Assembly (NCBI GenBank): GCA_963693095.2 | Contig: OY843768.1 | Span: forward strand, 160,001 to 224,000 | Length of the DNA: 64,000 nt | Source: Cenarchaeum sp. | GTDB taxonomy: Archaea; Thermoproteota; Nitrososphaeria; Nitrososphaerales; Nitrosopumilaceae | Direction: 5' to 3' | Shown: positions 1 through 64,000 of the stretch, in pieces | Layout: every line of letters begins with the position of its first letter | Numbering within the stretch: the stretch's first letter is position 1 | Position numbers and translations under genes: made by a program | Notes under the pieces: generated by a model | The model's database searches: none | What the model was told of the DNA's origin: nothing | The model's input: only the letters and a program-made list of their open reading frames with translations

Positions 1-1
1 C

Positions 2-298
2 GGCGGCGAGCAGACGCTCGGGACGTTTGCGCACAACGAGCACTATGTACCCGGCACCGGATGGGCAGCCGCCGAGGACATGCCGACTGCAAGGCACGGA
101 CTCGGTGCGGCGGCAGCCGGCGAGCGCATATACGCCATGGCCGGCGGCATAGAGCCCGGCGGGGGCGTGAGCGGCCTGGCCGAGTCGTACCGTGACCCCG
201 TTCACGTGCCCGAGTTTGGCGCAGTTGCGGCAACCATGGCCGTCGCGCTAGGGGCCGCCGCCGCCGCCGGCGCGCTCACTCGCCGAGCACCCCGATGA
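2..298 (+). CDS. Kelch-repeat protein with PEFG-CTERM sorting signal (5' partial)
   Basis: Open frame from the window edge: GGEQ..E.Y.P..W...MPTARHG...IYAMAGG Kelch motif, then VPEFG, a hydrophobic helix and a basic tail. Confidence 0.8.
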   Translation, partial: GGEQTLGTFAHNEHYVPGTGWAAAEDMPTARHGLGAAAAGERIYAMAGGIEPGGGVSGLAESYRDPVHVPEFGAVAATMAVALGAAAAAGALTRRAPR

Positions 299-1808
299 CC
301 TTTCCGGGAATGTCGCCTAGCCTGCTGACTGCAAGGACCCTCTCATAGCCGAGTCCGCGCAGGTTGGCCGCTATTGCAGTCGCGCGCACGACGTCAGGCC
401 CCAGGCCCAGCGCGCACATTCTCGTTCCGGCCGAGCGCGCCGCGATGACTGACTCGCGAACCGCGCCAGCGTTGGAGGGCTCGCCGTCAGTCATCGTGAG
501 GAGCGTCTGCGGCCGCTCGATCGCAATCACCCTTGCCATCGTCGCGTACACCTCGGCTAGCGGCGTTGACCCGTTGGCCTCGATCTGGGCCAGGCGCCTC
601 GCGCAGGGAACGTCCCACCTCTGCGCGGCGCGCTTTATCTCCCAGCACACGACTGACTTTGCTGACGTGCTAAACGCGTATACCGAAAAGCGCGCACGCA
701 GCAGCGCGAGGACCTCGCAGAGGGCGAGTGCGGCCTTTTTGTACTCGGACTGCGAGGAGGCGATGCTCGAGGAGTGGTCCAGGAGCATCATCACGTCTGC
801 GTGAATCTCGCGCCGCTCATCGCGCACAAAGGCGCCTTGGGCCGAGCCTGACTCGATGTGCGCCTCGACGTCGAGCTCGTCGCCGCTTGAGGCGTGCGTC
901 TCTGACCAGCGCGACTTCCAGTCGCGAAACCGCATCTTTAGGCGCGCGATGAGCTCGTGGTCATATATCGAGGACTCGTCGACATCGGTGAGCGGCGGCA
1001 CGCACAGGCCGGCGAACACCTGCTCGCCGCCCCCGCCGGCGATTCCCCTGAGCGACTCGTACTCGCCGAGGATCGCCTCATCGGCAACTGCGGCGCGCAA
1101 TGTCCCCCTTGGGATCCCCATGGCCCCCTCGACTCGCGCAATGGACCTCGGGATGTCATCCTCGCCTAGCGGCATGTCCGGCCTCGACCACGGGAACGCA
1201 ATGGGCACGCTCGCTATGGGGTCGATCTCAAGCTCGCGCAGTATGGCCGGCACTGCGGCCTCTAGGGCATCGGCATCGCCGCCGAGTGCGGCCTCGACTG
1301 CGCCTGAGCCGAGCTCGCCGGCCCTCACGGCAGCGTCGAGCTGCCTCTCGGATATGTCGCCCTTTGTGTCGCCGAACAAAAAGTTCTGCAAAAACGCCTC
1401 GGCTGCCCGTGGCCTGCCATAGACGGAGTTGAGGAGCGGCCTGTACAGCCACTGAAACGCGTGGTTGAATATGACCTCGCCGGCCATGCCGCGCCACTCG
1501 CGCAGTCCGGCGATCTCTGTGCGGCGGACCTCAAGGGCGTTGAGGACAAAGCCAAATGCGTGGTCGCCGCTCATGTCGCGCCCGCCATGGCGCCTCCGCA
1601 TCGCCGCGTGCCAGACGTTGGCCCTGATCTGCCTGTACCTGTCAAGCCCAGAGCCGGAGAGTGACTCCATTGGCGCGACGCGAATGGTCTTGCCCGCGCG
1701 CCACGGCGCCGGCGCGAATGACACGGCGACGCGTCCGTCGCCGGACCAGCAGCGGGCCAGGAACGTGGCGATCTCGGCAGTCGCGCCGGATCCGAGCCCG
1801 TCGCGCAC
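276..1808 (-). CDS. vWA-domain protein (NorD/CbbO-like partner of AAA ATPase)
   Basis: MIDAS motifs DHSSS, T(P)L and TDGEP in the C-terminal domain; abuts the AAA gene. Confidence 0.8.
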   Translation of the reverse strand: MRDGLGSGATAEIATFLARCWSGDGRVAVSFAPAPWRAGKTIRVAPMESLSGSGLDRYRQIRANVWHAAMRRRHGGRDMSGDHAFGFVLNALEVRRTEIAGLREWRGMAGEVIFNHAFQWLYRPLLNSVYGRPRAAEAFLQNFLFGDTKGDISERQLDAAVRAGELGSGAVEAALGGDADALEAAVPAILRELEIDPIASVPIAFPWSRPDMPLGEDDIPRSIARVEGAMGIPRGTLRAAVADEAILGEYESLRGIAGGGGEQVFAGLCVPPLTDVDESSIYDHELIARLKMRFRDWKSRWSETHASSGDELDVEAHIESGSAQGAFVRDERREIHADVMMLLDHSSSIASSQSEYKKAALALCEVLALLRARFSVYAFSTSAKSVVCWEIKRAAQRWDVPCARRLAQIEANGSTPLAEVYATMARVIAIERPQTLLTMTDGEPSNAGAVRESVIAARSAGTRMCALGLGPDVVRATAIAANLRGLGYERVLAVSRLGDIPGKVIGVLGE

Positions 1809-2639
1809 CTACTGCCCCCCAAAGATCGACGTTATGATTCCGGCCACCTTTTTGTGCTCGATCTCGCCCCACTGCGCGTACACGTTGCCAAAGACGGTGC
1901 CGGCGGCCTCGCCGGCGGCCATGCCGGACTGCACGAGCCGGCCGTACGCTATGGTCTCGCGCAGGCTCGGCGCGTATGCGAGCTCCTCGACTGCGGCGGC
2001 CTCGCGAAGCGCGCCGGCGAGGCGAATTCCGGCCTTTAGGTCGCCGTCATCGCATCCGGACTCGCCGATGTGGCGCCTCGCGATTGCCTCCTCGGTCTCT
2101 GCCGGCGGGTACTCTAGCCTTATCCTGACCGGAAAGCGGCTCAAGAGCTGCGGCGGGAGCTCCTTTGTTCCGACGTGCGAGAGCGGGTTTATCGTCGCGA
2201 CTGCAAACCAGCCCTCGGCTGCCTTGACTGACTCGCCGGCTGACTCTTTTAGGACGAGCTCGCGCCGGTCGTCGAGTGCCTCATCGAGCCTGAGTAGGAC
2301 ATCGGCCTCGGCTGCGTTGAGCTCGTCGAGGTACATGACGCCGCCGCGCCTCATCGACCTCACGAGGACGCCCTCTGAAAACGCAACGTTGCCGCCCTCG
2401 AGCGTCTTTGACCCAACAAGGTGGCTCTCGCGCGTGCGCAGGCTAAAGTTGGCCGACTCGAGGGCCAGGCCGCGGGCCTGCGCGAACTCGCGCACAAGCG
2501 TGGTTTTGCCTGTTCCCTTGGGCCCGATGACTAGAGCAAAGAGTCCGGCGTCGTGTGCGCGGCCGAGCGTCTCTAGTGAGCCGTTCCAGTCAAGGTATCC
2601 GGCCGTGGTCATGTGCGCGGCGCGGGGAGGGATAGCCAA
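1809..2639 (-). CDS. CbbQ/NirQ/NorQ (MoxR-class) AAA+ ATPase
   Basis: Walker A GPKGTGKT, Walker B YLDELN, ATINP and LLSRF; start may be the second Met. Confidence 0.88.
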   Translation of the reverse strand: MAIPPRAAHMTTAGYLDWNGSLETLGRAHDAGLFALVIGPKGTGKTTLVREFAQARGLALESANFSLRTRESHLVGSKTLEGGNVAFSEGVLVRSMRRGGVMYLDELNAAEADVLLRLDEALDDRRELVLKESAGESVKAAEGWFAVATINPLSHVGTKELPPQLLSRFPVRIRLEYPPAETEEAIARRHIGESGCDDGDLKAGIRLAGALREAAAVEELAYAPSLRETIAYGRLVQSGMAAGEAAGTVFGNVYAQWGEIEHKKVAGIITSIFGGQ

Positions 2640-2984
2640 TTAAACCTTGTATCCTGGCCTGCGCAGGCTGCCCTGCACAGGCCTTTCTCGCCGGCCTGGC
2701 ACTCGGGGGACACTCATCAGGCACGTGAGCACGCACCAACACATTTTTCGCCAGGAACTACAGTGCCACAGCGCAGCTCCCGGAGGACGCCATAGATCGC
2801 CTATGTCCTGCGCTGCAGGCTGACCTGGACTATGCGCAACAAGACTCTGCTGATTCCCACACACCGGCGTGCAGGCAGCGTGTTACGCGCGGTCTCAGCT
2901 ATAAATATGTCCACGTGATCTGGGTGGCATGAGATGTGACAGGCGCAGACTCGCACGCGTCACACGTGGGGAGCCGACACTGCG

Positions 2985-4190
2985 TTGCTAGACGTGCGCG
3001 TGAGGCGTGTCGTAGACGCAACGCGTGACATGCCTGCGCTGCGCTCACTTGAGATACGTGTTGGCGACGAGGTGATCGTGACTCCGGCGAGATGCGCAAC
3101 GGGATACGAGATGGACATGAACCCACGCCACGGACTTGGAATCGAGCTCGAGAACCGCGTGGCCGTGTATGCGAGGACAATCTACCGCTATGACACGATC
3201 ATGCTGCTAGCCGATCATGACGGACCGAGGAAATTCGTCGATGGCCTAGCAAAGTTCAACGCGCAGGACGTGCCGCTTCGCGTTTGCTCACTCCAAATTG
3301 GCGACATTGCGATGGGCACACCAAATCCGATACTCGAGTGTAGTGATGCGCAGGATCACCTGGTTGATGCACTTGTTCACTCGCAGATAAAGGCAGGCTA
3401 TGACATTGTGTCCGTGCCGCACATGGGACTAAACCCCGAGCAAGCAAAAAGTACACCACACGTTGATGACGTGCCGTCATCCAACGTAGAGAGCCGCACG
3501 GCACCTGACTGGCTACGAAAAAAGCTCTGGTGCGTAAAGGACGAGATTGAGAGCTGCCACAAGCAGGCGCTCCTCTCGATTGACATGGGGTATTTTGCCT
3601 TTGCCGATGTGCTAGAATACATTGTGGACGAGCTTGAACTAAACATGGTGAACATTCTCTACCGCCCACCCGAGTCAGCTCCTGTGGCCTATAAGTGCCT
3701 CCGGAAATACACGCACAGGAATGTCGCGTTTCTTGCCACCAATATCCCTCACGCAAACCTTGCGGATCGACAGGCCTCTACAATCCACTGCATGCCGTTC
3801 TGGGGCGCTGATCTCATGGCACTGTCCACAACGCGCGGGTTTGGCTATCTGGAGAGAAAGAATGACACGCGCAAGCTGCAGGCCCTTGACAGTTGCACCA
3901 TCGGCCTGCGCCCCGTTTCAGATCATAATGACCTCGCACGCACAATCGCCCTGGAGACTGGCATACGTGATGACTCTAGGGCACGCGCGATTCTTGACGA
4001 GCTGGGGGATGCACCGGATGATCATGGCGCGTATGACCGGATAAACTCGCTCCTGCGGCTCCATGAGCTGCGGGTAAGCACAAGGGAGATGGAGACCCTT
4101 GCGAGTGCCATACTAGAAGACGGGGTCGACGAGTATGTTGGAGATCGCGATAATCTGGCCAGCGTGATTCGTCCACAAATTGCCGCGTGA
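2985..4190 (+). CDS. Hypothetical protein, possible degenerate tRNA-guanine transglycosylase (TGT)-like fold
   Basis: 401-aa ORF with an upstream TATAAATA; motif order I.TP / Q..GYDIV..P / GAD / R.H.L...E..L..AI.E...EY resembles TGT-like proteins. Confidence 0.5.
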   Translation: MLDVRVRRVVDATRDMPALRSLEIRVGDEVIVTPARCATGYEMDMNPRHGLGIELENRVAVYARTIYRYDTIMLLADHDGPRKFVDGLAKFNAQDVPLRVCSLQIGDIAMGTPNPILECSDAQDHLVDALVHSQIKAGYDIVSVPHMGLNPEQAKSTPHVDDVPSSNVESRTAPDWLRKKLWCVKDEIESCHKQALLSIDMGYFAFADVLEYIVDELELNMVNILYRPPESAPVAYKCLRKYTHRNVAFLATNIPHANLADRQASTIHCMPFWGADLMALSTTRGFGYLERKNDTRKLQALDSCTIGLRPVSDHNDLARTIALETGIRDDSRARAILDELGDAPDDHGAYDRINSLLRLHELRVSTREMETLASAILEDGVDEYVGDRDNLASVIRPQIAA

Positions 4191-4312
4191 GGGACACTGT
4201 GCCCGTATTTTGAGCAACGCTAATAATGAGTCCCACTACACAGCCTGCCAGAGACGTGCGATTGTTGCGCCTTTAGGGCGGGCGGCATCCGTAATGGATC
4301 CGTCCGTCTGTC

Positions 4313-4720
4313 CTATGTGTACATCAAGCTGACGCGTTTATGCAACTCTTCAAACATGGGCTTGCTTGCGTGCCGCTCGATATACGCCACAATGTCGGCT
4401 CCCTGCTGTGCGTTTACGCCAAATGAGCTGTGAAACCTCATTGGGGACATCATCCTGCATCCGGCATGCCTCTCAACGTGCGCGCTAAGGATTCTGGATA
4501 TGTTCTTCCTCGCGCTGTCCATATCGTGGACGATCATTGCCATGGAGTCTCCACCAACTGACTCTAGTGCCCTGTCACATTCTTCCAAAAACCTGTCCCA
4601 TAGATAGTCTCGCATGCCGGTATCCGTGGCATTGTAGACATGTGTGGACTTTTTGCTCAAGCTTGCATGGGCGATCCTCGCATTTGCATCCTTGAGCGCG
4701 TCTAGCACCTCGTTGAACAC
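4313..4720 (-). pseudogene. N-terminally truncated DUF3800-like protein
   Basis: C-terminal QGADIVAY (QxADxxAY) motif; the N-terminal DES motif is missing and the frame closes about 85 nt upstream. Confidence 0.5.
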
Positions 4721-4936
4721 ATTCTCATATGGCGGCGGGACTGCGTCTCCAATGTGCCTAATGCGCCCATGCCCTGCTGCGGCACAAGTGGGCGGCCGGG
4801 CATGTCATGTCCTGCAAACCTCGGTGCGCATGGTGTGCCGCCTGCAGCGCCTGCGCGCACGAGATGGGATCATGGGAATATCTGTGATCGGCAGCCCTGG
4901 GCATTTATGGACAGTGTAGCCGTATGGCTGGCGCGA

Positions 4937-6391
4937 CTAGGTGTACTTTGCCATGGCCATGCCGGCCCCGTCGAGGATCTTGTGGAGGTGGCTTCTCCAT
5001 GCGGCAAACCCGTCCGGACTGGACGGAAAGTCGCGATAGTGCGCAGTGAGGAGCTTGTTCTGCCCCGTCGTCGTGCGCAGGCCCGCGGCAAGCCTCCTGT
5101 TGAGCGCGCCACGGATGAGTATGCTGAGGCGGCCAACTCCCCCAAAGTCCGGATGCTCGCCCTTTGATATGGCCTCGACGTCCATGTCGCCCAAAAAGTG
5201 CTTCATGCCATAGTTGATCTGCTCGTTGGTCAGCGTCTGGATGAACCTGCGAAAGACCTCGAGGCCGGCAGTCTTGTACCCATACTCGTCAATGTACTCC
5301 TTGTTGTACTGCCACAGGCCGCCCTCGCCGGTGTCGCCTGACTCTACTGCGGCGACTGCGCACTTGCCGGCGATCGTTCCGGCAATGAGGGCCGGCCCTA
5401 TGCCACCGGCATCAAGAGGCTTTGGCATCCACGCCGAGTCGCCAACTAGCATGTATCCGCCCGAGACGAGGCAGTCATTCTGCCTTCTCACCGAGACCTG
5501 AAAGTTTCCGGTCGCATTGTCCGCATCTACTGCGTCCTCGGACAGGCGCGCGTTCTTTATCGCGCGGTTGCGCGTTACATACTCGTTGATGAGCCCAGAG
5601 ACCGAGTCACTCTTGCCGAGGCGCGCGTTGCGCTTTTCCAAAAGCGTCTTTTCAACACCGAGGCCAATGTTGACCTTGTCCTTGCCCTTTGGAAAGACCC
5701 ACCCGTATCCGCCCGGTGCTATGTCCTGGTCGAGGTGTATTATGCAATAGTCGGGATCAAACTCGGTCTTGTCCTCCTCGCCGCCATCAAAGTACATTAT
5801 GTGGCGCCCCGTCGACTCTACGTCCTTCCTGTCGACCTTTCGCTCTATCTTGTCGGTGTTGCGAACCTGGTTGCGCAGCATCGACGTCATGCCCGTGGTG
5901 TCAACCACAATCTTTGCGCTTTTCCTGTATGACTCGCCGGACTTTGCCCTGCCCTCGACGCCGCAGACATTGTCCCCGTCATAGACGAGGCCCGTGAGGT
6001 TTATCCCAAAGTCAAACTCGACGCCCATCTTTACTGCGCGCCGGTTCTGCTCTTGCGGGAGGAGCTGCCTGTTTAGCATGTATCCCTCGCCGTCAAACGG
6101 TATGGCAGTCTCGCGGTCCGGCGAGAAGGCCATGACGCCCTTTACGGTGTGCTCGATCTCCGGACTGGTCCATTTCACGCCCGTGCGCTCGCTCATATAG
6201 TCGATGGCCTCCTTGCTAACCGCATCGCCGCATATCCAGCCGCTCACGCTCTTGCTGCCGGGCATCCTCTCGGGGCTGCGGTCCACGACTAGGACGCGCA
6301 GGCCCTGCGAGGAGTGCTTTGCGACCGAGTGCGCAACGACGGTGCCGGCGAGGCCGCCGCCGGCAATTATGACGTCATAGTCATGCTCCAT
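4937..6391 (-). CDS. Geranylgeranyl reductase family (digeranylgeranylglycerophospholipid reductase)
   Basis: GGGLAG FAD motif, CGDAV, GYGWVFPKG, GDSA..PKPLDAGGI. Confidence 0.88.
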   Translation of the reverse strand: MEHDYDVIIAGGGLAGTVVAHSVAKHSSQGLRVLVVDRSPERMPGSKSVSGWICGDAVSKEAIDYMSERTGVKWTSPEIEHTVKGVMAFSPDRETAIPFDGEGYMLNRQLLPQEQNRRAVKMGVEFDFGINLTGLVYDGDNVCGVEGRAKSGESYRKSAKIVVDTTGMTSMLRNQVRNTDKIERKVDRKDVESTGRHIMYFDGGEEDKTEFDPDYCIIHLDQDIAPGGYGWVFPKGKDKVNIGLGVEKTLLEKRNARLGKSDSVSGLINEYVTRNRAIKNARLSEDAVDADNATGNFQVSVRRQNDCLVSGGYMLVGDSAWMPKPLDAGGIGPALIAGTIAGKCAVAAVESGDTGEGGLWQYNKEYIDEYGYKTAGLEVFRRFIQTLTNEQINYGMKHFLGDMDVEAISKGEHPDFGGVGRLSILIRGALNRRLAAGLRTTTGQNKLLTAHYRDFPSSPDGFAAWRSHLHKILDGAGMAMAKYT

Positions 6392-6450
6392 GGATCGCGC
6401 GCCGCCGCTTGATTCTATTTAAAACCATCTTGGGCACCCGCGATGTCGCG

Positions 6451-6900
6451 CTATTGCGGCGCAGAAAGGAGATCGGCGAGGGTCGACTCGGCGTCTGCAC
6501 GCCTGCCATCAGGCGCCCTTATGCGAACGACGACCTCGCCGCCGCGAGGCGCAAACTCGCCGGCAAGCGTTGCGCGCCCCGCAATGAGATCCTGCTTGTC
6601 AAGCCTGACGCTGATGGTTCCGTCATGCAGGCGCGCGCGAACCTCGGCGACGGCGTCTGCGCGCGACTTGCAGCCAAGTGCGGCACGAACGGCTCGCAGC
6701 GCAGTCTCGGCATCTCGCGCCGTCGCGCCCAGGACGGTGATTGCGTTGCCAAAGTGGCCGCGCAGGACAGATCTTGCGGCGGGATCAGGGCTCGCATCGA
6801 GCATGCGATCCAGTGCGGCAGTCACTGCGCCCTCGCTCTCTGTGGCATGCAGTATCGCGCTAACGGATATGCCTGCGCGCCCTGAACCAGCCCGCGCCAT
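6451..6900 (-). CDS. Archaeal RNA-binding protein (COG1325/DUF54-like)
   Basis: HATE, GHFGNAI and RLDKQ motifs; usual position after rps3ae. Confidence 0.75.
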   Translation of the reverse strand: MARAGSGRAGISVSAILHATESEGAVTAALDRMLDASPDPAARSVLRGHFGNAITVLGATARDAETALRAVRAALGCKSRADAVAEVRARLHDGTISVRLDKQDLIAGRATLAGEFAPRGGEVVVRIRAPDGRRADAESTLADLLSAPQ

Positions 6901-7511
6901 CAGGCCTTTAGGAGCGTAATCTGCTCCTCGGCCGTCTTGATGAGCTTTACCTTTTCGAGCCCAACGTGCCTCACGCGCACAATCCTCTTGACTCCGGCCA
7001 TTATCTCCGAGTTTATCGCGTTATAGCACGTTGCCTGGACAAACTGGTCTATGGTCATGCCGGGAATCTTTTTCTCGATGATCTCTCGCACAACGAGGCG
7101 GAGCGCGTGCTTTTTTGACGAGTTTAGCTGGTGCTGCGTGAGGACGATGACCTTTATGCGGAACGTATAGCCGTCCTTCGTCGAGACGTCGGTGATAAAG
7201 TTGACCTTTGAGGAGCCCCTCCTGATGAGGCTGCGCAGGAACTCCTTTGCGTACTCGTATCCCCTGAATATCGTGCGGGCCTCCTCGCCGTCGACCTCGA
7301 CGATCTTGAAGTAGAGCTTGTACTGGTGCTGCGACGCGTCGCCCTTTAGTATGTCATATAACGTCGTCTCGACGACCCTGCCGCCGAGGCTGTCCTCGTC
7401 GGTGATCGGCACATAGGCTACTGGCTCGTTGCCAAACGAGTCTGGCGTGCGCACGGTGACCCACTTTTTCTCACGCCACCGATCCTTTACTCTTCCCTTT
7501 TTGCGAGCCAA
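6900..7511 (-). CDS. rps3ae: 30S ribosomal protein S3Ae
   Basis: KDRWREKKW, GRVVETTL, LIRRGSSK; TTG start at 7511 about 25 nt below a TTATAA box. Confidence 0.93.
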   Translation of the reverse strand: MARKKGRVKDRWREKKWVTVRTPDSFGNEPVAYVPITDEDSLGGRVVETTLYDILKGDASQHQYKLYFKIVEVDGEEARTIFRGYEYAKEFLRSLIRRGSSKVNFITDVSTKDGYTFRIKVIVLTQHQLNSSKKHALRLVVREIIEKKIPGMTIDQFVQATCYNAINSEIMAGVKRIVRVRHVGLEKVKLIKTAEEQITLLKA

Positions 7512-7797
7512 TTGTGGGCAGGCCTCCTGCGCCTTGTTATAAAGGCATACGGGGCGCGTGGCCTGCGGCCGTGCGCCATCCTCGAGCGCGAACCGCATGC
7601 CATGGACGGCATGACGGCCAGTCGCCGTACAGGGGCGGATCTTGACCAACTGGTTTTATAGGGACTGCTGGCTCGTTTGGGGCGATGAGCGGGGGTTATG
7701 GGGAGGTCGTTTGGCCTTCCGATCATGTGGATTTGGGTCATTTTGGGGCAAAAAACCGGCCAAGAATTATAAAGTACTTGTATGGTAGGGTGTGGTA

Positions 7798-8355
7798 ATG
7801 AAGCCATACAAGGCAATACTGCTGACACTGCACGCCAACGAGGACCTGAGCAACGGTTCTGGTGCCGGCGATATGCCGATCAACCGCACCGCAATGCAAA
7901 AGCTCGTCTATCTCGAGTCACAAAAGCGCCTCTGCGATGCCTCGTACCGCGCCCACTATTACGGACCATATAGCGAGGACGTAGCCGAAGGGCTCATGAC
8001 GCTGTGGGCATTCGGGTATGTGAGAGAAGATGCGCCCAACTATGACACTAGGGCATATACCTACACTCTAGAGTCCGGAGGCCGTAGACTTGGAAAAAAG
8101 CTTGCGTCTGGCGAGCACGATAAAGAGTACGCGGTCATCCGCTCCATCGTGAACACTTGTAGAACACAATGTTCGCTGCAGCAGATAAAACTCTCCCGTG
8201 CTGCTAAAATCCACTATCTGCAAAACGAGCATAAAATGCGTACTCACGACCCTGCAAAATTTGTGACTCTTGGAAAACAGCTTGGCTGGGAATTAAAAAA
8301 GAGAGATATCGGTGCTGGTTTAAAGCTTCTTCAAGCTTTGGGTCTTGCCAACTAG
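7798..8355 (+). CDS. YwgA/Panacea(SocA)-like antitoxin-type protein
   Basis: RTAMQKLVYL...YRAHYYGPYSEDV motif; TATA-like AATTATAAAG at about 7765; overlaps the HD gene. Confidence 0.7.
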   Translation: MKPYKAILLTLHANEDLSNGSGAGDMPINRTAMQKLVYLESQKRLCDASYRAHYYGPYSEDVAEGLMTLWAFGYVREDAPNYDTRAYTYTLESGGRRLGKKLASGEHDKEYAVIRSIVNTCRTQCSLQQIKLSRAAKIHYLQNEHKMRTHDPAKFVTLGKQLGWELKKRDIGAGLKLLQALGLAN

Positions 8356-9637
8356 AGACTTTGCATTCAAGTCGATTCGTGATCCGATTTATGGTTATAT
8401 TGGTGTGTCTGAAACTGAATATAATCTGATAAACACCAAAGTTTTTCGACGACTTCACCACATTAAGCAGCTGTCACATTCATACCTAGTGTATCCTTCA
8501 GCAACACATACGAGATATGAGCATTCACTAGGAACTATGCACATGGCCAGCAAGATGTATGACAGAGTTGAATTCGACAATTCGTACAAAAATAAAAATT
8601 ATGAAGAATACAAGGAGTTTGTTCGAATCGCTGCATTGCTCCATGATATTGGCCATGGTCCATTTTCACACACATATGAATCGGTTCTTTCACACATAAA
8701 TCCCGACATGTCCCAAATACATGAAGAGATCGGCATGGAGTTAATTAAAAATGATGGAGAGATCAATGATCACCTTGGGAAAACCAAACATGAGATCGCC
8801 CACATTCTGGAGGGGACAGGGCGCCCGAATCGAAAATACCCACTATTGTCATCAATCGTTTCAGGCAACCTTGACGCAGACAAGCTTGACTATTTCGCAC
8901 GAGATTCATATCACTTAGGTGTCAAATATGGGGTGGTAGACACTGATCGAATACTGCACGTCCTTCGAAAGGATCGCACCGGAAAGCATATTGGCGTCCA
9001 TCTGAAGGGTAATCACGTCCTAAACAGCTACCGAATGGCGAGATATCTGATCGCGACTCAAATCTACTCCCATCACACACGTCTTGCCGCTGACCAGATG
9101 TTTATTGCGGCCTCCAAGATCGCCTTTGATGACGAACACGTGCTTGACAGAGATGATTTCACATTTGGTTCAAAATCTTTTCTACAATGCCACACAAACC
9201 TTGATGATTCGTCATTTGTGCACATGATTATGTCACATGATAATGCCAACGTATCTAAGTTAATACTTGCTAACATTCAGCAGAGACGCCTGCTCAAACC
9301 TTGCCTCACATTGCCGTCGAAAACCCTCAAAGATGGCACGGTAAAAGACCAGATCCTTGACACTAAAACAATTCTTGATGATGCTTCTACGCAGATCAGA
9401 AAAAGCCTCCATCTTGCCCCACACGAGCTCATAGTCTACAAATCCGACATTCCCATAAAGCTGTTCAACAAGTCTGATATAATGATCCTTGATGATGAGG
9501 GAAAAGAACCCGATACTGCTCCAATATCCCCGATTCAGGCTGACTTGGGAATTCTCAACTATTACGTCTTTGGCATAGCCAAGAAACGTTCGCAAATTCG
9601 AGAAAAATTTGTTAAAATGGTGCCATTTTCCCAATGA
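8345..9637 (+). CDS. HD-domain dNTP triphosphohydrolase (SAMHD1/YwfO-like)
   Basis: IRDPIYG, RL..IKQL, HTRYEHSLG, LLHDIGHGPFSH, DADKLDY; markedly AT-rich. Confidence 0.88.
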   Translation: MPTRDFAFKSIRDPIYGYIGVSETEYNLINTKVFRRLHHIKQLSHSYLVYPSATHTRYEHSLGTMHMASKMYDRVEFDNSYKNKNYEEYKEFVRIAALLHDIGHGPFSHTYESVLSHINPDMSQIHEEIGMELIKNDGEINDHLGKTKHEIAHILEGTGRPNRKYPLLSSIVSGNLDADKLDYFARDSYHLGVKYGVVDTDRILHVLRKDRTGKHIGVHLKGNHVLNSYRMARYLIATQIYSHHTRLAADQMFIAASKIAFDDEHVLDRDDFTFGSKSFLQCHTNLDDSSFVHMIMSHDNANVSKLILANIQQRRLLKPCLTLPSKTLKDGTVKDQILDTKTILDDASTQIRKSLHLAPHELIVYKSDIPIKLFNKSDIMILDDEGKEPDTAPISPIQADLGILNYYVFGIAKKRSQIREKFVKMVPFSQ

Positions 9638-9798
9638 TCAGGTACTTCAGACGTTGCATTTTGTGACCTTGTGACAACAGGAACATAAACTGGAGTATTC
9701 CTAGCTTCGCTTGCCATATCATTTTTCTACGTACGTCGCGCATACAGCCCTGCCTGTTGTTCGTGAGCTGCAAGTCAATAACTTGCTTGGTTCATACG

Positions 9799-11049
9799 TT
9801 AAATCTCGTCCTTGCCGACATACTTGCGCAGTGGGGCAGGCACCGATATGCCCGAGTCTGTCCGGCAGTTCTCGACGATTGCGACAAGAACGCGCGTCGT
9901 GGCAACGAGCGTCGAGTTTAGCGTGTGGACATATTGCGTGTCCTCGTTGGTCTTGTCCCTAAAGCGCATCTTTAGCCGGCGCGCCTGGTAGTCGAGGCAG
10001 TTGGAGCACGAGACTGCCTCGCGGTACGCGCCCTGGCCGGCCATCCACGCCTCGATATCGTACGTCTTGGCCGAGACCTTGCCCATGTCGCCGCTTGAGA
10101 GCAGGACAGTGCGGTGCGGCAGGCCGAGCTCGCGGTAAAACTCCTCGGCGACGCCGAGCATCCGCTCGTGCTCGGCCCACGACTCCTCTGGCCTCGCAAA
10201 CGCAAACTGCTCGACCTTGTCGAACTGGTGCACGCGAAATATTCCCTTTTGGTCGCGCCCGTGCGCGCCGGCCTCCTTCCTAAAGCACGCGCTCACGCCG
10301 GCGTACCTGATGGGCAGCGATGCGCCCTCGAGTATCTCATCACGGTGCATCGCCGCCATTGCGTGCTCAGACGTGCCGATCATGCACAGGTCCTGGCCCT
10401 CTATGGCGTATATCGAGTCCTCAAAGTCCTCGGCAATGACTGCGCCCTCCATCGAGTCGCGCTTTATCATGTACGGCGGCTGGATTGCAGTATAGCCGTG
10501 CGAGGACGCAAAGTCGATGGCAAAGGAGACTAGCGCGTGGTTTAGGAGGACCATGTCGCCCTTTAGATAGTAAAACCTGGCGCCAGACACCTTGGCGGCC
10601 CTCTCAATGTCAACGAGGCCCATCTTTTCCATTATCGCAGCATGGTCGCCCTCTGCGCGCCGTGGCTCGCCCCACGTTCGCACGACGACATTGGCCGAGT
10701 CGTCCGGCCCGTCAGGCACGGACTCGTGAACCATGTTGGGCAGCGTCCTTGCAAGGCCCGCATACTTTTCATGCGCCTGCCGCTGCGCGGCCTCTAGTGT
10801 CTCTAGCCTTTCTGAGACGCCGCGCATCTCCTCGATCGGCTTTGCCGCATCGCCACCGCGTTTTTTTTCTGCGGCGACGGCGCGCCCGAGCTCGTTGCGG
10901 CGACGGCGCAGCTCGTCGGCCTCTGATGTTGCCTTGCGCCATGCGCCATCGGCGGCAACTAGCGCATCAAGATCATACTCGACGCTGCGCCTCCTTAGCA
11001 TGTCTCGCACGTCATCGGGCCGTTCGCGCACGATCCTGGGGTCTATCAT
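9799..11049 (-). CDS. serS: Serine--tRNA ligase
   Basis: GTSEH, FRKEAGAHG, RVHQFDKVE, SCSNCLDYQ, HTLNST. Confidence 0.97.
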   Translation of the reverse strand: MIDPRIVRERPDDVRDMLRRRSVEYDLDALVAADGAWRKATSEADELRRRRNELGRAVAAEKKRGGDAAKPIEEMRGVSERLETLEAAQRQAHEKYAGLARTLPNMVHESVPDGPDDSANVVVRTWGEPRRAEGDHAAIMEKMGLVDIERAAKVSGARFYYLKGDMVLLNHALVSFAIDFASSHGYTAIQPPYMIKRDSMEGAVIAEDFEDSIYAIEGQDLCMIGTSEHAMAAMHRDEILEGASLPIRYAGVSACFRKEAGAHGRDQKGIFRVHQFDKVEQFAFARPEESWAEHERMLGVAEEFYRELGLPHRTVLLSSGDMGKVSAKTYDIEAWMAGQGAYREAVSCSNCLDYQARRLKMRFRDKTNEDTQYVHTLNSTLVATTRVLVAIVENCRTDSGISVPAPLRKYVGKDEI

Positions 11050-11288
11050 CCCTGCGTGGCCTCCAGCGCGGCCTGCGCGTGCGCGAGAACCTCGTCAACT
11101 GTCGCGACGAGGCTCGGGATCGCCCCGCCGCCGACACTAATGCGCACGTCACTGCCGTCAATTGACATCTCCATCTCCTGGCCCGGAGGAAAGGCGACAT
11201 TGTCTGGCGCAAGCGCGGCCATTACGGCCTCGGCGCCCTGCACCGACAGGTCAGTTATGCGAATCTGCACCCTGCACGCCGGAGACAT
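11046..11288 (-). CDS. KEOPS complex subunit Pcc1-like
   Basis: 80 aa, ALAPDN motif, conserved position between the DHH gene and serS. Confidence 0.7.
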   Translation of the reverse strand: MSPACRVQIRITDLSVQGAEAVMAALAPDNVAFPPGQEMEMSIDGSDVRISVGGGAIPSLVATVDEVLAHAQAALEATQG

Positions 11289-12663
11289 TTTTCTCGATAT
11301 AGTCAAGGAACCCACCAAGGCTGCCCTTTGATATGCGCGCGCCGGCCGCTGCGGCGTGGCCCCCGCCCATGCCCTCAAAGCGCTCGGCCGCTTCCCTCAT
11401 CATCTCGCTCAGGTTGACATTGCCGCCATAGCCGCGCGCCTTGCGCGAGGAGACCTTTACGCGCCCGCCCTCGGCACCGGCCCGCAGGACGACTATCTTG
11501 CCGGCGCTAGTCGGCGCGCCGGCGATCACAGACGATATCGTTCCGGTCATCGACTCGGCCACGACGCCCTCGGCGTCGACCATGACGCACGAGGCGCTCT
11601 CTGATGTCCTCCAGCGCTCACTCGATATGCGCTCCATGCAGCCGCGTATCGTCTGGCGGTACTCGGAGAGGGCCTCTTCGGCCTCGGCGACCATCTTTGT
11701 GCGGTCCCCCATGCAGAGGGCCATGCCGGTTCCTGCCCTGCCTATGCGCCCGCACGAGTTGAGCACGGTGGCAAACTCGCGCGCGTCGCGCAGGAGGCCC
11801 TTTGCGCCCTCGCCTGAAAGCGTGTACGCGCTGCCGACGAGCTCGGCTCTGATCGCCTCGGCATCAGCGCCCTGCGCGTGGGCCGCAATGCCGTCAACGA
11901 GGCTGGACTTTTCGTCTTCAGAGAGCTCGGAGGCCACGCGCCACCGTCCACCGTCCCTGGCCTCGATGCCGGCTGCCCTGATGAGCTCGGCGCACGCGCC
12001 ATGGTTCCACGTCAGGCCCTCTATGAACGGCCTCGTCGTGAACGCAAGCGCGTCGGCTAGCGCGCGCGTCTCCCTGCCGGCAAGCAACAGGTCGGCGCGC
12101 ATCTCTAGCAGCTTTAGCTCCTCGGCCTTTGCCGCTATCTCGGCGTTGCGCCCGACGAGTGTGCGCCCCTTGCCCTGATCCTGCCTGTCACCTAGCGCGG
12201 CGACGACGGCGACTGGCGAGAGGTCAACATTGCGGCTGTCAAGGGCCACTGCGGCAAGGTATGCCATGCCGCCTGAGCATATCTCGTCACCGCCGTCGAT
12301 GCCGTACTTCCACGAGTTTATGACGCGCTCGTTGTCAAGCTCGGCGTCACGAACCTGGTGGTGATCCAGGATGATCCAGTTCTCGCCGACTGCGGCGTCA
12401 AGCTCGGAGGCCATTGCGCCGCCGACATCCATGACGATGTGAAGCGCATCAGGTGCGAGCTCCCTTGCGTGACTGGCGCCAAACTCCTTTACTGCCCTTG
12501 CGCCACACCGCGCACCTGCCCTTATTGCGGCCTTTGCCATTATGCCGCCGGCGGCGAGCCCGTCACAGTCCATGTGCGTCGTTATCGAGATTGGCTTGCC
12601 GTCCCTGGCGCACTCGGAGACCCTGGACGAAAAGAGTGACAGTGACTCGGCTAGGCTGGCCAT
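11251..12663 (-). CDS. DHH/DHHA1 phosphoesterase (RecJ/GAN-like)
   Basis: HMDCDG, LDHH, GDRQD, GGGHAAAAG; ATG overlaps the rps15 stop. Confidence 0.88.
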   Translation of the reverse strand: MASLAESLSLFSSRVSECARDGKPISITTHMDCDGLAAGGIMAKAAIRAGARCGARAVKEFGASHARELAPDALHIVMDVGGAMASELDAAVGENWIILDHHQVRDAELDNERVINSWKYGIDGGDEICSGGMAYLAAVALDSRNVDLSPVAVVAALGDRQDQGKGRTLVGRNAEIAAKAEELKLLEMRADLLLAGRETRALADALAFTTRPFIEGLTWNHGACAELIRAAGIEARDGGRWRVASELSEDEKSSLVDGIAAHAQGADAEAIRAELVGSAYTLSGEGAKGLLRDAREFATVLNSCGRIGRAGTGMALCMGDRTKMVAEAEEALSEYRQTIRGCMERISSERWRTSESASCVMVDAEGVVAESMTGTISSVIAGAPTSAGKIVVLRAGAEGGRVKVSSRKARGYGGNVNLSEMMREAAERFEGMGGGHAAAAGARISKGSLGGFLDYIEKNVSGVQGADSHN

Positions 12664-13106
12664 CACTCTAGCTGCGCAATGACGGACTTGTACTTCCACT
12701 TTTTTGGTATTCGCCCGATGCGCTTGTAGTATGTTGAGAGGCGGTGAACCTTTGCCTCTATGAGCTCCAGTGATCGCACGTTGCGCCTGTCGCCCTTGTG
12801 GATCTTTAGGTGCTTTTGGAGGCCGACTGCGGTCCTCACGATGCTTGCGAGATCCTCGGGCATCTCGGGCAGCATGTCATGGGCCGCGAGCGTCTCAGTC
12901 ACGGTCCGGCCGGTGACTGGCTTTGCGAGCGGAATTGCGTGCTGGTCTCGCAGCCTCACGCCGATCTGGCTGGCCGTCATGCCGTCCTTTGCGTACCTGA
13001 CTATGGCCTCCTCGACCTCCTCCTTGTTGGCGTACTCGGGAGCCACGGGATTGACGGGGCGAATCGAGTGGGCCTTGCCGTGGCGGTGCGAGTGTATGCG
13101 TCCCAT
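12663..13106 (-). CDS. rps15: 30S ribosomal protein S15
   Basis: MGRIHSHRHGK, MPEDL, LIEAKVHRLSTYYK. Confidence 0.96.
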   Translation of the reverse strand: MGRIHSHRHGKAHSIRPVNPVAPEYANKEEVEEAIVRYAKDGMTASQIGVRLRDQHAIPLAKPVTGRTVTETLAAHDMLPEMPEDLASIVRTAVGLQKHLKIHKGDRRNVRSLELIEAKVHRLSTYYKRIGRIPKKWKYKSVIAQLE

Positions 13107-13230
13107 GCAGGGGGGAGCGCGATATGGTTTGGAATTAAACGTTGCCTACCCTCCCTGTGGGCCCCTCACGCCTGCGTGCGTGCGTGTGAGCCAGGATAAG
13201 ATTAAATATAACATGGTGGGGCGTGCTGCC

Positions 13231-13560
13231 ATGAACAGGCACGTCATGGCGGGCGCCCTCGGCGCTATCGTGGCACTCGGATCGCTCGGTCTGGCCGTAG
13301 ACGCATTTGCCCAGTACATGGGTAACACTGGCGGCGGCGGCGAGACTGGCAAGTATACTCTCGAGGAGGCACTGGCACTACAGGCCGCACGCGTGAACTA
13401 TGCCCAGGACAATCCCGGTTCCGGCTCTGGCACGCCGTATCTGAGCGCTGACAGCGTTGTCGGCGCTTCGATAATCTCGGCTGCCGTATTTGGCGGAATC
13501 GCGGCGACCTTCTTCATTAGGGCACGTTCTGGCAAGTATGCTGCAATGGGCAGGGGCTAG
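13231..13560 (+). CDS. amoZ: Probable ammonia monooxygenase subunit AmoZ
   Basis: Signal peptide (..DAFA|QY), short soluble region, C-terminal TM helix; divergent from rps15 in the amo neighbourhood; name assigned from recalled AOA synteny and topology. Confidence 0.6.
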   Translation: MNRHVMAGALGAIVALGSLGLAVDAFAQYMGNTGGGGETGKYTLEEALALQAARVNYAQDNPGSGSGTPYLSADSVVGASIISAAVFGGIAATFFIRARSGKYAAMGRG

Positions 13561-13724
13561 ACTCCTACCCATATCTCCCCTATTTTAGACGACTCTGAGC
13601 CTTGGCTGCGTGCGCACCCCGCAGGCACGCCTGGGGCGATCCACGGGTTCAGGGCAGGCGCCTGCTGTCCCCACGCCTGAGGCCGGGGAAATCTATATAA
13701 TGTAGCCCCCTGCCCGCTCTGCCA

Positions 13725-13994
13725 ATGATACCGATAGTGGGTACGGTTCTGAGCGTCCTGTCGGCGCTTACGGGTCAGCTAGGCCCCAACTACGATCCCC
13801 TGTTCTATGACGTCATGGTCTACATCTTTGGCACCATCATGTTCACGGTCTTCCTCCTTGGAGTGATCGCGTACTGGTTGCGTGTCCACGGTTGGGCATA
13901 CAAGGACAACCGCGAAAGGTGGGTCGACGAGCTTGACAGGCACTTTGAAAAAGAGGGCATCGGCCTCATTCCAGACAACGGCAAGTACTGGTAA
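13725..13994 (+). CDS. amoY: Probable ammonia monooxygenase subunit AmoY
   Basis: 89-aa membrane protein with own TATA (CTATATAA about 13693), between the amoZ candidate and amoX/amoA; name assigned from recalled synteny. Confidence 0.6.
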   Translation: MIPIVGTVLSVLSALTGQLGPNYDPLFYDVMVYIFGTIMFTVFLLGVIAYWLRVHGWAYKDNRERWVDELDRHFEKEGIGLIPDNGKYW

Positions 13995-14525
13995 GGCCAC
14001 CTCCTCTCTATTTTTGTCACTTGGCTGCGGATCGTGCGCACGCCGCCCTGCTGGCCTTTGAGCCCCGCGTCGTGGTGCCTGCCATTGCCTCTCGGCTGCG
14101 CCCTTGATCATGCGCTGCCGGACCGCTGCCTCACGGCATGGCGCACGGGCCACAATGCAATTGCGCCCAACTGCTGCAGGATCCCGGACGACTCGCGCAG
14201 ATGTGCGATGTATGGCCACAACGCCGGCGCATGATCCTGTGTGGCCGGATGTCGGCTGGTTCACGCCACGGGGTTGCGCATCGCGCAAAGACCATGCCGC
14301 CGTCACTGCCACTGCCGCCGTCACCGTCAGTCACTGCCACTGCCACCGGCGCGACATCATACAGTCAACGCTGATCAACACTGTCTAGCATAATGCGAGG
14401 CGTGTGTTGTCGTGTAACTGTAATGTTTTCTTTATTGTTTGCAAATGTCGGCAAGCATGATATGTTGCGCAACACGCAATGGTGCCTGATGATCAGGACA
14501 ATCATTGAACTGTTGCATCATTGCA

Positions 14526-14700
14526 CATTATGCATTATGCGTTACACATTATGCATTATGCGTTACACATTATGCGTTACACATTATGCGTTACACATTA
14601 TGCATTATGCGTTACACATTATGCATTATGCGTTACACATTATGCATTATGCGTTACACATTATGCGTTACACATTATGCGTTACACATTATACATTATG
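14526..14700. repeat. Tandem array of 25 heptamers built from CATTATG (A) and CGTTACA (B)
   Basis: Read directly: AAB AAB AB AB AAB AAB AAB AB AB A' A. Confidence 0.97.
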
Positions 14701-14818
14701 CCAGTGTGCTATATGCACAATGGTTTCGTGTTCACTATTAACTTGTCAACCAATGCGCAACAACACTGCCAAATGCAATATGCCTGCAAACCATCTGCCG
14801 TATGTCGTTGACGAACTC

Positions 14819-15346
14819 TTACTGCCTGTCTGGGGGCATAAAGTCGTGCTCTTCGGATATGTCATACGCCTTTGACCTAAACTCGGCGACATATGTCCTT
14901 CCATCCTCTATTGGAGTTGCGATAAACCTTGATGACTCTACACCGTCAACTAGAATCCTCGAGTCAGACTCGAGCATGTCGCGCAGCGGAAACTCCCACA
15001 CCCACAAAAAGTGCCCAATCTCAAACGGGTACGCCTCCTCCCATGACCCATAGATTGTCCCGTCGGCTGTGAGCGTATAGAGCGACCTCTGGCAGCCGCC
15101 CTCCTCAAACCCAATGTTGGCGGGAATCTCGGCGCGCTGGCCGTCGACATACAGCTCGAGGGATGCGCTAACGGTGTATGGCGTCACCCTCTCGTTTATG
15201 CAGATCTTGAGCGGGTCATTGGCGGAGATCTGCGAGAGGACGAGGCTGCTTCCGACGCCGACAGATATGCCGATGCCTGCGGTGATCACTAGGAATATGA
15301 GCGTCTTGCGCCGCTTTGTGGGATCGCCCATTCCCGGCCAGAACAT
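14819..15346 (-). CDS. Membrane-anchored hypothetical protein (AOA-type)
   Basis: ATG at 15346 below an ATTTAAGT box; N-terminal TM helix and an IPANIG soluble domain. Confidence 0.75.
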   Translation of the reverse strand: MFWPGMGDPTKRRKTLIFLVITAGIGISVGVGSSLVLSQISANDPLKICINERVTPYTVSASLELYVDGQRAEIPANIGFEEGGCQRSLYTLTADGTIYGSWEEAYPFEIGHFLWVWEFPLRDMLESDSRILVDGVESSRFIATPIEDGRTYVAEFRSKAYDISEEHDFMPPDRQ

Positions 15347-15400
15347 GGCATCCGCGGCGCATGGCGTTTTACTTAAATCTGCTTGCCGGGCGCCTGCGAT

Positions 15401-15458
15401 GCCCTGCATGAAACGTGGTGGAGTGGGCAGGAATGCCCGCCTGGGGCAGATCCGGACC
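15401..15458. repeat. Dispersed degenerate repeat, copy 1 (copy 2 at 53392-53446)
   Basis: Shared GCC.TGCA.GAAA.GT...TGGGCAGGAATGCC.GC..GG.GCAGATCCGGA. Confidence 0.6.
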
Positions 15459-15691
15459 CCCTGGTGGCTCCCCTGCCTGCCCCGTGGGCTCGCAGCCACG
15501 CCTGGATCGCCGTGCTGAGCCACACCCAGTGTGGGGCCTTTCGTGGCCATGATCGCACGGCTCGTGCCTGCCACGATCGGCCATCCTGCGGCACGCCGAC
15601 CCAAAAATGGCCCTAATGGCCAATTCGTGCCTACGTATTTGTGCAGAATCGCGAAAGGGTTAAAAGGCTCTGATATTCGCGGGGGACGCAG

Positions 15692-16054
15692 ATGACTCTT
15701 CCAAAAGGGTTCGGCTCCGCCGGCGGCGGGGGTGCTGGTGCGGCAGATGTAGAGAAGATGATCGGCAGGCGTGTGGAAAACATGACTGGCATCATCACGA
15801 TCTCCTACATTGCAGCCTGGCTCGCCACGTTCGCCGGCACTGCCGCGGGGTACTTTTACTACCCGTGGGCATATCCGACACCTAGCGGCCACTATGCACT
15901 CATAGTGTTGACGATAGTAGAAGCCATCGGTTACCTCTTCTCCGTGAAGGTGTGTGAAGAGGGCTCCTCGAAGAACAGCAATGGCATCATTGGTGTCACG
16001 CTTGCGGCCACTGCGGTCGGAACGCTGCTCATATCGCTCTACGTCGGAAACTAG
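15692..16054 (+). CDS. amoX: Ammonia monooxygenase subunit AmoX
   Basis: MTLPKGFG...KMIGRRVENMTG...GYFYYPWAYPT; directly upstream of amoA. Confidence 0.9.
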   Translation: MTLPKGFGSAGGGGAGAADVEKMIGRRVENMTGIITISYIAAWLATFAGTAAGYFYYPWAYPTPSGHYALIVLTIVEAIGYLFSVKVCEEGSSKNSNGIIGVTLAATAVGTLLISLYVGN

Positions 16055-16153
16055 GCGGGTATCCTGCCTACTATTTTTGCCATGTCACAGCGTTAGCTGC
16101 GATCATGGCCTGTCGGCGTGTCCTGCGATCAGGGCAGATCGGCGCGCCTGCGC

Positions 16154-16170
16154 CTAAAATTATATATACT
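16154..16170 (+). promoter_or_regulatory. BRE/TATA box of amoA
   Basis: CTAAAATTATATATACT about 25 nt upstream of ATG 16192, typical leaderless archaeal spacing. Confidence 0.7.
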
Positions 16171-16191
16171 AGCCTTCTGGCGAGGGGGGCA

Positions 16192-16842
16192 ATGGTCTGG
16201 CTAAGACGCTGTACGCACTACCTCTTCATCGTGGTAGTTGCCGTCAACTCCACACTGCTGACAATCAACGCAGGAGACTATATCTTCTACACTGATTGGG
16301 CGTGGACGTCGTTCGTGGTATTCTCAATATCGCAGACGCTCATGCTCGTCGTCGGTGCGGCGTACTACCTGACATTCACTGGAGTGCCGGGAACTGCGAC
16401 GTACTATGCGCTGATAATGACAGTCTACACGTGGATAGCAAAGGGCGCATGGTTTGCCCTCGGCTACCCGTATGACTTCATCGTCACGCCGGTATGGCTC
16501 CCATCTGCAATGCTGATGGACCTTGCATACTGGGCGACAAAGAAGAACAAGCACTCGCTGATTCTGTTTGGTGGTGTGTTGGCCGGCATGTCGTTGCCAC
16601 TGTTCAACATGGTGAACCTGATAACGGTGGCCGACCCGCTGGAGACCGCGTTCAAGTACCCGCGACCCACACTTCCCCCCTACATGACACCAATAGAACC
16701 GCAGGTGGGCAAGTTCTACAATAGCCCAGTCGCACTGGGCGCTGGAGCCGGGGCCGTGCTGTCCGTGACTATGGCCGCGTTGGGCTGCAAGCTCAACACG
16801 TGGACATATCGCTGGATGGCCGCCTGGTCGAAATGGGACTGA
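16192..16842 (+). CDS. amoA: Ammonia monooxygenase subunit A
   Basis: MVWLRRCTHYLF...AGDYIFYTDWAW...WMAAWSKWD, 216 aa. Confidence 0.99.
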   Translation: MVWLRRCTHYLFIVVVAVNSTLLTINAGDYIFYTDWAWTSFVVFSISQTLMLVVGAAYYLTFTGVPGTATYYALIMTVYTWIAKGAWFALGYPYDFIVTPVWLPSAMLMDLAYWATKKNKHSLILFGGVLAGMSLPLFNMVNLITVADPLETAFKYPRPTLPPYMTPIEPQVGKFYNSPVALGAGAGAVLSVTMAALGCKLNTWTYRWMAAWSKWD

Positions 16843-16854
16843 TACGCACCATAC

Positions 16855-16875
16855 CTCCTTTTTCATTTTGATTTC
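16855..16875 (+). terminator. Oligo-T terminator after amoA
   Basis: CTCCTTTTTCATTTTGATTT directly after the stop codon. Confidence 0.5.
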
Positions 16876-16967
16876 CTAGCGTGCCCTGCGCACGTGCTCA
16901 ACAAATACTGCGCGCATGGTGATCTTTTGTTGCCCTGTTATACCTTCAAAACGCGCCGAACCATTCT

Positions 16968-17822
16968 GTGTTGGCACAGCAGCACGCGTGTGAGGCAGCC
17001 GGACCCTTCGTAAAGTGGGCAGGCGGAAAGAGGCAGCTCCTCGCCGAGCTGCGCGCCCGCGCGCCGAACAAGTTTGGCGTGTACCACGAGCCGTTCGTCG
17101 GTGGCGGCGCGCTTGCCTTTGAGATACTCTCGTCGCGTCCCGGCTCGCACTGCTCGCTCTCTGACCTCAACTCTGATCTTGTCCTCGCATACGTCACCGT
17201 GCGCGATCGCGTCGATGACCTTGTCCGCTCACTCCGGCGCCACGCCGACGCATATGCGCAGGATCCAAAGGCGTACTATTACGCGACGCGCGCGGCGACT
17301 CCGCGCACACAGGTCGAAAAGGCATCGCGCCTCCTGTTCCTCAACCGCACGTGCTTTAACGGCCTGTACAGGGTCAACTCTAGCGGCAAGTTCAACGTCC
17401 CGATGGGCGGATACGACAACCCCAACATCATCAACGAGGATGCGCTGCGCGCGGCAAGCCGCACCCTCTCCTCAGGCAACGTCTCGATCCAGTGCGCCGA
17501 CTTTGGGGCTGTCCTGCGCACGGCAGAGCGCGGCGATTTTGTCTACTTTGACCCGCCATACCAGCCGGTGAGCCGCACGGCCGCATTTACGGGCTACACC
17601 AGCGCGTGCTTTGGGGAGCGTGACCTAGAGCGCCTCGCCGGCGCATGCGAGGAGCTTGCGGGCCGCGGATGCCACGTGCTCGTCTCCAACTCGGACACAG
17701 GCGAGGTCCGGTCCGTGTTTGGCCGCGGGTGGAGCGTTGATGAGATCGGCGCGTACCGCCGGATCAACTCGGATGGCGCGCGAAGGTCGGGCCACACGGA
17801 GCTGATGATCAGGAACTATTGA
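16968..17822 (+). CDS. dam: Dam-family DNA adenine methyltransferase
   Basis: KWAGGK, EPFVGGG, FNGLYRVN, FDPPY. Confidence 0.9.
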   Translation: MLAQQHACEAAGPFVKWAGGKRQLLAELRARAPNKFGVYHEPFVGGGALAFEILSSRPGSHCSLSDLNSDLVLAYVTVRDRVDDLVRSLRRHADAYAQDPKAYYYATRAATPRTQVEKASRLLFLNRTCFNGLYRVNSSGKFNVPMGGYDNPNIINEDALRAASRTLSSGNVSIQCADFGAVLRTAERGDFVYFDPPYQPVSRTAAFTGYTSACFGERDLERLAGACEELAGRGCHVLVSNSDTGEVRSVFGRGWSVDEIGAYRRINSDGARRSGHTELMIRNY

Positions 17823-17824
17823 AG

Positions 17825-17898
17825 AGCTCCGAGTGGGATCCGAACCCACGACCTTTACCTTACCAAGGTAACGCTCTACCAGGCTGAGCTATCGGAGC
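17825..17898 (-). tRNA. tRNA-Thr(GGT)
   Basis: GCTCCGA acceptor stem, D-arm AGCTCAGCCTGGTAGAGC, anticodon loop TTGGTAA, T-arm GTGGGTTCGGATCCCAC. Confidence 0.95.
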
Positions 17899-18058
17899 GC
17901 TCGAGCCCGCGCACGCTGCAATCCTTATAATCCTTGGTCAACCCCGCCAAGGCCAACGCCGACTGGGCTCTCGCGCCATGTCGTGTGGGCAGGCCGGCCC
18001 ACGGCGGCCCAATGCTCCTAAAGTTTAATATATCTACAGCCGAGCGCGTGCGCTGGAA

Positions 18059-20185
18059 ATGAACGCGCGCGTCCGGCGCATCTTTGATGAGACGATACAG
18101 ACCGACCACAAGGTGATAACTGAGGATGTCTCAAAGTCCATTCTGCGATCATATGGCATCAAGGTTCCGCGCCACACGCTTGCGACCACTCCCGAGGAGG
18201 CCGCGCGCGCCGCGCGCTCGATCGGCTTCCCGCTCGTGATGAAGGTCGTCTCGCCGCAGATACTCCACAAGACTGACATTGGCGGCGTAAAGGTCGGCAT
18301 CAGCAGCGCCGCTGAGGCCAAAAAGGCCTTTGGCGAGATGATGCGCAACGCGCGCCGCGTCAAGGGCGCCGAGATCAAGGGCATACTCCTCGAGCAGATG
18401 GCCGGCAAGGGCGTCGAGCTCATAGTTGGCCTGCAGAACGACCCGCAGTTTGGCCCCGTTATCATGGTCGGCATGGGCGGCGTCATGACCGAGGTGATCA
18501 AGGACGTCGCGTTTCGCATGCTGCCAATCACGGCCAAAGACGTCAGGTCGATGATCTCGGAGCTAAAGGGCTCAAAGCTCCTGCAGGGATTTCGCGGCTC
18601 TGCGCGCGTTGACATGGCAATGCTCACAAAGGCCCTCCTTGCTATAGGCCGCCTCGGAGTCGAGAACGCGTCGCACTTTGAGAGCATTGACTTTAACCCC
18701 GTCATCGTGCAGCCGCGCTCGTACTCGGTCGTTGACGCAAAGATAATCCTGCGCAAGAGCCCTGATCCGGATGCGATCTCGCGCGCCAGGCCCGACTCGT
18801 CGCACATGGAGACGTTCTTTACGCCAAGGTCAATAGCGCTAGTCGGCGCGTCGGCCACAAAGGGCAAGATAGGCAACTCTGTACTTGACAGCCTCACGCG
18901 CCATGACTACAAGGGCAAGGTGTACCCGATCAACCCAAAAAAGGCAAGCATCCTCGGAACAAAGTGCTACCCTTCAATATCGGCAATACCGGGCAAGGTT
19001 GACCTCGTTGTCGTCTGCGTCGACCTGTCAGTGACGCCGCCGATACTCGAAGAGTGCGCCAAAAAGGGAATCCACAGCGTCGTTATCGTGTCTGGCGGCG
19101 GCAAGGAGCTCGGCGGCGAGCGGGCAGCATACGAGGCCGAGATAAAGCGCCTCTCACAGGAGCACAAGATTCGCATAATAGGGCCCAACTGCATTGGCAT
19201 GTTCAACGCCGCAAACAGGCTAGACTGCGCGTTTCAGGGGCAGGCGCGCATGGTTCGCGCGCGCCTGGGTCCGGTCGCGCTCCTCTCGCAGAGCGGGACG
19301 ATGGGCATCAGCTTTCTGGAGACTGCTGACACGTTTGGCCTCTCAAAGATGGTCAGCTATGGCAACAGGTCTGATGTTGATGAGGCTGACATGATATGGT
19401 ACCTTGCCGATGACGCGCAGACCAGGGTCATTGCGCTATATGTCGAGGGCTTTGGCGACGGGCGCAAGTTCATCGAGACTGCAAAGCGCGTCATGCGCGA
19501 CAAGAAAAAGCCCGTCGTGATCTGGAAGAGCGGGCGCACGGAGATGGGCGCAAAGCAGGCCGCCTCGCACACGGGCTCACTTGGCGGCTCTAACGCGATA
19601 ATAATGGGCGCGCTGCGCCAGGCCGGAATCATATCAGTCGACAGCTATCAGGAGCTCGCCGCAGTCACAAAGGCCCTGGCGTGGCAGCCTGCGGCGGCCG
19701 GTGGTGCTGCTGCGCTCACGAGCAACGGCGCGGGTCCGATGATCGGCGCAATGGACCACTTTGAGCGCCTCGGCATATCGCTTGCCAAAATATCGCCGAG
19801 AAGCCTAAAGTCGATGGTTGCGCACTTTCCAAAGACGTATGTCATCGGCAAGGGCAACCCCGTGGACGTCACGGGCGGCGCGACGGCTGAGGACTATCAG
19901 TATGTCATAAAGACGTTCATGGCCGATCCGGCCGTGGACATTGTCATGCCGTGGTTTGTCTTCCAGGACGACCCCCTCGACGAGGTCATCATAAAGTACC
20001 TCGCCGAGTTCTCCAAGAGGCGCAAAAAGCCGATCCTCGTGGGCGGCAACGGCGGCCCCTACACGGCGCGCGTCTCGGCGATGATAGAGGCCAACAAGAT
20101 ACCAGTCTATGACGACCTGCGCGACTGGGTTGCGGCCGCCTCGGCCCTGGCCCAGTGGGGCGCACGCGGGGGCCACAAGAGATGA
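18059..20185 (+). CDS. ADP-forming acyl-CoA synthetase, likely 3-hydroxypropionyl-CoA synthetase of the 3HP/4HB cycle
   Basis: ATP-grasp N-terminus (HKTDIGGV), CoA-binding domain, GPNC, ASHTG phosphohistidine; adjacent to a crotonase as in N. maritimus Nmar_1309/1308. Confidence 0.88.
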
Positions 20186-20219
20186 CATTTATGGCGGCAT
20201 ACGGGAGCCCTGGCACATA

Positions 20220-20981
20220 ATGGCGCTCGTAGAGCACTCGACAACCGAGTCTGTCTGCACGGTAAAGATCAACCGCCCCGACAAGCTCAACGCGATGAAC
20301 ATGGACGTCGCGCGCGAGCTCATTCGCACGTTTGAGTCCCTTGCGCTCGACGAAAAGGTTCGCGTTATAATCCTGACCGGTGAGGGTGACAGGGCCTTTT
20401 CGGCAGGCGCCGATATAGAGTACATGTCACGCATCACGCCTGATGAGTCAGTAGAGTACGCAAAGCTCGGGCAGCTCCTCACGCAGACAGTCGAGCTTGT
20501 CCCGCAGCCGACGATAGCGGCAGTCAACGGGTACGCGCTAGGCGGCGGATGCGAGCTAGCAATGTCATGCGACATACGCATTGCCGCCGAGACTGCAAAG
20601 CTCGGGCAGCCCGAGGTCACGATAGGCATACCGCCGGGATGGGGCGGCACGCAGAGGCTCATGCGCATTGTCGGAATAGCAAAGGCAAAAGAGCTCGTCT
20701 ATACGGGCAAGGCCGTAAAGGCCGAGGAGGCCCGCGAGATAGGCCTCGTCAACAGGGTCGTCCCGCTAGAGTCACTCGCCGAGGAGGCTAACTCAATGGC
20801 GCGCGCGATCGCGGCAAACTCGGATATGGGCGTTCGCATGTCAAAGGTGTCGATAAACACCGGCCGCAACGCCGACCTGGCAACCGGACTTAGCGTCGAG
20901 CTGCTCGCGTGGCGCAACTGCTTTACGCACGAGGACCGCAAGGAGCGCATGACGGCCTTTGTCAACAAGTCAAAACACTAG
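20220..20981 (+). CDS. Crotonyl-CoA hydratase / 3-hydroxypropionyl-CoA dehydratase
   Basis: [33 protein letters not shown]. Confidence 0.9.
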
Positions 20982-20999
20982 GCGCGCGCCGCACATGCC

Positions 21000-21545
21000 A
21001 TGGACCTTGGGCTTCTGAGGGCATCGCTCTCGACGCGCATTGGTGCTGATGTCGCATCCTCCAACCGCGCCCCCTCGGCGGTCCTGCTCACGTTTCACGG
21101 TCCGGGCGAGCCGTCTGTCATCATGACCGTAAAGCCGCAGCACATGAGGCAGCACGCCGGCGAGGTCGCCTTTCCGGGCGGCAAGCGCGAGGAGGGCGAC
21201 GCTGACCTCCTCGAGACTGCCCTGCGCGAGACCCGCGAGGAGCTCGGCCTGGAGATCGGCAGGGACGAGATCATCGGCCAGATGGGCGCCGTCGAGACGC
21301 AGAGCACGGGATACGTCATTGCGCCCTTTGTCCATATCCTGGAGGACTCGCCTAACCTGCGCCCCAACGCCGAGGTCGCCGAGGTCCTGCGCATTCCGCT
21401 CGGGCCGTTCCTGGCCACGCTCAAGACCTCAGGCCAGATGGGTCCCACACTCACGCACGGGCCCCACACGGTCTGGGGGGCGTCTGCGAGAATCCTCGCC
21501 GAGGTCTCCGGCAGGCTGCGCCTCGCAGGCGGGAGCTTGGTTTAA
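21000..21545 (+). CDS. NUDIX hydrolase (CoA pyrophosphatase-like)
   Basis: HAGEVAFPGG...ALRETREELG, VWGASA. Confidence 0.88.
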   Translation: MDLGLLRASLSTRIGADVASSNRAPSAVLLTFHGPGEPSVIMTVKPQHMRQHAGEVAFPGGKREEGDADLLETALRETREELGLEIGRDEIIGQMGAVETQSTGYVIAPFVHILEDSPNLRPNAEVAEVLRIPLGPFLATLKTSGQMGPTLTHGPHTVWGASARILAEVSGRLRLAGGSLV

Positions 21546-21573
21546 AAAGAGCCGTCGGGGAGGCGCCACCCTG

Positions 21574-21732
21574 ATGGCAGCGCGCAAGAGCTCGGCTCGC
21601 AAGATCCGCCTTATCAGAAAGGCAAAGCAGACATCGCCGGTGCCAGCATGGGTGATACTTCGCACAAAGCGCGGGGTTCGAACAAACCCAAAGCGCCGCG
21701 CCTGGCGCCAGACGGACGTGGATGTGGGCTAG
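21574..21732 (+). CDS. rpl39e: 50S ribosomal protein L39e
   Basis: KQTSPVPAWVILRT...NPKRRAWR. Confidence 0.92.
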   Translation: MAARKSSARKIRLIRKAKQTSPVPAWVILRTKRGVRTNPKRRAWRQTDVDVG

Positions 21733-21733
21733 A

Positions 21734-22363
21734 TTGGCCGACGATTCTGAGCGCGTCTACACGATACCATTGGGCAAGGTTCTCCTCTCTCCGGACAACC
21801 GCCGCGCGATGCGCGCAATCAACATGATCCGCGAGTTTGCGCGCCGCCACATGAAGGTCCAGGAGATAAAGATAGACCAGTCGCTCTCGCATGAGATATG
21901 GGCCCGCGGGATAAAGAGCCCGCCGCGCAAGGTCCGTGTCCGCATGTCAAAGACCGAAGAGGGTCATGTCCTCGTCTCGCCGTACTCGCTTGGAGCCGGT
22001 CCGGATGACGGGGCAGGGGGCAAGGACGACGCCGCGAAGGACGAGAGTCCGGCCGTGGAGGATGCGCCCGGCGATGACGTTGCGCCAGAGGCTGAGACTG
22101 CCGACGCGCCAGAGACTGATACTGCCGATGCTGCTGACGTTGCAGTAGAGCCAAAGGGAGATGACGCCAAACCTGCAGATGCTGCTGATGTGCCAGCCGG
22201 GCCAAAGGGAGATGATGCCAAACCTGCCGATGCTCCTGCCGCCAAGCCCAAACCAGCAGATGCTCCTGTTACCAAGCCCAAGGCTGCCGGTGGCAGCGCA
22301 AAGCCTGATGTGGCCAAAAAGGCAAAGTCTTCAGCACCTGCTACAAAGAAAAAGTCAAAGTAA
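21734..22363 (+). CDS. rpl31e: 50S ribosomal protein L31e with long repetitive C-terminal extension
   Basis: ERVYTIPL, RAI..IREF..RHMK, WARGIKSPP; Ala/Asp/Pro/Lys tail. Confidence 0.9.
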   Translation: MADDSERVYTIPLGKVLLSPDNRRAMRAINMIREFARRHMKVQEIKIDQSLSHEIWARGIKSPPRKVRVRMSKTEEGHVLVSPYSLGAGPDDGAGGKDDAAKDESPAVEDAPGDDVAPEAETADAPETDTADAADVAVEPKGDDAKPADAADVPAGPKGDDAKPADAPAAKPKPADAPVTKPKAAGGSAKPDVAKKAKSSAPATKKKSK

Positions 22364-22396
22364 CACTTGCACGGCCCTGATGGCCGTGTGAAAGTC

Positions 22397-23335
22397 CTAG
22401 CGCTCTATCTGGTCAATGTCGAGGCTGCACGGAACGCTAGACTCGGCCTCGGCCCAGTCAAGCGTCATGTCCGACGGTATTGCGCCGAGTGGATCGTATG
22501 CGTCAAACTTTGATGCGCCGCGCAGCTCCGAGACTACGACAATGCCCTCCTTGCCCGTGCCAGTCGGCATTGCAGTGGCCTCGCCGCCTGTCATGCCCGA
22601 GACTGCCTCCACTGTCTCGGCGATTGCGCCAACGGGCACGTCATCGCCGGTGACGTGAATGAGCGAGCCGCCGATCGTGCCGTTCGCGGCCCCCTCGTGG
22701 ATCATCTTTATGGCCTCGCGCAGCGACTCCTCGAGGCCGGCGCCCGCACTCGATGCGGCGACCATGCTGTCGCCGCCAGGGACGCTGCCGGCGCCGATCG
22801 AGCCAACAACGTGCATGATTGCCGCATTTGCCATCTCTATGCAACTGCGCGCCCCCAGGTTTGGGTTGCCCTCTAGCATTGCGTCATTGTCTACGATGAT
22901 CGAGCAGTCGCTTGCCTCACGCAGCCTCTTTAGGGCGATTCCGGCACCGAATATGCGATCGTGCTCATAGCCAAAGGGCATTATCGCAACCGAGATGACG
23001 CGCTTGCCGGCACTGGCCGCAGCGGCGGCCACCATGGGGGCGATTCCGGCCCCAGAGCGGCCCGCGAGGCCTGCCATTATGATGACTGTCCGGGTGTCTC
23101 TGGCGGCCTCTAGGACGCGCTCGGCCTCCCTGCGCGCTGCGGCGCGTATGACGTGAACCGTGGGATTGATGACCGGTGCCGTGGAGACCTCTATGGAGGC
23201 CTCGCCGTGGAGGTCAGAGGCGACGTTGCTCACGAGTACGTGCCCTGCGCCTAGCCTCGAGGCGGCCTCTGGCGCTAGCCTCGAGCCCGCGCCGCCTGCC
23301 CCGACGATCATGATCGGCTCCAATACTGTGGTCAC
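22397..23335 (-). CDS. ftsZ: Divergent thaumarchaeal FtsZ-like protein
   Basis: VGAGGAG, degenerate tubulin signature AGLAGRSGAGIAP, MPFGYE, VDNDA. Confidence 0.75.
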   Translation of the reverse strand: MTTVLEPIMIVGAGGAGSRLAPEAASRLGAGHVLVSNVASDLHGEASIEVSTAPVINPTVHVIRAAARREAERVLEAARDTRTVIIMAGLAGRSGAGIAPMVAAAAASAGKRVISVAIMPFGYEHDRIFGAGIALKRLREASDCSIIVDNDAMLEGNPNLGARSCIEMANAAIMHVVGSIGAGSVPGGDSMVAASSAGAGLEESLREAIKMIHEGAANGTIGGSLIHVTGDDVPVGAIAETVEAVSGMTGGEATAMPTGTGKEGIVVVSELRGASKFDAYDPLGAIPSDMTLDWAEAESSVPCSLDIDQIER

Positions 23336-23409
23336 TGCATAGGGGGCTGCGCGGTTTGGATAAAAAAGCTTCCCGTGTAGCCTTAATCATACCTGCGATC
23401 TAAAGTTTT

Positions 23410-24684
23410 TTAGCTCATCGCCACGGCCAAGAGGCAGTGAGTCGTCGCCCTGGTCACCTCGGCCTCTAGGCGCTCTCCTGCCGGGGCACTGCCGCACCCA
23501 TCAACGTCGAGCTGCCTGTAGGCCCCGTTGCGGCCCACCATGCCTCGCTCGCCCCTGCCGGTGAGCCTGACCTGGCCCTTCCAGCCGACCCACGCCTCGC
23601 TGGCCTCGAGTACGATCCTGCCGGCCAGGTCGTGTATCTCCTTGCTGCGCCGCTTGACGGCCCGCTCGTCGGGGCGCTCGAGCAGGGCCGCCTCGGTGCC
23701 CGGCCTGGAGCTGTACCTGGAGAGGTTTACAATGTCAGGCCGCGTCTCCTCGAGGAGGCGCACGGTCTGCGCATGGTCATCGTCAGTCTCGCCGGGATAG
23801 CCGACGATGATGTCAGTGGCCACGGTAAATCTCGCAAAGCGCCGCCTCATCGTCTCGCACGCGCGCGCAAACGTCTGCGCCGTGTGACCACGCTTCATCG
23901 CGCCGAGGATGGCGTCGCTTCCGCTCTGGACGGGCATGTGGAGGAATCGGTATATGCGCGGATCGGCCTCCATGGCGTCTGCAATGCCGTCAAGCGTGCG
24001 ACCCGCGTACATTGGGTTCATCATGCCAACGCGCACGCCAAAGTCGCCCTCGACGTCGCTTACTGCGCGCAATAGCTCCGGCAGGCTCGAGTCGATGTCA
24101 TGCCCATAGCACCCGTTGTCAGTCGACGTTAGCCATATCTCACGGCACCCGTCGCGCACATCGGCGCGAACCTGCCTGACGATATCGCCGACGCGATAGC
24201 TCTGAAGTCCACCCTTTGCGAGCTTTGTCTGGCAGAATGAGCACTCACTCATGCACCCGCTTGCAATCTCGACTATTCCCACCAGTGGATCCAGGCGCAC
24301 CTTTGGCAGGCCGACCTTTGTGTCTGTCCCGTCAAGCGCAACGCGCCGCTCGCCGACAAGGGCTGCATTGACAAGCTCGCCGGCGCGCGATATTGCTCCC
24401 GGCCCCATCATGCCGGCCTGCGGCGTAATCTTGCGCACGGTCTCTGGCTCGGCCTTTGCCATGCATCCGGCAACGACTAGTGGTCTTGAGGAGAGGTGTC
24501 GCATTCGCTGGATCATGCGTCTTGCCGTGGCGTCCTTTACCGAGCACGTGACGATGACACTAGCGTCGGCATCGCCCTCGCCGTCAGCTATCGTGTGGCC
24601 CTCTGAGCGCAGGACACCGGCGATCATCTCCGAGTCGGCCCTGCTCGCCGAGCACCCGTACTCTTCAATGTGGACCCTCGCCGT
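23410..24684 (-). CDS. tRNA methylthiotransferase, MiaB/MtaB family (radical SAM); start uncertain, possibly ACG
   Basis: YGC..S..DSE, TCSVK, GCMSECSFC, DIIVGYPGET, TRAM-like tail. Confidence 0.88.
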   Translation of the reverse strand, partial: TARVHIEEYGCSASRADSEMIAGVLRSEGHTIADGEGDADASVIVTCSVKDATARRMIQRMRHLSSRPLVVAGCMAKAEPETVRKITPQAGMMGPGAISRAGELVNAALVGERRVALDGTDTKVGLPKVRLDPLVGIVEIASGCMSECSFCQTKLAKGGLQSYRVGDIVRQVRADVRDGCREIWLTSTDNGCYGHDIDSSLPELLRAVSDVEGDFGVRVGMMNPMYAGRTLDGIADAMEADPRIYRFLHMPVQSGSDAILGAMKRGHTAQTFARACETMRRRFARFTVATDIIVGYPGETDDDHAQTVRLLEETRPDIVNLSRYSSRPGTEAALLERPDERAVKRRSKEIHDLAGRIVLEASEAWVGWKGQVRLTGRGERGMVGRNGAYRQLDVDGCGSAPAGERLEAEVTRATTHCLLAVAMS

Positions 24685-24691
24685 GGCCGCC

Positions 24692-26053
24692 TCACCTGAG
24701 TAGCGCGTCCATCTCGGCGCTCGTTGCAATCCCGCCGGCGACTGCAAGCTCCCTGATCGTCTTGCCTGTTGCAAGTGACTCCTTGAAGAGGGCCGCGGCC
24801 CTCTGGTAGCCTATCTTTGGCGCGAGGAGCGTGACTATGACGGGGCTGCCCTCTATGCGCCCGCGCATCTTGGCCTTGTCAGCACCTAGGCCGTCGATGA
24901 GGTTTGCTGCAAACTTTGGCCCAAAGCCGGCGAGCATGTCTAGTGAGTCAAGCGTGCGGTCGATCATGACGGGAAGCATGACGTTGAGCTCAAACTGGCC
25001 CGCAGACGCCGCTGCGGCGACTGCGGCATCGTTGCCAGATATTGCGATGCAGACCATGTTCATGCACTCGGCGAGTGACGGGTTTACCTTTCCGGGCATT
25101 ATCGACGAGCCCGCATGGACCGCCGGTATCGAGAGCTCTGCAATTCCGGCGACAGGGCCTGACGCCATGAGCCTAATGTCATTTGACACCCTGCCTAGCT
25201 CGACGGCGAGGCCGCGCAGCGCGCCGGAGAGTGACGCGATGGCCTGCCTGCTCTGGAGGCCATACTGCATGTCTGGCTCGGGGCGCAGTTTTAGCCGCGA
25301 CACGCGCGCAAGCTCGGCGACTGCAGCACGCCTGTAGCCGCGCGGAGTGTTTGCGCCAGTTCCTACTGCCGTTCCGCCAAGTGCTACGGCCTCTAGCGGC
25401 CTGGCAGCGGCCGCTATAGAGTCGCGCGCCGACTTTATCGCAGTCGCGTACGCGCCAAACTCGGCGCCAAGCGTGACGGGAAGCGCGTCCATTAGGTGCG
25501 TGCGCCCGAGCTTTTTGTGCGAGGAGAATGCCCTTGACTTTTTTCGCAGCGAGGAGACTATGCGGTCTATGGCCGGAAGCGTGGCCTTTGTGGCGCCGAG
25601 TGCGGCCACGTGCATTGCTGTGGGAAACGTGTCGTTGCTTGACTGTGACATGTTGACATGGTCGTTTGGGTGGAGGTGCCCGTACTCGCCGCGCCTCTTG
25701 CCGAGCTTTTCGAGGGCGACGTTTGCGATGACCTCGTTTGTGTTCATGTTGAGCGCCGTGCCGGCCCCCGAGTTTATCGCGTCGACTGCAAAGTCCCCCA
25801 TGTGCTCCCCGCCGAGTATGGCGTCACACGCCCTGGTTATCGCGCGACCCGTGGACTTTGGAAGGGCGCCGACGCGCATGTTGGCGACAGCCGCTGACCT
25901 CTTTGTCATTACAAACGCCCTGATGAGGCCGTCATGCGACCTCCTTCCAGTGACCGTGTACTGGGCGATCGCCCTGGCCGTGAATGGCCCATAGTATGCC
26001 GAGTATGGCACCTTTACGTCGCCTAGCGAGTCCGTGTCGGTTCGCGTCTTCAT
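24692..26053 (-). CDS. fumC: Class II fumarate hydratase / aspartase family
   Basis: SQSSNDTFPT, GRTHLMDA, GSSIMPGKVNP signature. Confidence 0.88.
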   Translation of the reverse strand: MKTRTDTDSLGDVKVPYSAYYGPFTARAIAQYTVTGRRSHDGLIRAFVMTKRSAAVANMRVGALPKSTGRAITRACDAILGGEHMGDFAVDAINSGAGTALNMNTNEVIANVALEKLGKRRGEYGHLHPNDHVNMSQSSNDTFPTAMHVAALGATKATLPAIDRIVSSLRKKSRAFSSHKKLGRTHLMDALPVTLGAEFGAYATAIKSARDSIAAAARPLEAVALGGTAVGTGANTPRGYRRAAVAELARVSRLKLRPEPDMQYGLQSRQAIASLSGALRGLAVELGRVSNDIRLMASGPVAGIAELSIPAVHAGSSIMPGKVNPSLAECMNMVCIAISGNDAAVAAAASAGQFELNVMLPVMIDRTLDSLDMLAGFGPKFAANLIDGLGADKAKMRGRIEGSPVIVTLLAPKIGYQRAAALFKESLATGKTIRELAVAGGIATSAEMDALLR

Positions 26054-26103
26054 GCAGCCGCGTCGCTGCGCGTCCCGTTAATCACTCTTTGCGGCCCGTC
26101 TGC

Positions 26104-26214
26104 GTATGAGGTCAGCACCCTCGCCTGTTCATGCCTGGGCAGACGCCGCAGTGGCAAGTCGATATGCCGGATCACGCCCATTTGGTCAAATGGGCAGAGG
26201 TGCTGACCTCATAC
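26104..26214. mobile_element. 111-bp MITE-like element with perfect 16-bp terminal inverted repeats and internal palindrome
   Basis: GTATGAGGTCAGCACC (26104-26119) / GGTGCTGACCTCATAC (26199-26214); GCCCATTTGGTCAAATGGGC at 26176-26195. Confidence 0.8.
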
Positions 26215-26220
26215 TGGTAG

Positions 26221-27543
26221 CTAGAGCATTGCCGGAACCTTGAGCCGCTCGAGCGCATTGTGCGCCTTTATGCGATATAGCGCAGCGTCGCGCTCGGCCT
26301 CCACAAAGTCAAGGCGCCTGACCATGTCTGGCAGGTCGGGTATGAGCGCAGACCCCTCGCACTTTTCCTGGTAGTGATTTGCGTTGACCCGAACCCATTC
26401 GGAGGCGACCGAGGCGAGGAAGAGGAGTCCGTCGTATCCAAGCGCTGACTCAAGTGCCGCAGAGAATGACTCGCGGTTCGCATTTGCGCTCCACCGAACT
26501 GCCATGTCGCGCAGGCGCGATATCTCGCCTGCGTGGCTTGTGAGATCCCTGGTAATCGCATCGTCAGGAAACGATGCTCCACTGGCGTCGCGCATTCTGC
26601 CATGTAGGTCAAAAAGTATGTGGAGCTCTATGACCATCTGCTTGACACAGTTGAGGATCTTGTGGCGCTCTAGTCGGTTCCACAGTGGCGAGAGCGTGTT
26701 GCCCATCGACTGCACCTCGTTTTGCAGCCTGTGCCGACCAAGTGCGTCATACAGCGCACACCTGATCCTGATCAGCTCGGAGGCGGTGTGGATTGCGCCA
26801 TCTCCCATCTGGTCATAGTCAGCACAGTGGGTTGGGTTCTGCGCCACATACGCGTCTATCCTGCTGGAGAGACTTGCCCAGTCAGACAGCCCGATTGGCG
26901 CCTCGGAGGGAATCTTGGAGAGTGCGGCGCAGAATGACTCTGGCATTGCGTGCAATAGCCCATCAAGCAGCGCCAGGGCCATGGTTGCGCACGCAAAGTA
27001 CGGCCGTTCTGCACCGTGGCTGGCCACCATGGCGCTGTCTGGTGACTGGCCTACCTCGACCATTCCGTTGCCCGGACTGGCTATCCTGTCACGCATGTCA
27101 GGCATCCCCAAGACAAGTTTGCGCACCTCGTCAGATAGCGGCTGCAGGTGTGAGAGTTCGACCTTTGCGTCCTTAAGCTGTGAGAGCAGCCCGTCATACA
27201 TGTCGACGAACCGGTGGAGGTCGAGCGCAAGGTACTGCAGGCTAGACTTTATCAGGCAATGATCCTCATCAGACGTTCCCGGCACGAGGCCTGCCGCCTC
27301 GCGCAGCGCAAAGTCCAGCCCAATGCGAAACTCAAACATGTCAACGAGCGTCCGGTCAAGCTTGCCCTGTCTCCCGCTGCCTGACGTGGGGGCCATGTAT
27401 GCGGCGTGGGTACGGTGTATGGGCGAGGCGCACTCGGCCCCGCAATCGGCACTGCACTCGCCTGGCGCCTCATCAAGCCAATAGTCCCACATTAGCGATT
27501 GCCCCCGTGTGAGGGCGTGACATCCGTCATGCCACTGCCGCAC
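26221..27543 (-). CDS. Hypothetical all-helical protein with internal two-domain duplication (possible HEPN-like); start uncertain
   Basis: 440-aa ORF; both halves show E..I...L..A / L.LH.F.D / RD patterns. Confidence 0.55.
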   Translation of the reverse strand: MRQWHDGCHALTRGQSLMWDYWLDEAPGECSADCGAECASPIHRTHAAYMAPTSGSGRQGKLDRTLVDMFEFRIGLDFALREAAGLVPGTSDEDHCLIKSSLQYLALDLHRFVDMYDGLLSQLKDAKVELSHLQPLSDEVRKLVLGMPDMRDRIASPGNGMVEVGQSPDSAMVASHGAERPYFACATMALALLDGLLHAMPESFCAALSKIPSEAPIGLSDWASLSSRIDAYVAQNPTHCADYDQMGDGAIHTASELIRIRCALYDALGRHRLQNEVQSMGNTLSPLWNRLERHKILNCVKQMVIELHILFDLHGRMRDASGASFPDDAITRDLTSHAGEISRLRDMAVRWSANANRESFSAALESALGYDGLLFLASVASEWVRVNANHYQEKCEGSALIPDLPDMVRRLDFVEAERDAALYRIKAHNALERLKVPAML

Positions 27544-27812
27544 ATGGTCACCCCGGTGCGATGATCCCTGCAGCCCATACCGCGCAAATCTCCAACATTA
27601 TGTTATATGTTTTGCTGCATGGACTAGCCTCGCGAATTCGCGTGTCGGCCGCATTGTGGCGGCGTTGGAAGCGTGTGCCAGCCTCAACACGCCATGCTGC
27701 TGCGATCATGCGGCGATGGCGGGCATTTGGCAAGCAGGCGGCTCGGATCCTTGCGATCAAAAAGCTTTAACTAGAAGCGGATCGAAGTGTGGGCAGTGAG
27801 GTCATACGACGC

Positions 27813-28325
27813 ATGAGCGACAAAGGTCAACCAGATCACGGGAGCACGTCTGTGGACAGGCATGAAAGTGAGGACGTGTGCCGTACACTTGAAGCGACCA
27901 TGGGCATAATCGTTCGTGTTGGACGCATAGATTATGATGTTGCAGAGTATCTTGCATGCACACAAGCAAGATCAGCCGAAAATATGCGTGGCGAAAAACG
28001 TCGGAAAATCCTGAGGCATGTTTATAGTATGAACGCGGTGATACGATACAACAATGTCAGAGGAGACCTGAATCGTAAAGACATTGACAACTCACTGAAA
28101 ATGGTGAGGCGAGTACGAAACGGCCTGGCTCATTGTGTAGAACAGATAACCCCAGACGGAGTAACGGGCAATTATGAGGTTCCGATAAGCTATAGCGCAA
28201 AATATCTGAGGCAGGTATTGAAGACTGCCGATTTATGCTCAAAAGACATAACAAAATCATTTCTGAAAAAACAACAATATGTCAAATGGAAGGAGATCGG
28301 CAAGTCAGAGACAAAAGTTGCATAG
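27813..28325 (+). CDS. Putative HEPN-domain ribonuclease
   Basis: RNGLAH (Rx4H) in a helical 170-aa AT-rich ORF. Confidence 0.55.
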   Translation: MSDKGQPDHGSTSVDRHESEDVCRTLEATMGIIVRVGRIDYDVAEYLACTQARSAENMRGEKRRKILRHVYSMNAVIRYNNVRGDLNRKDIDNSLKMVRRVRNGLAHCVEQITPDGVTGNYEVPISYSAKYLRQVLKTADLCSKDITKSFLKKQQYVKWKEIGKSETKVA

Positions 28326-28493
28326 GGCGGGGATTTTGACCCCCCCATGATATCTTTATTGGCGTTTTGTCTAGAACTATCTCGACAGGACCTGTATTTC
28401 ACATTGAAATGATGGCGAAGGACTCGAATGGGCGACCACTACTTTCCGTGCAAAACAAGAGACGGGGCTTTGTCCACAATGATCCCTCAAAAG

Positions 28494-28777
28494 GTATGAG
28501 GCCAGCACCACGTGTGATCATTTGACCAAATGGATGCACCTTGTCCATCTACTTGCCACTGCGACGTCTGTCTAGGCACGAACGAGCGGTGGTGTTGACC
28601 AGGCCCGGCGCCCTAGAGAGATCCTCGATGGCCTCGATCCTGCCGTTGAGCTGCGCCACCATGCTGTCCGGGTTCCGGTCCTGTTGCCCCGTCACGCCCC
28701 TGGGGCAGGCGTCGCGGCAGATGGATCGGCAGGATCACGCCTATTTGGTCAAATGGGCAGGGGTGCTGACATCATAC
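28494..28777. mobile_element. Composite MITE-like element of the same family as 26104-26214
   Basis: Ends GTATGAGGCCAGCACC / GGTGCTGACATCATAC; 28494-28600 is an inverted diverged copy of the 111-bp element; two palindrome copies (about 28519 and 28738). Confidence 0.75.
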
Positions 28778-28825
28778 CCCAAAACCCATGATCCCCTTAT
28801 ATATGGGCCAAATGGGGGCGTGGCA

Positions 28826-30208
28826 ATGAACACAAGACAACTACGCACGCTACTCCCCGTGGCCGCAGTCGCGGCAGTGGGGATGACGCTGCTAGGAAGC
28901 TCCTACACGCAGACACAGATATCGGGCATGACGCTAGACACGTCAGCACTAGACATTGACGCCATACAGCAGATCCACGACATGGGCGGCCTCAGGCTAG
29001 TCATGCCGGAGGCATTCGCACAGATGGACTGTGGCGACCTTGACACATCAGGGCGCGACATAGTCAACCTGGACCTAATCGGCGAGAGCGTAATGCTGCC
29101 GATCATGGGTCACACCGCAGAGAACCCAAAGACATTCCATGCAATGACCTTTAACGGCCAGGTGCCAGCACCTACGCTGAGGGTCACGCAGGGCGATGTT
29201 GTGAGGATGACGCTGACGATTCCGGACGGTGAACTAACGCCGCACGGCAACGACATGCACGCCTCACAGATATCGGCAACAAACTTCGATGCGGTAAACC
29301 CAGGCGAGTCAGCAACGTACTGCTACATAGCACACGTTCCAGGCGTCTTCAAGTACCACTGCTCGGGCGTTAACGTCGCGGCTATGGACCAGCACGTCCT
29401 CTCGGGCATGTATGGCATAGCCATCGTCGACCCGCTCGACGGCTACAAGAGGCTCATGGTCGAAAAGACGGCAGTAGAGAACGGAGAGGTCGTAAAGGAC
29501 AGGATGTTCTATCCGCCTGACGCACTCGAGTTCCAGCTGCAGTACAACCAGCTCTACCTGACTGACTCTGGCACATATGACAGCACGGCAATGTTCAAGC
29601 ACCAAAACACGCAGACAGTCGTCAACGGAATGCAGTTCGGATACGTCCCCAACGAGACGCACAACACCCTAGTCAAAGATGATCCCAAAAAGAACATCTT
29701 TGTGGCACAGCCATGGAACTCCGAAGACCTCGCACAGTACCAGTCGCAGCTCCTCTTCGTGGAGACCGACCAGCACGTGAGGTTCTTTGTTGAGAACCAG
29801 GGCAACGAGCCGGTGTTCTTCCACATTGTCGGCGAGATCCTAGACAGGGTCACGCAGGGCAACAGAGTCCAGTCCGGGCCTACCGAGACGTGGCTCCTTG
29901 GAGGATCGCAGAACATGATCGTCGACGTCGTCTTTGACGAACCGGGCGTATACGTCGCAGTCAACCATGACTATGCGGCGATATTCTCTGGTGCGGCGAC
30001 GATCATAGTGGCTGGAGACCCCTTTGGCCTGGTCGAAAAGCACGACCTGCCAGATGCAGTGTCCAAGTCATACGCGTATGCGCTAGGAAACCCGAGTGAC
30101 GCAGTCCCTCCGATGGGAGATCAGAGCATGGAGCACCCAATGGTGAACCTGCACGGCCTCTACACCGACGAGCGGGCTGCAGAGCTCAGCACACAGCTCG
30201 GCCTATAG
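28826..30208 (+). CDS. nirK: Copper-containing nitrite reductase (archaeal NirK)
   Basis: HGNDMH, YHCSG..M..H.LSGM, FHIVG and VNHD copper ligands; N-terminal hydrophobic leader; TATA at about 28797. Confidence 0.92.
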   Translation: MNTRQLRTLLPVAAVAAVGMTLLGSSYTQTQISGMTLDTSALDIDAIQQIHDMGGLRLVMPEAFAQMDCGDLDTSGRDIVNLDLIGESVMLPIMGHTAENPKTFHAMTFNGQVPAPTLRVTQGDVVRMTLTIPDGELTPHGNDMHASQISATNFDAVNPGESATYCYIAHVPGVFKYHCSGVNVAAMDQHVLSGMYGIAIVDPLDGYKRLMVEKTAVENGEVVKDRMFYPPDALEFQLQYNQLYLTDSGTYDSTAMFKHQNTQTVVNGMQFGYVPNETHNTLVKDDPKKNIFVAQPWNSEDLAQYQSQLLFVETDQHVRFFVENQGNEPVFFHIVGEILDRVTQGNRVQSGPTETWLLGGSQNMIVDVVFDEPGVYVAVNHDYAAIFSGAATIIVAGDPFGLVEKHDLPDAVSKSYAYALGNPSDAVPPMGDQSMEHPMVNLHGLYTDERAAELSTQLGL

Positions 30209-30278
30209 CCAACAGCACACTATCTTCATTTTTCATCTCCCAAATCGTTATAACCCGTGCGCACGCCCCTCGGCCACG

Positions 30279-31208
30279 TTGGCCGCAAACTCTGCCCTGA
30301 TATGCGACAAGGTTGACCCCATACTCAACAAGATACTCTCCGATAACGGGATTGAGGTGACCTACGAGCCAGAGATCACGCCTGAGGCCCTCCTCGAGTC
30401 AGTCGCAGACTGCACGATAATCGTCGTGCGCAGCCGCACAAAGGTGACCTCTGAGGTCATTGCGCGCGCTACGTCATGTAAGATAGTCGCGCGTGTCGGA
30501 GTCGGCCTAGACAACATCGACACTGAGGCGTGCAAGGCGCGCGAGATACGCGTCCTCAACGCAGTCGAGGGCGCGATGAACGCCGTCGCCGAGCTCGTCC
30601 TGGCTCTCATGCTCTCGATGGCACGCCAGATACCACGCGCCGATGCTGCCCTGCGCGAGGGGCGCTGGCTCAAAAAGGAGCTCGTGGGCAGCGAGCTGCG
30701 CGGCAAGTACCTCGGGATCGTCGGCATGGGCAACATTGGCAAGCGCCTCGCGCGCCTCGCGCGCTCGCTAAACATGAACATAATCGGCTATGACGTCGTG
30801 CCCATCGACGCCGAGCTCTCGCGCGAAGTTGGGCTGATGAAGGCCGACCTTGACACGCTGTTCCAGAGCTCCGACTATGTCTCGCTCCACGTGCCCCTCC
30901 TCGACTCGACGAAAAACCTCGTTGATGCGCGACGCCTTGCGATGATGAAGCCGACTGCACGCCTCATCAACACGTCGCGTGGGGGAATAGTTGACGAGGA
31001 TGCGCTATATGACGCAGTCTCATCAGGCAAGCTTGCCGGCGCGGCACTTGACGTCTTTGATGTCGAGCCGGCCACGTCTAGCCGGCTCAGGGAGCTCGAG
31101 CAGGTTGTCCTCACGCCGCACATGGGCGCGCAGACGGCCGAGGCCCAGGGACTTGCGGCCAACGTCATTGGCGAAAAGATAGTGCAGGCAGTGCGCGGCG
31201 TCATCTAG
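30279..31208 (+). CDS. serA: D-3-phosphoglycerate dehydrogenase-like 2-hydroxyacid dehydrogenase
   Basis: RVGVGLDNID, GMGNIG, NTSRGG, LDVF..EP, TPHMGAQT. Confidence 0.85.
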   Translation: MAANSALICDKVDPILNKILSDNGIEVTYEPEITPEALLESVADCTIIVVRSRTKVTSEVIARATSCKIVARVGVGLDNIDTEACKAREIRVLNAVEGAMNAVAELVLALMLSMARQIPRADAALREGRWLKKELVGSELRGKYLGIVGMGNIGKRLARLARSLNMNIIGYDVVPIDAELSREVGLMKADLDTLFQSSDYVSLHVPLLDSTKNLVDARRLAMMKPTARLINTSRGGIVDEDALYDAVSSGKLAGAALDVFDVEPATSSRLRELEQVVLTPHMGAQTAEAQGLAANVIGEKIVQAVRGVI

Positions 31209-31974
31209 CGCGGCGCGCAATTCGCGCAGCAGCGGCCCCGCCGCCGATTCCATTGTCAATGTTCACCGTTGCGAGTCCCGGCGAGCAGCTCTGCAGCATG
31301 GATGCCAGCGCGGCGGCCCCGCGGCCGGCATGGCCGTACCCGACTGACGTCGGGATGCCGATGACGGGTATGTCGACTAGCGAGGAGACTACTGTGGCGA
31401 GGGCTCCCTCCATTCCGGCCACGACAATGATCGCCCCAACGTCACCTTTGGCCATTTGCTCCACTGCCGGAAACACCCTTCCGAGGGCCGCAATCCCTAC
31501 GTCGTACTCGGTTGTGCACTTGCAGTCCATGGCCTCGCACATGAGGCGGGCCTCCTCGGCGACGCCAATGTCTGACGTGCCGGCGGCCATTATGCCGACG
31601 CGCCCGAGCACGCGCCGCCTGCGCCCCTTTTTTGCCAGCACGGCAGTCGAGCGGCGCGCAAGCGTGACGCTTGCGCCCAGTGACCTGAGGTGGGCTGCCA
31701 GCGCACCCCTCTCCCTTGCGCGAACCCTTGACACCAGCGCGACGCCCGAGCTCTTGAGGAGCCTTGATGCTATGGCCCTAGTCTCGGCTGCAGTCTTTGT
31801 CGAGGCGAGGACTACCTCGGGTGCGCCGGTTCGATCGCGCCTTGATGTGTCAACGCGCGCAAACCCGCCTACGCGCTCTATGGAGTTGAGCGAGATTAGC
31901 GTTCGTGCGCGCTGCGCGCCGATGCGCCCTGACTGCAGCGACTCTAGTATCTCGTCGAGCTCCATCGCGCGCAT
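31201..31974 (-). CDS. larB: Nickel-pincer cofactor biosynthesis protein LarB
   Basis: AGTSD..VAEEA, DVG, AGMEGAL, PTSVGYG, NIDNG. Confidence 0.9.
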   Translation of the reverse strand: MRAMELDEILESLQSGRIGAQRARTLISLNSIERVGGFARVDTSRRDRTGAPEVVLASTKTAAETRAIASRLLKSSGVALVSRVRARERGALAAHLRSLGASVTLARRSTAVLAKKGRRRRVLGRVGIMAAGTSDIGVAEEARLMCEAMDCKCTTEYDVGIAALGRVFPAVEQMAKGDVGAIIVVAGMEGALATVVSSLVDIPVIGIPTSVGYGHAGRGAAALASMLQSCSPGLATVNIDNGIGGGAAAARIARRAR

Positions 31975-31996
31975 TCTGAGCTGTGCGGATAAATAC

Positions 31997-32905
31997 CTAG
32001 ATGCCGGCTATGGCCGCCTTTACGCTAGCTGCTGCAGCATCAAGGACACCGCGCTCGGCCTCGTCCAGGTCGAGCTCGACTATGCTCTCTACGCCGTTGC
32101 GCCCTATGATGGCCGGCACGCCAAGCGCAATTCCCGAATGACCATACTCGCCCTCGAGGGGAGTCGAGACCGGTATGAGCTGCTTTTTGTCGCGCACGAT
32201 CGACTCGATGAGCGCGGCTATGGCGTTTCCGGGGGCGTGAACAGTCGCGCCCTTTAGGGATATGACCTTGGCGGCGACCTTTTTTGTCGACTCTACGATC
32301 TCGTCTAGCTTTTCGCGCGGGAGCATGTCAGTCAGCGGTATTCCGGAGACTGAGGAATGGCGGACGAGGGGCAGCATGTTCACGCCGTGCTCGCCGATGA
32401 CTAGCCCCCTTATCGAGTCGCGCGACTTGCCAGTTGCCCCGTGTATGAACTCCCTAAAGCGCGACAGGTCAAGCATCCCGCCCATGCCCACGATGCGGCT
32501 CCTCTCAAAGCCTGACTCCTTGTGGGCCACGTGAACCATGGGATCAAGCGGGTTTGTCACCGGTATTATGATCGAGTCTGGCGCGTGCCTTTTCGTCTCG
32601 GCCACGACGCTTGTGACGACCTTTGAGTTTATCTTTAGGAGGTCCATGCGCGTCATGCCGGGCTTGCGACCTGCGCCGGCCACGACGACCACAATGTCCG
32701 AACCGGCCATCTCGGCATAGTCGTTGGAGCCGCGGACATTGACGTCGATTCCCAGCTCGGCTAGCGCGTGGCTCGTGTCCATCGCCTCGCCCTGCGGGAG
32801 GCCTTCTGCAATGTCGAGGAGGAGTATCTCGGTGTCTAGCCTGCGCAGCGCGCTAAAGAGGGCAGCGTCGCCGCCGACCTTGCCAGAGCCCACAATCGTG
32901 ATCAT
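31997..32905 (-). CDS. mdh: Malate dehydrogenase (LDH-like)
   Basis: [33 protein letters not shown]. Confidence 0.92.
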
Positions 32906-33012
32906 CTGTGCGCAGGGGCTCTGTGCTGCGTAATTAAACCTAGTGTGGTCTTTGAGTGTGGGGCCGGCACCCATGTCAGCCTATGCCCGAATAGGCGTAG
33001 CGGCCAAGTAAA

Positions 33013-33050
33013 CCGGCAGAATCAACGCCCATTTGACCAAATGGACATTG
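33013..33050. repeat. Partial copy of the palindromic element
   Basis: CCGGCAGAATCAACGCCCATTTGACCAAATGGACA; near reverse complement of 35036-35071. Confidence 0.75.
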
Positions 33051-33051
33051 C

Positions 33052-33651
33052 CTAGAGTGAGAATTCTCGATATTCTTGTGCCTGCGCGCTCTGTGTTCCG
33101 AGCAGAGACCCCGCAATGTCATCATACACCCTGGGCACGCGCTCTTGGTTGATTATGAACCAGCCGCGCGCCTCCTCGATCATCTCCTCGCGCGTGAGCG
33201 TCCTGCCCCCTGCGCGCATCTTGTCCTCAATATAGCACAGCGTCGAGGCGATCTCGAGCCACTCGACGTCATCGATGCGCTCGCGCGCGAGCTCAACAAA
33301 CTCTTCTCTGCGGCTCCATTCCTGCGCGGGCTCTGAGTGCAGGTCCTTGAGCCCCCAGATGTCAACCTCGAACCCAAACGCGTGGGGGCTGGTCATGCTC
33401 CAGTCATAGACGTACCTCTCCAGGTTGGGGCAGTCGAGCCTATGCTTTGCAAAGTAGACGAGTATGTTCAGGGACAGGCGCGTGGCGTTGCTCTTCCAGC
33501 TCTGATACATGTCGCACGGGATGACGCCGGCGTCACAGAGGACATGAAGTATGGGAACCGGGGATCCAGGGACGATCATGCCCCCGTTGGGGAGCGACTC
33601 GGTCGGCACCATCCTGTACCCCTCGACATTGACGTATCCCCGATCCTGCAT
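33052..33651 (-). CDS. Degenerate YwgA/Panacea-like protein, copy 1
   Basis: LNILVYF...YVYDW...PHA...D and WLEIASTLCYI, echoing LQKLVY / GPYS / LEL.AT. Confidence 0.55.
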   Translation of the reverse strand: MQDRGYVNVEGYRMVPTESLPNGGMIVPGSPVPILHVLCDAGVIPCDMYQSWKSNATRLSLNILVYFAKHRLDCPNLERYVYDWSMTSPHAFGFEVDIWGLKDLHSEPAQEWSRREEFVELARERIDDVEWLEIASTLCYIEDKMRAGGRTLTREEMIEEARGWFIINQERVPRVYDDIAGSLLGTQSAQAQEYREFSL

Positions 33652-33805
33652 CGGACAGGAAACGGCCCCTGGAGCTTATAATCCTATCCTGAGATACTGC
33701 TTTAACCACGAATGTGCACGGGCAGTCGTCTCCCAAAGACTGACTACCGGATGGTGGAGTATTCGGGATTGGCCGCCATCTCTGCCACATGGCACAATAT
33801 CTGGG

Positions 33806-34396
33806 CTATGCGCGCGCTAGATCCTCGCGCACGTTCTTGCCCCGTGTCTCTCTAATGTACTTGGATATTTTCATTGCAGACCCTTGAATCCACTGGATAT
33901 CGGAGACGTGGACGGTGTCTTTTTGCAGGTTGCTTATCATCTGATCGACTATACGGAGCGGCTTTGTCTTGAAGCTGCGCTCCACCCTGGCGCTGACCAC
34001 TGCACTCTTTATGCTATAGACGTGCATTATGAACATCACCCTGTGGTGATCTGGGACAGTTGCCCTTTGTGGTTCTATAGACGACTTGAAGAGTGCCTCT
34101 ATGGTACGCTGGCACATCTTGTGCAGGGTTGATAGTGACTGGAGCACAGAGTCAGTCTCCTCGCCATACCGAAACCTCTCTGCCTGTTGGGTTATCGTGT
34201 AGCTGAACACGCCTAGCACGTATGCATAGTATCCGCATATGACGGCCACCCCTAGCGCCATCAGGGACGTTAGCAGCGAAATGGCGCCATAGACGCTTCC
34301 TGTTGCGATCAGCGTGCTCCAATAGATCGCCACTAGCCCGCCGCCTATGACTCCGGCGGGAAGCATTCCCAGGGTGAGAATTCTTGATATTCTCAT
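33806..34396 (-). CDS. Hypothetical membrane protein (two N-terminal TM helices plus helical soluble domain)
   Basis: ATGA overlap with the stop of the 34393-34968 gene. Confidence 0.65.
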   Translation of the reverse strand: MRISRILTLGMLPAGVIGGGLVAIYWSTLIATGSVYGAISLLTSLMALGVAVICGYYAYVLGVFSYTITQQAERFRYGEETDSVLQSLSTLHKMCQRTIEALFKSSIEPQRATVPDHHRVMFIMHVYSIKSAVVSARVERSFKTKPLRIVDQMISNLQKDTVHVSDIQWIQGSAMKISKYIRETRGKNVREDLARA

Positions 34397-34968
34397 GGCT
34401 GTGTACCCCCAGTTCCGAGCAGCGACCCCACAATGTCGTCGTACACCTTGGGCACGCGCTCTTGGTTGATTATGAACCAGTTGTGCGCCTCCTCGATCAT
34501 CTCCTCGCGCGTGAGCGTCCTGGACTCTGCGCGCATCTTGTCTTCAATGTAGCACAGCGTCGAGGCGATCTCGAGCCACTCGACGTCATCGATGCGCTCG
34601 CGCGCAAGCTTGACAAACTCTTCGCTCCTGTCCCACTCTTGCGCGGGCTCTGTGTGCAGGTCCCTGAGCCCCCAGATGTCAACCTCGAACCCAAACGCGT
34701 GCGGGCTAGTCATGCCCCAGTCATAGACATACCTCTCCAGGTTGGGGCAGCCAAGCCTGTGCTTTGCAAAGTAGACGAGTATGTTCAGGGCCAGGGACAC
34801 GGCGTTGCTCTTCCAGCTCTGATACATGTCGCACGGGATGACGCCGGCGTCACAGAGGACGTGGAGTATGGGAACCGGGGATCCAGGGACGATCACGCCC
34901 CCGTTGGGGATCGACTCAGTAGGCACCATCCGGTATCCCTCGGCATTGACGTATCCCTGATCCTGCAT
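34393..34968 (-). CDS. Degenerate YwgA/Panacea-like protein, copy 2
   Basis: Near-identical paralog of 33052-33651. Confidence 0.55.
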   Translation of the reverse strand: MQDQGYVNAEGYRMVPTESIPNGGVIVPGSPVPILHVLCDAGVIPCDMYQSWKSNAVSLALNILVYFAKHRLGCPNLERYVYDWGMTSPHAFGFEVDIWGLRDLHTEPAQEWDRSEEFVKLARERIDDVEWLEIASTLCYIEDKMRAESRTLTREEMIEEAHNWFIINQERVPKVYDDIVGSLLGTGGTQP

Positions 34969-35017
34969 CGGACAGGAAGCGACCCCTGGAGCTTATAATC
35001 CTACCCTGAGATCCTGC

Positions 35018-35071
35018 GTATGGGAGCCGACACCACTGCCCATTCGGTCAAATGGGCATTGATCCTGCCGG
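35018..35071. repeat. Partial copy of the palindromic element with a degenerate terminal repeat
   Basis: GTATGGGAGCCGACACC followed by GCCCATTCGGTCAAATGGGC and ATTGATCCTGCCGG. Confidence 0.75.
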
Positions 35072-35137
35072 TGCGCTGGCATTATCATCGGCCACGCCCA
35101 CAACAATTTATATCATTTTTGTCGCGCACGGCCAGCC

Positions 35138-36352
35138 ATGGCGCTAGTCATAGACGCACAGGTTGCCGGAATATCCGGAGACATGCTCCTGTGCTCGCTG
35201 GTTCACATGGGGGCCGACCCCGCAAGGATAGAGTCTGCGCTCATGCGTGCGGCCTCTGGCCTCCAGGGCGAGGAGGTCAAGGGCATCTCCTTTGAGCGCG
35301 TGAGGCGCCATGGGCTCGAGGCTACTGCGCTGCGCGTTGACTCGTCTGGCGCGCCACACTCGCGCGCCGCCTCGGAGCTCGCAGCGCACATTGCGTCCTC
35401 GGCCGCATCATGCAAGATATCAGGGCAGGCCGCCTCGTTTGCCTCGCAGAGCGTCCAGACGCTCATCGCCGCCGAGTCGGCAGTTCACGGCGTTGGCGCA
35501 TCGTCGGTTCACCTCCACGAGGCTGCCGGAGTCGACACGCTCATTGACATACTCGGCACGGCAATTGCACTCGATGACCTGGGCCTCCTCTCGGAGCGCA
35601 TAACATGCACCCCCGTGGCAGTCGGCGGGGGACTCTTAGAGTTCTCACACGGCGTCGCATCCAACCCCGCCGGCGCGATACTCGAGATATTCCGCCGACG
35701 CGGCATTGAGATCCGCGGCGGGCCGGCCGGCGTGGAGCTCACGACACCGACTGGCGCTAGCATGCTCGTCAACCTCGCCTCCTCGTGCGAGCGGTTCTAC
35801 CCGCCACTCTCGCCGACTGGCATCGGATATGGCGCCGGCAGCGCCGAGCACGACGCGTTTGCAAACGTTCTCAAGGTCGTGCGCGGGACCGAGTCTGCCG
35901 CGCTTGCAGCCGACACGGTCCGCGTGCTTGAGACCAACCTCGATGACGTCACCGGCGAGCTCCTCGGCCACGTCATCGACGAGCTCATGCGCAAGGGTGC
36001 GCATGACGTGACTGTCTCGCCGGCGGTCACAAAAAAGGGGCGGCCCGCAAGCTTGCTGACTGCAATATGCGACGCGCGCTCGTATGATGACGTGCTGCGC
36101 GCGCTAGTCGAGGAGACCGGAACGCTCGGCGTGCGCGTGCGCGACTCGAACAGGGTTGTCGCAAGGAGGGACTCGGCGACTGTCAGGGTCACCGTGGAGG
36201 GCAGGCAGTTCGATGTGCGCCACAAGGCAGCGCGCGGTGGCATTCCAAAGGTGGAGCACGACGACGTGGCCCGCGTGGCCTCTGAGCTCGGCATGCCGCT
36301 GAGGAGAGCACGCCGCCTCCTCGATGATGCCGTGTCAGGGGGTCGGCAATGA
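35138..36352 (+). CDS. larC: Nickel insertion protein LarC
   Basis: GISGDM, AES.VHG..VHLHE, ELTTPTG, ETNLDD..GE, TGTLGVR. Confidence 0.92.
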   Translation: MALVIDAQVAGISGDMLLCSLVHMGADPARIESALMRAASGLQGEEVKGISFERVRRHGLEATALRVDSSGAPHSRAASELAAHIASSAASCKISGQAASFASQSVQTLIAAESAVHGVGASSVHLHEAAGVDTLIDILGTAIALDDLGLLSERITCTPVAVGGGLLEFSHGVASNPAGAILEIFRRRGIEIRGGPAGVELTTPTGASMLVNLASSCERFYPPLSPTGIGYGAGSAEHDAFANVLKVVRGTESAALAADTVRVLETNLDDVTGELLGHVIDELMRKGAHDVTVSPAVTKKGRPASLLTAICDARSYDDVLRALVEETGTLGVRVRDSNRVVARRDSATVRVTVEGRQFDVRHKAARGGIPKVEHDDVARVASELGMPLRRARRLLDDAVSGGRQ

Positions 36353-37146
36353 CGCGCATCGCCGCGCTGCGATCGTGGTTTGAGGGCCATGACTGCCCGC
36401 TAGTGGCGCTCTCTGGCGGCGTCGACAGCGCGCTAGTCGCCCACGCGGCCCACTCGGTGACGCCCCGCGCAATCGCGTTCACGGCCGACTATCAGGCGCT
36501 GCCTCGCGAGGATCTCGAGGCGGCGCGCAAGACGTGCGACGAGATTGGCATCGAGCACATGGTCGTGCAGTACGACGAGCTCCTCAACGAGTCCTATGCG
36601 ACAAACACGCCTGACCGCTGCTTTCACTGCCGCACAGAGCTCGGCGAGCGCCTAGTCGAGGCCGCGCGGCGCGTCACTGCCGATGTCATAGTCGACGGGA
36701 CGCATCTCGATGACATGGGCGACTATCGTCCCGGCCTTGAGGCCATGCGCGCTGCCGGCGTGCGCAGCCCGCTCGCCGAGTCTGGACTCACAAAGGACGA
36801 CGTGCGCGAGTGCGCGCGCGCCGTCGGGCTCTCGGCGTGCGACAGGCCTGCCAACTCGTGCCTCGCCTCGCGGATACCGTGGGGCCGGCGCGTCACTGCC
36901 GAGAGGCTCGCGCGCATAGAGCTTGCCGAGAGGATTGTGCGCCAGGCCACGGGCATTGGCATCGTGCGCGTTCGCGACACGGGTGATGAGACTGCGCGCA
37001 TCGAGGTTCCGCACGACAGCATCGGTGAGCTGCGGCGCTCGATGGACTCGCAGATATCGCCGCGCCTGCGCACACTGGGGTACCTCGAGGTGAGCGTGAG
37101 CGAGCGCGGATACTCGCAGGGCGGGGCAAACGCGGGGGCGCAATGA
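36349..37146 (+). CDS. larE: ATP-dependent sulfur transferase LarE
   Basis: PP-loop SGGVDS, RCFHCR, DYRPG, SCLASRIP. Confidence 0.92.
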   Translation: MTRIAALRSWFEGHDCPLVALSGGVDSALVAHAAHSVTPRAIAFTADYQALPREDLEAARKTCDEIGIEHMVVQYDELLNESYATNTPDRCFHCRTELGERLVEAARRVTADVIVDGTHLDDMGDYRPGLEAMRAAGVRSPLAESGLTKDDVRECARAVGLSACDRPANSCLASRIPWGRRVTAERLARIELAERIVRQATGIGIVRVRDTGDETARIEVPHDSIGELRRSMDSQISPRLRTLGYLEVSVSERGYSQGGANAGAQ

Positions 37147-38300
37147 TCTACCTCGACAATGCCGCATCGACGCCGATCCACGAGATCGTCCTTGAGGCGA
37201 TGATGCCGCACCTGAGCGCCGGCTATGGCAACCCGTCATCGATCCACCGCAGCGGGCGCGATGCGGCACGCGCAATCACTGCGGCGCGCGCACAGGTCGC
37301 GGCCCTCATTGGCGCCGCACCGCACGAGATCATATTCACGTCGGGCGGGACCGAGTCCAACAACATGGCGATACTCGGCCTCGCGCGCGCGCAGCCGAAC
37401 TCGCATGTGATAACGACGCAGATCGAGCACGAGGCGGTTCTTGAGCCGTGCGCGCTCCTCGAGTCAGAGGGCCACGATGTCACGCGCGTGCGTGCCGGCC
37501 ATGACGGGATCGTCGATCCGGCCGACGTTGCGTCTGCGATGACTGACAGGACATCGCTCGTGTCAGTCATGACGGCCAACAACGAGGTCGGCACGGTTCA
37601 GGACATTGCATCGATCGCCTCTGAGTGCGCGCGTCGCGGCGTGCCCCTCCACACCGACGCGGTCCAGGCAGTCGGCAAGATGCCAGTCAATGTCGTGGCG
37701 CTAGGCGTCTCGCTCCTCTCGCTCTCTTCGCACAAGATCAACGGCCCAAAGGGCGCTGGCGCCCTCTATGTGCGCGATGGCCTGCGCCCGTCGCCGATCG
37801 TGCGCGGCGGAGGACAGGAACGCGGCGTGCGCTCTGGAACCGAGAACGTCGCGGCGATCGTCGGCCTGGGGGCGGCGTGCGCGCTCGCCTCGGCACAGAT
37901 GGCCGATGACGCCACGCGCGTGGCTGCTATGCGCGACGCGCTAGTCGCCGGCGTCAGGGCGCGAATACCGCACTCGTCGCTCAACGGCGATGCCGCAAGG
38001 CGCCTGCCGGGCAACGCGCACTTTGCGTTCCTTGGCATCCAGGGCGAGGACCTGATAATAAAGCTCGACGAGTGCGGCGTCGCAGCATCGACTGGCTCGG
38101 CGTGCTCGATACACACGCAAAAAGAGTCGCACGTCCTGCGCGCGATGGGCATGGGCAAGGAGGCAATCGACGGCTCGCTGCGAATGACTGTCGGCCCGCA
38201 GAACACGCAGGCCGAGATCGACTCGGCCATAGGCGCACTCGAGTCATGCGTCGCGGATCTTCGGCGTGTCTCGCCGTTTAGGCAAAAGTACGGGTTTTAG
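37143..38300 (+). CDS. iscS: Cysteine desulfurase (IscS/NifS)
   Basis: YLDNAAST, GNPSS.H, FTSGGTESNN, SSHKINGPKG, STGSAC. Confidence 0.92.
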   Translation: MIYLDNAASTPIHEIVLEAMMPHLSAGYGNPSSIHRSGRDAARAITAARAQVAALIGAAPHEIIFTSGGTESNNMAILGLARAQPNSHVITTQIEHEAVLEPCALLESEGHDVTRVRAGHDGIVDPADVASAMTDRTSLVSVMTANNEVGTVQDIASIASECARRGVPLHTDAVQAVGKMPVNVVALGVSLLSLSSHKINGPKGAGALYVRDGLRPSPIVRGGGQERGVRSGTENVAAIVGLGAACALASAQMADDATRVAAMRDALVAGVRARIPHSSLNGDAARRLPGNAHFAFLGIQGEDLIIKLDECGVAASTGSACSIHTQKESHVLRAMGMGKEAIDGSLRMTVGPQNTQAEIDSAIGALESCVADLRRVSPFRQKYGF

Positions 38301-39121
38301 GCCCGCGCAAAGCGCGCCGAGGCGACAGTTGCTGCCGCAATGGAGACTGCGAGCACGACCATGACCACGGCGCCGAACTCGGGTATCACGCACGTTCCGA
38401 CGACCTCTATTCTCCGCTCGCCCTCAAAAAAGCCCACGCTAAACGTGTTGGCCGACTCGCCGCGCTCGACGGTGTATCCGGCCGGCTCGTCGACCTGCCT
38501 GCCGTCAACTAGGACGATAAAGCCCTCGTCGCTGCCCTCGCATCCGGACGACCTTGCGTCAAAGTATGACCTGCTAGCCGTGAACGATATGTTCCCGTCA
38601 GAGACGGGGTTGACATAGACTGTGAGGCCCAGTGCCTCGCGGCTGATCGCCATGTCCGTGACAGTCCCGCCGGATATCGTGTACGCTATGCTGCCCTCCT
38701 CGCCGTCGCCAATGTCGACTGTGGATGTGCCCTCGACGGTCTCCGGACCGACCTCGACTGGCTCGAGGCTCAGCTCAAATGACTGCCGTGCCGTGACGCC
38801 CTCCTTGTACGATGCCTGGACGCTGTACTGACCCTCCTCCCAGACGTCGCCGTCGGTGTTGATTATTGTCGCAAACGACCCGTCGCGCGAGACGTCGAGC
38901 TGGTCGACTGCTATGACGTTGCTGCCCCACTTTACCTGGAGCGTTACGGGTATGTCCCCCACGCGCGGCTCGACGTTGCCTGATATGACGATCTTGTCCC
39001 CACGCTCATAGACGGCATCGAGCTCGACTACGGTGATGGTCTGGGCCGCTGCAGGAACGGCCATCGAGAGGGCCGCGATTGAGACAATGATTGCGAGATT
39101 TCTCACGCTGGCCATGGCCAT
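38297..39121 (-). CDS. Secreted PEFG-CTERM surface protein
   Basis: Signal peptide; C-terminal IPEFG, TM helix and basic tail. Confidence 0.85.
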   Translation of the reverse strand: MAMASVRNLAIIVSIAALSMAVPAAAQTITVVELDAVYERGDKIVISGNVEPRVGDIPVTLQVKWGSNVIAVDQLDVSRDGSFATIINTDGDVWEEGQYSVQASYKEGVTARQSFELSLEPVEVGPETVEGTSTVDIGDGEEGSIAYTISGGTVTDMAISREALGLTVYVNPVSDGNISFTASRSYFDARSSGCEGSDEGFIVLVDGRQVDEPAGYTVERGESANTFSVGFFEGERRIEVVGTCVIPEFGAVVMVVLAVSIAAATVASARFARA

Positions 39122-39133
39122 GCGCGCAACGTC

Positions 39134-40000
39134 CTAGTATTTTGGCATTATGCCGATGCGGCCCCTGCTTGAGGCCACAACCACGGCGATCACTGCCAAA
39201 ACAAGAACCATCGCGGTGAGGGCGCCAAACTCGGGCACGACACACGCGCCGATGATCTCCACGCTGCTCGCGCCCGCAAAGAGGCTTACTGTGAGGCTGT
39301 CGCCGACCAGGCTGATGTCATCCCACTCTTGGCCGTCGACTAGGACGATATAGTTCGTGTCGCCACACGCCATCTTGTTGGGGAATATCGTCAGTGCGCC
39401 GGGCTCTGTTGCGTCAACGTTGAGTAGGAGTGCCGTTCCGCCGCCCTCGCCGGCATACATTGCCGACGCGCCAGTCACGCTTCCGCCGCTCATCGTGTAC
39501 TGCACACAGTCCGCGCCCACGCTGAGCTCGCCGGCGGCGCACTCTTGTGACATTCTCTCGGGCTCCATCATCTGCTCGTCCCTGACGGGGTTTGTTATCC
39601 CGCTGCCGGTGAGGTCGACATGAACCTTGTTGCTTGCGCCCTGGCCGACGCCATACTGGACCTTTATCGTGTAGCGGCCGTCATAGTTCCACAGGTTGCC
39701 CCCCGTGTTGATCGTCGTTGCGTACGTGTTCGTTGCGGGGTCGACGTCTAGCTGCTGGAGGTTGACGCGGTTTCCCTGCGGGCTGATGACGATTAGCGTG
39801 ACGGGCGTTCCGGGCTTGTATGTCTTTACTCCACCATTGACCTCTATGGTCGAGCTGTGGCTGTACTCTTGGGCATCGGTGTGAACGGTGATTGGTATGA
39901 TGACTGGCTCGAGGATGCCGCTCTGGGCCTGGACGGGGTGCGCGCCGATGAGCGAGGCGGCCGCCACTGCCATGAAGATATATGCGACTCTGCGATCCAT
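39134..40000 (-). CDS. Secreted PEFG-CTERM surface protein (paralog of 38297-39121)
   Basis: Signal peptide, VPEFG and TM helix; shared QLDV...T.INT.G..W..G.Y and VLVDG motifs. Confidence 0.85.
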   Translation of the reverse strand: MDRRVAYIFMAVAAASLIGAHPVQAQSGILEPVIIPITVHTDAQEYSHSSTIEVNGGVKTYKPGTPVTLIVISPQGNRVNLQQLDVDPATNTYATTINTGGNLWNYDGRYTIKVQYGVGQGASNKVHVDLTGSGITNPVRDEQMMEPERMSQECAAGELSVGADCVQYTMSGGSVTGASAMYAGEGGGTALLLNVDATEPGALTIFPNKMACGDTNYIVLVDGQEWDDISLVGDSLTVSLFAGASSVEIIGACVVPEFGALTAMVLVLAVIAVVVASSRGRIGIMPKY

Positions 40001-40138
40001 CAGGGCAAGCGCCCACCTATGGCTATTTATGTATATTTGATTGGCGTGGGCAGCCCACGCGGGGACTAGCCTTGCGGGCTCACGCACAGCCTCCCCTGCG
40101 CCAAAGGGCGCCAGTCAGGCTAAAAAGTTAGAGTGTGG

Positions 40139-40714
40139 TCAGATTACCTGCCACGGGCGCGTTGCGAACGTTATCACATAGCCCACGCCGATGATTATCG
40201 ACTGGTATGCGATGTTCGTGTACGGTATGGCCTTTATGATGTGCTCGCCGTCTACTATGACGGTCTGCCCCGGCCCGAGCCCCGGACCCACGCTGGCCAC
40301 GTTGAGCTGCGTGTGTACGTGGTATGCGCCTGGCTCGAGTGCCATTGCGCATATCTGGTACGGCAGTATCTCGTTGCCTCCTAGGTCAAAGACGTTGCCA
40401 GGAGGATCCCTTGAGAGGATCTCCCACCTGTTTCCAGCGTTCGTCGACTCTGCGAATATGGATATCCAGCCACGCAGGTCCCTCTCCACGAGGCTGACGA
40501 GCTCGCCGCTAAGGCACAGTGTCTCGCCAGTCGTGAGGGACTGCCTGGTGAACTCCTCGTTGTCTATCTCCACAAAGCGGCTCTGGAGCTGCGCCTGCAC
40601 GCCATGCGCGTCTGCGGATGGCAGGACAAACTCAACCCAGTCAAAGCCGACAGTGCCGAGCGCTAGTATTGCGCCTAGCCCGAAGACGATTGCCTTGTTG
40701 CTGTTTGCGTTCAC
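40139..40714 (-). CDS. amoB: Ammonia monooxygenase subunit B
   Basis: ADAHGVQAQLQSRFV, NAGNRWE, YHVHTQLN, ATRPWQVI; GTG start below a CTATATAA box. Confidence 0.97.
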   Translation of the reverse strand: MNANSNKAIVFGLGAILALGTVGFDWVEFVLPSADAHGVQAQLQSRFVEIDNEEFTRQSLTTGETLCLSGELVSLVERDLRGWISIFAESTNAGNRWEILSRDPPGNVFDLGGNEILPYQICAMALEPGAYHVHTQLNVASVGPGLGPGQTVIVDGEHIIKAIPYTNIAYQSIIIGVGYVITFATRPWQVI

Positions 40715-40770
40715 GGTGCCCCGCGGCCATCGGGGCGCGTTATATAGTTTTCCGGCTCCAGGGCCGCCCC

Positions 40771-41280
40771 TCACGCCTGAGATGCCCCCTTCCTGGCTCC
40801 CTGATCGCAGTCCTCAGGGGCCCAGCGCCTCGTTTGGGCGCCAAACCGGTACCTGAGGGGGCCCCAGACCCGTCGGCCGGCGAGGTGGTGCGGCATCGTC
40901 TCGACGACATTGTCGATCTTTTCGAGCGAGTTGTCAAAGAGGCCCCTGTCAGCCGAGTCGACGACAAAGGAGACGGCCGGCTCGCCGCCAAAGTCGAGGT
41001 TGACTATGAGCGAGCCGGCACCGCCGCCGCGCCTCCTCTTCATCTCCCTGAGGAGGGCCTTGAGCCTCTCCCACCTCTTGAACCCAAACCACGCAAAGAA
41101 CTCGTCGCCAAACTCGACGGGAAGCGCGATGCGCATACGGCTCGTCTCATCGTCGGCCGGCCCGTCGAGCTCGGACTCGGAGAGCTCAAAGACTGCGCCC
41201 AGGCACTCGTGGGCGACTTCGACCTCCCAGGGCGAGATGCCGTAAAACTCGACGATTGCAGTAAGGCTGCCGCCTGCCAT
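40771..41280 (-). CDS. Conserved-type thaumarchaeal hypothetical protein
   Basis: YGISPWEVEV...LLREMKRRRG...SLEKID; backbone codon usage. Confidence 0.65.
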   Translation of the reverse strand: MAGGSLTAIVEFYGISPWEVEVAHECLGAVFELSESELDGPADDETSRMRIALPVEFGDEFFAWFGFKRWERLKALLREMKRRRGGGAGSLIVNLDFGGEPAVSFVVDSADRGLFDNSLEKIDNVVETMPHHLAGRRVWGPLRYRFGAQTRRWAPEDCDQGARKGASQA

Positions 41281-41326
41281 CAGGCGCCGCGCGCGCGGCG
41301 TTTTGTAAAAAGCCTTTGCCGGCACG

Positions 41327-42289
41327 CTAGGCGCGCAGCGCGTCTAGCATCGCCGTGACGTCAGTTATCGCCCGCCCGCCAGACTCCACTGCCTGCAGGG
41401 CCGGCGGGTTTTCGGCATAGTTGTGTATCTGGTCGCGTATGCGCCCGCTGTATGGCGTGACAGTCTCGTTGCGGTAAAAGACTCCCGTCGGTATGCGCTC
41501 GCCCCACTCTAGTGACCTTGCGAGGGCCTGGCTGAGCTTTGCGTTGAGCTCGGCGGCGTCGGCAAAGTGGACTATGGGGTCATAGTCGGTGTCCTCTAGC
41601 CTGTATATGCGCGAGTGGCGCTCCCCGCCATCGCCCTCTAGCCCCTCGCCGGCAAACCAGTCGCGCGTGTTGATGTCATTGTATGTCGGGCACGGAGAGA
41701 GGACATCGACGAACGCAAGGCCCTCGTGGCTTATTGCGGCCTTTATGATCTCCTTTAGGTGCGCAACGTCATACGAGTATGCGCGCGCGACGAACGTAAA
41801 GCCGCTAGTCACGGCAAGGCCGACGGGGTTTACGTTATAGTTGACATTTGGCGCGGCAAGGGACTTTGTCTTTGTTCCAAGCTTTAGCGTGGGTGACGCC
41901 TGACCCTTTGTGAGCCCATAGACGCCATTGTCAAATATGATATACGCCATGTTGACGTTTCTCCTTCCGGCGGCGACAAAGTGGCCAGCGCCGATGCCGA
42001 GGCCGTCGCCGTCACCGCCGACTGCGACTATTCTCATGTTTGGGTTTGCGAGCGCTGCGCCCTGCGCAAAGGGCAGGACGCGGCCGTGGAGCGTGTGGAT
42101 GCCGCTGACGTTGACAAAGTGCGCAGTCTTGCCCGAGCAGCCTATTCCGGAGAATATCGCCGCCTCGTGGCGCGCAATGTCCATCTCGGCCAGGGCCATC
42201 TGCACGGCGTTGAGTATGCCAAAGTCGCCGCATCCGGGGCACCAGTCGTTGTGGACGTCAGTCTTGTAGTCGGCAAGCCTAGGCGCCAT
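41327..42289 (-). CDS. korB: 2-oxoacid:ferredoxin oxidoreductase beta subunit
   Basis: WCPGCGDF, SGIGCS, GGDGD, DNGVYGLTKGQ. Confidence 0.93.
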   Translation of the reverse strand: MAPRLADYKTDVHNDWCPGCGDFGILNAVQMALAEMDIARHEAAIFSGIGCSGKTAHFVNVSGIHTLHGRVLPFAQGAALANPNMRIVAVGGDGDGLGIGAGHFVAAGRRNVNMAYIIFDNGVYGLTKGQASPTLKLGTKTKSLAAPNVNYNVNPVGLAVTSGFTFVARAYSYDVAHLKEIIKAAISHEGLAFVDVLSPCPTYNDINTRDWFAGEGLEGDGGERHSRIYRLEDTDYDPIVHFADAAELNAKLSQALARSLEWGERIPTGVFYRNETVTPYSGRIRDQIHNYAENPPALQAVESGGRAITDVTAMLDALRA

Positions 42290-44201
42290 AGTCTAGAACC
42301 TCCCTTTTTGATGCCGTGCCGCCGGCAACCCTACGAAGCGCGCCGGCGACCTCTGTGCTCGTCATCGCGCGCCCCGTGTACTTTAGCACATAGTGATCCG
42401 GCTCGTGCCCCATGTTCTGCCGGAAGAGCGCGCCAAGCTGCGCCGTATAGTTTGACTCTATGTCCACTATTGTCGTTGCGCCCTCGAGGAGGTGCCTCAC
42501 ATAGTCGGCCGGAAACGGGTGGAGCATCTTTACCTGCACAAACCTGATGCGCGGTCCGCCGCCGGCCTGAACCTCGGCTATCGCGTCAAGTATTGGCCCC
42601 TTCGTCGATCCCCACCCGATGACTGCAATGTCGCCCTCGCCGTGCAGGACCGCCTGCTCGCCGTCAGGTATGGCGCGCAGCGCGAGGCTCTCCCTGGAGA
42701 GCCTCTTGCGCATCATCTCCGAGCGCATGACGGGGTCCTCGGTTATGTGGCCCACCTCGTCATGCTCATCGCCCGTGCACCAAAACTCGCCGTTCTCGAC
42801 GCCAAGGCGCGCGCGCTCTGACACGCCGTCCCCGCCGAGGGCAAACCTGCGATAGTCCCCCTCCATCTTGCCCGTGACAAGCTTGCCGCGGTCTATGGAT
42901 ATCCTGCCGGCATCAAAGCGCGCACAGGTCAGGACGGTGCTTGCCAGGTACTTGTCCATCATGTGTATGACGGGAACCTGGTAAACGTCCGCATAGTTAA
43001 AGCAGCGCGCCGTGTCGTAAAAGCTCTCCTCGACGTCGCCAGACGCATACACGATCCTCGGAAACTCGCCGTGGCCCGCATGGACCGCAAAGAGGAGGTC
43101 GTCCTGGCCGTGGCGCGTCGGCAGTCCGGTTGCCGGACCGCTCCGCTGGTAGAGCGTGATGACTAGGGGAACCTCGTTGATTCCTGCCCAGCCGAGGCAC
43201 TCGGCCATTAGCGAAAAGCCGGGTCCGGACGTGCATGTCGAGGATCGCGTGCCGGCGATCGCGCTCCCTATGGCCATGCCTATGGCGCTCAGCTCGTCCT
43301 CGCACTGGACCACGAGCGTCGAGCCGGGCCTGTGCCCGCTGACCTCAAGTGAGGGGTGGGACTCGAGATAGACGCTCTCATCGGATGCCGGCGTTATCGG
43401 ATAGTACGACTGGAAGCGGCACCCTGCGGCGATCTTGCCGATCGCCGTGCCGTGATACCCCTGCGCGAGAATCGTGCCATCCGGCGTCGCGCCACACGGT
43501 CCGAGGACGGCGCGCGCGCCGCCGAACTCGGCATCAGCTGACGCGTATGCGCGAGACGCTGCCATCTCGTTGAGCTCGGCTATTGCCGGCTTTGCGGCAA
43601 ACGCGTGCCGCACGGCCTCGCGTGTGCGCTCCTCGGGAACGCCGAGGGCCTTCATAGAGAGGGTCGCGCCGATGACGTTGAACATGCGCGTCATGCCGCG
43701 CAGCTTTGGGTTGCCTGCCGACTCGGCAAGTGACGCCAGTATTGACCGGAACGAGACTGCATGCGCTGCGACTCCGGCCTCGCGCGCCGCGCTGACTGCG
43801 CCCTCGACTCCGGCAGCACGGCCTGCGCCCTCGAGTGCGGCCCGCGCGCGCGCCGCATAGTGCTCATCCATCGTGCGAACGTCGTCGATCGACGCCTTTT
43901 CCATCGCCGAGTCGTAGATTATCGTGCCGCCGTCCCGAATGTCCGTATAGTGGCGCAGGAGCGTCTCGGCGTCATATGCGACCATGATATCCGCACCGCT
44001 GACATTGGAGTGTATCTCCTCACTAGATACCCTGACTACAAAATAGCTGTGCTCGCCCTTTATGTTGGAATAGAACTCGCGCTTGCCAAACACGTGATAC
44101 CCCATCGACGCGCACGCGCCGGCAAATATTCCGGCTGCTGACTCTACGCCGCTCCCCTGTGGACCGCCGACTAGCCATGACACGTCAACTCTATCCCCCA
44201 T
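42279..44201 (-). CDS. korA: 2-oxoacid:ferredoxin oxidoreductase alpha subunit
   Basis: GGPQGSG, YYPITPAS, EDELSA, TSGPGFSLM, RSGPATGLPT. Confidence 0.93.
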   Translation of the reverse strand: MGDRVDVSWLVGGPQGSGVESAAGIFAGACASMGYHVFGKREFYSNIKGEHSYFVVRVSSEEIHSNVSGADIMVAYDAETLLRHYTDIRDGGTIIYDSAMEKASIDDVRTMDEHYAARARAALEGAGRAAGVEGAVSAAREAGVAAHAVSFRSILASLAESAGNPKLRGMTRMFNVIGATLSMKALGVPEERTREAVRHAFAAKPAIAELNEMAASRAYASADAEFGGARAVLGPCGATPDGTILAQGYHGTAIGKIAAGCRFQSYYPITPASDESVYLESHPSLEVSGHRPGSTLVVQCEDELSAIGMAIGSAIAGTRSSTCTSGPGFSLMAECLGWAGINEVPLVITLYQRSGPATGLPTRHGQDDLLFAVHAGHGEFPRIVYASGDVEESFYDTARCFNYADVYQVPVIHMMDKYLASTVLTCARFDAGRISIDRGKLVTGKMEGDYRRFALGGDGVSERARLGVENGEFWCTGDEHDEVGHITEDPVMRSEMMRKRLSRESLALRAIPDGEQAVLHGEGDIAVIGWGSTKGPILDAIAEVQAGGGPRIRFVQVKMLHPFPADYVRHLLEGATTIVDIESNYTAQLGALFRQNMGHEPDHYVLKYTGRAMTSTEVAGALRRVAGGTASKREVLDYGA

Positions 44202-44203
44202 GC

Positions 44204-44341
44204 CTAGCCGCCTCCAGTCGCCGAGTCAAAGAGCGCACACTCGCACGCGTCACGCTCGCCGCAAAACTCGCAGACGCACTTGCACGCGCTGAGCAGCTCC
44301 CCGCACGTGACGCAGCACGCATAGTCCTCCTTTTCTGCCAT
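44204..44341 (-). CDS. Small Cys-rich (9 Cys in 45 aa) metal-binding protein
   Basis: CCVTC..CKCVCEFC..CEC; TTTTATA box upstream; stop 2 nt before the korA ATG. Confidence 0.7.
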   Translation of the reverse strand: MAEKEDYACCVTCGELLSACKCVCEFCGERDACECALFDSATGGG

Positions 44342-44948
44342 CGACGCGCGCGCGTGGGACACGTTTGTATAAAAGTGCTTGAGTTGCGTGTTGGGAATAT
44401 GCCCTGCATTTGACCACGTGTGTTGCGGGCCTGCCAAGTCTGCGGTGTGATGGAAACTGGCTCCATTTTTGTGGATCACGTCCGCCTTTCCGAATCCGCA
44501 GGACGCTCGCTAGTGCGGGCATGTTGATGAACTCGACGTTCTTGCCGGGTTGCCCGTTAGGGACCACGGGTGTGGCACTAGGCGTCCTGTTGTCGAACGC
44601 TATGCAGCCAATGTGCTGTGTGTGTGTGTACGCGGTGCGGACTAGCGCGGTGTGTCGTGTGCTTGATGGATGCAGATTCAACGAGGTGCATGTTCGCCTT
44701 CTCTGCGTGACGTGATCGGGCAACGGGTTTATATTGATGTGGGAATTAACAATTATATATTGACGCGCATCCCCGCCTGTTGATGACTGACAGCGAGACA
44801 AAGACGACAATCTTTAGCAATCACAATCATGATAACTTCATACCGGTGGCTACTGCAGAACCACAGCTATCTGGCACCACCAAAACTAACATACCTGTTC
44901 ATCCCTCCATTACACAATCTAGCCAGCCTCGTGGTAAGGTGATACGTA

Positions 44949-45419
44949 TTGCGGGAGATTCCGAGTAAACCTGACAGCTCTGTGTCGCTCGGCTTTGAGG
45001 TGCTCAAAGAACCGTGGAACAAATGCCAACTATCCGACGGTTCCACACTTCGAATACGCAATGTGCTTAACACCGTCCGTCGTTATATGGAAAGAAACGT
45101 TCCAACATATGCGCCGTCTGCGGCATGCTCAATTAACATAATGTGCGCACCATCGTTAAGAGGCGTCCCGACTGACCATATTCCAGATCACGACACTCAG
45201 CTACGCTCCATAGAGCAAGCCGAGGTGGTATTTAATACGCTGTCTAATGACAACAATGACTATATCTTAAGCGATGACACTCGAATAAAGCTTCATCTTA
45301 ACTTGATAGAAATATCAAGAACAACACTGTATGACACTTTCGGCGATCGAGTTTACTTTATCAACCATTCCACGTTTCAAAGTATTAAATTGGCACCACA
45401 ATACCAGACCCAACAATAA
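44949..45419 (+). CDS. AT-rich hypothetical protein with two tandem copies of a small domain
   Basis: FEVLKEPWNKCQLSDGSTLRI versus FNTLSNDNNDYILSDDTRIKL; start uncertain. Confidence 0.6.
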   Translation: MREIPSKPDSSVSLGFEVLKEPWNKCQLSDGSTLRIRNVLNTVRRYMERNVPTYAPSAACSINIMCAPSLRGVPTDHIPDHDTQLRSIEQAEVVFNTLSNDNNDYILSDDTRIKLHLNLIEISRTTLYDTFGDRVYFINHSTFQSIKLAPQYQTQQ

Positions 45420-45698
45420 TCAATTCTATCCACTCGTGTGTTATTCTGTAAAGGCGCACAAATCAACAGTCATGCTTTGACGCTTATCGCTCCTAGTTTT
45501 GTGGATATCTGTGGATGAAATGATCACCTCTGCCCTGTCAGTCATATGCGCAGACTGTATACGCGCAAAATCCCCTGCGTTGCCCATGTTCTCATTTGAG
45601 TGATCACGCATATGCAGTTGCGTCACACAATCCAGGAACGTTTGCAAAACTTGACTAGGCAAACTTTGGCCCGTGTGGGCTTTGGAATCCCCGCACGC

Positions 45699-46010
45699 TC
45701 ACATCATGCCGGCCTCGTGCATCGCCGTCGCATAGTCGCACTCGGCCCCCATGCGAAGGTACGGGATGAGGCGATAGTGTATCGAGTAGAGGTTGCCCTC
45801 GCGGAACAGGACTCCCTTTTGGGCCAGCGAGGCCAGGCCGCGAGCGGCCATGTGGACCTCGTCCCCGCTGCACTCCGCTGCCCGCCTCTTTTGGTACTGG
45901 GCCAGCGTAAAGGACGGCTCGCCGAGCTCGAGTATGAGGGGCCATATGACGCGGGTCCACACGAGCCTCCGCCGCTCGGTCGCCAGCGCGTACTTGCCCT
46001 TGCCACTCAT
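45699..46010 (-). CDS. Small hypothetical protein (possible winged helix)
   Basis: 103 aa, RGLASL.QKG.L...YSIHYRLIPY; backbone composition. Confidence 0.65.
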   Translation of the reverse strand: MSGKGKYALATERRRLVWTRVIWPLILELGEPSFTLAQYQKRRAAECSGDEVHMAARGLASLAQKGVLFREGNLYSIHYRLIPYLRMGAECDYATAMHEAGMM

Positions 46011-46041
46011 GCCATTAGCGTTATAATGTCCGCTACTATAT

Positions 46042-46764
46042 TTGGTTCACGTGTCCTCGCAGGAGGAGGTGCGCGAGTCCCTCGACGCCCTCATCAAGAT
46101 GGGGTGGGAAGTCGACCCAGCCATACGGGACCTCACGCTCGGCCGGGCGACTGCAGTCTCTGACCGGACCGTGAGGGTCGGCTCGGTGACGTACCACATA
46201 CCATACCTCGAGTCAGTCTCGCGCCACGTCCTCTGGAAGTGCCACTGGCCTGACTGCACCAACTGCTGCGAGCGCCAGGGCCGCCTCCCGCTCACGTCTG
46301 ATGACCTCATCACGATAGGGAGCGGCATGAAGTACGCGCGCGTCTCCGAGTTTGTCGCCGCCGAGACGCTCATCAGCACGTGGGGCGCGCAGGGCCCGTC
46401 AGGCTCCTCCTCGGCGACCATGACTAGCATCAACCTAAAGCGGTCTGCCGGCGAGACGGCCGCGCAGGACGGCACGCGCATACCGTGCCGCTTTCTTGGC
46501 AGTGATAGCGCATGCACGCTCCATCCTGGGCGGCCCGGCGTGTGCTATCTCTATCCGTTCACGACATGGCTAGAGAGCAACCATGGCGTGCCGCAGGTTC
46601 ATGCGACATTCCAGTTCACGGGGGACTGTCCGGGATTCTACCTTGCCGAGTCCATTGATGACATGCGCGCCACGCTTGAGGAGTATGCAGGAATCATCCA
46701 CGGGTACAACATGGCATACGCGCGCACGCAGCGCGAGGGCTATGCGTCCTCGGCGATGGACTAG
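46042..46764 (+). CDS. YkgJ-family cysteine-cluster protein
   Basis: C..PDC..CC, CRFL, C..HPGRP..C..YPF, CPG. Confidence 0.8.
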   Translation: MVHVSSQEEVRESLDALIKMGWEVDPAIRDLTLGRATAVSDRTVRVGSVTYHIPYLESVSRHVLWKCHWPDCTNCCERQGRLPLTSDDLITIGSGMKYARVSEFVAAETLISTWGAQGPSGSSSATMTSINLKRSAGETAAQDGTRIPCRFLGSDSACTLHPGRPGVCYLYPFTTWLESNHGVPQVHATFQFTGDCPGFYLAESIDDMRATLEEYAGIIHGYNMAYARTQREGYASSAMD

Positions 46765-47771
46765 GCGCGTGCGACCTTTATGAGGTTGCGCATCTCTATG
46801 TCCATTCCAAACCGCGCCTCGTTCTTTTTCATATAGCGGTATATCGAGAGCATGTCAAGTCCCTGCCTTAGCATGCTAAACCTGCCCATTAGCTTTGCGT
46901 GTACAAACCTGAAGACCTTTGCGTACACCTCAAAGTGCTCGCGAACCTCGCGCTCGTATGCTGGCACGTTGCCAATGTTCCTGGTAAATATGTCCGCGCA
47001 GACCATGCTCGGTATTATGCCCTCGCCGAGCAGCGGGAACACCGTGCCGATCGACTCGCCAACGCCGACAACCTTGCCGTCGCTGTACGGCATGCACATG
47101 TTCGGAGTCGCCAGCCTTATTGGGCGGCCGACAGTCTTTGTTATCTTGCCGCCGTGCCTCTTCATAAACTCGCCTGTCTCCCTGACGTGCGCCTTTTGAT
47201 AGTCGCCGGCCCCAATGTGCGCCGAGTTCTTTCCTAGCGGAAAGTACCAGAAATACCCCGACATCCCGCGAAACGGCCTAATGTAAAAGTCATCAAAGGG
47301 CACGCCGTTCTCGTACTCGACCTTGTGCTCGTATGTCGGCAGGTAAAAGTCGTTCTTGATCTTTGGGAGGTATGACCTGTGAAACCCCGTGCAGTCGACT
47401 ATAACGTCAAAGTCGCGCTCTAGGTCGCTGCGCGTCGGTGCTGCCCCGTAGCGTATCTCGCAGCCGTCGACGAGGTCGCGTATGAGGCCGATCTTGTCAT
47501 ACGTGCACAGCCCGTCGAGGCCTATGTGGAACTTTTCCTGGCCGTCGACCTCTACGTGCATCCTCCTTCCGTCATGCGTGACATACTTTGCAAAGTCCAC
47601 GCCCGAGAGCGCGCAGAGCTCCTCCATCTTTGGCCTGCACGTGCCCCACGCGCATATCGAGTCATGCCTGTCTGCGCGCATCCGCTCAAAGCCGACGACC
47701 TCGTGCTCGCGCTTTAGCCTCGAGGCAAGATAGCTTCCCGCAACGCCAATGCCGGCTATTGCGACCCTCAT
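46761..47771 (-). CDS. FAD-dependent oxidoreductase, geranylgeranyl reductase family
   Basis: AGIGVAG, GYFWYFP, GESIG.V.PL.GEGI. Confidence 0.82.
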   Translation of the reverse strand: MRVAIAGIGVAGSYLASRLKREHEVVGFERMRADRHDSICAWGTCRPKMEELCALSGVDFAKYVTHDGRRMHVEVDGQEKFHIGLDGLCTYDKIGLIRDLVDGCEIRYGAAPTRSDLERDFDVIVDCTGFHRSYLPKIKNDFYLPTYEHKVEYENGVPFDDFYIRPFRGMSGYFWYFPLGKNSAHIGAGDYQKAHVRETGEFMKRHGGKITKTVGRPIRLATPNMCMPYSDGKVVGVGESIGTVFPLLGEGIIPSMVCADIFTRNIGNVPAYEREVREHFEVYAKVFRFVHAKLMGRFSMLRQGLDMLSIYRYMKKNEARFGMDIEMRNLIKVARA

Positions 47772-47856
47772 GGGTGGGGCACGCCGGGCTCCTTGTAATA
47801 ACCTGTGCGCTGCTGCGCGCCTAGAGATATTAAGGGGTTTTCGCGCCTCGTGCGCA

Positions 47857-48306
47857 ATGCGCTCACACGTGCTGCAGGAGAGGCAATGGACACGCATGTG
47901 GCGGGAGAACTCGCCTGACCTGCGTGAGCGCGTCGTAAAGTGGCGCCGCGAGAACGCAGTCACTAGGATCGCGCGGCCCACGCGCCTGCAGAGGGCACGG
48001 CGCCTCGGGTACCGCGCAAAGCAGGGAATCGCAGTTGTCCGCATGCGAGTGGGCACCGGCGGCATGCGCAGGCAGCGCCCGCGCGGCGGCCGTAGGCCAA
48101 AGCACCTCGGCGTGACGAGGATAAAGGGTGATGACAGCCTAAAGACAGTGGCGCAGAGGCGCGTCCTTGAGCGCTTTCCAAACATGCTTCTCCTCGGATC
48201 GTACTTTGTCTACCGCGACGGCATACACTGCTGGTATGAGGTCATACTCGTGGATCCCGAGCACCCGAGAATATCTGGCGATCGCGAGCTCGCCGACCGC
48301 ATATAG
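47857..48306 (+). CDS. rpl15e: 50S ribosomal protein L15e
   Basis: PTRL.RAR.LGY.AKQG, GRRPK, LLGSY, YEVILVDP. Confidence 0.95.
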   Translation: MRSHVLQERQWTRMWRENSPDLRERVVKWRRENAVTRIARPTRLQRARRLGYRAKQGIAVVRMRVGTGGMRRQRPRGGRRPKHLGVTRIKGDDSLKTVAQRRVLERFPNMLLLGSYFVYRDGIHCWYEVILVDPEHPRISGDRELADRI

Positions 48307-48484
48307 CGCAGCGCGCGCCTCCCGCGGGGTGCCGGCATGATATCATTGATCTGGATTCTGGCCATTCCGGCCTGCCATGCATGTGGCGCAAGTCCGCCCT
48401 GCGTGCCTTTACGGGTCGCACGTGCGCCTAGCTAGAGCTAAAAAACCGACTGCTATTTAACGCGCCACGTCCTGCGACGATCGC

Positions 48485-49486
48485 ATGACTGCAAGGATGG
48501 TGATTGCAGCCGCAGCCACGGTGGCCGCACTGGGCCTGGCCGTTGCGCTGTATGCGGCAGCCGGCACGGGGGAGGCAGTGCGCGTGGCCTTTCTTCCCAG
48601 CGTGAGCCACGCCATACCGATCGTGGGCACAGAGCGCGCAACGTTTGCAGCCGCACTTGATCCGCTGCGCGTGGAGGCGCGCGTGCTTGAGAGCGGCACG
48701 CAGGCCGTACAGTCGCTGCTCTCCGGAAACCTCGAGCTCGCATATGTGGGACCCGGTCCGGCAGTAAACGCGTTTGTGCGATCTTCGGACGGCAATGTCG
48801 TGATCCTCTCGGGTGCGGCAAGCGGTGGCGTGAGCCTCGTCGCGCGCGCAGGCTCGGGAATATCGGGCATTGCGGATCTCGACGGCATGCGCGTTGCGGT
48901 TCCGCAGGTGGCCAACTCACAGGACGTCTCGCTGCGCCACCACCTCGCAGGGGCCGGCCTGGTTCCGGCTGACCGCGGCGGAACGGTGCAGGTTATCGCA
49001 GTCGCCGGTCCGGAGATGGTCACACTAGTATCGCGCGAGTTTATCGATGCCGCATGGGTCGCCGAGCCGTGGGCAACGCTCATCATAGAGTCAGCCGGCG
49101 CAGTCAGGGTTCTAGAGGAGTCTTCCCTCTGGCCAGAGTCGCGATTCTCCTCAGTCGTTCTCGTCGCGCGCGCCGACTATGTGCGCGAGATGCCCGAGGC
49201 CGTCTCGTCGTGGATTCAGGCGCACGAGGAGACGACCATGTGGATCGCCGCCAACCCGGGGCCCGCGCGTGAGGCGTACGCGTCATTTGCCGAGGGCGAG
49301 GCCCTCGCGGCCCTGCCGGCCGATGTCCTCGAGGAGTCGTTCTCACGCGTAGAGATCACCACAGACGCCCTCGAGCCGTCGATAGCCGAGTTCGCCGAGC
49401 GTGCCGCCTCACTCGGGTATCTGGGCCGCTCGCCGCCGGAGATCAGTGGGATATTTTACGGGGGCGCCGCAGCGCAGGGCGGCTAG
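48485..49486 (+). CDS. ABC transporter substrate-binding protein (SsuA/TauA/NitT family)
   Basis: N-terminal anchor, AYVGPGPA, AAWVAEPW. Confidence 0.85.
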   Translation: MTARMVIAAAATVAALGLAVALYAAAGTGEAVRVAFLPSVSHAIPIVGTERATFAAALDPLRVEARVLESGTQAVQSLLSGNLELAYVGPGPAVNAFVRSSDGNVVILSGAASGGVSLVARAGSGISGIADLDGMRVAVPQVANSQDVSLRHHLAGAGLVPADRGGTVQVIAVAGPEMVTLVSREFIDAAWVAEPWATLIIESAGAVRVLEESSLWPESRFSSVVLVARADYVREMPEAVSSWIQAHEETTMWIAANPGPAREAYASFAEGEALAALPADVLEESFSRVEITTDALEPSIAEFAERAASLGYLGRSPPEISGIFYGGAAAQGG

Positions 49487-49492
49487 GGAGAG

Positions 49493-50269
49493 ATGGCAAA
49501 GCTAGAGTCTCGTGGAATCACAAAGTCCTTTGGCGGGGGCGGGGGGTACACGCTGCGCGCACTCGGGGGAATCGACCTGTCCGTCGAGGCCGGAGAGTTT
49601 GTCTGCCTCGTCGGCCCGTCAGGGTGCGGCAAGTCGACGTTCCTGAGGATCGTCGCCGGACTCGACACGCCGGACTCTGGTGAGGTCATATTTGACGGGA
49701 GGCCAGTCGACGGGACCGGTCCGGAGCGCATCATGGTGTTCCAGGAGGGTGCGCTGTTCCCGTGGCTGAGCGTTGCTGACAATGTGTCATTTGGCCTCAG
49801 CGTCAACGGCGTGCCGGCCGCCGAGCGGGCCGAGATATCGGCGCGCTACCTCGAGATGATGCAGCTAGGCCAGTTCTCCTCCTACTATCCGCACCAGCTC
49901 TCAACTGGCATGAAGCAGCGTGTTGCGATCGCGCGCGCGCTTGCGATGGATCCTGACGTCCTCCTGATGGACGAGCCGTTTGCCGCACTAGACACGCAGA
50001 CGCGATACACGCTCATCGGCGAGATGCAGGAGATATGGCAGCGAACCAAAAAGACGATACTCTTTGTGACGCACAACGTCGCCGAGTCGGCCGCACTCGC
50101 CTCGCGCGTCGTGGTGTTTGGCAACAGGCCATCGCGCATCAGGGCAGAGTTTCGCATAGACCACCCGCGGCCGCGCCACGCCGAGGACGGCAGCCTCGCC
50201 TCGATACAGCGCGAGATACTCGCCGCGCTGCGCCCTGAGGTCACAAGGCAGGAGGGCCTAAATGGATAG
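49493..50269 (+). CDS. ABC transporter ATP-binding protein (NitT/TauT family)
   Basis: GPSGCGKST, LSTGMKQR, LMDEPFAALD. Confidence 0.92.
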   Translation: MAKLESRGITKSFGGGGGYTLRALGGIDLSVEAGEFVCLVGPSGCGKSTFLRIVAGLDTPDSGEVIFDGRPVDGTGPERIMVFQEGALFPWLSVADNVSFGLSVNGVPAAERAEISARYLEMMQLGQFSSYYPHQLSTGMKQRVAIARALAMDPDVLLMDEPFAALDTQTRYTLIGEMQEIWQRTKKTILFVTHNVAESAALASRVVVFGNRPSRIRAEFRIDHPRPRHAEDGSLASIQREILAALRPEVTRQEGLNG

Positions 50270-51020
50270 GCGTGCTGCGGCGCGCCGCGCCGCGTTCTAT
50301 GCGGCCATTGTCATATCGTGGCAGGCCGCCTCGTCTGCCGGAGTCCTGCCGCCTGACCTGCTGCCGTCTCCCTGGGAGGTCGCCGAGGATATCGCGCACG
50401 GCATTGCAGATGCGAGCCTGCTAGTTGGGATCGCCACGACGCTCTGGCGCCTCATAGTCGGCCTTGCCATCGCGATCGGCGCCGGCGTCCTCCTCGGCGT
50501 CGCCATGGCGAGGATCAGCCTAATCAACGAGACTATCGGCTCACTCGTCCTTGGCCTGCAGTCAATACCGTCCATAGCGTGGGTTCCCGTCGCGCTCATC
50601 TGGTTTGGCGTGAGCGATGCTGGAATAGTGTTTGTGACTGCAGTCGGCGCAGTCTTTGCCGTGACTACTAGCATATACTCTAGCGTGCGCAACATACACC
50701 CGCACTATGTCGAGGCGGCCCGAAACATGGGCGCGCGCGGGACGCAGCTAGTCACGCGCGTCCTCCTGCCGGCCGCGTTCCCGCACATGCTCTCGGGCTT
50801 TAAGCAGGGGTGGGCATTTGCGTGGCGCGGAGTCGTCGGCGCCGAGATGCTCTTTTCGTTTCTTGGCCTGGGATTTCTGCTCAACGTCGGGCGCCACACA
50901 GTCGACATATCGCAGGTCGTCGCGGTCCTCGTCGTTATAATGGCCATGGGCATGGCCCTCGACGTCGCCCTCTTTCGCCGCCTCGAGGATCGTGTCATGG
51001 GCCGCTGGGGGCTGCGCTAG
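50262..51020 (+). CDS. ABC transporter permease (NitT/TauT family)
   Basis: LPSP, QSIPSIAW, EAA.NMGA loop. Confidence 0.9.
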   Translation: MDRRAAARRAAFYAAIVISWQAASSAGVLPPDLLPSPWEVAEDIAHGIADASLLVGIATTLWRLIVGLAIAIGAGVLLGVAMARISLINETIGSLVLGLQSIPSIAWVPVALIWFGVSDAGIVFVTAVGAVFAVTTSIYSSVRNIHPHYVEAARNMGARGTQLVTRVLLPAAFPHMLSGFKQGWAFAWRGVVGAEMLFSFLGLGFLLNVGRHTVDISQVVAVLVVIMAMGMALDVALFRRLEDRVMGRWGLR

Positions 51021-51022
51021 GG

Positions 51023-51976
51023 TTGGCAAGGCAGGCCTTTGCTGACGCGCTGCGCGAGCGGATACTCGTCCTCGATGGCGCAATGGGCACGGAGATACAG
51101 CGCCTCGAGCCGACGGCCGAGGACTTTCCTGGAGGCCATGACGGGTTCAACGATGGCCTGGTCGCAAGCCGGCCTGACTGGATACGCCGCATACACCGCT
51201 CGTACCTCGAGGCCGGAGCCGACTGCGTCGAGACTGACACGTTTGGCTCAAACAGGATAAAGCTTGCCGAGTACGGGATGGGCGACAGAACCGTCGAGCA
51301 GAACCGCGAGGCCGCAGCACTCGCCGTCGCCGAGGCTGCCGCAGCGCCACCGCCAACGCGCTATGTCATCGGGACCATGGGGCCGACCGGATACCTGCCG
51401 AGCTCATCAGACGCCGACCTTGGCCAGATGCCACTAGACGAGATACGCGAGGCCTTTGCGCTCCAGGCCGAGGGCCTGGTGTCTGGCGGCGTTGATGCCA
51501 TACTCATCGAGACGAGCCAGGACATACTGGAGGTAAAGCTCGCCATACTAGGCGCAAGGGACGGCATGGCAAAGGTGCGGCGCGACGTGCCCATCATCGC
51601 AAACGTGACGCTTGACCGCTATGGCAAGATGCTACTTGGCACCGGTGTGCAGGCCGCATACACGACGGTGTGCGACATGGGCATAGACGTCTTTGGCCTC
51701 AACTGCTCGACCGGCCCTGAGGAGATGGAGCCTAGCGTGCGATGGCTTGACGAGAACGCCGCGCATCCGGTCCTCGTGGTCCCAAACGCCGGCATGCCCG
51801 AGAATGCCGACGGCGTGGCGATATACCGGATGGGGGCCGACGAGATGGCCGACCGCCTCTCCTCCTTTGTGGACACGTACTCGCGCGTGCGCATCATCGG
51901 CGGGTGTTGCGGGACGAGGCCGGCCCACATATCGCGTCTGCGCGCCGTAGTTGACGAGCGCGCCAAACACTCTTAA
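51023..51976 (+). CDS. metH: Homocysteine-binding domain of a split cobalamin-dependent methionine synthase
   Basis: LDGAMGT, GLNCSTGP, PNAGMP, GGCCGT Zn ligands; other MetH domains absent. Confidence 0.85.
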   Translation: MARQAFADALRERILVLDGAMGTEIQRLEPTAEDFPGGHDGFNDGLVASRPDWIRRIHRSYLEAGADCVETDTFGSNRIKLAEYGMGDRTVEQNREAAALAVAEAAAAPPPTRYVIGTMGPTGYLPSSSDADLGQMPLDEIREAFALQAEGLVSGGVDAILIETSQDILEVKLAILGARDGMAKVRRDVPIIANVTLDRYGKMLLGTGVQAAYTTVCDMGIDVFGLNCSTGPEEMEPSVRWLDENAAHPVLVVPNAGMPENADGVAIYRMGADEMADRLSSFVDTYSRVRIIGGCCGTRPAHISRLRAVVDERAKHS

Positions 51977-52007
51977 GCCAAACTGGGCAAGGCGCGATCC
52001 TAGAGAG

Positions 52008-52763
52008 TTGCTTCCGCTGCGTGATGAGAATCCACACCCTCCGGGATTCAAGCCAAAGGTGACAATATGCCTAATCATCGCCAACGTTGTGGTGTTCTTC
52101 TTCGAGGTGGCGATCACCGGACAGTTCTGGGAGTTTGGCAACAATGCGGCCGCGCGCATGTTCTACGAGTGGGGTGCCGTGCCGGCGTGCGTCACGGGCA
52201 CGGCTAGCATAGTCTCCTCGTGCCCCGAGATGCCATACTTTTCAATGCTGAGCTCGACGTTCATGCACGGCGGACTCATGCACCTTGGCGGCAACATGCT
52301 ATTTCTGTGGATATTTGGCGACAATATCGAGCTAAAGTTCGGTCGTGCGGCATTTTTGGCAATATACCTCGCATGGGGCATACTCGCCGGCCTTGCGCAT
52401 ATCGCAATAGACCCCGACAGCATGATTCCGGCCGTTGGCGCCTCTGGCGCAATATCAGGCGTGCTCGGCGCGTACCTTGTCCTTTTTCCGAGGGCAAAGA
52501 TAATGACATTCATGATGCTCGGCTTTTTTTGGCGCATGATGCACATTGAGGCAAAGTGGTTTCTGCCCTTTTGGCTCGTCTTTCAGAACCTCCTGCCGTT
52601 CTTTGTCAGCGGGTTTGGAATAGCGGGCGGCGGCGTGGCGTACATGGCACACATTGGCGGCTTTGTCGCCGGAGTCGCCGTCGCGTATGCGTACAAGAGA
52701 ACGCACCGCTCTGACTATATGTACGGGAGGCGGTACGGGTATGGGCATGGGCAAGAGGGCTAG
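52008..52763 (+). CDS. Rhomboid intramembrane serine protease
   Basis: FMHGG.MH..GNM, GASGAISG, AHIGGF. Confidence 0.92.
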   Translation: MLPLRDENPHPPGFKPKVTICLIIANVVVFFFEVAITGQFWEFGNNAAARMFYEWGAVPACVTGTASIVSSCPEMPYFSMLSSTFMHGGLMHLGGNMLFLWIFGDNIELKFGRAAFLAIYLAWGILAGLAHIAIDPDSMIPAVGASGAISGVLGAYLVLFPRAKIMTFMMLGFFWRMMHIEAKWFLPFWLVFQNLLPFFVSGFGIAGGGVAYMAHIGGFVAGVAVAYAYKRTHRSDYMYGRRYGYGHGQEG

Positions 52764-52818
52764 TGCGCCGGCCTCGCACATGCCCCGTGCGCATTTGCGC
52801 ATTCATGCGCGTTGGACA

Positions 52819-53019
52819 CTATTGCCCCTGGGCAGACATGAGGAGCCTACGGCTGCTGCGCCATATCTTTGGTCCCCACTCCCAAACCAAATAGCCAATG
52901 GACGAATACCCAAATGCGGCAAATGCAGTAACGAAAAACTCTCTCCATATGTTGTCCATGGGGAGAAGGAAAGGCCACGACAACCAGTATAGGATTTCAG
53001 AAATGTCCATGTCGTACAT
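52819..53019 (-). CDS. Small hypothetical membrane protein
   Basis: 66-aa Trp-rich hydrophobic ORF in a lower-GC spacer; overlaps 52997-53257. Confidence 0.35.
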   Translation of the reverse strand: MYDMDISEILYWLSWPFLLPMDNIWREFFVTAFAAFGYSSIGYLVWEWGPKIWRSSRRLLMSAQGQ

Positions 53020-53257
53020 CTCGCGTCAGCTCTTGGCCGCGCGACCCAAAAATGATGGCGGCAATAACGGCTAGTCCGTTCACAGCGCCGATGATGCCTG
53101 TCTCGTATGTGCCTCGGCTGCGATTATGGGAGTCTTCAACGGACATGGAGTCATTGGGCTGTGCGGACGGCTTTACAAAGCCGGGCAACACCATTATTGG
53201 TTTCCCGCCGAGCAGTCTTTTCGGCGCGTTCGGCTGGAATGTTCCGGTTGTGGTCAT
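52997..53257 (-). CDS. Small hypothetical protein with one hydrophobic helix
   Basis: 86-aa ORF; no recognised family. Confidence 0.3.
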   Translation of the reverse strand: MTTTGTFQPNAPKRLLGGKPIMVLPGFVKPSAQPNDSMSVEDSHNRSRGTYETGIIGAVNGLAVIAAIIFGSRGQELTRDVRHGHF

Positions 53258-53391
53258 GAGGACACCCCGGGGAACGCAACACGTGGCATGAGCATATTGG
53301 CATGGATGACCGCACGAGCGCAGATCGCATTATTCATCAAGACGGCAAAGCGCACATTGCTATATCACTGTTGGCGCCGATCTCATGTGCT

Positions 53392-53446
53392 GCCTTGCAC
53401 GAAAAGTAGACTGGGCAGGAATGCCTGCAGGGCGCAGATCCGGAAC
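53392..53446. repeat. Dispersed degenerate repeat, copy 2 (copy 1 at 15401-15458)
   Basis: TGGGCAGGAATGCCTGCAGGGCGCAGATCCGGA. Confidence 0.6.
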
Positions 53447-53569
53447 CGCGCTGAACGACGAACACATGCGCCCACAAGACTCCCCTAGCGGGCAGTTGGC
53501 ACCTGCGCATGATCGGCTGCCTGCCCGCACCGACTCGGTTAAATTGGGCCACATGTGGCGCGCAGGACA

Positions 53570-53746
53570 ATGCCCCTCATAACAGTCTCAATGTACCCTG
53601 GGCGCAGCGCCGAGCAAAAGGAAAAGTTTGCCGCCGCCGTGACCGAGTCTGCCAAGAGCATCCTCGGCGCCGGCGAGTCGCACGTCATAGTGGTCTTTGA
53701 GGAGAACGAGCGCGAGAACTGGTACCAGGCCGGACGGCGCCTCTAG
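53570..53746 (+). CDS. 4-oxalocrotonate tautomerase family protein
   Basis: Catalytic Pro after Met (MPLITV), GRS.EQK, W..G. Confidence 0.9.
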   Translation: MPLITVSMYPGRSAEQKEKFAAAVTESAKSILGAGESHVIVVFEENERENWYQAGRRL

Positions 53747-53799
53747 GCAGTCATCCAAGATGTGCTTTCCGGACCACAAAATCCGCGGCAGGTCGGCGC

Positions 53800-54171
53800 G
53801 GGCGGAGCCCGCGCGGCGGAGTCGTGCCCCGTCACGTTTGCCGTCAGCGACCCCGGGGTCGACGTGGGGCGGTACGGCCTGCGCTGGGGAATCGGGTCGT
53901 GATCCGCGAGCTCGAGAGGGCACGCGTCCGGACGTCGTCCCGCAGGGTCGCAGCGCGCGCGATGTGCATGGGGCTCTCGCTGCTGGTCCTCAACGCGCGG
54001 GCCGAGGCCGGCGCGATGCTGGCCGCCGAGTCGTCGCAGGGGGTCGCCTCCGGGCTGCACATGCCGCACGCGGACTTTGCCCACGAGCTCACCAGCTGGC
54101 CTACGGGAGCCGACTGCGCCCGGAACCCCCGAGCAGATCCTGCCCCGGTACATCCAAGACGATTGTCACTG
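53800..54171 (+). pseudogene. Frameshifted C-terminal remnant of an ISH3/IS4-type DDE transposase
   Basis: Y.LRWGI, then in a shifted frame RELE.AR.RTSSR...R......SLLVLNA; ends in ACTG (reverse complement of CAGT) at 54171. Confidence 0.6.
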
Positions 54172-54193
54172 TGTGCGGCTATTGATTTGTTTA

Positions 54194-54925
54194 TCAGTTG
54201 TACGGCTGATTCTTTGATGATCCGTCCTTGGTTGTGTCGCCTTTGAGAATGCTGAGCACTTCGTGTAGTATCTTAACTGTGGCATCTTGTTTTTCTACCA
54301 GCAGTCGCATCAACCTGTTTGTGTCCTGTGTGAGGTAAAACATATTGGACTCGTGCCATAACTTGGCATGGACGTCTATGGTATTTAACACAATATCTAT
54401 GTTGGCCTCTGAGATTCCAGATTGCGAAAACATTGTGCGAATATTCGTTTCTGACCTTCCGCATGCACGATCATTAGAAAGTCTCATGTGTGCGCTGATA
54501 ATGTAGTTGATCTGCACACTTTTCAGTTTGTAGTGTTCGACCAACTCTTGTTTGTCCTTGCCGTCGATTATGTGGTCAGACACAATTTCCGGGTATTTGG
54601 CTCCAAAATCATTACCCAGTATTTGAACAACATTCTTTATCTGATAGCTTACTGTAGGCGCCTGCTCGATCATTTTATCGACAAGAAGTGTAGCATGCGT
54701 CCTGTCCATCCCGAGCTCGACTAGTCCGTCCATTATGTCCTGCTTGTCATACAATGACATATTGATGATTATGGATTGCAAAAGGGCATCCAACTTTTCT
54801 TGGTGAGGCTGCGTTAGGTTCACAGGATTGGTCAGTACGGTCACTTGTCCCTCACTGGAAAGCTTGGCGAAATATGCTATGGATTCTCGTATTTTTTCCT
54901 CTAGTGTGCTGTCAAATATGCTCAT
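54194..54925 (-). CDS. AT-rich hypothetical helical protein
   Basis: 243-aa ORF; ATGA overlap with the upstream small ORF. Confidence 0.7.
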   Translation of the reverse strand: MSIFDSTLEEKIRESIAYFAKLSSEGQVTVLTNPVNLTQPHQEKLDALLQSIIINMSLYDKQDIMDGLVELGMDRTHATLLVDKMIEQAPTVSYQIKNVVQILGNDFGAKYPEIVSDHIIDGKDKQELVEHYKLKSVQINYIISAHMRLSNDRACGRSETNIRTMFSQSGISEANIDIVLNTIDVHAKLWHESNMFYLTQDTNRLMRLLVEKQDATVKILHEVLSILKGDTTKDGSSKNQPYN

Positions 54926-55179
54926 TCCTGCATCATCTCCTCCAGTTTGGCGAGCAATTTGTTAATTCTGGCAATTCGCAGGCGACGTCTAGTGTCCTCT
55001 GGCACCTGTTTGCGGCCTCTAACGCGTTGCCATTGCGCTGCATATGGCACGATGGTGCGGGTGTCATATTGTAGTGTCCATTGGTCTCCAAAGCGCCTCG
55101 TGCCCCAGAAATCTTGCTTGCTGCGCTCAAAAAACGTGCGATCCCACTCTGTAGCCTTGCGCCTGTCGTCCCAATCCAT
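54922..55179 (-). CDS. Small basic Trp-rich hypothetical protein
   Basis: 85 aa; AAAGTATTAAT box about 25 nt upstream; coupled to 54194-54925. Confidence 0.5.
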   Translation of the reverse strand: MDWDDRRKATEWDRTFFERSKQDFWGTRRFGDQWTLQYDTRTIVPYAAQWQRVRGRKQVPEDTRRRLRIARINKLLAKLEEMMQE

Positions 55180-55360
55180 GGCGCCTTTGTGCCGGGGTGT
55201 GACATTAATACTTTGTCCGATATGTGGGCTTTTGCCGTGCGTAAATGGCAGGCTGGACGGGAACTGCCTGGTGGTGACACTGGTGTGCCCAGGCGGGCTC
55301 GCGATGGTAGGCAGGATGTTGCAGCGCGCGTTTGGGGAACCAGTGCCGGTGAGCCCTGTC

Positions 55361-55518
55361 GGCCGAGGCCGGCGCGATGCTGGCCGACGAGTCGTCATGG
55401 AAGGCCGCCTCCGGGCCGCATATGCCGCACGCGGACTTTGCCCACGAGATCAACCTGCTGGCCCATGGGGCCGGCCGCGCCCGGAGCCACGCCCGAGCCG
55501 ATCCTGCCCCAGCGCATC
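55361..55518 (+). mobile_element. Second, shorter remnant of the same IS 3' region (direct repeat of 54000-54154)
   Basis: GGCCGAGGCCGGCGCGATGCTGGCCG and ATGCCGCACGCGGACTTTGCCCACGAG shared. Confidence 0.75.
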
Positions 55519-55575
55519 TGGGATGACTCTCTAGGGCACGATGCCTTATTTGGGGCGCGCCAGAGGCCGCAGGCC

Positions 55576-56370
55576 ATGACGCGCGTGGGAGTCGTGCAGA
55601 TGCGCGCCTCAACTGACAAGGTGGCCAACCTGGAGGGCATACTAGATGCGATCTCGCGTGCCGCCTCGATGCGCTGCGCGCTAGTGGCGTTTCCCGAGTA
55701 CATGATGTTCTATGTGGGCGCGCGCACGCCGCGCGAGGTTGCCAATGACGCCGAGGGGCTTGACGGCAACTTTGTCACGTCGATATCGCGCGTGGCGCGC
55801 GAGCGCAAAATCCATGTCATTGGGACGATATACGAAAAGAGCCGACTCGCCAACCGCGTGCATGACACGGCGTTTCATGTAAATTCGACCGGACGCCTTG
55901 CCGCAGCATACCAAAAGGCGCACCTCTATGACGCGCTGGGGACCAAAGAGTCGCGCATACTCTTGCGCGGCGACCGCTTTGCGCGACCACAGCCAACGCC
56001 GGCGGGCAGGACCGGGATGCTGATCTGCTATGACCTGCGCTTCCCCGAGGCCTCGCGCCGGCTCGCCCTGGACGGCTCGGACATGATAGTCGCGCCATCA
56101 GCCTGGGTTCGCGGGCCTGGAAAGGAGTCGCAATGGGTTGCGCTAAACCGCGCGCGCGCAATAGAGAACGGCTGCTATGTCATTGCGCCGGCGCACGTCG
56201 GAAACGCCTACTGCGGGAGGAGCCTTGCCGTTGACCCCTCCGGCAAGGTCCTCCTTGACATGAAAAAGCGACGCGGGATATCCACAGTCGACGTCTCGGC
56301 TGCAGTGGTGCGCCGCGTGCGCCGGGCAATGCCGCTACTTGCGAGCCGGCGAACCGACATGTACCGCTAG
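55576..56370 (+). CDS. Carbon-nitrogen hydrolase (nitrilase/Nit family)
   Basis: FPEY, YQKAHLYD and ICYDLRFPE (E-K-C triad). Confidence 0.9.
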   Translation: MTRVGVVQMRASTDKVANLEGILDAISRAASMRCALVAFPEYMMFYVGARTPREVANDAEGLDGNFVTSISRVARERKIHVIGTIYEKSRLANRVHDTAFHVNSTGRLAAAYQKAHLYDALGTKESRILLRGDRFARPQPTPAGRTGMLICYDLRFPEASRRLALDGSDMIVAPSAWVRGPGKESQWVALNRARAIENGCYVIAPAHVGNAYCGRSLAVDPSGKVLLDMKKRRGISTVDVSAAVVRRVRRAMPLLASRRTDMYR

Positions 56371-56843
56371 GGACTTGCGCGCGCGGGGCACTCGTGGTTT
56401 GTGCACATTCTGGTCCACTTTGCGGTTCGCGTATAGCGGTATATCGCCATGGGCCATGCGCACTCGGGGCACGCCTGCTTTAGGGCGCGCAGGCGCGCCC
56501 TCTGCGGCAGCGGCGAGGACGCGTCGCACCCGTTGAGATAGTTTGAGCACCCGATGAACCTCTTGCGCGTCCTGCGCGAGCGAACCAGCATGAGCATGCC
56601 CGTCCGGCACGAGGGGCACCTGACTAGCCCGCTGCGCGGCGAACGGGTTCCCAGGATCGTATAGACGCGCGCGCGGGCCGACCATGCGAGGTAGCCGCCG
56701 GTGTCAAGATACTCGTCGAGCTCAACCCTGAGCAGGCGCACGTCGCGCGCGCTGCTAGAGGCCGTGTGGCTTCCGGCGGGGCGCATTGCCACCACGCGCG
56801 CCGGTCCGGATGCCCGTCTTGCCATTGCCGCCCTCTCGGTCAC
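56367..56843 (-). CDS. Topoisomerase-type C4 zinc-finger protein
   Basis: CPSC..G.L...FIGCSNY..C and CPEC...C...C. Confidence 0.75.
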   Translation of the reverse strand: MTERAAMARRASGPARVVAMRPAGSHTASSSARDVRLLRVELDEYLDTGGYLAWSARARVYTILGTRSPRSGLVRCPSCRTGMLMLVRSRRTRKRFIGCSNYLNGCDASSPLPQRARLRALKQACPECAWPMAIYRYTRTAKWTRMCTNHECPARASP

Positions 56844-56877
56844 GCGTTTTTATAGGGGCCCCAAGTCATCTTTCTTT

Positions 56878-58032
56878 GTGGAAAAGGTGTGTGTGCTGGG
56901 AGCCGGCAGCACGCGATATGGCAAGCTCGACGAAAGCCTCGTGGAGATGATAGTTGACTCGTCAGCCGGCGCCATGGGCGATGCGGGAATCGAGCCGCGC
57001 GAGATTGGCGCTGCCTACATATCCAACGTCTTTGGCATAGCCGACAAGCAGGTTCACCTCGGGCCAGTTATCATGAGCCGCCTTGGAATACCCGAGCGCC
57101 CGTCGCTGTCCATAGAGTCAGCATGCGGGAGCGGCTCGGTCTCGTTTCGCGAGGCATACGCCAATGTGGCAGCCGGTTTCTATGACGCGGTTCTCGTGAC
57201 TGGCGCAGAAAAGGTCACGCACACGGGCACGGCGTGGACCACGACCTACTTTGCCTACTGTTCGGACTTTTTCTACGAGGGCAGCGCCGGCGCGTCGTTT
57301 CCTGGACTCTTTGCGTCTATGGCCCGCGCGTACATGTCCGAATATGGGGCGACTGAGGAGGACTTTGCGCGCGTCGCAGTAAAGAACCACGACAATGGGA
57401 TACTCAACCCAAAGGCCCACCTGCGCAAAAAGATAAGCGTCGATGACGTTCTGGGCTCCGCAGTGGTCGCAAGCCCGCTAAAGCTGTATGACTGCTGCCC
57501 GTTCTCTGACGGCGCAAGCTCTGTCATACTCTGCAGCGAAAAGTTTGCAAGGGACCATGGCGGCAAGTACGTCGAGGTCGCCGGCTCTGGCCGCGGGGGC
57601 TCGCCGGCTGCGCTGCAGGACAGGGGGCACATGACTACGATCGACAGCACGCGCATAGCGTCTGAGGCGGCCTACAAGATGGCCGGCGTGAGGCCCTCTG
57701 ACATTGACTTTGCCGAGGTCCATGACTGCTTTACTATAGCCGAGGTCGTCAACAGCGAGGATCTCGGATTCTTTGAAAAGGGCAAGGGCGTAGAGGCCGC
57801 ACGCGACGGCAAGACGGCACGCGACGGCGAGATACCGCTAAACCCGTCTGGCGGCCTAAAGTCAAAGGGGCACCCCATTGGCGCCACTGGCGTGGGCCAG
57901 GTCGTCGAGGCATACGAGCAGCTAACCGGCGCTGCCGGCGAGCGCACGGTTTCTGGCGCCGAGGTTGGCCTGACACACAACTTTGGCGCAACGGGCGCAA
58001 GCTGCGCAGTCCACATATTCCGGAGCGTATGA
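56878..58032 (+). CDS. Archaeal acetoacetyl-CoA thiolase
   Basis: ESACGSG, KNH, DCCPFSDGA, EVHDCF, GHPIGATG. Confidence 0.9.
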   Translation: MEKVCVLGAGSTRYGKLDESLVEMIVDSSAGAMGDAGIEPREIGAAYISNVFGIADKQVHLGPVIMSRLGIPERPSLSIESACGSGSVSFREAYANVAAGFYDAVLVTGAEKVTHTGTAWTTTYFAYCSDFFYEGSAGASFPGLFASMARAYMSEYGATEEDFARVAVKNHDNGILNPKAHLRKKISVDDVLGSAVVASPLKLYDCCPFSDGASSVILCSEKFARDHGGKYVEVAGSGRGGSPAALQDRGHMTTIDSTRIASEAAYKMAGVRPSDIDFAEVHDCFTIAEVVNSEDLGFFEKGKGVEAARDGKTARDGEIPLNPSGGLKSKGHPIGATGVGQVVEAYEQLTGAAGERTVSGAEVGLTHNFGATGASCAVHIFRSV

Positions 58033-58400
58033 TCATGTCGACTAGGGGCGAGTTTTCAAGCAGCGCAAAATCCGGCAAGATTCTTGCCTCAAAGTGCCCA
58101 AAGTGCGGCACACTCCACCTTGCCATGTCGCTGTTCTGCTCAAAGTGCGGCGCGCGCGGGCTGGTGCCCGAGGAGGTTGCAGGGCGCGGAACTGTCGTGA
58201 CATACACCATAATCACCGTCGCCCCTGACGGATTTGAGGGCCACACGCCATACGCGTGGGTCGTCATGGCCATCGACGGCACGCCACTGCGCGTCTCGGG
58301 GTTTATGGCCGCCATCGCCACGCCGGCAGACCTTCCGGTGGGGACACGCGTGAAGATCGCCGGCCATGACGAGCGCGGCATACTCATAGAGCGCAGCTAG
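58029..58400 (+). CDS. DUF35 Zn-ribbon/OB-fold thiolase partner
   Basis: KCPKCG...FCSKC, G.V.TYT; overlaps the thiolase stop. Confidence 0.88.
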   Translation: MIMSTRGEFSSSAKSGKILASKCPKCGTLHLAMSLFCSKCGARGLVPEEVAGRGTVVTYTIITVAPDGFEGHTPYAWVVMAIDGTPLRVSGFMAAIATPADLPVGTRVKIAGHDERGILIERS

Positions 58401-58471
58401 AAACAATTTACGCGCATGCGCAACAAATTGCGATCCCACTGTTAATTACTCGCCACGTGCCACGCCTGCCC

Positions 58472-58639
58472 ATGTCAGTGGACATTGTCTGCGGCAAGTG
58501 CGGCAACCTCGTGCACAGGATGAGCATGCTAAAGCCCATCAAGGAGTCTGTGGCCGGAAAGAAAGAAACGTGCACCAAGTGCGGCAGCGTGCTCTCCACT
58601 AGCGAGTTCTCCGTTGACGCCCGCGAAATTGGCGAGTGA
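58472..58639 (+). CDS. Small zinc-ribbon protein
   Basis: CGKCG...CTKCG, 55 aa; TTAATTA box upstream. Confidence 0.7.
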   Translation: MSVDIVCGKCGNLVHRMSMLKPIKESVAGKKETCTKCGSVLSTSEFSVDAREIGE

Positions 58640-58941
58640 GCGCACGCTCGCTCCTCGGCCCGCCCATTCCGCGCGCTCGCAATCCTGCCACCGATGGGCC
58701 TTGATCGGCCCTGTCGCGGGAACCGGCTAGCCTGCCCCCGCCATGGACATTGTGGTGCCCAGGGGCTCCATGGTGCCGGCGTGTGCGGCAGGGGGTCATG
58801 GCGCGGCCATGGCGCCGAGCGTCGCCTGCCGTGCGCGAGCCGGGTCATGCCGTGCGCGCATGCGTTGCGGGAGGGCGGCGGCCCCATATGCCTGCCCCGC
58901 ATGGGCGCCATCGGCAAGACCTGCAGTCCGGTGCGGCGGCG

Positions 58942-59023
58942 CTGCGATCTAGATCGCACGCGACTCGATGATCCTGCGATCTAGATCGCACGCGACTCGA
59001 TGATCCTGCGATCTAGATCGCAG
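58942..59023. repeat. 2.6 tandem copies of a 32-bp unit containing the palindrome TGCGATCTAGATCGCA
   Basis: CTGCGATCTAGATCGCACGCGACTCGATGATC twice, then CTGCGATCTAGATCGCAG. Confidence 0.95.
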
Positions 59024-59239
59024 AATGTCGCCTCGCGCCGGATCCATGGCCGCACTGTGCGGCCCTCACGCCATAAACATTCCACGTTAGTGCTAAATAT
59101 GGCGCAAACCCTGAAAAATGTGGCGTGGAGCGCCCAAATTGTGCCAACGCTGATCGCCCAATGCCAAAAACTGCGATCACAAAAGCGCTCCGGGCACACT
59201 GCAAAAGTTTTATCTACAAGCCCTGTGCGCACGGTGCGC

Positions 59240-61324
59240 ATGGCCATGGAAGAGCAGAGCGAGCCGCAACGTCACGGCCTAGAGCGCTCGACATCACGGC
59301 GCGTTCGCATGATCTTCTCGGTCATGGCTAGCCCAAACCGCATAGACATCCTGCGAATACTCAACTCAAAGGGGCCACTCACCTACTCGGAGCTAAAGTC
59401 ACTGGCTGGATTCAAGTCAAAAAAGGAGAGCGGCAAGTTCGCCTACCACCTGCGCAAGCTCCTCAAGCAGGCCCTCGTGACGCTAAACAAGTCCGAAAAG
59501 CGCTACACCATAACCAACCTTGGCAAGCTCGTCCTGAGCCTTGCCCGCCAGATCGAGGAGCGCTCGATCATAGAGAGCGGCAAGATGTACGTGCGCACGT
59601 CGCACGAGTCCATAGAGGAGTTCAAGCCATACAGGATAACGCAGTCGCTGACCCGCGAGGGCGGCCTCCCGCCGGAGCTGGCACAAAAGATCACCGAGGA
59701 GGTCGAGAACCGCATCTACAAGTACCAGACGACATACCTGACTGGCTCGCTCATACGCGAGATGGTCAACTCTGTCCTCCTCGAGCACGGCAACGAAGAG
59801 TACCGCAACAAGCTCGCGCGACTTGGCCTGCCCGTCTATGACATAAACGAGATGCTCTCCAACGTGGTCAACGAGGACAATGGGGTCGAGGGACTGCTGT
59901 TCCGCACTGGCCAGGAGGTCTTCGCCGAGCACCTCCTCACGAACATGCTCTCAAAGGACGTTGCCGACTCGCACCTGTCTGGCGACCTGCACATAACAAA
60001 CCCCGGCGTCTGGTCAATGCTGCCTGACACGATATTTGTCAACATAAAGGACCTCCTCGAGGGGGGCATCGACCTTGGCGGCAAGCTTCCCGATGCGGCA
60101 CGCCCCGGCGCTCCAAAGTCCGCCGAGGACCTCGGAGCGCTCCTCTCAGTCGCGATATCGCTCCTCTCGCGCGAGGCCTCGCAAGAGCTTGTGATCGACG
60201 GCCTTGTGCCCATGATGACGAGGCACTCAAAGGAGGGTGTCGACCTTGAGAGGAGAATAGCTGACGCGCTAGTAACGTCATCTGTTGCGCCAAAGTACAA
60301 CTCGCATCCGACACTCGTGACGATTCGCGTTCCGCTGGGGCATGACACAAAGACCGTCTCGACGATCCTTGCCGCATACCTACACTATGCGCGCCTCACG
60401 CCGACGCCGCGCGTTGGGATACTGATCGACAACTCGCGTGGCAAGGTCTCTGACGTCTCAGATGCGGTCTCTGAGATTGTTGCGCTAGGCGGCCACGTTG
60501 CCTTTTCAAAGGGCCTGTCCTCGTGGGGCGGCATTGCAGTCGCGCCGCACGAGACCAACGGGTCGCTCTCCGTTCACCTCGCTTCTGTCTCGCTAAACCT
60601 CCCGCGCCTAGCCCTCGAGTCAAACAAGGACGAGGTGTACTTTCGTGCTAGGCTTGCGCTGCTGATGACGCCGGTTCTCGAGTCCATGGCCCACCGCAAA
60701 AAGGCCATCTCTGACCTGACTAGGCGCGGCCTCAACCCGATTCTGGCAAGAAACACGCAATATATGCAAAAAATCTCCTTTTCGCTCGACGTGAACATCA
60801 TAGGCCTGCGCGAGGCAGTCGCTGACATACTCCAGTGCGGCAACAGGACCGAGGCCGTCATGCAAAAGGTTCTCGAGACGACCCTTGATATCGCCTCCAA
60901 AAAGGGCAAGGAGACCGGAGACGACGTTCGCGTGAGCATGGTCGACAGCGACGCGAAGGGCCGCTTTGCGTCACTCGACGGCACAAAGTACGGCAAGAAC
61001 TCGCTGCTGAACATGCTCAACGCCGAGTCATACTCTGCAGGCGTCTCAGTCGAGGCGGCTGACCTGCCGGCCCTAAAGCCCAAGAGCGCCCCTGTCCTCG
61101 AGGCCGCCCGCATGTCCGCCGCGCTGGGGGGCAGCCTTCTCGTCTCGGTCAACCTGCCGGAGGGCTCTGAGCCATCTGCGATCAAGTCCGCCGTCGAGTC
61201 CGCCGCCGGCCTCTATGGCTCGTTCCGCCCGTCGATGAGGGTGCGCACGTGCGGCGAGTGCGGCCACAAGGGCGTCGCGGCGGGATCAAAGTGCCCCAAG
61301 TGCAAGTCTCCCTGCGTCGTCTAG
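59240..61324 (+). CDS. ArsR-type HTH / ATP-cone / NrdD-like barrel / Zn-ribbon fusion
   Basis: RIDIL..L...TYSELK..F.YHL.KL; VRTS..SIEEF...I..SL..E ATP cone; HLSGDLHI; SLNLPRLA; C-terminal CxxC-CxxC with no glycyl-radical motif. Confidence 0.8.
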   Translation: MAMEEQSEPQRHGLERSTSRRVRMIFSVMASPNRIDILRILNSKGPLTYSELKSLAGFKSKKESGKFAYHLRKLLKQALVTLNKSEKRYTITNLGKLVLSLARQIEERSIIESGKMYVRTSHESIEEFKPYRITQSLTREGGLPPELAQKITEEVENRIYKYQTTYLTGSLIREMVNSVLLEHGNEEYRNKLARLGLPVYDINEMLSNVVNEDNGVEGLLFRTGQEVFAEHLLTNMLSKDVADSHLSGDLHITNPGVWSMLPDTIFVNIKDLLEGGIDLGGKLPDAARPGAPKSAEDLGALLSVAISLLSREASQELVIDGLVPMMTRHSKEGVDLERRIADALVTSSVAPKYNSHPTLVTIRVPLGHDTKTVSTILAAYLHYARLTPTPRVGILIDNSRGKVSDVSDAVSEIVALGGHVAFSKGLSSWGGIAVAPHETNGSLSVHLASVSLNLPRLALESNKDEVYFRARLALLMTPVLESMAHRKKAISDLTRRGLNPILARNTQYMQKISFSLDVNIIGLREAVADILQCGNRTEAVMQKVLETTLDIASKKGKETGDDVRVSMVDSDAKGRFASLDGTKYGKNSLLNMLNAESYSAGVSVEAADLPALKPKSAPVLEAARMSAALGGSLLVSVNLPEGSEPSAIKSAVESAAGLYGSFRPSMRVRTCGECGHKGVAAGSKCPKCKSPCVV

Positions 61325-61528
61325 GGCTCATTGCCGAAACTGCGGGCGAACTGGTGCGCCTGGCGCACATAAAATTGCGCTATTCGGCGCCATTTTGCTC
61401 CTTATCGCACGAATTCGCCACTTTTATCCGAATACCGCAGGTCAATTTTCTCTCTAGTCCCGGTTGATCCCTGATCACAAGTTAATCTTATAACCACAGG
61501 GGTTTGACCCCCTGCCGGTCAGCTCATT

Positions 61529-64000
61529 TTGGACACAACCCAGACCCAAACCCCGATCGAGGCGATCAGAAAACGCAATGGGGAGACGGCCACATTTGAT
61601 CGCACAAAGATCACCAGCGCAATAGAAAAGGCGTTCACCGCAGTCGGCCGCAGCGATCCAGAGGAGGCCGAGCGCCTGACCGAGAAGGTCATCAAAAAGC
61701 TCTACGTGCAGGGCTTTTCGGTCTCAAAGCCGAGCGTGGAGGACATCCAGGACATGGTCGAGTCGACGCTCATCGAGAACGAGCACAGCACGGTGGCCAA
61801 GGCGTTCATACTGTACAGGCACGAGCGCCGCAAGGTTCGCGACGAAAAGATGCGCGTCCTCAACACGGCATCCCTGGATCCCGTGGCCTCGGACTTTGAT
61901 GTCAACTCGCTGAGGGTCCTTGCGTCACGATACCTGCTGCGCAACAACCGCAGCGAGATAACCGAGTCGCCCTCGCAGATGTTCAGGCGCGTCGCCGTGC
62001 TCGTGAGCATAGCCGATGTCCTGCATGACCCGAGAATCTTTGAGCGCGACGGCAGGCACACGCAGAGCGTGGACGAGGCAGAGTCGTACATATCAAAGCT
62101 TGACAGCTTTGACCAAAAATTCCGCATAGGCGAGGATTATCTCAACAAGTGGCACTTTAGGGCGCTCATCAAGCACTATATCGCGCTTGCGCGCACGGGA
62201 TCGATGAAGATAGGCTTCAAGGACCTCCTGACGATGCTCGCGAGCAAAAAGTTCGACTCGTGCGCATCAAAGATTGAAGAGTACTATGACCTCATGGTGT
62301 CACAGGACTTTTTGCCAAACTCGCCGACGATGATGAACGCCGGATGCAGGCTCGGCCAGCTCTCGGCGTGCTTTGTGCTTGACATGCCTGACAACATGGA
62401 GGGGATCATGAAGTCGACGGCTGATGCGGCACTCATATTCCAGTCCGGCGGCGGTGTCGGCATCAACTATTCGCGCCTTCGACAGGAGGGCGACATTGTC
62501 GCATCGACGTCCGGTGTGGCATCAGGCCCAGTATCTTTCATGAACATCATAAACACGGTGACCGAGGTGGTAAAGCAGGGCGGAAAGCGCAGGGGCGCCA
62601 ACATGGGCATAATGGAGTCGTGGCATCCGGACGTTGAAAAGTTCGTGACAAACAAGACAAAGCCCGGCGTCCTTGAGAACTTTAACGTGAGCGTCGGGAT
62701 TTGGGCCGACTTTTGGAAGGCGCTCGTGGGCGGCGGCGACTCAAAGTACGTCCTGCGCAGTCCCCGTGACAGGTCTCCTGTGGGGGAGATCAGCGCGCAG
62801 CACCTCATAGACTCGATCGCCCAGTCGGCATGGAAGAGCGCCGAGCCGGGCCTCATATTCTTTGATCAGATAAACAAGTACAACGTCTTTGCCAAGGCCC
62901 GCGGCGAGCCGCTAAAGGCGACAAACCCGTGCGGTGAGCAGAGCCTATACCCGTACGAGTCATGCAACCTCGGCTCGATAAACCTCGCCAACCTCGTCAA
63001 GCGCCGTGCTGATGGCGAGTATGACTTTGACTGGCAGCGCTACGAGGAGGCCATCCGCAAGACGACAAGATTCCTCGACCACATCATCGACGTCAACCTC
63101 TATCCGATCACCGAGATCGACAAGGCCTCAAAGGACTCGCGCCGCATCGGCCTCGGCGTCATGGGCGTCGCAGACCTCCTCTACAAGCTGCGCATACCAT
63201 ACAACTCAAAGGAGGGCTATGACATGCAGTCAAAGCTCGCCGAGGCACTGACATACTATTCGATGGAGGAGAGTGTCGCAATAGCAAAGTCGCTTGGCGC
63301 CTTCCCGCTGTGCTCAAAGACCGAATATGCCGAGGGCAAGATACCTGTCGCCGCATACTATGAAAAGCCAAAGGAGCTCCACACGTACGACTGGGATGCG
63401 CTCATTGAAAAGATAAAGGTTCATGGCATACGCAACGTGCTCACGACGACTGTCGCGCCAACAGGCACGCTCTCGATGATAGCGCAGTGCTCCAACGGCA
63501 TGGAGCCAATGTTTGCGCTCGTCTTTGAAAAGCGCGTCACAGTCGGCAAGTTCCTCTACGCAAACAAGGTTCTCGAGGGAGTCTTGCGCGAGAACGGCAT
63601 GTACTCTGATGAGACGCTCGCGGCCGTGGCGTCCAACTATGGCTCGATGCGCGGCCTTGACTCGGTTCCCGAGTGGATGCAGAACGTGTTTGTGACGGCA
63701 ATGGACATACACTGGTCTGACCACCTCCTCGCGCAGGCCGTTTGGCAGCAGTGGATAGGCAACGCGATTGCAAAGACGATAAACATGCCATACGACGTGA
63801 CCGTGGATGACGTAAAGGCCGCGTACCTCCTGGCGCACGAGCTCGGCCTAAAGGGCATCACGATATACCGTGACGGCTCGCGCCACACGCAGGTTCTACA
63901 CATGACTGACGAGGGCGCCGAGAAAAAGTTCGACGTGCGCCCAAGCGAGTTTGTCACCGAGTTCGTCTCTGCGAACATAAAGAACGCGTACGTGCGCGAG
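61529..64000 (+). CDS. nrdJ: Adenosylcobalamin-dependent (class II) ribonucleotide reductase, 3' partial
   Basis: ATP cone IRKRNG, PNSPTMMNAG, QLSACF, TNPCGEQ, SCNLGS, APTGT, KTINMP; frame runs off the window. Confidence 0.93.
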   Translation, partial: MDTTQTQTPIEAIRKRNGETATFDRTKITSAIEKAFTAVGRSDPEEAERLTEKVIKKLYVQGFSVSKPSVEDIQDMVESTLIENEHSTVAKAFILYRHERRKVRDEKMRVLNTASLDPVASDFDVNSLRVLASRYLLRNNRSEITESPSQMFRRVAVLVSIADVLHDPRIFERDGRHTQSVDEAESYISKLDSFDQKFRIGEDYLNKWHFRALIKHYIALARTGSMKIGFKDLLTMLASKKFDSCASKIEEYYDLMVSQDFLPNSPTMMNAGCRLGQLSACFVLDMPDNMEGIMKSTADAALIFQSGGGVGINYSRLRQEGDIVASTSGVASGPVSFMNIINTVTEVVKQGGKRRGANMGIMESWHPDVEKFVTNKTKPGVLENFNVSVGIWADFWKALVGGGDSKYVLRSPRDRSPVGEISAQHLIDSIAQSAWKSAEPGLIFFDQINKYNVFAKARGEPLKATNPCGEQSLYPYESCNLGSINLANLVKRRADGEYDFDWQRYEEAIRKTTRFLDHIIDVNLYPITEIDKASKDSRRIGLGVMGVADLLYKLRIPYNSKEGYDMQSKLAEALTYYSMEESVAIAKSLGAFPLCSKTEYAEGKIPVAAYYEKPKELHTYDWDALIEKIKVHGIRNVLTTTVAPTGTLSMIAQCSNGMEPMFALVFEKRVTVGKFLYANKVLEGVLRENGMYSDETLAAVASNYGSMRGLDSVPEWMQNVFVTAMDIHWSDHLLAQAVWQQWIGNAIAKTINMPYDVTVDDVKAAYLLAHELGLKGITIYRDGSRHTQVLHMTDEGAEKKFDVRPSEFVTEFVSANIKNAYVRE

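Follow-up and report, generated by a model that had tools for sequence, protein, structure and literature searches.

Palindromic modules bordering two gene cassettes of Cenarchaeum sp. are probably the ends of an IS66-family element and its MITE derivatives

The palindromic modules that border two small gene cassettes of Cenarchaeum sp. are very probably the transposase-proximal ends of a single-ORF IS of the IS66 family and of its ~111-bp MITE derivatives; the IS66-family transposase would move the MITEs in trans and the DNA flanked by two such elements as composite units. The analysed DNA (OY843768.1, 160,001-224,000), the whole 64,000-nucleotide stretch of which is called here the window, was compared with a sister genome, G004. 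A sequence-only reading of the window had described five palindromic modules, and all five were recovered at their coordinates and in their orientations. With up to two mismatches, CCATTTGNNCAAATGG occurs five times in the window (26178, 28518, 28741, 33029 and 35040), whereas 100 shuffles averaged 0.17 matches and never gave more than 1. What had to be revised was the extent of the modules, the lack of a transposase, the HEPN and Panacea labels given to the cargo and the inverted pairing, which is no rule of the family. The modules are not free-standing ~50-bp sites; each very probably belongs to an IS66-family element, of which it is the transposase-proximal end (Table 1). As for the interpretations offered earlier, the results supported a MITE family and, in part, composite transposons, and they did not support a system resembling pdif modules or integrons.

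Table 1. Elements and cargo genes of the two cassettes (window positions unless G004 is named)
Feature	Position	Strand	Basis and remarks
E1, complete MITE, 111 bp	26104-26214	+	Perfect 16-nt TIRs at 26104-26119 and 26199-26214; HMM positions 1-113 of 113, E 6e-30
Cargo gene 1, 423-aa all-helical protein	26221-27492	-	Start set by alignment with four paralogs (MWDYW)
Cargo gene 2, 178-aa putative HEPN-domain protein	27789-28325	+	Divergent from cargo gene 1
E2, inverted MITE copy, palindrome end toward cargo	28494-28600	-	HMM positions 7-113, E 2e-18; outer 6 nt of its non-palindrome TIR absent
E3, last 178 bp of full IS (palindrome and TIR)	28600-28777	+	78% identity over 178-187 nt to four IS right ends
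E4, MITE without palindrome-end TIR (~20 nt gone)	32957-33050	+	HMM positions 3-93 of 113, E 2e-10; ortholog in G004 (189434-189526) with the same break point
Cargo A1, 199 aa, lineage-expanded family	33052-33651	-	87% identical to A2
Cargo B, 196 aa, hydrophobic N-terminal part	33806-34396	-	Translation
Cargo A2, 191-aa A1 paralog	34393-34968	-	Promoter region adjoins E5 TIR
E5, 52-bp palindrome-end fragment (degenerate TIR and palindrome)	35020-35071	-	HMM positions 54-106 (match 35026-35077), E 6e-4; remainder of element missing; conserved in G004 (191498-191550)

The absence of a transposase, noted earlier, holds inside the window only, because a search for an autonomous element with the same ends found four intact IS copies elsewhere on the contig. 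Each copy is 1515-1516 bp long, carries the same 16-bp TIRs and is flanked by a perfect 8-bp target duplication (TSD); two copies have the same sequence, and in a third 35 positions differ. The single ORF of each copy encodes an IS66-family transposase of 472-487 aa with a DDE_Tnp_IS66 catalytic domain, a zf-IS66-like region and an N-terminal coiled coil (PF03050, E 1e-38 to 2e-39; NCBIfam transpos_IS66, 229 bits against a cut-off of 180). Two IS copies with perfect TSDs are present in G004 as well.

The ~111-bp MITE consists of ~24 nt from one end of this IS and 87 nt from the other. The TIRs of E1 and of the IS are identical at 16/16 positions, and over 26128-26214 E1 matches the right end of the full-length IS at 77% identity. 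The subterminal palindrome (GCCCATTTGGTCAAATGGGC at 26176-26195 in E1) has arms of 7-9 bp and a spacer of 2 nt, and it lies beside one TIR only. A search by nhmmer with a MITE HMM of 113 positions yielded 53 non-overlapping loci in this genome (49 MITE loci and 4 IS ends) and 43 in G004, two of which are ends of the full IS; the element family was present in 2 of the 61 family genomes searched. Most of the genome-wide palindrome matches (39/48) fall inside MITE or IS loci of the family. MITE insertions are polymorphic between the sister genomes, and 8-bp TSDs accompany the IS copies and some of the MITEs: the MITE at 1688898-1689009 has a perfect one (ACTGATTT), its corresponding site in G004 is empty, and four MITEs of G004 have perfect 8-bp TSDs. 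In agreement with one of the two earlier proposals, the modules thus belong to a non-autonomous MITE family with an autonomous IS66-family partner. The transposase would recognise the common 16-bp TIRs and probably also the adjacent palindrome, both of which are retained by the MITEs, and would therefore move the MITEs in trans; because the MITE bodies are just 77-80% identical to the right end of today's IS, we only infer that the present enzyme does so.

Host DNA between two elements may also move as a composite unit, as at 237239-238650 of the genome, where a true composite has both its TSD and an empty counterpart site. In this unit, 971 bp of cargo separate a 328-bp deletion derivative of the IS from a 113-bp MITE; a copy of the target GGCGCCC stands on either side of it, and G004 has a single GGGGGCGCC/TGCAG (the empty site). 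The TSD surrounds the whole two-element unit, and neither element has a TSD of its own.

Cassette 1 (26096-28777) is most likely a strain-specific insertion delivered by the transposase. In the window, the stretch 28494-28777 is the inverted MITE E2 fused to the IS end E3, and E2 and E1 form a 54-nt inverted repeat (81% complementary). The cassette is missing at the orthologous fumC-oxidase site of G004, where the alignment runs up to 26098 and restarts at 28778, the first base past the TIR of E3, so that on its right side the insertion ends exactly at the tip of E3. Strictly speaking, this is no empty site, as G004 has 228-232 unrelated bp between the two aligned parts. In two runs, a contig reads through both junctions with no mismatch (depth 669 and 40), and a joint skipping 26096-28777 is also found (depth 561 and 111), that is, a co-occurring population variant without cassette 1. 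No TSD was found around cassette 1, as CCGTCTGC and CCCAAAAC agree at 3/8 positions; the likeness of the flanks of 28494-28777, pointed out earlier as falling short of a clean TSD, was borne out (8-mers agree at 6/8 positions). A second copy of the cassette was found neither in the genome nor in one metagenome scan, and in-genome paralogs of its genes have at most 56% protein identity. According to the proposed mechanism, the transposase would have delivered the first MITE, the 423-aa gene, the HEPN-like gene, the inverted MITE and the IS-end fragment, and a canonical TSD may never have been made or may have been lost afterwards.

The two cargo genes of cassette 1 had been described as HEPN-type, a label that holds weakly for the 178-aa ORF only. 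Its matches to a Csm6 HEPN region (E 0.005) and to PF18736 (E 0.077) are both far under the cut-off; it has the motif R-N-x-L-A-H, with RxVRNxLAHC kept in a 42%-identical paralog, and a GC content of 45% against 60% for the genome. The other gene, listed as a 440-aa ORF (26221-27543, minus strand), does end 6 nt from 26214, as had been noted, and its paralogs begin with MWDYW. It gave no match in Pfam, NCBIfam, PADLOC, Atlas and PDB-fold searches, only 14 clusters among 1.84 billion representatives, and six matches elsewhere in the genome (29-56% identity). The same divergent pairing of both genes occurs at 1515861-1517984 of G004.

In contrast to cassette 1, cassette 2 is common to G004, where it is 96% identical and has the same junctions. 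On the left it is bounded by a deletion scar, which runs through the MITE E4 and through a copy of the start of the neighbouring gene; what is left of the gene B start (33051-33078) lies downstream of A1. E5 and E4 form a 39-nt inverted repeat (87% complementary). As the scars are identical in both genomes, the cassette is old and immobile, and it would predate the split from the sister species; it may represent an old unit whose flanking elements were later truncated by deletion, so that the cassette can no longer move. The duplication reported within it is real (33051-33699 and 34368-35019, 91% mean column identity), and its homology breaks off no more than 2 nt from position 35020, where the TIR starts. 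The label Panacea-like was not upheld for the A family: Pfam matched 0/8 members, and searches of the PDB by sequence and by fold were empty. Cargo B gave no significant family match, and a 52%-identical paralog of it adjoins A-family genes at 1055138-1055692 of the genome. Taken together, the composite transposons proposed earlier are found at 237 kb and are suggested for cassette 1, absent from its G004 site but lacking a TSD, and they do not describe cassette 2 in its immobile state.

An origin of these arrangements other than transposition has to be weighed. It is improbable that MITEs and cassettes are coincidental neighbours that both land in the few tolerant short intergenic spacers of this compact genome, the MITEs not having moved the cargo. 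In favour of coincidence, relatives have short orthologous spacers, none above 228 bp among the examined sites and ~60-160 bp long in two further congeners; a TSD is missing around cassette 1, cassette 2 is bounded on the left by a deletion scar and not by a transposase cut, and 85 of 127 collinear gaps between this genome and G004 have no family element in either. Likewise, no family element lies within 30 nt of a border in 18 of the 23 clean insertions of at least 1 kb in this genome and in any of the 15 non-IS ones of G004; of the five insertions here that do have one, three show it at a single border, without a recognisable second end. Against coincidence, insertion edges lie within 0-8 nt of the TIR tips at four sites and 18 nt away at the fifth, the 237-kb TSD encloses the whole unit and neither element alone, and 30/49 MITE loci (61%) are at junctions between G004-collinear and non-collinear DNA, compared with 70/400 random sites (17.5%; Fisher p 3.5e-10). 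It is somewhat more plausible, albeit still unlikely, that dispersed MITE and IS copies acted as portable homology and that homologous recombination and deletions between copies made the rearranged, TSD-less junctions, including those of both cassettes. The flanking 8-mers agree at no more than 3/8 positions for 15/19 short elements checked, so most copies are not in an undisturbed insertion site; the flanks of 18/49 loci map to non-collinear places of G004, copies are concentrated in two regions of scrambled synteny (1.63-1.69 Mb and 1.91-1.97 Mb), and E2/E3 and E4 contain internal truncation junctions. Nevertheless, when exchanged flanking 8-mers were sought among 113 TIR ends of the two genomes, none matched the ends of cassette 1 and only two near-matches came up overall, and the G004 fumC-oxidase site has no resident family element with which a circle could recombine. 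Moreover, recombination between E1 and E2 would, given their inverted orientation, flip the cargo and not insert it.

Site-specific recombination, in which the palindrome would be a recombinase core site capturing cassettes as pdif modules or attC sites do, has very little to recommend it. The palindrome is kept, at up to two mismatches, by 39 of the 49 loci spanning it, both window cassettes have inward palindrome ends, and the mdh-larC spacer of another congener holds a different cargo; however, pattern scans (up to 3 and up to 4 mismatches) detected no module in that cargo, and a search of that congener's genome for the 111-bp element found none. The junctions lie at TIR tips, 20-25 nt off the palindrome, and variable DNA may adjoin either end of an element, as a tally of element orientations indicated. 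Inverted pairs, whose enrichment at accessory-gene borders had been put forward earlier as a check, are no rule of the family: neighbours 300-6000 bp apart are mostly direct both in this genome (10 direct, 3 palindrome-in, 3 palindrome-out) and in G004 (7, 2 and 2, respectively). The only genome-wide match to the tyrosine-recombinase family (1834491-1835009) is ~1.6 Mb away and unlinked to any copy, and the palindrome spacer has 2 nt, compared with 6-8 nt in Xer and integron core sites. Hardly any weight can be given, either, to a structured RNA or REP-like regulatory repeat independent of transposition: E1 is predicted to form a long hairpin (-56.4 kcal/mol, z -5.4), but the TIRs alone account for this, the stretch 25000-36500 of the window gave no Rfam match at E up to 1, the palindrome has uncompensated changes (e.g. 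CCGTTTG..CAAATGG and CCATTCG..CAAATGG), and the same ends bound the transposase gene.

The mobile IS66-family element and its MITEs can be placed among known systems. Apart from the transposase domains and the 8-bp TSD, the element resembles the IS66 family in that its TIRs begin with GTA and its MITEs are made of two IS ends with identical TIRs, and it differs in having no tnpA/tnpB accessory ORFs (the 1516-bp element contains one ORF), a palindrome beside one TIR only, and a GC content of 72% within a 60% GC genome. We take it to belong to the single-ORF ISBst12-like subgroup of the family. MITE-flanked composites are known in bacteria, e.g. integrons or resistance genes between two MITEs in Acinetobacter, and the 237-kb unit is like them in having two non-autonomous elements around passengers, a TSD and absence in a relative. 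In contrast to those composites, the host is archaeal, the passengers are small genes restricted to the lineage (a HEPN-like pair, a membrane ORF), and cassette 1 has no TSD. As in Tn5 and Tn10, the cargo is enclosed by one element in two copies, and the outer ends set the limits of the unit; unlike in them, the flanking elements encode no transposase, and the enzyme must therefore act in trans. For archaea, PMC6563490 states that composite transposons had not been detected, and it reports 0 IS-like transposons for Cenarchaeum symbiosum A. Finally, these cassettes share with pdif modules and integron cassettes the arrangement of small accessory-gene units between short palindromic sites in intergenic DNA, and they depart from them in the lack of a linked recombinase and of an orientation rule, in junctions at TIR tips outside the palindrome, and in TSDs of fixed length, which are the mark of a DDE transposase.

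The palindrome CCATTTGNNCAAATGG occurs five times in the window with up to two mismatches (starts at 26178, 28518, 28741, 33029 and 35040), as compared with a mean of 0.17 and a maximum of 1 expected by chance (100 shuffles), and the five modules that the sequence-only reading had described do have the sequence reported for them. They are not, as that reading supposed, free-standing units of about 50 bp, since the one at 26169-26214 is the right part of the complete 111-bp element E1; the assignment of all five (E1 to E5), made with a profile from 12 full copies and BLAST, is given in the table. A search of the entire genome with E1 (two contigs, 2.0 Mb in all, 60% GC for the genome) found the same two ends 1515-1516 bp apart at four places, so that the earlier statement that no transposase is present holds for the window only. 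All four intact copies carry the terminal inverted repeat (TIR) GTATGAGGTCAGCACC at both ends with 16/16 nt, IS66-family ends typically starting with GTAA, and two of the copies are identical, a third differing at 35 positions. Each copy has one long frame (472-487 aa) that matches DDE_Tnp_IS66 (PF03050; E 1e-38 to 2e-39; 133.8 bits, cut-off 23.1) and NCBIfam NF033517 transpos_IS66 (229.3 bits, cut-off 180); zf-IS66 (PF13005) reaches 25.2 bits, just short of its cut-off of 27.3, and an N-terminal coiled coil precedes the zf-IS66 and DDE_Tnp_IS66 regions of the transposase. The accessory tnpA and tnpB ORFs of canonical IS66 appear to be lacking in the 1516-bp element, which the main frame nearly fills, and the other long frames overlap that frame (72% GC DNA). 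The element is an IS66-family insertion sequence (IS) of the single-ORF kind rather than the canonical three-ORF IS66, presumably the subgroup named ISBst12. Only one end of the IS has the palindrome, next to the TIR on the side from which the transposase gene starts.

Elements of the family in the window and intact or composite copies elsewhere in the genome (E1 to E5 in window coordinates, the others in genome coordinates)
Feature	Coordinates	Description
E1	26104-26214	Complete 111-bp MITE, perfect 16-nt TIRs GTATGAGGTCAGCACC
E2	28494-28600	Inverted copy, far TIR short of 6 nt
E3	28600-28777	Terminal 178 bp of the full-length IS, with 78% identity to it; no MITE
E4	32957-33050	MITE, model positions 3-93 of 113; palindrome-side TIR gone
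E5	35020-35071	Palindrome-bearing end only
IS copy	C1:45805-47320	Perfect 8-bp direct repeat flanks
IS copy	C1:92339-93854	Perfect 8-bp direct repeat flanks
IS copy	C1:397612-399127	Perfect 8-bp direct repeat flanks
IS copy	C1:843670-845184	Perfect 8-bp direct repeat flanks
Composite unit	237239-238650	328-bp IS deletion derivative, 971 bp (membrane-protein ORF) and 113-bp MITE; elements in the same orientation

The 111-bp element combines about 24 nt of the far end of the IS with 87 nt of its palindrome end, the latter 77% identical to the IS, and is therefore a MITE; E1 is short and non-coding, agrees with the IS at 16/16 TIR positions and folds into a hairpin because of its TIRs. The proposal of a non-autonomous MITE family is thus borne out, with an autonomous partner having the same ends present in four intact copies, and no Rfam family matched the elements. 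The profile gave 53 non-overlapping loci in this genome, four of them IS ends, leaving 49 MITE loci, and 43 in the sister genome G004, the closest complete relative (1,644,826 bp; alignments to it cover about 76% of this genome, with 91% mean identity), two of these at full-IS ends. Family elements were found in these two genomes only among the 61 genomes of the archaeal family searched, in which two other congeners are incomplete (84% and 91%). Of the 48 matches to the palindrome in this genome, 39 fall in family loci. Perfect 8-bp target-site duplications (TSDs) flank four of four intact IS copies here, two of two in G004, and four G004 MITEs. For the MITE at genome positions 1688898-1689009, the TSD is ACTGATTT, and G004 has an empty site in which the flanks abut with a 7-nt overlap. 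Among 19 short elements checked here, one has a perfect 8-bp TSD, and in 15 the flanking 8-mers agree at no more than 3/8 positions (2/8 for E1). Many MITE copies are orthologous in both genomes and are therefore old. The IS has 72% GC in a genome of 60% GC, whereas the MITEs are near the genome composition and share just 77-80% identity with the IS. Today's IS may have come in recently and be a relative of an older element that founded the MITEs.

Cassette 1 (26096-28777) lies between fumC and a multicopper oxidase gene. The sequence-only reading had proposed comparing this site with its counterpart in a relative, and cassette 1 is indeed absent from it in G004: the alignment extends to 26098 on the fumC side (94.5%) and resumes at 28778 on the oxidase side (96%), and the same flanks enclose 228-232 unrelated bp in G004. 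The right edge is exact (CTGACTG before CCCAAAAC in G004, CATCATAC before CCCAAAAC here), and on the left homology stops 8 nt before the TIR. The tight cargo boundary claimed by the sequence-only reading also holds, the stop codon of ORF 26221-27543 (minus strand) lying 6 nt from 26214. Two more distant congeners have short spacers at this site, with no family element in either. In public runs, one contig (26026-28815) spans both junctions without a mismatch (depth 669 and 40), the best run for these junctions possibly being the assembly's own source, and a joint skipping 26096-28777 was seen in two of four runs (depth 561 and 111). Therefore, genotypes with and without cassette 1 co-occur; the cassette-less one may simply be the G004-like one. 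Two further read joints, 26158 to 33014 and 26160 to 28724, were considered as inter-copy deletions and discarded, their short side being only 31-37 nt and the many loose ends at 26104 coming from contigs of other MITE copies that also align here.

The interpretation of cassette 1 as a composite transposon is supported in part. It is bracketed by two elements with outward-facing ends, E1 and the 284-bp element formed by E2 and E3 (28494-28777), the TIR at 26104 being perfect and that at 28762-28777 having one mismatch, and it is missing from G004; on the other hand, no TSD surrounds 26104-28777 (the flanking 8-mers CCGTCTGC and CCCAAAAC agree at 3/8 positions), and no second copy was found at another locus of the genome, where paralogs reach at most 56% protein identity. 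One protein scan and one exact 28-nt end-pattern scan of public metagenome contigs likewise returned nothing for it.

The cargo of cassette 1 is a divergent gene pair encoding proteins of 178 and 423 aa, both of which had been read as HEPN-type. A weak HEPN signature was recovered in the 178-aa protein only, from matches below cut-off to the Csm6 HEPN region (E 0.005; 15.9 bits, cut-off 150) and PF18736 (E 0.077; 13.2 bits, cut-off 26.6) and from an RNGLAH sequence (Rx4-6H-type motif) that is kept in its paralog; its gene has a GC content of 45%. The 423-aa protein is all-helical and gave no family or fold match, nor a usable match in the protein Atlas, and its relatives form 14 clusters among 1.84 billion representatives. 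None of the five cargo proteins matched in a PADLOC defence search, PDB sequence and profile searches with the cargo proteins gave noise only (E 0.6-1.4), and the AlphaFold models (mean pLDDT of 67 for both proteins modelled) had no Foldseek match in PDB at E ≤0.001. The same divergent pairing recurs, with 41-56% protein identity, in G004 (1515861-1517984) and in this genome, where a cluster of paralogs lies at 1.81 Mb. The two genes thus form a lineage-specific module, and the cassette 1 copy is no recent internal duplicate. Cassette 1 is not a circular permutation of the 1.81-Mb cluster, in which the HEPN-like gene pairs divergently with the next 423-aa paralog as it does in cassette 1 and in G004.

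Cassette 2 (33051-35019), in the spacer between mdh and larC, has a different history. G004 carries the same genes, the truncated E4 and the E5 fragment, at 96% identity. At the left junction E4 breaks off after GGACATTG, and the next 28 nt are left over from the start of gene B, which lies between the paralogous genes A1 and A2; this junction is therefore a deletion scar inside a former tandem repeat of a promoter-A-B unit and not a transposase cut. The outer parts of E5 are also gone, and cassette 2 as it now stands cannot transpose. The duplication noted earlier is real (33051-33699 and 34368-35019, 91% mean column identity), and its homology gives out no more than 2 nt from the repeat end (35020). 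The mdh start probably lies near 32911, because the ORF listed as 31997-32974 matches Ldh_1_N only from its residue 25 onwards, which would place E4 upstream of the gene and not inside it. A1 and A2 had been called Panacea-like, but PF13274 (DUF4065) matched none of eight family members at E ≤1, and the label is not supported, a motif resemblance to Panacea being a lead only; the A proteins had no Pfam family (0/8 members), no PDB sequence and no Foldseek fold match. At least 12 further copies of the A family occur in this genome, and a tandem array at C1:779760-786771 (period about 1.19 kb) holds six A1/A2 paralogs with five partial MITE fragments between them (780411, 781607, 782800, 783997 and 785462); G004 has two such fragments between A-family paralogs.

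In another congener, G002, the mdh-larC spacer holds a different insert of 2.16 kb (C13:10078-12241), with a frame of about 287 aa and a D...ECK motif reminiscent of PD-(D/E)xK nucleases. Pattern scans with up to three and up to four mismatches found no family element in this insert, nor did a search of the G002 genome with the 111-bp element. The spacer has the look of a variable-gene hot spot. Around cassette 2 (30279-36352), the core genes make up a nickel-pincer cofactor and hydroxyacid set, namely a D-2-hydroxyacid dehydrogenase, a LarB-like AIR carboxylase extended at its N terminus, a malate/lactate dehydrogenase and LarC. Beyond E5 and upstream of larC, an IS of 1,088 bp that is unrelated to the family and has inverted ends of its own is inserted in G004 (C1:191577-192664, corresponding to 35097 of the window). 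The direct repeat on its flanks, GCATTATCGTCGGCCACGC, is unusually long at about 19 nt; an end motif like that of this IS, TACTTTTTGTACAAGG, occurs here at genome position 1128454.

The best evidence that the elements carry cargo comes from elsewhere in the genome. The composite unit listed in the table is flanked as a whole by GGCGCCC, irregular by 1-2 nt on the left, at a site that in G004 reads as a single GGGGGCGCC followed directly by TGCAG, and neither of its two elements has a TSD of its own (1/8 and 3/8 positions agree). This is the one clear case showing that these elements can carry cargo. More broadly, one flank was missing or non-collinear in G004 at 30 of the 49 MITE loci, as compared with 70 of 400 random sites (Fisher p 3.5e-10), or at 26 of 45 when the five-copy tandem array was collapsed to one. 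Of 23 clean insertions (at least 1 kb here and at most 300 bp in G004), five had a family element no more than 30 nt from a border, the distance between insertion edge and TIR tip being 0-8 nt at four of them and 18 nt at the fifth, and the other 18 insertions had no element at a border. Three of these five are one-sided, and matches to a second TIR at their far border had 4-5 mismatches, about the chance rate by estimate; one of the five contains an IS630-like transposase and an Eco57I-like restriction-modification enzyme. In G004, family elements were absent from the 30 nt around the borders of all 15 clean insertions (IS itself excluded). Of 127 collinear gaps, 85 lack a family element in both genomes, and in short spacers some adjacency of elements and insertions is inevitable. 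As further observations, a strain-specific island of 5.3 kb at C1:1790614-1795872, with an IS630-like DDE_3 transposase and a 1083-aa Eco57I/N6_Mtase-type enzyme, has a MITE at its end, and the window is also non-collinear with G004 at 2659-4768, 7561-9803, 44415-45694 and 53747-55529; at 7561-9803, the 2.2-kb replacement in G004 starts with a MITE (G004 165815-165925) and no MITE is present here.

A recombination-site system of the pdif or integron-cassette kind, offered earlier as the alternative to transposition, is disfavoured because the junctions lie at TIR tips and no recombinase is linked to the elements; a genome-wide search for a dedicated one gave a single tyrosine-recombinase match (PF00589, 27.4 bits), 1.6 Mb away. 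No partner for the cassette ends turned up when flanking 8-mers were compared for exchanges between copies, a signature of inter-copy recombination. The inverted pairs with the palindrome facing the cargo, as in the two cassettes of the window, are not a rule of the family: neighbours 300-6000 bp apart comprise 10 direct, three palindrome-in and three palindrome-out pairs here (four of the direct ones from one tandem array) and seven, two and two, respectively, in G004, and in a tally of orientations variable DNA was faced by either element end about equally often. Under the transposition reading, the transposase of the intact IS copies would bind the shared TIRs, probably also the palindrome kept by the MITEs, and would move in trans the MITEs and occasionally MITE-bracketed DNA, later recombination and deletion erasing TSDs and truncating ends; the remaining biology is ordinary transposon decay. 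Several segment edges, that of the cassette 2 duplication included, meet TIR tips without a second end. It is conceivable, if rather doubtful, that IS66-type MITE tips are the working edges of a gene-shuffling system, in which small defence-like cassettes are installed and duplicated between core genes by the transposase, working in trans at one or two of these ends.

The analysis shows to which family the elements belong, that 8-bp duplications accompany them, that their insertions are polymorphic and that one composite unit exists. A speculative cassette capture system gives way to a concrete and testable element, an IS66-family IS with its MITEs, apparently active in a sponge-symbiont-type ammonia-oxidising archaeon and marking a share of its strain-specific DNA (the five of 23 clean insertions). 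In bacteria, both IS-derived MITEs and composite units flanked by MITEs or ISs are familiar. Literature searches on Cenarchaeum IS66 or transposases, archaeal IS66 MITEs and archaeal composite transposons, subscription journals aside, yielded nothing that describes this element. Several archaea are known to have MITEs (PMC10969869), and a 2019 survey of thaumarchaeal mobile elements (PMC6563490) states that composite transposons were not detected in archaea and counts no IS-like transposon in Cenarchaeum symbiosum A, its one Cenarchaeum genome. The one clear composite with a target duplication lends modest support to the view that, in archaea, a pair of MITEs can carry passenger genes. If the gene-shuffling role were true, no MITE-bounded composite or one-ended transposons would have been documented in Thaumarchaeota before these.
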